From contig JBNKTL010000052.1 in NCBI GenBank assembly GCA_050298055.1, forward strand, positions 1 through 34,211: DNA of 34,211 nucleotides, written 5' to 3'. Below are positions 1-34,211 of the stretch, in pieces. Each line of letters starts with the position of its first letter. Positions within the stretch are counted from its first letter, which is position 1. A model generated the notes under the pieces. The model did no database searches and was not told where the DNA came from. It saw only the letters and a list, made by a program, of their open reading frames with translations. The translations under genes were made by a program, and so were the position numbers. The stretch is from Spirochaetota bacterium (lineage in GTDB: Bacteria; Spirochaetota; UBA4802; UBA5550).

Positions 1-47
1 CCCCTAGTGTCAACATAGTTGTCGCCTAAAATATTTAGGAGATAACT

Positions 48-530
48 ATGAAATACAGCAGAAGAATGAAAGAATCAGCCCTAAGAAAAATATTGCCACC
101 TGAAAACCGGTCAGTGTCGGATGTGGCCCGGGAAATGGGAATTTCTGACCAAACAATTTATAACTGGAAAAAAAAAGCTGAAAATGGTACATTGATATTA
201 GATGAATCAAGCAGTCCTTTGGATACGGGACAATTAGAACGATACAACCTGATAATTGAGGCTAAGACAATCGATCCAGATAAGATTGGAGAATGGTTGC
301 GAGAAAAGGGACTGCATAGTGAGCATCTGAGTCTATGGGAACAGGAGATAAAAGATACTTTGAGCAATAAAGATAATAAAATAAAACTTGAGAATCAGAA
401 ATTAAAAAAAGAAAAGAAGGAACTTGAAAAGGAACTCCGCCGCAAAGAGAAAGCCCTTGCTGAAATGGCCGCATTGTTGACACTTAAAAAAAAAGCGGAT
501 GTTATCTGGGGGGACGACAAGGAAGAATGA
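48..530 (+). CDS. IS3-family transposase OrfA (HTH plus coiled coil)
   Basis: HTH motif SVSDVAREMGISDQTIYNWKK, C-terminal leucine-zipper-like coiled coil ending LKKKA, SD AGGAG upstream. Confidence 0.92.
   Translation: MKYSRRMKESALRKILPPENRSVSDVAREMGISDQTIYNWKKKAENGTLILDESSSPLDTGQLERYNLIIEAKTIDPDKIGEWLREKGLHSEHLSLWEQEIKDTLSNKDNKIKLENQKLKKEKKELEKELRRKEKALAEMAALLTLKKKADVIWGDDKEE
486..495 (+). other. Putative -1 frameshift or slippage site (A9G) joining orfA to orfB
   Basis: AAAAAAAAAG at 486-495; the -1 frame is open from 494 to the orfB ATG at 527. orfA stop and orfB start also overlap (ATGA). Confidence 0.7.
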
Positions 531-1567
531 TTTCCCTTGATTATAAAAGAGAAGCTATTGAACTGATCAGAGAGGCTGTAGAAGCTGGAGCCAGCAGGGC
601 AAAGGCTTGCGAAACCATTGGGATCAGCCTGAGAAGTCTGCAGAGGTGGGAGAAAGACTGCACTGCCGATAAACGCAAGGGTTCATTGAAAATGGTTTAC
701 CGAAAACTGTCAGAGGGAGAACGACAGGATATTATTGATATCTCATGCGATGATCGTTTTAAAGACCTTACACCGCATGAAATTGTCCCAATATTGGCTG
801 AGGATGGCCGTTATATTGCGTCTGAATCGACATTTTATCGTGTTTTAAAGCAGGAATCAATGATCCATCACAGGAGAAACAGCAGACCTCAATCAAAAAC
901 CGGGAAACCTCCGGAACTGAAAGCCACGGGTCCGAACCAAGTCTGGAGCTGGGATATTACCTGGTTGAGGTCTGATATTTCAGGTATCTTTTACTATTGT
1001 TACATGATTAAAGATATCTGGAAGAAGAACATAGTTGGTTGGGAGATTCATGATTATGAGAGTGTTGATATTTCTTCAGAAATGTTTAAGAGATTAAAAT
1101 TCAAATATGACCTGAAGGGTGTTCGGCTGCATTCAGATAACGGGAATCCCATGAGAGGCTCAACAATGATTATTACTCTTCATAACCTGGGAGTTATACC
1201 GTCTTTTAGCAGGCCCCGGGTGAGTAGTGATAATCCATTTATTGAATCGCTCTTCAGTACAATGAAATACACTGCAGGGTATCCTGGTAGATTTAATAGC
1301 CTATTTCATGCAAGAGAATGGATGTCAGGTTTTGTGGATTGGTATAATACGAAGCACCGTCACTCAGCAATAGGTTATGTGACACCTGAACAGCGAGGAT
1401 CAGGAATTGATCTTGAAATATTTAAAAGGCGTAATTCAGTTATTGAAGAAGCTAGAAAAAAACATCCTGAGAGATGGGGGAAGAAAATCAAGAAATGGGA
1501 AAACCTTGATGTTGTTATTTTGAATCCTGTCCAAAAGCAGGACGAAAACTTAATAAATGTTGCATAA
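527..1567 (+). CDS. IS3-family transposase OrfB (DDE integrase core)
   Basis: WSWDITW, LHSDNG, DNPFIESLFSTMK (D-D-E triad) and YNTKHRHSAIGYVTP. Confidence 0.95.
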   Translation: MISLDYKREAIELIREAVEAGASRAKACETIGISLRSLQRWEKDCTADKRKGSLKMVYRKLSEGERQDIIDISCDDRFKDLTPHEIVPILAEDGRYIASESTFYRVLKQESMIHHRRNSRPQSKTGKPPELKATGPNQVWSWDITWLRSDISGIFYYCYMIKDIWKKNIVGWEIHDYESVDISSEMFKRLKFKYDLKGVRLHSDNGNPMRGSTMIITLHNLGVIPSFSRPRVSSDNPFIESLFSTMKYTAGYPGRFNSLFHAREWMSGFVDWYNTKHRHSAIGYVTPEQRGSGIDLEIFKRRNSVIEEARKKHPERWGKKIKKWENLDVVILNPVQKQDENLINVA

Positions 1568-1589
1568 AAAAGCGACAACTATGTTGACA

Positions 1590-1710
1590 TATAGCAGGTA
1601 CGCTCTGTAAGCATACCGGCGATTATTTCGTAACTTGATGGAAAGAGAACCTGCCGGAAGTTTATTTAGATCGTTTTCGTAACGTTTACTCAATAATAAC
1701 CGGTTTTCAT
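1590..1710 (-). pseudogene. Gene remnant interrupted by the IS (RYENDLNKLPAGSLSIKLRNNRRYAYRAY)
   Basis: Resembles small basic LPxGSL..K......YAY proteins of accessory regions; no convincing start, and the frame runs into the IS end. Confidence 0.4.
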
Positions 1711-1737
1711 TTTTTACTGATAGAGAAAAGAAGCGAG

Positions 1738-1878
1738 TCAGGAAGACGAGCGCATAAGGCGGTGTTTGTCCCATTTTTCCTGATCATATTCAAGAAACCA
1801 TGAGCGGAATTTCTTTAAATCGTCAGGTTTGAGATTTTCAACAGCTCTTTCTATGTCTTTTATTGTTTTAAGTTTCAT
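1738..1878 (-). pseudogene. 3'-truncated putative antitoxin (46 aa)
   Basis: Manual translation MKLKTIKDIERAVENLKPDDLKKFRSWFLEYDQEKWDK-HRLMRSSS*. It matches the IE.AI..L...EL..FR.WF..FD...WD pattern of small RelE-partner antitoxins; resemblance stops after WDK. Confidence 0.55.
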
Positions 1879-1928
1879 TGGTAATTTACACTTCCTCTCC
1901 GGCAGCTATATATAATATGATTTTATCA

Positions 1929-2081
1929 TCATTTTTTTAAATTATTAATAACCTTCCAGTCCCCTTTATCAAACTTTTCTTCCTTAACTTCTTTAATAAT
2001 TTTTTTCATTTCCTGATCTTCTTCCGGAGAATCAGGCGCCACAACTGTAACTTCAAATGTTTTCTTGCTAATTACTTTCAC
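1929..2081 (-). CDS. Small hypothetical protein (50 aa, GTG start)
   Basis: Manual translation MKVISKKTFEVTVVAPDSPEEDQEMKKIIKEVKEEKFDKGDWKVINNLKK*; purine-rich upstream sequence; protein-like composition. Confidence 0.45.
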   Translation of the reverse strand: MKVISKKTFEVTVVAPDSPEEDQEMKKIIKEVKEEKFDKGDWKVINNLKK

Positions 2082-2152
2082 TCTCTAATCTCTCATCAAT
2101 AAAATTAATTGCGTCCGTATCATTTAAATTATAAGCTGTAATTATAAAGTAT

Positions 2153-2170
2153 CGTACTGTTAATAGTACG
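2153..2170. promoter_or_regulatory. Operator-like palindrome CGTACTGTTAATAGTACG
   Basis: Near-perfect 18-bp palindrome within a possible minus-strand promoter (TTTAAA-17-TACGAT), the same layout as the neighbouring TA promoters. Confidence 0.4.
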
Positions 2171-2186
2171 CAGTTTAAAATAAAAA

Positions 2187-2546
2187 TCAAGCAGCCAAAT
2201 TAAATTCTATAATATCATATTCAACAATTGGTGTTGTTGTTGTTCGGCCATCTTTTGACTTTTTGAGTTTAATAACATTTATTTTTTCATAAAAAAGTAT
2301 TATTTTATTTAAATTTGAAACATCTTTATCCATCAACTTGGCTAATTCATAAATTGATTTGGGTTTATTATGAATGATACAGGATAAAATATCAATATTT
2401 CTGATAAATTTATTAAAATCCCGTTTATTATCAAAGGAAATTTCATAATGTTCCTTTAGCTTATTATTTCTGGCCAGGTTAAATGCATTTTTGAAATCAT
2501 TTAAAACATTACTGGAAGTTTTTAATGAAACAATTAATTTTTTCAT
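2187..2546 (-). CDS. HTH antitoxin/regulator, HVO_A0114-like (TumA-type)
   Basis: PKSIYELAKLMDKDVSNL winged HTH and P.V.YD.I C-terminus; 4-nt overlap with the upstream DUF6516-like gene. Confidence 0.75.
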   Translation of the reverse strand: MKKLIVSLKTSSNVLNDFKNAFNLARNNKLKEHYEISFDNKRDFNKFIRNIDILSCIIHNKPKSIYELAKLMDKDVSNLNKIILFYEKINVIKLKKSKDGRTTTTPIVEYDIIEFNLAA

Positions 2547-2836
2547 AGAATTACTCCAAATATATCTTTCACGAGATTTTTGAAATCATTTATTAATATA
2601 TCTTCATTTATAAAATTATACGGAAATTCTTTGTCGTTAATGTGATAATGATCCCCTTTAGGCAAATGATTATCAAATATTATTCTTTTTCCTGTTTTTA
2701 TTTCTAAAAACAATAAATTATATTTTATTGAATCAGGAAATCTTTCCGGAGGACTTTCAAATATCCTAAGCTTTAACTCTAATAAAAATTTATTTTGAAT
2801 TAAAGCTTTATGATGATAGATTAATTTAGATTCCAT
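2543..2836 (-). CDS. DUF6516-like (TumE-type) toxin
   Basis: FPDSIKYNL ... FDNHLPKGDHYH motif typical of DUF6516; paired with an HTH partner. Confidence 0.75.
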   Translation of the reverse strand: MESKLIYHHKALIQNKFLLELKLRIFESPPERFPDSIKYNLLFLEIKTGKRIIFDNHLPKGDHYHINDKEFPYNFINEDILINDFKNLVKDIFGVIL

Positions 2837-2873
2837 ATTGGTAATAATATACCAATATGTATTTATTTGTCAA
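2834..2873 (-). promoter_or_regulatory. Sigma70-type promoter with 10-bp operator palindrome, probably leaderless
   Basis: TTGACA (2868-2873), -10 TATATT or TATTAT 7-9 nt from the ATG, no SD. Perfect arms CATATTGGTA (2834-2843) and TACCAATATG (2850-2859) overlap the start codon. Confidence 0.65.
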
Positions 2874-3004
2874 TAATTTAATAAATTTCTTGAAACATAC
2901 AAGCACCATTGGCTTTGCAGGAAACATTCATTTACTTTTTGAGTTCTTCATCATGTAAATCCTGTCTAAAACTCTTTCCCCGGGATTCCGGGAAGAATCA
3001 TATA

Positions 3005-3169
3005 TTATATATTCCCATGAAGCTGCCGCAGCGGTAACGGTTTGACCCTTTGCCATTCTTTTGATAGATGTTCCGCCTGCCATAGATCATAGTTCTTTTG
3101 CAGATTCATCCATAATTCAGGTGTGGTATCAAAAGCCCTGGCAAGACGAAGCGACATATCCGGAGTTAC
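3005..3169 (-). pseudogene. higA: HigA antitoxin C-terminal remnant
   Basis: Manual translation VTPDMSLRLARAFDTTPELWMNLQKNYDLWQAE..., the classic HigA/VapI C-terminal half; the N-terminal part is missing. Confidence 0.85.
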
Positions 3170-3357
3170 TGCCCCTTTTTATCTCCGTATAATTTGTGGA
3201 GATTTGAACCGGGATAATTTATATCTTTGATTTCATTTGCAGCATTAAGTCTATCGAGTATTCTTTCAAGCCTTCCGGCATATTCAGCTTTTATGCCTTT
3301 TTTATTGCCGGTATAAAAAAAATCTTCTATACCTTTATGCCTGAATGATTTGATCAC
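3166..3357 (-). pseudogene. higB: HigB (killer-protein type, RelE-like) toxin, 3'-truncated
   Basis: GTG start at 3357: VIKSFRHKGIEDFFYTG...LHKLYGDKKGQ*. It lacks the SGNWR-containing C-terminal third. Confidence 0.85.
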
Positions 3358-3392
3358 AAATAAAACGTAACCATACAGGTTACAGCTGTCAA
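3358..3392 (-). promoter_or_regulatory. higBA promoter with operator, probably leaderless
   Basis: TTGACA-17-TACGTT, then 6 nt to GTG; palindrome GTAACC-N5-GGTTAC at 3367-3383. Confidence 0.65.
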
Positions 3393-3485
3393 TATATTTT
3401 TTTCGGTTCATTACGAAATGCGGGGATTTATAAAATGGAACCAAGAAGAGATAATGGCACTGTATTCATGCAAAATAAGTTAAAA

Positions 3486-3512
3486 GTCCCCCTCCGGGGG
3501 ATTCAGGGGGCT
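3486..3512. repeat. REP-like GC-rich repeat, single copy
   Basis: GTCCCCCTCCGGGGGATTCAGGGGGCT, closely related to the two copies at 20262-20337. Confidence 0.6.
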
Positions 3513-3520
3513 CCCGAACC

Positions 3521-3688
3521 CTACAAATTCCTGAGCCTGTAGTACTTATCTTCGTACACTGAAATGAGCCAGGACACCTGGTCCAGCCTGTCTCCCTCTT
3601 CTGTTTTTGGCATGGGATCCCTTCTGGTCAGAAATTCCGCTTCTCTCAGGTAAGCCTCGTACATTTTCTCCGATATGATCTCTTCCAT
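3521..3688 (-). CDS. HigA-type antitoxin N-terminal (toxin-binding) domain only, 55 aa
   Basis: Manual translation MEEIISEKMYEAYLREAEFLTRRDPMPKTEEGDRLDQVSWLISVYEDKYYRLRNL*. It matches the I.TE..YE.AL...E.L...P..GT.EGDRL..L..L...YE pattern; no HTH follows. Confidence 0.65.
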   Translation of the reverse strand: MEEIISEKMYEAYLREAEFLTRRDPMPKTEEGDRLDQVSWLISVYEDKYYRLRNL

Positions 3689-3703
3689 TGTAAACCTGCC
3701 AGT

Positions 3704-3961
3704 CTACATTATATAAACAATTCCCGTATTATAGGCGACCTTTGTAAGGAGCCTTACATTGCAGTCCATAACGGTAATAATAATATTCTTCTGAGATACG
3801 GTAACTGTTACGGAGTTCATATTATGAAAATCCTTCATGACATCATCCGGTGTGTGCCACTTCCCCTTCTCCATACGGTCCACAATATCCATGAATTCCG
3901 GACCGTAGTCAGAATGGGTTTTCATGTAGTTATAAACAGCTTTTCGTCCTATGACTCTCAT
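3704..3961 (-). CDS. HigB-family mRNA interferase-like toxin (divergent, possibly nonsense-truncated)
   Basis: MRVIGRK start, W.TP.DV..DF and RL...V.Y..G.VYI motifs; the usual GTHAEYD tail is absent. Confidence 0.65.
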   Translation of the reverse strand: MRVIGRKAVYNYMKTHSDYGPEFMDIVDRMEKGKWHTPDDVMKDFHNMNSVTVTVSQKNIIITVMDCNVRLLTKVAYNTGIVYIM

Positions 3962-3996
3962 ATAATAAGTATAACAGGAGAGAAACTCAGAGTCAA
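3962..3996 (-). promoter_or_regulatory. Near-consensus leaderless promoter
   Basis: TTGACT (3991-3996), 17 bp, extended -10 TGtTATACT (-10 at 3968-3973), then 6 nt to ATG; no SD. Confidence 0.7.
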
Positions 3997-4025
3997 ATTC
4001 CCGGGGAAGATTTCGGAAAAAAATT

Positions 4026-5882
4026 TCAGCCCCAGAGGCTCTCCCGGAGGCCGGAGCTTCTCCTCACGGGGTTATCTATGGCAGCAGAGAGGACGTCCCT
4101 GCTCCCCCATATCTCCACCTCTTTCCTGGCCCGGGTGAGACCGGTGTAAAGAAGCTCCCTGCTGAGAAGAGGAGAGGAAAAGGGAGGGATAATAAGAAGG
4201 AGAGTATCAAACTCCGACCCCTGGCTCTTGTGTATTGTCATTGCGAAGGAGGTTTCATGTTCGGGAATCATGCCGGCACTTATCTTCCTGAGTCCCCGGT
4301 CCGGTCCGGGGAAAAAGGCGGAGATCTCGTTGTTGTCCCGGAAGAGGACCCCCGTATCTCCGTTAAAGAGCATTCTCCTGTAGTCGTTCCGGGTAATCAG
4401 GACCGGTTTTTTGTGATAAAGTTCTCCGTAAGGTTTAATCAACCCCTTCCTTTTAAGAATATTTTCGATTTCACTGTTAATGTTCTCAACTCCCCAGGGC
4501 CCTTTCCGGAGAGCCGTGAGGACCCTGTAGCGGGAGATTTTTTCAAGGGCTTCTCCCGGAGTGGCTGATTCAAGGAACCCTTCGTATCCCGCAGCCACCC
4601 TCTCCCCGAGTAATGAGAGAAAATTTCCGTGATCATCAATTTCAAAAAATTTACAATCGGGATATTTGCCCTCTTCCAGAAGGCCCATGGCTGCTTTTGA
4701 ATTTCCGCTCCTGATAAGCATGCTCAGCGTACCGATCCCGCTGTCGCCGGTAAAGCGGTAACTTCTCTCCAGCACGAAAAGTGAATCCGCAAGGGCCGGT
4801 TCATCAGGGGACTGCATCTTTTCCGGTATGCCTATCCCTGAAGCGGACCTGATCCTTTCGGTGAGGGAGGCCGAGTAACCATGTCTGTTCCCGGCATCAC
4901 AGATATCCGCAAAGACAGCCCCCGCTTCTATTGACGCGAGCTGGTCCTTGTCCCCCAGGAGGACCAGGGAGGAACTCTCGGGCAGCGCCTCAAGGAGCTT
5001 GCACATGAGGGGCAGATCGATCATTGAGCACTCATCAACAACAACAAGATCGTAGGGAAGCTTTCTTTGGGCATTATACCTGAAATAAGGGGTCCCCCGC
5101 AGCGGGCCAAGGAGCCTGTGCAGGGTCAGCACATTGTCCGTAAGTTCTTCGGGAATCGTATAACCGTCAAAGACTCCCGCAAGATCACCCATTGCCTCCT
5201 TTAATCTTCCCGCGGCCTTTCCCGTTGGAGCGGTAAGGGCTGTCCGTATCCTCCTCCCCGCCTCCTCTTCCCTTTTCATGAGAAGCAATACCGCTTTCAG
5301 TATGGTTGAGCTCTTCCCGGTACCGGGTCCTCCCGAAAGAACGGTGAGCTTCCCGGTGAGGAGAGCCGCCGCGGAGACCCCCTGCCAGTCAGTTTCACCC
5401 GGGGGAAGGTCCCCGGGAAAAAGCCGGTTAAAATCATCAATGAAAAGAGTCTCCCTTTGAAACCGGGAAGTTTTTCCCGCCATCATTTTGATCATCCCGG
5501 CCAGTCGGGTCTCATACTCCCTGTACCGGGAGAGATAGAGCCTGTCCAGGGAATCCAGTATCAGGGGCCGGGAGTCCCCCGGCCTTCCCACTGTTTTTGA
5601 GGCAAGGAGTCTCTCCCTCCATTCCGGCAGGAGGGGGAGCCGGTGATCGGTGTCCTCTTCTTCCAGTTCAAAGATATCAGACAGTCTCTTTCCCGCCATC
5701 TCCCTCAGATCGGCGCAGATATGCCCTTCTCCCGTGAGATAGCTGGCAATTGCCGCCGCTAGGTAGAGGGGAAGGTCCGGTTTTCCCTCAATTTCCCACA
5801 TAAGACCGGCGAAGTAGTTGTGGATCTCCTCAAAGAAACCTGTGTTGACTTCATCCCGGGCCGTGTAAATCAGTGAATTCAT
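4026..5882 (-). CDS. recD: Exodeoxyribonuclease V alpha subunit RecD
   Basis: GGPGTGKS Walker A, APTGKAA, VVDECSMID, FAMTIHKSQGSEFD, ELLYTGLTRAR; ATG at 5882 overlaps the recB stop (ATGA). Confidence 0.97.
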   Translation of the reverse strand: MNSLIYTARDEVNTGFFEEIHNYFAGLMWEIEGKPDLPLYLAAAIASYLTGEGHICADLREMAGKRLSDIFELEEEDTDHRLPLLPEWRERLLASKTVGRPGDSRPLILDSLDRLYLSRYREYETRLAGMIKMMAGKTSRFQRETLFIDDFNRLFPGDLPPGETDWQGVSAAALLTGKLTVLSGGPGTGKSSTILKAVLLLMKREEEAGRRIRTALTAPTGKAAGRLKEAMGDLAGVFDGYTIPEELTDNVLTLHRLLGPLRGTPYFRYNAQRKLPYDLVVVDECSMIDLPLMCKLLEALPESSSLVLLGDKDQLASIEAGAVFADICDAGNRHGYSASLTERIRSASGIGIPEKMQSPDEPALADSLFVLERSYRFTGDSGIGTLSMLIRSGNSKAAMGLLEEGKYPDCKFFEIDDHGNFLSLLGERVAAGYEGFLESATPGEALEKISRYRVLTALRKGPWGVENINSEIENILKRKGLIKPYGELYHKKPVLITRNDYRRMLFNGDTGVLFRDNNEISAFFPGPDRGLRKISAGMIPEHETSFAMTIHKSQGSEFDTLLLIIPPFSSPLLSRELLYTGLTRARKEVEIWGSRDVLSAAIDNPVRRSSGLRESLWG

Positions 5883-8800
5883 TTGAGGGGCCCCCCGCAT
5901 ATTTTTTCCTCCAGGGCGAGAATTTTCCCGTAGTCCGGCCGGTGAGAGAATATCCCGCTGCCGCTTTTCCCTTTTACTCCCCGGAGAAAGATATAGAAGA
6001 CCGGCCCCAGGGACTTTTCATAGCTGTAACCCGGTTCCCTGAGAGTGAGGAACCTGTGGAGGGCCAGGGTGTAGAGATGGTACTGCAGGGTGTAGAGGTT
6101 GTTCTCCATCTCCGCGGCGAGAGAGCTGAAACTGTAGTCATCCGGGGTTTTCCCCAGGAAATTGGATTTCCAGTCAACAATGCAGTACCTGTCCCCTGCC
6201 TTAAAGACCATGTCAATGAACCCCTTAAAAAAACCGGCAGACTCCCTGAAATTCAATCCCGATACTTTCATGCTCCTCTCCCCGATCCGAATATCCGAAA
6301 GGACCTCTTCAATGATGCCTGGAGAGACCCTCTCCACGGGAAAACAGAATTCAAGTTCATTGAGCCGGCTGCTTTTCTCAATGCTCCCCAGGGTGAAATT
6401 TTTATCCTGCGGATCAAGGAGAGCATCCGCAAGGTCCTCCAGGCATGCTGCTACCGTGTCCGCCCACAGGGGATCGTACCTGTAATTCCGAAGGACCGAC
6501 TCGATGAGCTCACGGTTCTCCGAAGAACCCGGGTCTCTCAAGTCCGCGTGTTCAAGTATTTCATGAAGAAGGCTCCCGGCAACTGTTCCCCGGGGAAAGG
6601 ACGCCATGCTGTACTCCCGTATGGTCTCACTTTTCTCCCCTGAAGTCCGGGGGAGGTCCCTGTCTTTTCCCTCAAAATCCCCGCTGTGCCGGGAGGAGAT
6701 CAATGAGGAATAGCTGGATATCCGCCACCCGGTATCGATCATCGAGGTAAATTCCCCGCAGTGAAGAGGGGACCGGGTTTCCCGGCTCCTGTATTTCCCC
6801 TTTACCGCTTCAGGCTCAAGTGAAAGAAGTTTTATGGCACCCCCCGAATCTTTCGCAAGGTTTTCAAGCTGGCTGAACATCTTTTTTGAATCAATACCGT
6901 TCATCTGTTCTTCAAGAGAGCCCGCGGGATCGGTTTCATCAATTTCCTCTCCGTGAAGGAGATACGCCGGCGCGGAGCTGTCCGACTGGTTGATCCTGCC
7001 CCAGTAGAAGTAACAGGAGTTGCGGGCCCGTGTGAGGGCCACATACATGAGCCTGATATTTTCCGCGAGCTCCTCCTTTCGCGCTCTCACCCGGTTCTCC
7101 CTTATTCCCGATCCCATGTCCATCACCAGGCTGTTGTCGGAGGAACCGTCATGGAACCGGAAAATCTCACTGCCGCTCCCTGTTTTCACGCCCTCCCAGG
7201 TGAAGGGACAGAATACCACGGGAAACTCCAGTCCCTTGCTCCTGTGTATGGTTATGAGGCTCACCGCGTTGCCGTCCGATTCAAGCCTCAGCTGGTTTTC
7301 TTCTCCCCCGGGTGAATTGATTTTTTCCGCGAGCCATTTGATGAGCCCCCGGGGTCCGGGCCTCTCCGCGGTCTCCTTTCTGTGAAGGAGCTCGGCAATA
7401 TGGAGAATATTTGTCATACTCCGTTCCCCGAAGGGAGAGGAGAGTATGGCGGACCGGGTCCCTTCATTGGCCATGAGCCTGTTAAACATGGTTATGAACC
7501 CGTTCTTTATCCAGAGCCGGGAGTATTCCTGGAAGCTGCTCATGACACTGCTCCAGAGCTCTTCGTCCCGGTTAAGCCGGAGGATCCTGTTCCCGCTGTA
7601 CCCGAAAAGCGGCGTGGAGAGCGCTGTTTTTACCAGCACTTCGCTTGAAGGTTCCGCCACCGCGGAAAGAATATGCATAATGCTTACTGCCTCCTCAGAG
7701 GAAAAGACGCTCTCCGTTCCGTAAAGCACACCCGGTATTCCCAGGACGGAGAGGTAACCCTGAATTTTCACAGCCTGGTTCTTCTTCCTGACCAGTACCG
7801 CGATATCCTCCGGTTTCAGGGGCCTCTCCCCGATAAGGGTCTTTCCCCCTGAACCTGAATCAACAAGCCTGAAGATCTCCATGGCAACAGAGCGGGCAAT
7901 GAACTCCTCGGCCTCAGTCTTCAGGATAAACTTCTTTTCTTCTTTTTGAAAAAGAGAGTTTTTCATATAACAGAGTGTAAATGCCGGCAGCTCCCTCCCC
8001 TCTTTCGTGAGTTTTTTATGTTCCCGCTCCGGGGTATCAACCGGGGGAAAATCTATCTCCCTGAAGATAAAGGGAATTTTTCGTCTGCCGAAGAGGGTAT
8101 TGCACGCGGAAACGAGCTTTTTCCCCGACCGCCAGTTTTTGTCCAGGGTATAGCTGTTTTTCACTGACTTCAGGGCGTTCAGATACGCGAAGATATCCCC
8201 CCCCCTGAAGCCGTATATGGCCTGCTTCGGGTCCCCGATGAGGAAGAGTATGGAATCCCTGCCGAAAAGCTTTGAAAATATCCTGTACTGGGCGGAGTCC
8301 GTGTCCTGGAACTCATCGATGAGAGCCGCCCTGTATCTCTTTCTCACGGCCCCGGCCAGGGGTGAACCGGCGCCGCCCTTCAGAGAGCGGTCCACCTCCC
8401 CGATGAGGTCATCATATAACCGGGTGTTGTACTTTCTGTTATATTCAGCCTGTTCCCTCTCTGCGAAGCGGAGCAGGTCCCCCCTGATAAAGAGGAGATA
8501 TTGATGAAGGATTTCCTCCAGGGAGGAATATGAAGCCATGAAGTCCCCGGCGAGATCAAAGTACCTGTGTACCGGTGCCGCGGCGCCTTTATTCAGGCTT
8601 TCGGACAGGGTGCCGGCGGCGAATTTTCCGAAATGTTCCGGAAGGTCCATGGGGTTGCTCCCGGCCATAAATATCCGTGTGTCATGGATAAGATCATCAA
8701 TGGTCCCTTTCCTGTATTTAGACCTGCTGATGGCTTTATCATGGATGATGATATCAATAATTTTATCACTCTCCTTTTCCCATGTCTCTTTCAGTGTGTT

Positions 8801-9451
8801 GAAGGTCTCTGACAGGCCGGCCTCGGCGCTTCGGGTATCCGGCTTCTCAACAGGTGGCACGATCCTCACTTCCGGACCGCCGGGACTTTTCATGACAAGT
8901 TCAAGGAGGGATGACCTGCTGACTTTGGAATCAAGGAGGTACGCGGCGGTTATTTCGGAGGCGGTTGATATATTGATCCTCCAGTAATCATCAACGATCC
9001 TCCCCAGAATTTCATTCCTGTCGGTGACCAGTTCGGTAGTGTAGATGCTTCCGCTTTCAAATGCGTTCTCAAGGAGTATCCCCTGGCAGAAGCTGTGGAT
9101 GGTTGATATGGACGCCCTGTCGAAGTTTATGATTGCCTCTCTCAGGATATACTCCGCCTCCTTCCGGTTCCCACTTTTTTCCGTAATCCTCTGAAGCATC
9201 CGGTCGCCGGTACCGGTTTCACCGCCGATAATCTTCAGCGCGTCCCGGAGCAGGTCCCGTATCCTTCCCCGGAGCTCTTCCGTGGCGGCAATGGTGAAGG
9301 TCACCACAAGTATCTCTTCCACCTTGAGCTTCTTTTCAAGGAGGAGTCTCAGGTAGAGGCCGGTAATGGCGTAGGTCTTTCCCGTTCCTGCGCTGGCCTC
9401 AATGAGGTTCGATCCCTCAAGGGGACAGTTCTCTATTTCAAAGCTCTTCAT
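5879..9451 (-). CDS. recB: Exodeoxyribonuclease V beta subunit RecB
   Basis: IEASAGTGKT, LIDEFQDTD, IGDPKQAIYGFRG, TIHRSKGLEF, YVALTRA, nuclease domain GFIDMVF...IVDWKSN. Confidence 0.97.
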   Translation of the reverse strand: MKSFEIENCPLEGSNLIEASAGTGKTYAITGLYLRLLLEKKLKVEEILVVTFTIAATEELRGRIRDLLRDALKIIGGETGTGDRMLQRITEKSGNRKEAEYILREAIINFDRASISTIHSFCQGILLENAFESGSIYTTELVTDRNEILGRIVDDYWRINISTASEITAAYLLDSKVSRSSLLELVMKSPGGPEVRIVPPVEKPDTRSAEAGLSETFNTLKETWEKESDKIIDIIIHDKAISRSKYRKGTIDDLIHDTRIFMAGSNPMDLPEHFGKFAAGTLSESLNKGAAAPVHRYFDLAGDFMASYSSLEEILHQYLLFIRGDLLRFAEREQAEYNRKYNTRLYDDLIGEVDRSLKGGAGSPLAGAVRKRYRAALIDEFQDTDSAQYRIFSKLFGRDSILFLIGDPKQAIYGFRGGDIFAYLNALKSVKNSYTLDKNWRSGKKLVSACNTLFGRRKIPFIFREIDFPPVDTPEREHKKLTKEGRELPAFTLCYMKNSLFQKEEKKFILKTEAEEFIARSVAMEIFRLVDSGSGGKTLIGERPLKPEDIAVLVRKKNQAVKIQGYLSVLGIPGVLYGTESVFSSEEAVSIMHILSAVAEPSSEVLVKTALSTPLFGYSGNRILRLNRDEELWSSVMSSFQEYSRLWIKNGFITMFNRLMANEGTRSAILSSPFGERSMTNILHIAELLHRKETAERPGPRGLIKWLAEKINSPGGEENQLRLESDGNAVSLITIHRSKGLEFPVVFCPFTWEGVKTGSGSEIFRFHDGSSDNSLVMDMGSGIRENRVRARKEELAENIRLMYVALTRARNSCYFYWGRINQSDSSAPAYLLHGEEIDETDPAGSLEEQMNGIDSKKMFSQLENLAKDSGGAIKLLSLEPEAVKGKYRSRETRSPLHCGEFTSMIDTGWRISSYSSLISSRHSGDFEGKDRDLPRTSGEKSETIREYSMASFPRGTVAGSLLHEILEHADLRDPGSSENRELIESVLRNYRYDPLWADTVAACLEDLADALLDPQDKNFTLGSIEKSSRLNELEFCFPVERVSPGIIEEVLSDIRIGERSMKVSGLNFRESAGFFKGFIDMVFKAGDRYCIVDWKSNFLGKTPDDYSFSSLAAEMENNLYTLQYHLYTLALHRFLTLREPGYSYEKSLGPVFYIFLRGVKGKSGSGIFSHRPDYGKILALEEKICGGPLK

Positions 9452-9452
9452 A

Positions 9453-12400
9453 TCAGGTCCTCTCCGCCGCCTTGAGGACCGGGCCGAAGACTCTCAGGGA
9501 GAGCTCTTTGAATTCCTTCATGTTTATCTCTTCAATTTTAAAACAGCGGGAATAATAGGGATCATCAAGGTCTCCCCTGCTGAACCGGGAACCTGCCAGG
9601 GACGCGGCCGCCGCTTTCAATGCCTGGTCTTCCGGTTTCCCGGAGTTAATTTTCTCCGCGTAACTGTATGAGGTATCGGCAAAAAAGGGAAGAGGCTCCC
9701 TGGTCCCCTTCCGGTAGAGGGAAATGAGGTCTTTCAGTATCCCCCGGGGATCATTAACACTCCCCAGTTTCCAGGTCCTCTTTTTCCTCACAAGGACCGT
9801 TGTCCGGGGCAGACGTTCTTCCCCCGCAGAGGCCGCGGCCAGGTGCTCGATCCAGGGACGGATAAAGTCCCGTCCCCTGCTCTCTCCATACCTGTAGTGG
9901 AGGATGATGTCATCACGGGCCGTGGTGATCATTCCCTGGACACGGGTCCCCTCAAGATCAAAGGAGAGCTCCACAGGTTCCAGGGGATCTCCTTTCATCA
10001 GCCCCCTGACCCTGCTGCTGAACCGCGCGATGCCCGGGAGCATCCTGCTGCACCGGACATCCCCTGGTGTCCCATGGGGAAGGAGCCCCTCATGTTTTAC
10101 TCTTTCAAGAATATCATGGGAGGTTGTTCCGGTTAAAAAGCTCTCAAGAAGTTCAGACTCCAAAAAGTATCTTTCCAGGCCTTCAATTTCGAAGGGTTCG
10201 CTGTTCTCCGGAATTAATGTCCTGTCCCTGTAATCCAGACCGATGATCCTTTCCAGGAGATAACGGGGGGGAGAGAGAAAAAAACTGACAAGATCGTCTA
10301 TCTGAACCACTCCGGGTTCATTGTCAGGATCCAGGGGCCGGCTGATAAAGGGACTTTTGTCAGCTTCGGGCTTCCGGGAGCGGAGCGCCTTATAGTTTTC
10401 TGCGGAATAGCTGATGAAGGGGCCCTCACCGGTAAAGTACCGGCTGCTGAAGGACTGCAGCGGGTGTTTGAAGAAAAAGCTGCCGGCAGTACTCTTTACC
10501 GCTCCGGGGAAAAGGTCTGCAAGAAAATCCATAAGCTCGGACACAACGATTGAAGGAGATATCTCGCTGTTGTCCTGTATATCCTGCCCCGTATAGCTGA
10601 TATAAAGCTTCTCCCGGGCAGAAAGGATCGATTCCAGAAAGATATACCTGTCCTCATCACGGAGTGAACGGTCCCCGCTCCGGGGATTTTTTTTCATCAG
10701 GTCAAAGGGCGATTCAGAATCTGTCCGGGGAAAGAGATCGTGGTTCATCCCTATCATGCAGATAATCCTGAAGGGAATACTCCTCACCGGCAGTACCGAG
10801 GCAAGGGTTACCGCTCCGGAAACATACCTCCCCGGAGGGTTGTCCCCTTCCATAAACCCCTCCAGGTACTCGCGCACTATCCGCAAATCGATCTCTTCGT
10901 GAAAACCTGAGGCCTCCTGGCAGGATGAAAGGTGACCGATCCCCCTGTTCAGAGATCTCAGCCGGGGATCATCTTCCGAGGAGAGATCAATGAAACTCTC
11001 CAGGATATAAGCAAGGTGCCGGCTCCACTCTTCTAAAGAATGGGGGACTTTGAAGATCTCTGCGGTTTTCATGACAGATTCAATGAAGCTGTTGAACCTG
11101 CCGAAGAGCCGGGCGTCTTCACCCTCAAGGAGGTCCAGGGGGAGTATCCCGCCGGGAAGTTCACCGCCTGCATGGGGCAGTGAATAGCCCAGGAGAATCC
11201 TTTTAATTCCGTGGAGCCAGCTGTTTTCCTCAACAGGAGGCAGGCCGATCTCCTCCCGGTAACCGGGTCCCAGCCCCCACCGTATATTGCCGCTCTTTAC
11301 CCAGGAATTTATCTTCTCAACGCAGCCCGGGGAAAAACCGAACCTGCTGCTCACCGGCTCCGATTCAAGAAGGGAGAGAACACTTCCCGCTGAATACCTC
11401 TTCTTCTCAAGTTCACAGATTGAGAAAAAGACCGCCGCGGCCCCGTTTCCGCCCCCTGATCCCCTGTCATTAAATGCCACGGGAATTTTCATCTCCTCCT
11501 TTTCCGGCGAGGAGAATACGGCATCTATGAATGGCGCGTAGTTTTTCATATCAGGGGTAACAATTAAGATGTCACGGGGCTTGAGGTCACTCTCACTGTT
11601 AAACCGGTGGAGGAGAAAGTCATACAACACCTCTGCTTCCCTCATGGGGCTGTGGCATGAATTAATGATGAGAGAACCGTCACCAGGAAGGGCATCCCCT
11701 TCTCCGCCGGGGATTGTTTCATCCTCAAGGTTCAATATCCCCGATTGTACCCGTTTTAACAGGGTGCCCCTGCCGGGAGGGCTGTAGAGTTCAACCGGTT
11801 CAGTCTCATCATCCACAATGGCCCGGAAAAAGTCCCTTCCCGCCCTGCCCATTGATGAGAGGAGGCTGTTCCCCGATTCCAGGTGAAGGTCTTCCTCGGG
11901 TATCCCCCTGCGAACCGCCTTCCCGGACTTCTTTATTATGGCGCCCCGGGGCATGATATGGCTCCAGAACTGGTTTGTGGGACTGAAGATATAGAGGTTG
12001 ACCTCAATGTGCCGGGCAAGCATCCGCATGATATCCAGGTGGTAGGGAGGAAGATACGATATGCCGAAAAGATTGATCCTGGCGGGAAGTTCATATTTCT
12101 GAAAGAAACCGGGATCATTGACCTCATTTGCCAGTTTCTCCCTGAGAGCGGGCGGGTGCAGGATTTCCTCGCGGGAAACCGTTCTTCTCCAGAGTTCTCC
12201 CTGCCAGCCTCCCGAACTCCCCCTCTCCCATTCCAGGACCATCTCCGGTCTGAAGGTCAGGTACTGGTCAAAAAGATCAGCTAATTTCCCGGCAAGTTGA
12301 AACAGCCGGTGACGGGACGGGTCTCCGGAGAGGTATGCTTTAACATCAGCGAATTCTCTCCTCTCAAGGTTTTCCGGGACCTGTTTCATCAATTGCCACC

Positions 12401-12677
12401 TGAGGAGCTCCCTGTCCATGTACCGGGAATCGGGAAGTTCCGGGTAGAGTTTCTTGAAAAGGTAGTGGTTAAACCGGTTGGGCAGCATGTAGCTGAAGTT
12501 TGACCAGACACCCAGTTTGTCCGCAAGCTCCAGGGTCAGCCACTGGGTTATCCCCTGGCTCTGGGTTATGATCAACTCTGTTTCAAAGGGACCGCCGGGA
12601 CTCTCTTTGAGGTTTTCCGATAAGCTCCCCGCAAGCTTCTCCAGCATGTTTCCCGTATAGATATTAAATCCGGCCAT
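9453..12677 (-). CDS. recC: Exodeoxyribonuclease V gamma subunit RecC
   Basis: LADLFDQYLTFRP, CHSPMREAEVL, RSIPFRIICMIGMN, EDRYIFLESILSAR, HPLQSFS. ATG at 12677 is preferred over the TTG at 12716. Confidence 0.96.
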   Translation of the reverse strand: MAGFNIYTGNMLEKLAGSLSENLKESPGGPFETELIITQSQGITQWLTLELADKLGVWSNFSYMLPNRFNHYLFKKLYPELPDSRYMDRELLRWQLMKQVPENLERREFADVKAYLSGDPSRHRLFQLAGKLADLFDQYLTFRPEMVLEWERGSSGGWQGELWRRTVSREEILHPPALREKLANEVNDPGFFQKYELPARINLFGISYLPPYHLDIMRMLARHIEVNLYIFSPTNQFWSHIMPRGAIIKKSGKAVRRGIPEEDLHLESGNSLLSSMGRAGRDFFRAIVDDETEPVELYSPPGRGTLLKRVQSGILNLEDETIPGGEGDALPGDGSLIINSCHSPMREAEVLYDFLLHRFNSESDLKPRDILIVTPDMKNYAPFIDAVFSSPEKEEMKIPVAFNDRGSGGGNGAAAVFFSICELEKKRYSAGSVLSLLESEPVSSRFGFSPGCVEKINSWVKSGNIRWGLGPGYREEIGLPPVEENSWLHGIKRILLGYSLPHAGGELPGGILPLDLLEGEDARLFGRFNSFIESVMKTAEIFKVPHSLEEWSRHLAYILESFIDLSSEDDPRLRSLNRGIGHLSSCQEASGFHEEIDLRIVREYLEGFMEGDNPPGRYVSGAVTLASVLPVRSIPFRIICMIGMNHDLFPRTDSESPFDLMKKNPRSGDRSLRDEDRYIFLESILSAREKLYISYTGQDIQDNSEISPSIVVSELMDFLADLFPGAVKSTAGSFFFKHPLQSFSSRYFTGEGPFISYSAENYKALRSRKPEADKSPFISRPLDPDNEPGVVQIDDLVSFFLSPPRYLLERIIGLDYRDRTLIPENSEPFEIEGLERYFLESELLESFLTGTTSHDILERVKHEGLLPHGTPGDVRCSRMLPGIARFSSRVRGLMKGDPLEPVELSFDLEGTRVQGMITTARDDIILHYRYGESRGRDFIRPWIEHLAAASAGEERLPRTTVLVRKKRTWKLGSVNDPRGILKDLISLYRKGTREPLPFFADTSYSYAEKINSGKPEDQALKAAAASLAGSRFSRGDLDDPYYSRCFKIEEINMKEFKELSLRVFGPVLKAAERT

Positions 12678-12824
12678 AGCGGTGAATAGTGAAAATCCAA
12701 TGCGACATAAAATCAACTGTTTTTTGCCGGGAGTGTTTTATATTTTGAGATTTTCCGGGTCTTTAGGAATGGTTTTATGTTTATCGAGGCTTTGATCTGA
12801 CCGGTTAATGAGCGTTCAACATAA

Positions 12825-12863
12825 ATGGTGTAAATTTAAGATATTATCTTAAATTTACACCAT
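12825..12863. repeat. Perfect 19-bp palindrome with 1-nt spacer
   Basis: ATGGTGTAAATTTAAGATA-T-TATCTTAAATTTACACCAT. Confidence 0.9.
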
Positions 12864-12915
12864 GCAATAGATTTTATTCCGGTTTCGGCCTTAAGTCAAG
12901 AACTGCTTTATGTCG

Positions 12916-14268
12916 TTATGGCCATGTGGGCTCCGTATTTCCCGTACCCCATCCAGTTGAAAAATTTGTGTAACTTAAAACACTGCCCACATCCCATCCG
13001 CTGAGATCATGACCTGAAAAAGCGGAAGCGTTATAAAACATATATTGGATTAATGTGACATTGCCTACATTCCAGGAGACTATGTCCTGATTGAAAGATG
13101 AGGCGCTGTAGAACATATAGCTCATATTACTAACAGTGTCCACAATCCAGGTGCCGATGTCTTGATTAAATGAAGAGGCGCCACGAAACATACTGTTCAT
13201 AGATCCAACACTGCTTACATCCCAGGAACCGATATCCTGATTGAAAGCGGACGCGTTATAAAACATACTGCTCATATTGGTAACACCGCTCACATCCCAG
13301 GAACCGATATCCTGATTAAAAGCAGATGCGCCATAAAACAGAGAAGCCATAACGGTTACATTGCTCACATCCCATGAGCTTATATCCTGATTAAAAGCAG
13401 ATGCGCCATAAAACATACGGCTCATATCGATAACACCGCTCACATCCCAGGAACCGATATCCTGATTAAAAGCAGATGCGCCATAAAACATATAACTCAT
13501 GTCTGTGATCCTGCTTACATCCCATGAGCTTATATCTCCATTAAAGGAAGTAGCGTTACAAAACATATGCATGGTACTTGTAACATTGGAAAGATCCGGG
13601 GTATCTGTGGCGTTGTATGCGAGGTTTGTACATCCGTAATAGGCGGCATTCATTCTTCCCCACACTATGGAACCCCAGTGCTCTATTGTTAAGATCTTTT
13701 CTTTGTCCCCGGTATTATCAAAATTTATCCCCGGAAAAGTCCCCCATATACTTACGGTATATGTTCCGATAGATGCATAAGTATGGGTTATTGATCCGGT
13801 AACATTGGTATCGGAAGTTCCGTCTCCCCAGTCTACGGAGTAATCGTATGTTTCACCGCCGTATACCGGGATGGTTACCTGGTCATCTCCCGATATACCG
13901 GTATTGTCCGTTTTCCAGGTGGTGATAAAATCATTCCAGATGGCATAGAGTACAAGATCTCCGCTTCCCATGGTGAAGCTCTCTCCCTCTTTGTATGTGC
14001 TACCGCTTCCGTCTGCCGCGGTGTTCCATACAATATGACTGCTGCCGAATTTTATAAGGTTCCCCGTATTCCCCAGTACGGTAACACTCTGACCTGCCTC
14101 ATATCCATTGCTGTCAACGGGTACAGTCCCTTCTGCAGCCCCATTACCGTCGTAGATGACAGCATAACCGCCTCCTCCACTATCACTGCAGCCTGAAAAG
14201 ACCGCGGCGGAAAGGATAAAAACGAATATTAAATAAAAAAACTTTTTAATTAAATTTTTTCTTTTCAT
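12916..14268 (-). CDS. BspA-like/DUF285 surface lipoprotein with a Listeria-Bacteroides-type repeat and a PKD-like domain
   Basis: Lipobox FSGC; YDGNGA..G.VP ... WNTAADGSG..Y ... LYAIW; VDWGDG..THTY; about eight 25-aa repeats MFYGASAFNQDIGSWDVS.V; SD AGGAG. Confidence 0.92.
   Translation of the reverse strand: MKRKNLIKKFFYLIFVFILSAAVFSGCSDSGGGGYAVIYDGNGAAEGTVPVDSNGYEAGQSVTVLGNTGNLIKFGSSHIVWNTAADGSGSTYKEGESFTMGSGDLVLYAIWNDFITTWKTDNTGISGDDQVTIPVYGGETYDYSVDWGDGTSDTNVTGSITHTYASIGTYTVSIWGTFPGINFDNTGDKEKILTIEHWGSIVWGRMNAAYYGCTNLAYNATDTPDLSNVTSTMHMFCNATSFNGDISSWDVSRITDMSYMFYGASAFNQDIGSWDVSGVIDMSRMFYGASAFNQDISSWDVSNVTVMASLFYGASAFNQDIGSWDVSGVTNMSSMFYNASAFNQDIGSWDVSSVGSMNSMFRGASSFNQDIGTWIVDTVSNMSYMFYSASSFNQDIVSWNVGNVTLIQYMFYNASAFSGHDLSGWDVGSVLSYTNFSTGWGTGNTEPTWP
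13070..13595 (-). repeat. 75-bp coding tandem repeats (DUF285 units)
   Basis: CCTGATTAAAAGCAGATGCGCCATAAAACA recurs exactly at 13311, 13386 and 13461, with more diverged units on either side. Confidence 0.9.
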
Positions 14269-14612
14269 GAAAAATCTCCTTTTCTCAAGAACTCATTGAT
14301 ATCTTTAACTATATAATTAAATATTAAAATCGGAAATATACAATATCGTATAATTGTACATAAATGGTGTGAGTGATGCCTGGGTTGGTATGAACAACAT
14401 CTTTTATAATAAAATATTCGTCCTCTAATGTATGGTTACAAACTCATTAATATTTCCATGGTTCAGGCTCTGTTAAATAAAATAGATTTTTATTGACAAA
14501 GGGAAACTCGATATAGAAATTAATAACTGTGAAGTAACTATTAACTGAAGATATGCCCGGCTGAATAAGTCAAACGTAGTGATACATTTTTTATAAACCG
14601 GGGGTTAAGTGA

Positions 14613-14831
14613 ATGTTCTGTAAAGGAAAACACACGGGTATAAGATACTGGAAACATGTGTGGGTAAAAAAGGTGCAGAGGTATCCGTATCTCGACGCAC
14701 TCCAGACCCAGGTGCTGAGAGAGATCTCAACGTGTAAAAGATGCGGTAAGGAGAAAATTGTTATCCTCAACCTCTCTGCCGGCAGGCTTAAGAAAGACCT
14801 GTTCAAAGAAGAGCTCTGGGAAGATATCTAA
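14613..14831 (+). CDS. Small putative Zn-binding protein (72 aa)
   Basis: C...H...HVW and CKRCGK motifs; GGGGG SD-like sequence upstream; coding-like composition. Confidence 0.55.
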   Translation: MFCKGKHTGIRYWKHVWVKKVQRYPYLDALQTQVLREISTCKRCGKEKIVILNLSAGRLKKDLFKEELWEDI

Positions 14832-14862
14832 AGCAGGATAAGTGAGAAAAATTCTCTGCCTG

Positions 14863-15342
14863 TCAGAAGTTACATCCGTGAAGAAGTATGTTTATCAGCT
14901 TACCGAGGAAATACGCCCCCATGAAGAGAAAAAAAGGCATCTGCCCGATAACAATAAAGAACTCGGATTTCTTTATGATTCCCCTGTTGTAGACCTTGCG
15001 TCCGAAAAAATTGTAGTGGAAGTACTCGGGGTCCCGGGACCGTTTATAGACTTTCCGAAGTATAAAAATTTTCAGGCTGAGCAATATAAAAAAAACCACG
15101 CCCGAGATAAGCCAGGCAATCAGCCTGATATTTATCCTCTGAACATGTTCCGGTTTCCTCAATGCAATGATCATGAGCAAGGTCACCAGGGCTATGTTTA
15201 TAACGAAGGTTAAAAGAAACCTTTTAAGGAATTTATTCTCCTTAATAAGAACATAAAGTGTGAGATACACAATGTGTACAAAAAAGGAAGCAAGGAGTGT
15301 TAAAAGAAGAACCGTAACAATCATCAGAAATAACCCACTCAA
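14863..15342 (-). CDS. Hypothetical membrane protein (about 4 TM)
   Basis: Four hydrophobic segments and a YFHYNFFGRKV loop; TTG start uncertain. Confidence 0.75.
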   Translation of the reverse strand: MSGLFLMIVTVLLLTLLASFFVHIVYLTLYVLIKENKFLKRFLLTFVINIALVTLLMIIALRKPEHVQRINIRLIAWLISGVVFFILLSLKIFILRKVYKRSRDPEYFHYNFFGRKVYNRGIIKKSEFFIVIGQMPFFLFMGAYFLGKLINILLHGCNF

Positions 15343-15455
15343 GAATAAATAGAGTATTTTACCAAATTGTCAAGCAAGATATTGATGGGCTGAGGACTGG
15401 AAACCTCGAAGAATAAAACCGGTCAGGGTTGAAATTACCAAGTATCTTTCTATAT

Positions 15456-16508
15456 TTATTTGTATTTGTCTATATATTTAAGAAGCTGCCGTGCTCTTTT
15501 ATTTTCTGGTTCCGATTTGAGTGCAGCTGTGATATATCTCCTGGCTTTGACCCTGTTTCTGTGCTTGAAATAGAGTTCCCCCAGGGCAATATTTGCTCCC
15601 ACATGATACGGCCTGCTCTCAACCACCTTTAAAAGAAACTCCCGCGCCTTTGTGTCAAAGTTATCAGGATGTTTGTGGTAAAGAATTCCCATGAGATAAT
15701 TCACGTCAACTGATAAAGGATAAATTGAGAGCGCTTCTTTGCCATATTTAATTCCTTCTTTTCTGTAGCTGTTTTTCAGTTTGTAAGGCAGGTACGAGTC
15801 GATAACCTCCCTGAACCTGATCTCAGCCATATTTTTTAAAAGAAGATATCTTTCTTCATTATCATTGAAGCGCGCAATCTGTTTGTAAGCTTCTGAAAAC
15901 TCCTTAAAAGCAAATTGAAGCATCTCCTGCCTGAGATAGATTTTTCCCAGTTCAAAATGCGCCTCCGGGTATCCCCGGTCAAGCTCAATTGACCTCTTAT
16001 ATTCGGATATTGCTTTCCCGGTCTCACCGGTTGAGAGGTAATAATCCCCCCTGGCCTTATGGACAGAGGCATATTTGGAATATTCATCAAACACCCTGAG
16101 GACAACCCTGTCGCCGTTGTTACAGAGTATGAGGTTTCCGTGACCGATAAACATATCACCGAACGATACACTCTGAAAGAGCTGCTTTACCCTGAGCTTG
16201 CCCACAATGAGATTTTTATTGTTAATCACATAGAGGACACTTCCCGCCCGGAGACCCTCTTTGTTATAAAGTCGTACTGTAGCTCTTGTCTTACCATGCT
16301 TGTAGGCAGAGAGATCATCTTCACTCAGGTCTTCCCGGGAAGAGAAACCGATAATAACTCCTTTAACAACCGCAGTCCATCCCTTCACATCTGACTGTGA
16401 TTCAAAGACCTTGAGACGGCTGTGACTCTTATCAAGGATCATATTCGCGTCTGCGCCGGCAGATACAACGACTATGAAAGTGAAAGCTGTAAACAATGCT
16501 CTTTTCAT
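15456..16508 (-). CDS. Secreted TPR protein
   Basis: Signal peptide, beta-rich N-terminal domain, TPR motifs (AISEYKRSIELDRGYPEAHFELGKIY). Confidence 0.85.
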   Translation of the reverse strand: MKRALFTAFTFIVVVSAGADANMILDKSHSRLKVFESQSDVKGWTAVVKGVIIGFSSREDLSEDDLSAYKHGKTRATVRLYNKEGLRAGSVLYVINNKNLIVGKLRVKQLFQSVSFGDMFIGHGNLILCNNGDRVVLRVFDEYSKYASVHKARGDYYLSTGETGKAISEYKRSIELDRGYPEAHFELGKIYLRQEMLQFAFKEFSEAYKQIARFNDNEERYLLLKNMAEIRFREVIDSYLPYKLKNSYRKEGIKYGKEALSIYPLSVDVNYLMGILYHKHPDNFDTKAREFLLKVVESRPYHVGANIALGELYFKHRNRVKARRYITAALKSEPENKRARQLLKYIDKYK

Positions 16509-16514
16509 GTCTGC

Positions 16515-17621
16515 TTACTTTAATAACCTGACTGGATTCAACGGAGTTACATATTTCCTTATTTCAAAATGCAGATGAGCACCCGTCACTGCCCCGGTAT
16601 TGCCGGAGAGAGAAATAAGATCACCCCTTTTGACCCGGCTCCCCCGTTTCACAAGATTCCTGCTGTTATGGGCGTAAACCGTAATGTATCCGTATTTGTG
16701 CCTGATAATAACAACCTTTCCGTATCCATGTTTCCATCCGCTGAAAATGACTTCTCCCCCCGCAGACGCTCTGATCTTCTTCCCGATATCTGCGCTGATA
16801 TCGATACCGCAGTGAAACTGTCTCCTTGTGGAAAACGGGTCCTTTCTTGTGCCGAATCCCGAAGTCAGTCTTCCTCTCAGAGGCCATGTGAACCTGATCA
16901 TGGTCCCGGTATGCCGTACAGAAGCAAGCCTCTTTCCTTTCCCGGTGTGCCTGAGAAAAGACTTTGAATCCCTCTTCCCCGCAACTCCCGGGAGAAATAT
17001 TTTTTTACCGGCTAGAAGGTACCCGCCTTTAAGCCGGTTGTGTCTGCGGATTTTCCCGCTGCTTATCCCGTAACGTTTTGAAATTTTGCTCAGGGAGTCA
17101 CCCCTCTTCACGGTATAAGTGAGTCCGATCCTGCAGGGGATGTCAATAAATTTTCCGGGCATAAGCATGTCCGGATCATTTATATTGTTTATTCTGATAA
17201 TAAGCCTGTGACTGATTCCAAAACGTTTTGCTATTTTCCAGAGATTTTCATTTTTCCTTATTTTGTACCGGGTAATATGCCACCTGCCGTCCTTTTTTTG
17301 CAGGTCTTTCAGTATTGTACTTTTTTTTGATTTGCCCGGCACCTCCCGGACAGAGTTCTCCCGGTCATTACTATTGATTGAATCATCAAAATCATCATCG
17401 TATATGATCCGGCCGCTGTTGTCGGCACCACCCTCATTATCCTCCGGGGGTGTATCCGACTCCATCTTCAGCTCCCTGATGATAATTGAATTCTCAAGGT
17501 TAAAACTTCCTTTAAGGAGAGTAATTTTTTCATTGCCGGAGCGGTTTTCAGAATATCTTAAAACTATCAGCAGAATTGAGAGTATTAAGAACACCAGCAG
17601 AAATAGATGTTTTCTTTTCAT
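16515..17621 (-). CDS. LysM-domain M23 peptidoglycan endopeptidase
   Basis: Two LysM domains (YTVKRGDSLSKIS), M23 motifs HCGID and HLHFE, N-terminal anchor. Confidence 0.93.
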   Translation of the reverse strand: MKRKHLFLLVFLILSILLIVLRYSENRSGNEKITLLKGSFNLENSIIIRELKMESDTPPEDNEGGADNSGRIIYDDDFDDSINSNDRENSVREVPGKSKKSTILKDLQKKDGRWHITRYKIRKNENLWKIAKRFGISHRLIIRINNINDPDMLMPGKFIDIPCRIGLTYTVKRGDSLSKISKRYGISSGKIRRHNRLKGGYLLAGKKIFLPGVAGKRDSKSFLRHTGKGKRLASVRHTGTMIRFTWPLRGRLTSGFGTRKDPFSTRRQFHCGIDISADIGKKIRASAGGEVIFSGWKHGYGKVVIIRHKYGYITVYAHNSRNLVKRGSRVKRGDLISLSGNTGAVTGAHLHFEIRKYVTPLNPVRLLK

Positions 17622-17693
17622 ATATATTAATTCGGTAATATTGATAATTATCTTTACACGGCAAAAGTGCGATTTACGGATTCAAAACAGAGA

Positions 17694-18074
17694 TCAGAGG
17701 TTTTTGAATTTCCAGTCAATTTTTTTCTTCTTCAGGTACTTCTCGAAATCACGGGCCGATTTGAAATACTCCAGGTAGGGAGAATCAAAAAACTCGCAGT
17801 CTCCCTCTTCACATCCGTGCTGCCTGCAGATCTTTGGCCTCTCACTGTAACAGCTGCACCTGCCATTTTTATCCAGGCACTCACAGGGAGAGTGAAATTC
17901 AATGTGCCATTTTTTCCAGTGATCAAGAAAGACATTGACATTTTCATGAAGAAGATACCACCTTATATGGTCAATACCGGACTTGGTGTTCGGCCTGTCT
18001 ATCTCAATTGCCACATACCTGCAGCATTTGCCGCCGCATTTTTCGCAGGGAGGGATATATTTATCATTTGCCAT
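17694..18074 (-). CDS. YkgJ-family cysteine-cluster protein
   Basis: CEKCGGKCC ... CECL....RCSCYSERPKICR. Confidence 0.9.
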   Translation of the reverse strand: MANDKYIPPCEKCGGKCCRYVAIEIDRPNTKSGIDHIRWYLLHENVNVFLDHWKKWHIEFHSPCECLDKNGRCSCYSERPKICRQHGCEEGDCEFFDSPYLEYFKSARDFEKYLKKKKIDWKFKNL

Positions 18075-18224
18075 AATTTATGGAAGTTTTTAAATTGCAT
18101 ATCAGTCAACTACAAAAAGTTTTTGACTTGTCATTTTAGTAGTAATTAACAATTTTAATTTCATGTAATATTTTTACAACTCAACTTTTTAAGATCCATT
18201 AGAGTTCATATCTGCTTTCAAATT

Positions 18225-19697
18225 ATGAAAAAAGAAAAAATATCAGACAACATATCATCTCAATTCAGGGCTTCCGGGATTGAACTTTCGAAAGAAGAAC
18301 TTGCACGCTTTACACAACTCTACAAACTCCTGGTTGAACATAACAGCGAGCTTGACCTTACCCGGCTGAAAACTGCCGATGATATAATCATAAAGCACTT
18401 TATCGATTCGGTCTACTTTTTAGACAGGGTTTCAATCCCCTCTCCCCTGCTGGATATTGGCACGGGGCCGGGATTTCCCGGTGTACCCATAAAAATAATG
18501 CGGCCGGAGATACGCCTCATACTGGCAGAACCGCGTCACAGGAGAGTCACTTTTCTTAAAATGCTGACGGAAGAACTGGTTCTTGAAGATGTGGATATCT
18601 ATCCGCACCTTGTTACCGACATATCGTTCTTTGATGCAAACAGCGTCATAACCAGGGCCCTGGAACCGGTAGATGAGACACTGACCAGGGTCAGCCATTT
18701 TCTTCCCCGGGGGGGACTTGTCTACTTCATGAAGGGCCCCGATTCAGGGGACGATGTGGGAAAGCTTTCCCCGCAAAACAACAGGCTCTTCAGTCTTGAG
18801 GACGATATCAGCTATACTCTTCCGGGAACATCATACGAGAGAAGGCTTGCCGTTTACAAATGCATTCAGAAAAGTTTCAGAAAAACCTTCAGGATCATGA
18901 AAGATGAAAATATGAGTGAAGGAACCGCCGTCACATCCGGTGAAAACAGGAGGTTTAAGCAGCTTAAGAAGCTCACGGGGACCGATGGTATAAAAAAACA
19001 GGGAAGAGTCATTGTTTCAGGAAAAAAGATCATTGAAGAGCTTATTGCTAACGGTGAAATCACCAGGGAGGAGATGATTATCTTTGACGGGTATATTGAA
19101 AAGGATGAAAAATTCAATGATATTATCAATTCCTTCAGTGAAGCGGGAAAACTCCTGGTGATGAAAAAATCCCTCTATAACCAGCTCGATACCATAAAAA
19201 CGGAAATGCCTCTTTTAATTGCAGGTATCCCCGGGATCACGGAATGGGATTATACAATTGAGAAGGGGTGCACACTCATCGTCCCCTTCCAGGACCCGGT
19301 AAATACCGGGAGCATTATCAGGTCTGCCGCGGGTTTCGGGATTGAGAAGATCATCCTTCTGAAAGAAGCGGCCAACCCATTCCATCCGAAAGCGATCAGA
19401 TCATCAGGGGGATATGTCTTCCGCATGAAATTTTTCAGGGGCCCTTCCATACATGAGATAGGCGTTTATGCCGAAGAAAAAAACCTGGAGATTGTGGCCC
19501 TCCACAGTGAAGGAAGAGACATACGGAATTTTCAATTCCCTGAGAAATTTTTGCTTTTGCCCGGACTTGAAGGTGAGGGAGTACCCGCTGAATTCAGGAA
19601 ACAATCCGTATCCATTCACTTGAGCCAGGGTGTTGATTCCCTGAACGCATCTGTTGCCGCGTCAATCTTTCTGTACCAGTGGGCGGGACAATCCTGA
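18225..19697 (+). CDS. rsmG: 16S rRNA m7G527 methyltransferase RsmG fused to a TrmH/SpoU-family RNA methyltransferase
   Basis: N-terminal half: HFIDS, LLDIGTGPGFPG, ITRAL, MKG. C-terminal half: QDPVNTGSIIRSA, GLEGEG, VDSLNASVAASI. One continuous 490-aa frame. Confidence 0.9.
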   Translation: MKKEKISDNISSQFRASGIELSKEELARFTQLYKLLVEHNSELDLTRLKTADDIIIKHFIDSVYFLDRVSIPSPLLDIGTGPGFPGVPIKIMRPEIRLILAEPRHRRVTFLKMLTEELVLEDVDIYPHLVTDISFFDANSVITRALEPVDETLTRVSHFLPRGGLVYFMKGPDSGDDVGKLSPQNNRLFSLEDDISYTLPGTSYERRLAVYKCIQKSFRKTFRIMKDENMSEGTAVTSGENRRFKQLKKLTGTDGIKKQGRVIVSGKKIIEELIANGEITREEMIIFDGYIEKDEKFNDIINSFSEAGKLLVMKKSLYNQLDTIKTEMPLLIAGIPGITEWDYTIEKGCTLIVPFQDPVNTGSIIRSAAGFGIEKIILLKEAANPFHPKAIRSSGGYVFRMKFFRGPSIHEIGVYAEEKNLEIVALHSEGRDIRNFQFPEKFLLLPGLEGEGVPAEFRKQSVSIHLSQGVDSLNASVAASIFLYQWAGQS

Positions 19698-19698
19698 T

Positions 19699-20238
19699 TT
19701 AATCACCCTCAAATTCACAGAGGGCGAACATTGCGTATCCTGCACCGGCAATTGCCTCTCTTCCGCCCACATCGGGAAGGTCCACAATAAATGCCATTTC
19801 AACAACCTTACCGCCGATTTTCTCTACAAGTTTTGCCGCAGCAATAGAGGTCCCCCCTGTTGCCAGGAGGTCATCGATGACAAGGACCCTGTCACCCCTC
19901 TTTATGGCATCGGTATGGATTTCAATTTTATCGGTCCCGTATTCCAGCTCATACTCGTGTGAAACTGTTTCCGAGGGGAGCTTTCCCGCCTTTCTCACCA
20001 GGACGAATCCCTTGCCGAGTTTATATGCAAGTGCAGCACCAATGGTGAAACCACGGGCTTCAATTCCGGCAATAATGTCGATATCTTTACCGCCGTATCT
20101 CCGGGCCAGTTCATCCACAACAAGCTTCAGACCTTCCGGGTCCTGTATGAGTGTGGTAATGTCCCTGAAAATAATCCCCTCTTTGGGAAAACCGGGAATG
20201 CTTCTGATTTTTGATTTAATTTTTTCCAGGTTGTTCAT
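19699..20238 (-). CDS. apt: Adenine phosphoribosyltransferase
   Basis: FPKEGIIFRDIT, GIEARGF, VRKAGKLP, YELEYG, VIDDLLATGGT. Confidence 0.98.
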   Translation of the reverse strand: MNNLEKIKSKIRSIPGFPKEGIIFRDITTLIQDPEGLKLVVDELARRYGGKDIDIIAGIEARGFTIGAALAYKLGKGFVLVRKAGKLPSETVSHEYELEYGTDKIEIHTDAIKRGDRVLVIDDLLATGGTSIAAAKLVEKIGGKVVEMAFIVDLPDVGGREAIAGAGYAMFALCEFEGD

Positions 20239-20261
20239 TGATAATTTCCTTTTATATTATT

Positions 20262-20337
20262 AGCCCCCCATCCCCGGAGGGGGCGTAAGATTCTCATCCG
20301 AACACTCTCTTGTGCCCCCTCTGGGGGTTAGGGGGTC
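20262..20337. repeat. Inverted doublet of REP-like repeats (REPIN-like)
   Basis: AGCCCCCCATCCCCGGAGGGGGC (20262-20284) and GCCCCCTCTGGGGGTTAGGGGGTC (20314-20337) are inverted relative to each other around a 29-nt spacer. Confidence 0.7.
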
Positions 20338-20400
20338 TTCCTTTGCGGGTTTTCAATTTAGATTTTATTTCCTTTCAAAGGATGTCAACTTAAAATTATT

Positions 20401-22002
20401 TCACTGGAGAAAATCAAGGGGAAGGATTGAAGCGACACGTATCTTACTGCCGGGAATAAATCCAACCTTAACATGAACATATTTGATTACACCTTCCCTG
20501 TTGATGAACTTAAAGCTGTATTCATCAGGGATACTCTTATCAACACCTCTTTTGTCGTGATAGTTTTCCATCCTTTGGATTTCATCTACAGCGGCAAAAT
20601 CAGACCATTTCATTCTGCCGATTATCTCTTTTCGGGGATAACCGCTGATATCTTCAAATCGTGAATTACACATGGTGATAATCTTGTCGTCACCATAGAT
20701 TATTGTTGCCGTTCCCGTATTTTCGAAGACGATCCTGTACTTCTCCTCACTTTCATTAAGATTTTTTTCCGCAAGGTCTCTCTGGTTTTGAAGCTCCTTT
20801 TTATTCTGATTTATATTAACCAGGTAAAGAAGAATAAGCGTAAGAATAATAATAGATGAGGAAACGAGAAGGGAGATGCCTGCGGGATAATGCCCGGTTA
20901 TCTTCTCCAGGGTAAACACCTTCCACCCGGGAAGAATGATCTCTTTTTTCGAAAGACAGTATCTTCTCTTTTGTATTGAAATTTCATCACCCAGAAGAAG
21001 GGGGGATAGTTCCGTAAGTTTTTTATCGGCAAATTGCTTACTGTTATGGATTTTTTCAAGCCTGTAGGGCTCAATGGGCAGTGCTGCCTTATAGAGCCAC
21101 CCCTTCCTGTTGGAAATAAAAACAACGCCGTCAGGAGAGAGTACACCGGCAATATCTTTGAACTCACCTATAATATTATCAATATTTCCAATCCCCATCT
21201 TAATAACGGCGACACCATGGGGCTCCTCTCCTTTTTCCCGGTATATGGGATAGCTGTAGTAGATCCCCCTTTCATGCGTGGTAGTACCCAGGGCAGCATA
21301 AACAGAGGGGCTATTGTTCATTGCATCTGTAAAATAAGGCCTGAACCTGAAGTTTTTTCCGGTAAGCGTTTTACCGCTATCATAAGGAGAACATGCAACA
21401 ACCGTACCGTTTTTATCCATTATATAGACTATTGACGCGTTAAAAAGTGCTTTAACAGTATTGAGAAGCATAAGGTGCTGCTTCTCATTCTTAATATTCA
21501 ATTCGTTTCTGAAGCTTGTTACAATCTGGTGATTTGCAATAATTTTCGAAGCATATTTAATATTGCTTATTCTGGAATTAATCTTTTCTGCAATTCTTCT
21601 GATATTTTTTCGAAACTCATCCTGATTGCTTTTTTTATGCTGATTGTAAATCAAGAGGTTCGCAGTAAATAAAGATGAGAGCGCAATAATAATTATGAGA
21701 ATAAACTGCCATTTTAAACTGCTTACAAAACGTCCTCCGGGCAGTTTCATATATTTTTTTTCTTTAACCGGGGCCTCAGATCTTCCCTCGAAAAGAAGTG
21801 AATCCACTGATATACTGAAGATTCCGGCAATTTTTATCAGAGCATCAACAGAAGGACTTGATTTCCCTGTTTCATAGTAGCTTATCATCTTGCTGTCAAC
21901 ACCGATTTCATGAGCAAGCCCCTTCTGCGTGAGCCCTTTCTCCTTGCGAAGTTTTTTTATCATTTTGCTTAGATATGCAGATGAACCGTTCATATCTGAC
22001 AA
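20401..22002 (-). CDS. XRE-HTH / TM / DctB-like dCache / TM / PAS protein
   Basis: IKKLRKEKGLTQKGLAHEIGV...ISYYETGKSSPSVDALIKIA (XRE); TM; GKNFRFRPYF...YAALGTTTHERGIYYS (DctB-like Cache); TM; EEKYRIVFENTG... PAS. No kinase or other output domain. The start may be the ATG at 21993. Confidence 0.88.
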   Translation of the reverse strand: MSDMNGSSAYLSKMIKKLRKEKGLTQKGLAHEIGVDSKMISYYETGKSSPSVDALIKIAGIFSISVDSLLFEGRSEAPVKEKKYMKLPGGRFVSSLKWQFILIIIIALSSLFTANLLIYNQHKKSNQDEFRKNIRRIAEKINSRISNIKYASKIIANHQIVTSFRNELNIKNEKQHLMLLNTVKALFNASIVYIMDKNGTVVACSPYDSGKTLTGKNFRFRPYFTDAMNNSPSVYAALGTTTHERGIYYSYPIYREKGEEPHGVAVIKMGIGNIDNIIGEFKDIAGVLSPDGVVFISNRKGWLYKAALPIEPYRLEKIHNSKQFADKKLTELSPLLLGDEISIQKRRYCLSKKEIILPGWKVFTLEKITGHYPAGISLLVSSSIIILTLILLYLVNINQNKKELQNQRDLAEKNLNESEEKYRIVFENTGTATIIYGDDKIITMCNSRFEDISGYPRKEIIGRMKWSDFAAVDEIQRMENYHDKRGVDKSIPDEYSFKFINREGVIKYVHVKVGFIPGSKIRVASILPLDFLQ

Positions 22003-22024
22003 AATTACACTTCAAATAATAAAA

Positions 22025-22103
22025 TCAAGAAAAATTTAGGCATCTATTGTAATTTTTCTTGACTTTATTTACAATATATTCAATGAGTAATTTACAATAT
22101 ATT
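22025..22103. promoter_or_regulatory. Operator-like repeats between the divergent regulator and the TAXI gene
   Basis: 12-bp perfect IR TCAAGAAAAATT (22025-22036) / AATTTTTCTTGA (22051-22062); 14-bp direct repeat ATTTACAATATATT at 22067-22080 and 22090-22103; inverted half-site TATTGTAA at 22045-22052. Confidence 0.6.
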
Positions 22104-22174
22104 AGATACTATGATATAGATTTCCAACTTATAGTTATGCATAAAACTGAAAAAGAACATAACTTTCCTCCTAT

Positions 22175-22224
22175 AAAATGCCTCAGAATGCAATTTTTTC
22201 CTTTTGCACTATGAGGCATTTTTT
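22175..22224 (+). terminator. Hairpin with U-tract upstream of the TAXI gene
   Basis: AAAATGCCTCA (22175-22185) / TGAGGCATTTT (22212-22222) with inner TGCAA/TTGCA pairing, ending in a T-run. Confidence 0.45.
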
Positions 22225-22326
22225 CATAAATTTCAATACACCGGGGAAAATATATCGTTGAAATAAAAAATAAAATAGATTACTATTCATAAAATTTAGC
22301 CTAATTATTATATTTGGAGGGATTAA

Positions 22327-23298
22327 ATGCTTAAAAAACGATTTATCTATCTTTTTGTTATTCTGCCTCTGGTTGCAGGTATCGTATTAATCCAGTCATG
22401 CAAAAAGACTGGGGGAAATACTTTCAGGTTTGCAGGTGGACCTTCAGGGGGGACTTTTCAGTATTATGCAAGTGCTGTAACTACCCTTTCCAAGGATGTG
22501 AAGGATATCAAGGTACTTGCCAGCTCATCAGGGGGATCAATTGAGAACATCAGGCTTACCGATTCAGGCAAGGCCCAGTTTGCAATTGCCTATTCCGGTC
22601 ATGTTTATGCAGGACGCAATGCCATGCTCAAGAATGACACTAAAAAGTATATGAATGTACTTGCACTTTCATATCTTTATGGTGCTCCCGCGCAGCTTGT
22701 TGTAAACAAATCGCTTGGCATAACCAAAGCCAAACAGCTCAAGGGCAAGAGAGTGGGCATCGGAAATGCCGGTTCCGGCGCAGCGGCAAACGCCACAATC
22801 TTCTTCACAGAGCTTGGTATCCTCAAGGATATGAAAGCTGAAAACCTCGGTTACAGGGGTGCAGGCGACGCTTTAAGAAACGGACAGCTTGATGCCTTCT
22901 GGGTATTTGCAGGTTTCCCAAATGCTTCTGTACTTGAAACCGCTCTTCAGAAGGATGTTGTTCTTCTCAATGTCTATAACGACGCAGAGGAAGCAGGCAT
23001 GTTTAAGAAATACCCATACTTCGAAAAGGTCATCATTCCCGCCAACACCTACAAGGGACAGACTAAACCAATTGTTTCTTTCCAGGATGCGGCTCTCTGG
23101 GTAGCCAACAAGGATGTTCCCGCAGATGTTGTTTACAACCTGTTAAAGCTCGTTTTCAGCGAAAAAGGTCTTAAGCACATGGTTACGACCCATAAGTCCG
23201 CAAAAGCAATGGGCATAAAATCAGGGATCAAGGGTATCGTTACACCTCTCCATCCCGGTGCCGAAAAGTTCTGGAAGGAGCAGGGAGCTCTGAAGTAA
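22327..23298 (+). CDS. TAXI-family TRAP transporter solute-binding lipoprotein
   Basis: Lipobox IQSC, GGPSGGTF, SSGGSIENI, LKGKRVGIGNAGSG, PLHPGAEKFWKE; SD GGAGG. Confidence 0.95.
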   Translation: MLKKRFIYLFVILPLVAGIVLIQSCKKTGGNTFRFAGGPSGGTFQYYASAVTTLSKDVKDIKVLASSSGGSIENIRLTDSGKAQFAIAYSGHVYAGRNAMLKNDTKKYMNVLALSYLYGAPAQLVVNKSLGITKAKQLKGKRVGIGNAGSGAAANATIFFTELGILKDMKAENLGYRGAGDALRNGQLDAFWVFAGFPNASVLETALQKDVVLLNVYNDAEEAGMFKKYPYFEKVIIPANTYKGQTKPIVSFQDAALWVANKDVPADVVYNLLKLVFSEKGLKHMVTTHKSAKAMGIKSGIKGIVTPLHPGAEKFWKEQGALK

Positions 23299-23376
23299 AG
23301 AGACATCAATAAATAGATAATAAGATGTTTTCTTATTTTTTTAGTTAATTTGCCAATATTTTTCAACAGTAAACTT

Positions 23377-23410
23377 GCTGCAGGGCGAACAACCCTGTGC
23401 GTCCTGCAGC
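23377..23410 (+). terminator. Intercistronic stem-loop
   Basis: GCTGCAGGGCG ... CGTCCTGCAGC followed by TTT, between the binding-protein and permease genes. Confidence 0.5.
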
Positions 23411-23434
23411 TTTATATTGTATGTGGAGGAGAAA

Positions 23435-25171
23435 ATGTACCAAAAACTCAACAGGTTTGAAAAATACGCTTTTGATATTCTTTCCCTGCTCTTTGTGGGA
23501 TTCTATTCTTTTTCGGCAGTTCTCAAACCTGCGCCAACACAGTATCACAGAGGTGTTTACGTCCTTATAACATATATACTTGTATTTCTCCTCTATAAAT
23601 CGAAAAACAGGATACTCAGGGTTCTTGACTATATACTGATGGCTGCTTCAGCGGTTACAGTCATATACTGGATAGCAAACTTCGAAGCAATCAATTTCAG
23701 GACCGGCGCGGAAACACTCACAGACAATATCATCAGTGTCATAGGTGTCCTCATCGGAATTGAAATTGCGCGAAGGGCTGTGGGTATCGTCTTTGTAGGT
23801 ATCGGCATACTTATGCTTATATTCGGTGTATACGGCCAGTACTTTCCCGAGCTTATCGCGCATCCCGGTGACAGTTTTCTTGCTATCTGCACGAATATCT
23901 TCTTCAAGGAAGATGGAGTTTTCGGGATCATGGCAAATGTCCTTGCAACATATGTTGTACTTTTTGTCTTCTTTGGCGCTTTTCTTGAAAAATCAGGCGC
24001 ACAGCGCTTCTTCATAGACTTTCCCCTTGCAGCAGTGGGGCATAAAATCGGCGGGCCGGCAAAGGTCTCCGTAATAGCCAGCGGGCTCATGGGATCAATA
24101 TCCGGAAGCGCCATTGCCAATACGGTATCAACAGGAACATTTACCATACCGCTCATGAAAAAGGCCGGGTTTAAACCGCATGTTGCAGGGGCAATCGAGC
24201 CCGCAGCATCAATTGGGGGTATGTTTATGCCGCCAATAATGGGGGCCGGCGGTTTTATTATGGCAGAGCTTACCGGTATAAGCTATTCCTGGATCATGCT
24301 TGTTGCCCTCTTCCCCGCAATAATGTACTTCTTCAGTGTTTTTGTCATGGTCCATTTCGAAGCGAAAACGAATAATATACGAGGCGAAAAGAGCAAAGAG
24401 GATATAAAACAAATTTTAAAGAAGGAATGGTTCTACATTCTCCCTCTTGTTGTTATAACAGTTCTCATCCTCATGGGATTCTCTATCGGTTTCTGTGCTG
24501 TCATGGGAATCGTTGCATGCCTGGTCATAAGCTGGTTCAGGGTTGAGACACGAATTGGATTTCATGACATCCTGGAGGCATCACGCGCAGGGGCGGAAAA
24601 CAGCCTGAAGATCGGATCAACACTGGGAATTATCGGCATCATTATCGCCATGCTGACTTTCAGCGGACTCATTCTTACATTTGCCGATATCGTCATTCAG
24701 CTTGCAGGCGGTCACCTCTGGCTTACCATACTCCTTATTGCCCTGGCATCTCTCATTTTGGGTATGGGCGTACCGGTTACAGCGGCGTATCTTATCACCG
24801 CTGTTGTCGCCGTTCCTGCGCTTACCGAGCTTGGAGTAAGCCCTATTGCCTCACACATGATTGTCTACTGGCTTTCCCAGGATTCAAACATATCCCCTCC
24901 TGTTTGTATCGCCGCTTTTGCCGGTGCGACCCTGGCAAAGGCCAATATGTGGAAGACGGCATTCAAGGCATTTAATTTTGCCAAGTTCCTCTATCTTGGG
25001 CCCTTCCTTTTCGCATATATTCCCGCATTTACCCTCCAGGGAACCGTAGTTGATATCATAAAGGCTTTTGTCCTTATTGCCCTGGGCACATTTCTCTTCG
25101 GATATCTGCTCAGTTTTCACTGGCTGGGTTATCTTAAAGCGAGATTTGGCAGAGCAGGAGAGAGTGTATAA
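23435..25171 (+). CDS. TRAP transporter fused permease (4TM/12TM, DctQM-like)
   Basis: GGPAKVSVIASGLMGSISGSAIAN, LGMGVPVTAAY, SNISPPVCIAAF; SD GGAGGAG before the ATG at 23435. Confidence 0.95.
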   Translation: MYQKLNRFEKYAFDILSLLFVGFYSFSAVLKPAPTQYHRGVYVLITYILVFLLYKSKNRILRVLDYILMAASAVTVIYWIANFEAINFRTGAETLTDNIISVIGVLIGIEIARRAVGIVFVGIGILMLIFGVYGQYFPELIAHPGDSFLAICTNIFFKEDGVFGIMANVLATYVVLFVFFGAFLEKSGAQRFFIDFPLAAVGHKIGGPAKVSVIASGLMGSISGSAIANTVSTGTFTIPLMKKAGFKPHVAGAIEPAASIGGMFMPPIMGAGGFIMAELTGISYSWIMLVALFPAIMYFFSVFVMVHFEAKTNNIRGEKSKEDIKQILKKEWFYILPLVVITVLILMGFSIGFCAVMGIVACLVISWFRVETRIGFHDILEASRAGAENSLKIGSTLGIIGIIIAMLTFSGLILTFADIVIQLAGGHLWLTILLIALASLILGMGVPVTAAYLITAVVAVPALTELGVSPIASHMIVYWLSQDSNISPPVCIAAFAGATLAKANMWKTAFKAFNFAKFLYLGPFLFAYIPAFTLQGTVVDIIKAFVLIALGTFLFGYLLSFHWLGYLKARFGRAGESV

Positions 25172-25353
25172 AACCTTAAATTTTAAATTCTATATTTTGA
25201 ATGTTGAATTTTAAATTATTCCTTGTGCGCAAGAAAATCTATTTGATTAATATATGAGTTACGCTTAATGTAACATAAGATCTTATTATCATTCTTATTT
25301 AGAGGAAGTTTCATGATATTGAGGCTTCCTTTTATCTTTTAACCGGGCATGGC

Positions 25354-26481
25354 ATGAAATTTAAAAAGATTTTTTTCACCGTAATAATTTTCTCATTTAT
25401 CATAACAATAAATAGTATCTCACAGGGAAACGACTTCCTCCATGAGACAGGAGAACCCTCCCCGCTGAAAAAAAATGACCAGCAGTCGCCGGTACATGAA
25501 CTTCAGACATCTATCCACAACATCTATGAGCTCTACCGTGATTCCATTGTCTACATCAGCACTGAAAGGACCATGAAGATGCAGCGTCAAAATCCTTTTA
25601 TGTTCGATCCTTTTTTCAGAGATTTTTTCGGCGGGAGCAACCGGGGCGGCAGAACAAGAAAACTGAGGGGGCTCGGCACCGGTTTTATCATATCAAGTGA
25701 CGGATATATCTGCACAAACCATCATGTGGTAGCACGGGCCGATAACCTCACAGTACGAATTAATGAGAAAGAATATCCTGCACGGATAATCGGTTCCGAC
25801 CAGCTCACGGATATTGCGCTTCTCAAGGTTAATACCGGGGAGAAGCTAAAACCGGTACATTTCGGCAATTCCGATGATGTAAGGATTGGGGATTTTGTCG
25901 TTGCAATCGGGAACCCCTTCGGGCTGGATAAGACCTATACCTTCGGGATAGTCAGCGCAACAGGGAGGCGCCATATTGACCAGTTGGGGAATTCACATAT
26001 TCAGACAGATGCTTCTATCAACAGGGGGAATTCCGGCGGACCGCTGATAAATATTGACGGCGAGGTTATCGGGGTAAACAGGGTGATCTATACAAAGTCG
26101 GGCGGCAGTATCGGTATTGGTTTTGCCATATCTATAAATACCGCGCGAAAGGCGCTGGTCCAGCTGAAAAAGTACGGGAAGATTAAACGGGGTTACATCG
26201 GAGTTCAGGTCGCTCCTCTTCATGAATCAATTGCCAGAAAAATAGGACTGAATATTAAAAGCGGTGTATACATCAGGTCGCTGATGAAGGATGGACCTGC
26301 TGCAAAATCAGGTTTAAAGATAAAGGATGTCATCCTGGAAATAGACAGTATGAAAATAAAAAACTACAGGGACCTAATAAAGGTAATAAGCGAGAAGGAG
26401 ATTGGAAGGAACGTGTCAATTAAGATCTGGAGGGACAGGAAAAACCTCATGTTCACTGTTCCCGTTGCAGAACGGCCCTGA
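25354..26481 (+). CDS. htrA: HtrA/DegQ-like serine protease with one PDZ domain
   Basis: Catalytic triad contexts TNHHV, DIALL and GNSGGPL; signal peptide; C-terminal PDZ. Confidence 0.93.
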   Translation: MKFKKIFFTVIIFSFIITINSISQGNDFLHETGEPSPLKKNDQQSPVHELQTSIHNIYELYRDSIVYISTERTMKMQRQNPFMFDPFFRDFFGGSNRGGRTRKLRGLGTGFIISSDGYICTNHHVVARADNLTVRINEKEYPARIIGSDQLTDIALLKVNTGEKLKPVHFGNSDDVRIGDFVVAIGNPFGLDKTYTFGIVSATGRRHIDQLGNSHIQTDASINRGNSGGPLINIDGEVIGVNRVIYTKSGGSIGIGFAISINTARKALVQLKKYGKIKRGYIGVQVAPLHESIARKIGLNIKSGVYIRSLMKDGPAAKSGLKIKDVILEIDSMKIKNYRDLIKVISEKEIGRNVSIKIWRDRKNLMFTVPVAERP

Positions 26482-26489
26482 TCATGGCC

Positions 26490-27731
26490 CTAGAGTTCCG
26501 CAACATTTTCAAGCTTTGCCCGACTACCGCTCTTTTCCTTTACTCCCCGTGATGTGCCTTCGTCCCTGCCCAGGTCATCACCCTCATCCATCTGGCTGTC
26601 TTTCATTTCACCCTCACCGTCTTCGTTCAGATCACTCTCTTCCTCGTCCATGGTTTTCTTTTCGTCCTTGATCCTGTACATTATCTCCCTGGTACTCATG
26701 GTATTCCATTTCTTAGCAGTCTTGAAATATTTTCCGTGGGGATAGTCGTTCATGTAGATCTGGAACTCCCTGGCGGCAAGGTCAAATCTTTTAGCCATGA
26801 AGTAAGAGTATCCTTTTTTCATCCTTGCCTGCTGGTTTCTGTGGTGGTATGAATTTGAAAGCACCCTGTTGAAATACCTGACTGCCTCTTCGTATTTCTG
26901 AAGAGAATAATATGATTCGCCAATCCAGTATAAGGCATCTTCAGATCTCCTGCTGCCGGGGAAGTACCTGATAAGTCTTTTTAAGAATGATATTGCCGGG
27001 TAATATCGTTCTTTTCTATAGCTGTTATAACCGCTGCTGTAAACCTGGCGCAGGTACGCGTTACGAGTGTCATTGGTAAAGTGGCTGAAATTCCCATAGT
27101 ATTTAAGAAAGTATTCGTAGAGGTCATATGCTTTGTTGTCATAACCGATTCGTTTTAATGCCCTTGCCTTACCGAGTATTGCTTCTTCATTGGTCCCGTT
27201 TTCGGTCAGTGCAATTTCAAACATCCTTTTTGACTTTCTGTATTGTCCCATTTTGAGATAAGCATGCCCCAGTTCACTGTATATCCTGCTCCTGTAGTCA
27301 CGGTCATGCGAGATGTTCAGCATACCGAGAAGCTGGTTTATGCCCTCTTCAGTATAACGCTTCATAATAGTCAGGCGAGCGAGGCGTGTGTTTATCTCAT
27401 TTTTCAGTTCCGGTGAAACATCTGTTCCGGCTTTCAGGATATACGCATACTTAAGATAGGCAAGACGGTTAAGGCCGAGCTTTTCATAGCTCTGCCCGAT
27501 ATAATAATAAGCTTCATCAGCAGACGAAGTTGCCGGATAGCGGGCAATAACTTTAGACAATATGTTTATTGAATTATTCAGCGACTCCTTTGTCCCTCTT
27601 TCAAAGGCAATCTGCCCTTCCACGAGATATTCTCTGGCCTCTTTTTCCGGCCTTATACTGTTGTCATAGTAGACAAAAAGACCGATACCTGTTATTAACA
27701 ATAGTATTCCGATAATTAGTTCACGTCTCAT
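26490..27731 (-). CDS. Membrane-anchored TPR protein (BamD/CpoB-like C-terminal repeats)
   Basis: N-terminal TM; repeats such as FPGSRRSEDALYWIGESYY; acidic tail. Confidence 0.85.
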   Translation of the reverse strand: MRRELIIGILLLITGIGLFVYYDNSIRPEKEAREYLVEGQIAFERGTKESLNNSINILSKVIARYPATSSADEAYYYIGQSYEKLGLNRLAYLKYAYILKAGTDVSPELKNEINTRLARLTIMKRYTEEGINQLLGMLNISHDRDYRSRIYSELGHAYLKMGQYRKSKRMFEIALTENGTNEEAILGKARALKRIGYDNKAYDLYEYFLKYYGNFSHFTNDTRNAYLRQVYSSGYNSYRKERYYPAISFLKRLIRYFPGSRRSEDALYWIGESYYSLQKYEEAVRYFNRVLSNSYHHRNQQARMKKGYSYFMAKRFDLAAREFQIYMNDYPHGKYFKTAKKWNTMSTREIMYRIKDEKKTMDEEESDLNEDGEGEMKDSQMDEGDDLGRDEGTSRGVKEKSGSRAKLENVAEL

Positions 27732-27760
27732 TAAAAATTTCTCCTGGAATCTAAATCATA

Positions 27761-29521
27761 TCATCTGTTAATTCTCATCATCGCGAAGTCCCGCCAGAAT
27801 CCTGCTTCGCTGGAATAGTATTTCTTAACATTGCTTCTCACCAGATAATTTATCGCCTTCTTATACTCTTTCATTTCAATATACGACCGCCCGACAAATA
27901 ACTCTGCTTTTGCAATATCACGTTTATTATCGGTACTTTTTATGATATTTTTCAATTCTTTTACGGATTCTCTGTAATAACCCTTGAAAAACGTCCTTCT
28001 CAATACGGTATCAATATCACCCGATTCCCGAATTTCTTCATGTTCTGTCCTCATGGTTTTCCCGGGTGCTGCGGGTCTCCGGGTAATATTTTTTCCGCTG
28101 CGGAACCTGATATTTCGTATACTCTTTTCAGGCATTATACCATAGTATGCACCTGAGTATACAGGAGACCTGTCCACAAAGCTCTTGTCGGTTATATCCA
28201 CAATCTTAAGAATGTCTCTCTCCCTGAGAGACGAAGACCTGATTATTCTCACTTGAGACCTGAAGAGTTTATAGTACCTTTCAGAGGGGACACCTGAATA
28301 ATCCCATTCAACCTTCACCGTGTTGCCGCGGGGTAATGCCCTGATAGAGATCAGCCTGAACTCTTCTGACATAACAACAGGCCGCATTGTATAGTTCTTC
28401 TTCTTTACCAGAGAGATATTAGTAATCCCGTCCTGAAACTTTACAAAAACCGCATAATAGTATCTGCCTGCACCGGAAACCATATCCACATATTCAGTGA
28501 TATCCCTGCCGACAGTTTTTACCCGTGTTGCAGAATTGATTTTTTCCGGAGTGCTTATCATTTCATTTGATCTGTAAATATCAAAACCTTTAATATTCAT
28601 ATCCACATTCTCACCGGAGTATTCCCATTTGATGCGGACACTCCTGGCGTCCACCGCTGAAGATTCAATATTTGAAACCGTATTAACAAGCTTTTCCACA
28701 AATTTCACGCTTTTAGTCGTATAGCTCTGGTTGCTGACCGGCGTGAAGACCTCCTTTCCCTTTGTATCCTTTATTGAAATGGCATAGAAGAGATCACCCT
28801 TCTTGAGGATATTTTCATCAATAAACTCATCATTATCGATAACAACACCTACCCTTTTGGCATTTTTCAACTTGTTCACAGTATCAATGACATATTGTGC
28901 CCTGTAGATCAAATAGACATATCCCTTTGAGCTTACTTTGTTCCAGCTTACCAGTATTTTATCACTTCCGATACTTTTGGCTGAAATATTTGTGATATTT
29001 TTAACCTTAAAGTCCTCTTTCTTGATGAGCACCGGGAAAGAAGTAAAATTCACATCTTTATAAAGCTCAAGATCTTTTGCATGGATCTTGTCCCTGGATA
29101 CAATGACATAATAGTAGTTACCCGGTTTAAGTCCCTGGTCAATATAGATGTTCTTGGACCTGGACGTGACAATGGATACTGATTCTGCGGCCAGTGCTCG
29201 TTCAGGCGTATCGATGATTTCATCTGAGCGGCCTATGATAAACTGATCATCGTAGTCGGGATGGATATTCCAGGAGAGCCTTATGGAGTCATTCATGTAA
29301 GGGATCTTTACAGCCTTGATGTTGTAAGCAATATAAGGAGGAAGTCCCTGATTTTTCTTCTCCTCTTTTTTTACGGCCTTTTGAACATCTTCCTTATCCT
29401 CATCGAGAGTATAATCACCAACATACTGAGAGAGTATAACAGATGTATGTGTGACAACATTAACAGCAATCAGGCTGCACAAGACTATTATTAACGTTGT
29501 CAGATAGTGAGTTTTTTTCAT
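27761..29521 (-). CDS. Secreted protein with four FN3-like repeats and a C-terminal TPR
   Basis: Signal peptide; four ~100-aa units (I.L.W ... IYRS...I.T ... Y.D.....G.YYY ... N.T); TPR-like end. Confidence 0.8.
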   Translation of the reverse strand: MKKTHYLTTLIIVLCSLIAVNVVTHTSVILSQYVGDYTLDEDKEDVQKAVKKEEKKNQGLPPYIAYNIKAVKIPYMNDSIRLSWNIHPDYDDQFIIGRSDEIIDTPERALAAESVSIVTSRSKNIYIDQGLKPGNYYYVIVSRDKIHAKDLELYKDVNFTSFPVLIKKEDFKVKNITNISAKSIGSDKILVSWNKVSSKGYVYLIYRAQYVIDTVNKLKNAKRVGVVIDNDEFIDENILKKGDLFYAISIKDTKGKEVFTPVSNQSYTTKSVKFVEKLVNTVSNIESSAVDARSVRIKWEYSGENVDMNIKGFDIYRSNEMISTPEKINSATRVKTVGRDITEYVDMVSGAGRYYYAVFVKFQDGITNISLVKKKNYTMRPVVMSEEFRLISIRALPRGNTVKVEWDYSGVPSERYYKLFRSQVRIIRSSSLRERDILKIVDITDKSFVDRSPVYSGAYYGIMPEKSIRNIRFRSGKNITRRPAAPGKTMRTEHEEIRESGDIDTVLRRTFFKGYYRESVKELKNIIKSTDNKRDIAKAELFVGRSYIEMKEYKKAINYLVRSNVKKYYSSEAGFWRDFAMMRINR

Positions 29522-29649
29522 AAGATTTAATGACTTTTTTTTATTTTTCGGTATATATATCTTAATTCTTGAAACCTAATTACTTCACACAAGGTAATTT
29601 ATTATATCCCTTCTCCCTCACCTGAAATGGTGAAAATATTCCATTATAT

Positions 29650-29798
29650 CTAACGACTTAACTAGATGGATAAAAAAATAATATATTTACAAGAAATTTC
29701 AATAATATGTCCCCGCCGCCCCGGGCGGCGGAGACATATTGCTTATCAATTATTTTTACAATTAAGAAAAACATGATATTAAATAGTTGTACATAATG
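29650..29798. repeat. ~140-bp palindromic intergenic element, copy A (degenerate ends)
   Basis: Central hairpin AATATGTCCCCGCCGCC-CCG-GGCGGCGGAGACATATT (29704-29740, one mismatch); end motifs CTAACGACTTAACTA and TAGTTG about 70 bp either side. Outer limits approximate. Confidence 0.65.
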
Positions 29799-29912
29799 AA
29801 TAGTATATAATACTGGCGAAAATTTCATCTAAATTTTAATATGAGGATAATTTTCTAGACATTGCAGCACTATGTAACTATAATTAAATGAACAGGAAAA
29901 GTCATAAATAAC

Positions 29913-30052
29913 GAAACAGCTCAGCTATGTATAAAAATTGACATTTTATTGAATAGAAGATATCTGATGTAACCCCGCCGTCTTCGGCTGCGGGAACACA
30001 TTTTCGGTGTTTTGTTAAACATGTATTTTTAGCCATGCAGCTGAGGAGTTAC
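29913..30052. repeat. ~140-bp palindromic intergenic element, copy B
   Basis: Left end GAAACAGCTCAGCTATGTATAA, central hairpin CCCGCCGTC-TTC-GGCTGCGGG centred at 29984, right end CAGCTGAGGAGTTAC. Confidence 0.75.
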
Positions 30053-30065
30053 TAAATAAGAGTAT

Positions 30066-32108
30066 ATGCCCGAATTTGATCTTAAAATAAGGAGCAGGGA
30101 TATTGAAACCCTCATTGGCAAGATTATCGAGAATAATCCTGAAGCCGATATCCAAATTGTAAAAAAGGCATACGATTTTGCCAGTACTGCCCATTCCGAA
30201 CAGAAGAGGTTGTCCGGCGAGCCGTATATTGTTCATCCCCTTGAAGTCGCCATAATACTTGCAATGTTAAAACTCGATACAACCACAATATCTGCCGCCC
30301 TCCTTCACGATGTTGTGGAAGATACCGGGAATACTCTTGAAATACTTAAAAATGAGTTTAACGAAGATGTTGCACAGCTTGTAGACGGAGTGACAAAAAT
30401 ATCCACCATCAAAAGTAAGTCAAAAGTCGCTGCCCAGGCCGAATATCTTCGAAAGATGCTCCTTGCAACCATTGAAGACATACGGGTCATAATCATTAAA
30501 CTGGCCGATAAGCTCCACAATATGCGGACACTAATGTTCCAGCCTCCGCATAAACAGGAAAAAATAGCTCGGGAAACAATGGATATCTATGCGCCAATTG
30601 CGCGCCGACTCGGTGTAACAAGGATCAGCTCCGAGCTTGAAGACATTGCGTTTATGGTACTTTACAAGGAAGAGTATCACAACATCCGCAATTCACTTGC
30701 AGCCAGGAAGACTGAGCTCGATGAATATTTTAACAGTATTAAATCGATTCTCACGGAAACATTCAAAGAGTTTAACATCAAAACAACCATTACAAGCAGG
30801 GCAAAGCATTACTATTCAATATACAGAAAAATGAGTGAACAGAGGAAAACTATTGATGAGATCTACGATATACGCGGGATAAGGATAATAACCGGTGAAT
30901 TAAAGGACTGCTACGGCATTCTTGGAATAATCCATTCTCTCTGGACTCCCGTTCCGGCCCGTTTCAAAGATTACATCGCGGTTCCAAAATCTAATATGTA
31001 TCAATCACTCCATACTACTGTTATTGGCCCGGAAGGACATCCTCTTGAGATACAGATACGGACCAGAGAGATGCATGCAACTGCCGAGATGGGTATTGCC
31101 GCACACTGGATCTACAAAGAAGACGGGAAACAGGTAAAGAGGAATTACAATGAACTTGCTCTGCTTCAGAACATTAAGCAGGAGTACTCCGAAGATACAT
31201 CAAGCAGAGAGTTTCTCACCGATCTCAAAATGGACCTCTACGTGGATGAGATCTTTGTCTATACACCCAAGGGTAAAATCGTTAAGCTCTCCAAGGGATC
31301 AACACCGGTTGATTTCGCATTTGCCATACATTCCGAAGTTGGCGAACATACTGTGGGTTCAAAGGTTAACAACAAGATAGTCCCTCTGAAAACAAATCTT
31401 AAAAGCGGGGACATTGTGGAAATTATGACCGGTAAGAACGGCCACCCTTCGGAATCATGGCTTAAGTTTGTAAAAACATCCAAAGCCAGGTATAAAATAA
31501 GGAACTGGCTCAGGAAGAATTCTGAGAATAAATTCAAGGAAAACACACGAAGTGGCCACCAGAAAGAACCGAAGGCGGAAAAAATTGCCAAGGTATCCAT
31601 ACCTGCAAATGAACAGATGAAGCTTAAAAAGCTTTCCAGTAAAAATAAGATCGGCCTTTCCATAGACGGTGCTTCAAATATCGAGATCAAACTTTCCCAG
31701 TGCTGTCAGCCAATACCGGGAGATGATGTGGTGGGGTTTATTACACGGGGCAGAGGGATCACTATTCATAAAAAAAACTGCCCCTCTCTGAAAAGACTCT
31801 CCGATGAATCAGAACGGATGATTAACCTGGAATGGGAAGGGAGCGAAAACACACTCTATCCTGTAAAGTTAACTGTTTTGGGCCTGGACAGGAAAAACCT
31901 GTTAAAAGATGTTGCCGACCAGATATCCCTTGAAAAAACCAATATCCTCAAGATGGAAGCGACGGTAAAGGACCGGAACATTGCCGAAATAAAATTTATC
32001 CTTGAAGTTAAAAGTAATGACCATTTAAACCACATCATTAAAAAAATTAAAAAAATAAAAAACATTACTGATGCTTACAAGGTAAATGAAAAGGTTATAA
32101 TCAGATAA
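30066..32108 (+). CDS. rel: Bifunctional (p)ppGpp synthetase/hydrolase Rel (long RSH)
   Basis: Hydrolase HDVVED, synthetase RFKDY, YQSLHT and EIQIRT, TGS (TPVDFAFAIHSEVG), CCQPIPGD and ACT domains. Confidence 0.96.
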   Translation: MPEFDLKIRSRDIETLIGKIIENNPEADIQIVKKAYDFASTAHSEQKRLSGEPYIVHPLEVAIILAMLKLDTTTISAALLHDVVEDTGNTLEILKNEFNEDVAQLVDGVTKISTIKSKSKVAAQAEYLRKMLLATIEDIRVIIIKLADKLHNMRTLMFQPPHKQEKIARETMDIYAPIARRLGVTRISSELEDIAFMVLYKEEYHNIRNSLAARKTELDEYFNSIKSILTETFKEFNIKTTITSRAKHYYSIYRKMSEQRKTIDEIYDIRGIRIITGELKDCYGILGIIHSLWTPVPARFKDYIAVPKSNMYQSLHTTVIGPEGHPLEIQIRTREMHATAEMGIAAHWIYKEDGKQVKRNYNELALLQNIKQEYSEDTSSREFLTDLKMDLYVDEIFVYTPKGKIVKLSKGSTPVDFAFAIHSEVGEHTVGSKVNNKIVPLKTNLKSGDIVEIMTGKNGHPSESWLKFVKTSKARYKIRNWLRKNSENKFKENTRSGHQKEPKAEKIAKVSIPANEQMKLKKLSSKNKIGLSIDGASNIEIKLSQCCQPIPGDDVVGFITRGRGITIHKKNCPSLKRLSDESERMINLEWEGSENTLYPVKLTVLGLDRKNLLKDVADQISLEKTNILKMEATVKDRNIAEIKFILEVKSNDHLNHIIKKIKKIKNITDAYKVNEKVIIR

Positions 32109-32109
32109 C

Positions 32110-32751
32110 ATGAATATTATTCTCGGTTCCGCGTCACCAAGAAGAAGAGAGATACTTTCCGGTCTTTTTGCAAATCTGGATGTGGTCCCCTCCTCTATAG
32201 ATGAAATAATATTGTCCGGTGAAACACCCGAGGAATTTACCGTAAGGGTTTCAAAAGAAAAGGCTCTCGAAATAAGAGTAAATAAAAGGCTCACCTTCCC
32301 CACTCTTCTTATTACCTCTGATACCGCAGTTGCAATTAATGAAAAGATTCTCGGGAAACCCGCAGGTCATGATGACGCAGTCAGGATGTTGAAAATGCTC
32401 AGCGGGAAAAGACACAGGGTGATCAGCAGTATAAACCTGGAATATATCCACGAAGACTCCCTTATATCACAAACTGGTTATGAAATTACCTCTGTTTATT
32501 TCAGGGAACTTACTGATCAATCCATCGAAAAGTACCTGGGGAGGATTGGCTACATGGATAAAGCAGGCAGTTATGCAATCCAGGAATCGGGTGAGTTGAT
32601 TGTAGAATATATTGAAGGTTCAATGACAAACGTAATTGGTTTCCCCCTTCGGAAGTTCTTCTCCCTGCTTGCCGGGATGAACCTCCTTGATGAACTTTTT
32701 AAATTCATCCCGGCAAAAACCGAAAAAGATCCGGAACCTACTTGTTCTTAA
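32110..32751 (+). CDS. maf: Maf-family nucleoside triphosphate pyrophosphatase
   Basis: ILGSASPRRREIL, SDT, ILGKP, DKAGSYAIQ, NVIGFP. Confidence 0.95.
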   Translation: MNIILGSASPRRREILSGLFANLDVVPSSIDEIILSGETPEEFTVRVSKEKALEIRVNKRLTFPTLLITSDTAVAINEKILGKPAGHDDAVRMLKMLSGKRHRVISSINLEYIHEDSLISQTGYEITSVYFRELTDQSIEKYLGRIGYMDKAGSYAIQESGELIVEYIEGSMTNVIGFPLRKFFSLLAGMNLLDELFKFIPAKTEKDPEPTCS

Positions 32752-33352
32752 ACATATTCACCATGTCTCTGAACATGTTATAAAAACTCCTCAGTTCATC
32801 TGTCTCCCGAAGTTCCCTCATCTTCTCAGGGAAGTTACCTTCAAGAACGCTCTTCATATACATTGTCATAACATAAATCGGACCGGAAACTCTGTGTGTT
32901 CGTCTTATCAGCTGAATATAGAGGATCGCGGTCCCGATAATAATCAGAATGATGATTGCAATGAGAAGGAATGTGTTGAGTTTCATGATACCGGCATTGG
33001 ACTTCATAATATCGTCGTTTGACTTCATGATCTCTTTCATCTTCTTCATGTTTGCAACATGGTTATTTGCAACATCCCTGATAGCCTTTTTGTAGATTTC
33101 GTCCTCCGATGTTAATGATCGCGACGAAAGAAAATGAACAATGTTGTCCTGTATCTCGTTAATATTCTTAATTTTCTCATTATTGGCGTTGATATTGACA
33201 TTGTTCTTATCCATTGTTCTGTTGTTAATAACAATACTTGTGCCGATAATTACGATTAAAAAAGCAATAATTACAGCCACTATGCCGATTATTGAGAATG
33301 TTGTTTTTAACTGGTACTCTTTATCGATTAAATACTGTTTTCTTTTTGTCAT
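32738..33352 (-). CDS. Two-TM membrane protein with coiled-coil loop and HAMP-like C-terminus
   Basis: KRKQYLID..YQ start, two TMs, THRVSGP...LRETDEL; SD AGGAG. Confidence 0.8.
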   Translation of the reverse strand: MTKRKQYLIDKEYQLKTTFSIIGIVAVIIAFLIVIIGTSIVINNRTMDKNNVNINANNEKIKNINEIQDNIVHFLSSRSLTSEDEIYKKAIRDVANNHVANMKKMKEIMKSNDDIMKSNAGIMKLNTFLLIAIIILIIIGTAILYIQLIRRTHRVSGPIYVMTMYMKSVLEGNFPEKMRELRETDELRSFYNMFRDMVNMFKNK

Positions 33353-33378
33353 TGATCTTACTCCTGATTTCCAATAAT

Positions 33379-34059
33379 TTATTTAGGGACCATCTTCAGC
33401 AGAGCTTCAACCGTCTCGGCTACAACCGGGTCCTTGGAGTTTTTACAATAAACCGAATATATTACCGGTGGTTTAATCTTAAGCTTATAGATCTTGTAAT
33501 AATTAGTTTTAAATATTAAGGTGTATCTTCCCCTGACCTTACTAAAGTAAAATTCACACATAATTGTCGTTGTGGCATCGGGATCATAGAACTTGACACT
33601 GTACCCATCTCCATAAGGATAGATATCAGAGCCATCTTTCAGCTTAAATTTAAGGATGTCAACCGATTTCATTTTGTAGGAATAGTTCTCTTTAAAGATC
33701 GATCCGCCGATTATATCCCTCTTCATTTTTTCAAGGTTTGAAAAAAACTCGCTGCTTGATTTTGTCTTGGTTCTCATTTTTTTACTGTCCGGAGAATATT
33801 CGATTACTGCGTCCACAGTATTGTCGCTTCCTTTGTCAACAATGTGTGAAATTACCCTGCTTGCTCCCGTAAAATCACCTATTGTAATATAGGTATCGTC
33901 GTCAAAGGACTGCATGAAAAAATAGTTTCTAAAGTCCTTTGGTACGGGCAGAAGTTTCAGTTTTTCCCTGGACATTGGATAGTTAAAAAATGTGTTTGAG
34001 ATGGATACAGTGGTGATAAGGGTCAGAATCAATATGCTAAGAAAAATTCGTTTTTTCAT
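33379..34059 (-). CDS. Secreted hypothetical protein
   Basis: 226-aa ORF with signal peptide and SD AGGA. Confidence 0.8.
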   Translation of the reverse strand: MKKRIFLSILILTLITTVSISNTFFNYPMSREKLKLLPVPKDFRNYFFMQSFDDDTYITIGDFTGASRVISHIVDKGSDNTVDAVIEYSPDSKKMRTKTKSSSEFFSNLEKMKRDIIGGSIFKENYSYKMKSVDILKFKLKDGSDIYPYGDGYSVKFYDPDATTTIMCEFYFSKVRGRYTLIFKTNYYKIYKLKIKPPVIYSVYCKNSKDPVVAETVEALLKMVPK

Positions 34060-34120
34060 GGCTTAAATCCTGTTTATAACATATAATAATCCTTTATGTT
34101 ATTTTATATTTATTTAATGA

Positions 34121-34211
34121 GTAACTCGTCAGCTATGTATAAGAATAATCATATTCAATAAAAAAATAACTGATATGTTCCCGCCGCCGAAGGCGGCGGG
34201 AACATATTTTT
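34121..34211. repeat. ~140-bp palindromic intergenic element, copy C (cut by the window end)
   Basis: Left end GTAACTCGTCAGCTATGTATAA; perfect 16-bp hairpin ATATGTTCCCGCCGCC-GAA-GGCGGCGGGAACATAT (34173-34207). Confidence 0.8.

Follow-up and report, generated by a model that had tools for sequence, protein, structure and literature searches.

Transmembrane transcription regulators (TTRs) carry a DNA-binding domain and transmembrane (TM) helices in one chain (Demey et al. 2023, PMC10269533), as does the protein described here. The published TTR catalogue counts HTH_3 in 4,523 and dCache_1 in 936 of 50,302 proteins, and the Spirochaetota are enriched in TTRs (PMC10269533). All of the 60 dCache_1 TTRs that we examined out of these 936 are about 740 to 820 aa long and follow the order dCache_1-(HAMP)-HTH_18 with a C-terminal AraC domain, whereas our regulator has no HTH_18, carries an XRE domain N-terminal to its first TM helix (TM1) and ends in a bare PAS domain. 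ToxR, CadC and TcpP also have a cytoplasmic N-terminal DNA-binding head followed by a linker, a TM helix and an outer sensor, but they are single-pass winged-HTH activators with no Cache domain and no returning TM2-PAS part. An N-terminal XRE domain is found in BcrR of Enterococcus faecalis and Clostridium perfringens, a one-component protein that sits in the membrane and regulates a neighbouring transporter; it activates from inverted repeats. The statement in the sequence-only reading that membrane-tethered regulators use winged HTHs holds for its examples and is too narrow for the class, given the HTH_3 count above and the XRE domain of BcrR. BcrR has 207 aa and senses bacitracin, according to excerpts of PMC3435297 and PMC3968067, and combines its XRE domain with a short membrane part without Cache or PAS, whereas our regulator reaches 533 aa (compared by description).

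The sensor half has its counterpart in the DctB, MifS and AauS kinases (PDB 3BY9 and 3E4O), which share with our regulator the TM-dCache_1-TM sensor and its pocket motifs, whereas their HisKA, HATPase and adjacent response regulator are absent here and an HTH carried on TM1 serves as output. The accessible portion of PMC8694187 describes this clade as sensing C4-dicarboxylates, 2-oxoglutarate or acidic amino acids and controlling the respective transporters. Succinate moves the two N-termini of DctB about 20 A apart (PMC4077058, in excerpt), whereas TM1 of DcuS is stated, in the excerpted part of PMC7857512, to make no contribution to signalling. The combination of HTH_3 and dCache in a transmembrane regulator was not found in the literature, and no paper holding the RXYF motif was found among the literature matches listed. 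The novelty lies in the combination and order of the parts and not in the class, XRE and dCache membrane regulators each being known.

The regulator is encoded by a single intact open reading frame (ORF) on the minus strand (21993..20401) of the window, meaning the whole 34,211-nucleotide stretch that was analysed. It reads RstR-type XRE HTH, TM, DctB-type dCache_1, TM, complete PAS and stop, the architecture proposed from the letters alone and borne out by domain profiles, hydropathy and the structure model. The product has 530 aa from ATG 21993 and 533 aa from TTG 22002 (residues are numbered here from the 533-aa TTG ORF, 22002..20401); the ATG (M4) is likely the start rather than the TTG, since the database copy P0001 has 530 aa and the homolog P0166 begins at the same place.

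The XRE/HTH_3 DNA-binding domain (aa 11-71, 21790..21972, minus strand, as all regulator features) matches HTH_3 at aa 15-67 (E 3.7e-14, 52.9 bits against a cut-off of 23). It is followed by a basic linker (aa 72-99, 21706..21789), which varies in sequence, has the same length in all three known fusions and is of low confidence in the model (pLDDT below 50 at residues 71-86 of the 530-aa model). Two hydrophobic segments, placed by hydropathy and the structure model only, flank the Cache domain: TM1 (aa 100-119, 21646..21705), running on into Cache helix alpha-1, and TM2 (aa 376-397, 20812..20877). Between them lies the extracytoplasmic DctB-type dCache_1 domain (aa 125-363, 20914..21630; E 1.6e-14, 54.5 bits, above the cut-off), which is assigned by profile, sequence and fold matches. 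A helical linker (aa 398-419, 20746..20811), one unbroken helix in the model, connects TM2 to a cytoplasmic PAS domain (20404..20745), which is complete to its last strand in profile and model (PAS at aa 420-517, TIGR00229 PAS at aa 417-519) and carries a short tail in place of a kinase. The chain thus has the DNA-binding domain and at least one TM region that define TTRs, as judged from sequence and model, and it probably acts on transcription by binding DNA while anchored in the membrane. A homodimer prediction for residues 1-430 scored 0.04 against a mark of 0.42 and counts neither way.

No HisKA and HATPase_c transmitter follows the PAS domain, and the same is seen in the ortholog P0002, so the proposed absence of a kinase is upheld. 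Only 162 bp, with a dispersed repeat inside, separate the stop from apt, and none of the three frames of this interval holds a kinase remnant; a frameshifted or split kinase is ruled out by this result together with the ortholog ending at the same place. No response regulator gene was found among the 26 ORFs of the window scanned, all neighbours included. A search for longer proteins gave no HTH-Cache-kinase form among 23 matches, which is weak evidence.

The Cache part has only three PDB sequence matches, all of them DctB chains (best 3BY9, E 7.6e-21), and its best fold match is again DctB (TM-score 0.84 on the target), confirming the DctB-like identity first suggested by its motifs. The segments FRPYF (220-224) and GTTTHERGIYYS (239-250) align to Vibrio cholerae DctB, and the motif residues comprise Y193, R221-x-Y223-F224, G239-T242, R245-G246-x-Y248 and K268, where Thr242 replaces the Ser of the DctB G(S/T)xS loop. 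Across the 69 aligned rows, R221 and Y223 never vary, and K268 is kept in 68. We take these pocket residues to be the ones that contact succinate in DctB. With a DctB-like dCache_1 and conserved pocket motifs between its two TM helices, the regulator probably senses a carboxylate directly.

The nearest relatives of the HTH are stand-alone 123-aa RstR-family proteins (NF041951, the family of CTXphi RstR), with P0300 to P0302 at 54 to 61% local identity. Three of four relatives tested pass the NF041951 cut-off of 80 bits, the fourth reaching 79.6, whereas the fusion scores 68.4 bits and covers only positions 3-74 of the 108-position profile. By sequence comparison, the HTH is derived from a stand-alone repressor of about 123 aa belonging to this mobile-element repressor family, whose C-terminal helical part of about 45 aa is replaced by the membrane sensor in the fusion. 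RstR reportedly binds its operator cooperatively as a tetramer. The DNA upstream of the regulator and of stand-alone RstR-like genes shares a TTTT-TTGATTTT stretch, an observation given no weight here.

The fusion is neither a misassembly nor a one-off. A single contig from run X2, which belongs to the same study but to a different sample, spans 20332-24241 with three differences and no gaps, which rules out an assembly chimera for the regulator gene and for its connection with the TAXI gene; run X1 was left out of this support as it may be the source sample. Record 7 of X1, whose 81% identity extends over the HTH alone, may represent either an ortholog or a free-standing repressor and was likewise left out. 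Both closest homologs keep the HTH and P0002 does not run on into a kinase; the sequence-only reading had named loss of the HTH or a kinase extension as counting against its proposal. P0002 (79% identical) has the same architecture including the HTH and stops three residues later, and P0166 (46%), a fragment ending inside the Cache domain, keeps the HTH-TM-Cache join and gives a gap-free alignment of 222 columns, so that the junction and the linker length are kept. Identity to P0002 is 63/68 (93%) in the HTH, 92/102 (90%) in the ligand pocket and 12/28 (43%) in the linker, the HTH being more conserved than the linker (Fisher p 4e-7) and the rest (p 0.003), and the last 22 residues are identical (22/22, 100%). 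Against P0166, the HTH-TM1 linker has 25% identity at identical length. The anatomy of the regulator, the ancestry of its two halves and its selective conservation are established, and its being a functional DNA-binding regulator is highly probable.

The HTH-Cache fusion is real but very rare. The HTH is present in 4 of 125 fetched Cache-bearing proteins, from three lineages, and the fusion was found neither in 60 relatives nor in a further 121 genomes of its class or 400 of the phylum (overlapping sets). No further fusion fragments were found in the best 120 of 151 near-length matches (judged by coverage and Pfam, with 11 sequences read), and the ESM Atlas, covering clusters of at least 50, has no listed cluster with both the HTH and Cache families. 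The contig searches matched one kinase locus in genomes, four HTH-only loci in metagenomes and 35 HTH-only loci in viruses, and no record among 368 plasmids covers 80% of the query. In the Cache tree, one branch (support 70/88; 66% of bootstrap trees) has all three fusion Caches on the same side; in the HTH tree, P0166 stands apart from the other two fusions (two changes), which is compatible with one origin.

The regulator gene lies head-to-head with two transporter genes on the plus strand. The first (22327..23298; TIGR02122, 228 bits, above the cut-off) encodes a TAXI-family TRAP solute-binding protein of the GGPxGGTF subgroup, probably a lipoprotein, and the second (23435..25171; TIGR02123, 553 bits, above the cut-off) a fused 4TM/12TM TRAP permease, whose ORF is open from TTG 23375 and which probably starts at ATG 23435. 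Glutamate-specific TAXI proteins of the VcGluP type have Tyr45 and Gln93 as determinants (PMC11574862). At the places where more distant TAXIs carry SGTY and VQND/VQSD, our binding protein has GGTF and AYSG (mapped by eye), which suggests that the equivalents of both residues are lost.

The intergenic region 22003-22326 contains an operator-like array predicted from three copies of TTACAATA(T/G)AT, at 22042-22052 (minus), 22069-22079 (plus) and 22092-22102 (plus), together spanning 22042..22102. Using a motif defined after the array had been seen, the array accounts for two of only three close pairs among 253 sites genome-wide, the remaining one being a weak pair on C2, and for one of four such patterns in 888 intergenic regions. 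The HTH would bind this triple motif, although the inverted pair also reads as two overlapping, opposed promoter-like sites (+22047..22075 and -22074..22046) and may simply be two promoters. Further towards the TAXI gene are a strong hairpin or inverted repeat (22175..22222, no strand assigned; z -5.1 and -4.6), which has U-runs on both sides and could be terminator-, attenuator- or operator-like, and, just upstream of the gene, a promoter-like site TTGAAA-17-TACTAT (22258..22286, plus strand; consensus match only). Rfam gave no match within 19900-25500.

We tentatively favour a functional two-helix transmembrane regulator that senses a carboxylate and acts on the promoter of its own gene and probably also on the TAXI-TRAP importer divergent from it. 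The 5' part of an RstR-family repressor gene would have been fused to the TM-dCache-TM-PAS part of a DctB-like kinase, with loss of the kinase module. The protein would be a membrane dimer, in which Cache, TM2 and PAS replace the lost oligomerising helices of the repressor. A small carboxylate (a C4/C5 dicarboxylate or a 2-hydroxy acid) would bind the membrane-distal Cache pocket and splay the alpha-1/TM1 pair as in DctB, and the HTHs, hanging on TM1, would then hold the triple motif at 22042-22102 differently. Repression without ligand and release with ligand is the most likely mode, at the regulator's own promoter and probably at that of the importer of the same acid. The variable, low-confidence HTH-TM1 linker could uncouple the signal.

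Control of the TAXI-TRAP transporter by the regulator is plausible, and we lean slightly towards the TAXI genes being among its targets. An unlikely alternative is a functional carboxylate-responsive membrane regulator of its own promoter and of distant targets, the TAXI operon being a chance neighbour with an insulated promoter in an insertion-prone slot. The array lies nearer to the regulator start (49-109 bp) than to the TAXI start (225-285 bp), and the hairpin with the separate promoter-like site between array and TAXI gene could insulate the transporter. The expected linkage of relatives to TRAP genes was not found in any of 16 related loci, with no TRAP gene near kinase-type Cache relatives (0/8) and neither this Cache nor this HTH at related TAXI loci (0/8). 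The three genes fill the apt-htrA gap, which measures 97-313 bp in four relatives, and none of them occurs in the 12 such intervals fetched, which speaks for the favoured reading; in other relatives, however, different genes occupy the slot, making separate insertions possible. Against this alternative, the genome has no other three-site cluster and hence no distant regulon that would be obvious, a sensor for carboxylates would functionally suit the TRAP carboxylate importer opposite it, and the relatives searched contain no close ortholog of either the regulator or the TAXI gene.

It is quite improbable that the regulator controls the transporter but senses indirectly or in some other manner, through the loaded binding protein acting on the Cache domain, the permease acting on TM or PAS, in the manner of DctA and DcuS, or proteolytic release of the HTH. 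The DcuS response requires the transporter DctA or DcuB, according to the excerpt of PMC7857512, where a cited title also links the cytoplasmic PAS of DcuS to interaction with DctA. The PAS and tail are highly conserved though no kinase lies downstream, and the flexible linker would suit cleavage. However, conservation within the sensor is highest in the DctB-type pocket (90%), as expected if ligand is bound directly, and htrA is found beside apt throughout the family rather than with the regulator in particular. The proposal that the PAS domain is a second input gained no support, and a structural function is no less likely.

That the chimera has no regulated output, being either a membrane-anchored repressor that acts constitutively or a mobile-element repressor fused to a truncated kinase gene and in decay, likewise has little probability. 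It would fit the extreme rarity, the mobile-element origin of the HTH family, the output-less Cache proteins that are the nearest tree neighbours of the fusion Caches, and the often recent and patchy occurrence of hybrid transmembrane regulators (PMC10269533, in excerpt), but two lineages that are 79% identical have an intact frame in which HTH, pocket and tail are conserved together, and the third lineage at 46% keeps the same junction.

The functional regulator favoured here would be of interest because Cache receptors usually signal down TM2 to a C-terminal output, whereas its sole output hangs on TM1. It offers a test of whether a DNA-binding dimer can be switched by an opening such as the one of about 20 A between the N-termini in crystals of DctB, and it could help to find what an uncharacterised TAXI subgroup transports. 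Its rarity (three lineages, uncultured hosts), the putative nature of the transporter link and the fact that XRE and dCache membrane regulators are each already catalogued limit the weight of the finding. It shows a transmembrane one-component regulator built from a kinase front end and a mobile-element repressor, with both parents identifiable. A natural conversion from two-component to one-component signalling, in which ligand-driven Cache splaying is read N-terminally, opposite in direction to kinase signalling down TM2, as operator release at the TAXI-TRAP promoter and the PAS domain serves as clamp or transporter contact, is possible though somewhat doubtful; if true, Cache receptors would here be wired in a new way, and a single gene would provide a biosensor for an extracellular carboxylate.

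The fusion of a repressor-type DNA-binding domain to a DctB-like sensor is real, conserved, and very rare. The regulator ORF (minus strand, 22002..20401) is intact and encodes 533 residues counted from the TTG at 22002, compared with which the ATG at 21993, giving 530 residues, is the likelier start. Pfam places HTH_3 at residues 15 to 67, dCache_1 at 125 to 363, and PAS at 420 to 517, and hydropathy peaks lie at residues 100 to 119 and 376 to 397. In the AlphaFold2 model (alignment of 69 rows, mean pLDDT of 89), the XRE head consists of five helices followed by a low-confidence linker, TM1 is continuous with Cache alpha-1, TM2 is continuous with PAS, and the PAS domain is entire, including its last strand. 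The intact ORF, the domains, the hydropathy, and the model thus bear out the sequence-only reading of an HTH-TM-Cache-TM-PAS protein lacking a kinase; PAS ends the chain, and no kinase remnant was found in the DNA 3' of the stop. One contig assembled from a different sample within the study covers 20332-24241 with 3 differences.

The nearest relatives of the HTH are stand-alone repressors of 123 residues, some of which adjoin toxin-antitoxin-like genes; three of the four tested pass the RstR-family cut-off. The fusion retains the repressor HTH, and the sensor stands where the repressor C-terminal helices were. Record 7 of sequencing run X1, from a second low-depth organism, contains a copy of the HTH region with 81% identity (window 21794-21994), which may belong to a regulator ortholog or to a stand-alone repressor.

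P0003, P0139, and similar kinases have this TM-Cache-TM-PAS part as their front end. The proposed DctB likeness of the Cache domain holds, as its PDB matches by sequence are DctB chains only (3BY9, E value of 7.6e-21) and the top five matches of the fold search are all DctB. R221 and Y223 are invariant in 69/69 alignment rows and G239, G246, and K268 are present in 68/69, residues which we take to line the succinate pocket. According to the available part of PMC8694187, DctB, MifS (2-oxoglutarate), and AauS (Asp/Glu) form one clade using identical residues, so that the predicted ligand class is carboxylates. The nearest tree neighbors of the fusion Cache, P0160/P0278 and P0267, are, like P0164 and P0188, DctB-type Cache proteins of 306 to 328 residues, too short for an output domain, and could represent either a group of receptors without output or fragments of genes.

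The divergent genes encode, as claimed earlier, a TAXI-TRAP transporter, with a binding protein and a permease, the latter of the fused type, that both pass the profile cut-offs. For control of this transporter speak the head-to-head position, the carboxylate-type sensor adjoining a TRAP importer, and the fact that these three genes jointly fill the interval between apt and htrA. This interval measures 97 to 313 bp in four relatives (G002, G004, G011, and G022), and neither the regulator nor the TAXI-TRAP genes were found in the 12 intervals fetched from relatives. Against such control, the interval houses various other genes in other relatives, a TRAP gene occurs in 0/8 kinase-type Cache loci (within the 7 to 17 kb fetched), and a regulator-type Cache or HTH occurs in 0/8 TAXI loci. 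We consider it about an even chance that the regulator controls the transporter. Several relatives hold a secreted-looking protein of 370 to 490 residues in this variable slot (L079-L085), which is missing there in the window.

Between the regulator and the TAXI gene, an 11-mer occurs three times in 61 bp, twice in direct orientation (22069 and 22092) and once inverted (22042), compared with 0.07 expected in the window for a pattern that was picked after it was seen. Genome-wide, it has 253 sites at ≤1 mismatch with 3 close pairs, 2 of which lie in this region, and in a fairer control the direct-plus-inverted pattern is found in 4/888 intergenic regions, counting this one. The array is non-random and local, and its inverted pair coincides with two opposed promoter-like sites. 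A strong hairpin (22175-22222, z of -5.1) lies between the array and the transporter, and a further promoter-like site (22258-22286) lies on the transporter side. The array could serve autoregulation alone.

Direct sensing coupled to TAXI control is the reading we tentatively prefer, at slightly below an even chance. Succinate opens the DctB alpha-1 coiled coil, leaving the N-termini about 20 Å apart, and alpha-1 joins TM1 (PMC4077058, in the part available). Since the HTHs are attached to TM1, a similar ligand-driven opening could change the spacing of the two heads, which would let the repressor go from the motif array, with TM2 and PAS acting as a fixed clamp. The variable HTH-TM1 linker might uncouple such a signal, although its length is conserved. 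A regulator with targets other than the TAXI genes, to which the missing linkage at the Cache and TAXI loci would correspond and against which the head-to-head position counts, is a clearly smaller possibility. Indirect sensing, or sensing via proteolysis, appears improbable; against the splaying read-out, the portion of PMC7857512 available describes TM1 of DcuS as non-signaling and a transporter as required.

The closest homologs were examined for a missing HTH or a continuation past PAS. P0002 (79% identity over the whole length) has domains identical in kind, keeps the HTH, and stops three residues later, so the protein is not a one-off; P0121 differs from the regulator by one residue. P0166, a 222-residue metagenome protein, aligns without gaps from HTH through TM1 to Cache at 46% identity, and its end inside the Cache probably reflects the edge of its 1,745-bp contig. 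Identity to P0002 is 63/68 in the HTH, 12/28 in the linker (HTH versus linker, p = 4e-7), 92/102 in the distal pocket and 75/99 in the proximal module of the Cache, 96/114 in PAS, and 22/22 at the C-terminus, an unevenness that, at the protein level, is the pattern of purifying selection at both ends of the chimera. An unregulated or decaying chimera is likewise improbable beside this pattern. In the Cache N-half tree (39 rows, P0121 omitted), the three fusions are split from the other rows by a branch that is weakly supported (70/88), and the unresolved HTH tree (29 rows) does not join P0166 to the other two; a single origin is likely. Among 298 proteins fetched, 125 match the Cache, and the HTH is present in 4 of these (P0001, the database copy of the regulator, P0121, P0002, and P0166), most others continuing into kinase or other output domains. 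No HTH-Cache-kinase form was found among 23 matches to longer proteins, and no fusion in 60 relatives, 121 other genomes of the class, and 400 of the phylum (overlapping sets, 4 to 24 candidates scored per genome).

The host genome has three FlaA genes, which points to a spirochete. Between the regulator stop and apt lies a GC-rich, palindromic, dispersed REP-like repeat (20262-20345) with 73 blastn matches on 43 other contigs, a folding z of about -4 to -5, and no match in Rfam. The fused RsmG (GidB) and SpoU/TrmH methyltransferase (18225-19697) has a match in 37/41 genomes searched, nearly all full-length, and is thus a lineage trait. The recC-recB-recD block (4026-12716) has a GC content of 52 to 55% against 44% for the genome, and its neighbors are a pair of IS-type transposase genes (48-1567) and, at 3166-3961, two short ORFs resembling HigB, indicating DNA that was probably acquired. 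A surface protein with PKD and DUF285 repeats is encoded at 12916-14268.

The regulator fits the sequence definition of transmembrane transcription regulators (PMC10269533), among whose 50,302 members the available part counts 4,523 with HTH_3 and 936 with dCache_1, both being common. All 60 examined of the 936 dCache_1 rows have a C-terminal AraC domain, and the other 876 could hold the XRE-dCache-PAS order. The part of PMC4822843 available gives 300 dCache_1 proteins with transcription-factor outputs, and BcrR, as far as PMC3435297 and PMC3968067 were available, is a membrane-bound regulator that has an XRE domain and controls a transporter. DctB-like outside and of RstR/BcrR type inside, the regulator belongs neither to the DctB kinases nor to RstR nor to the dCache-AraC group, and our search of literature listings met no description of an XRE-dCache-PAS protein. 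XRE-bearing and dCache-bearing membrane regulators were known already; here, both are joined in one protein.

Judged from its residues, the GGPxGGTF subgroup in which the TAXI binding protein falls appears to be without the glutamate determinants of VcGluP (described in the available part of PMC11574862). Three of its five closest homologs (47 to 49% identity; L063, L065, and L067) have FAD-linked oxidases at most 2 genes away, with FAD_binding_4 and FAD-oxidase_C domains and, in two, Fe-S domains, a Pfam set that would read as the lactate/glycolate dehydrogenase type. The TAXI substrate may therefore be a 2-hydroxy acid, and these neighbors hint at lactate/glycolate-type substrates for an uncharacterized TAXI clade.
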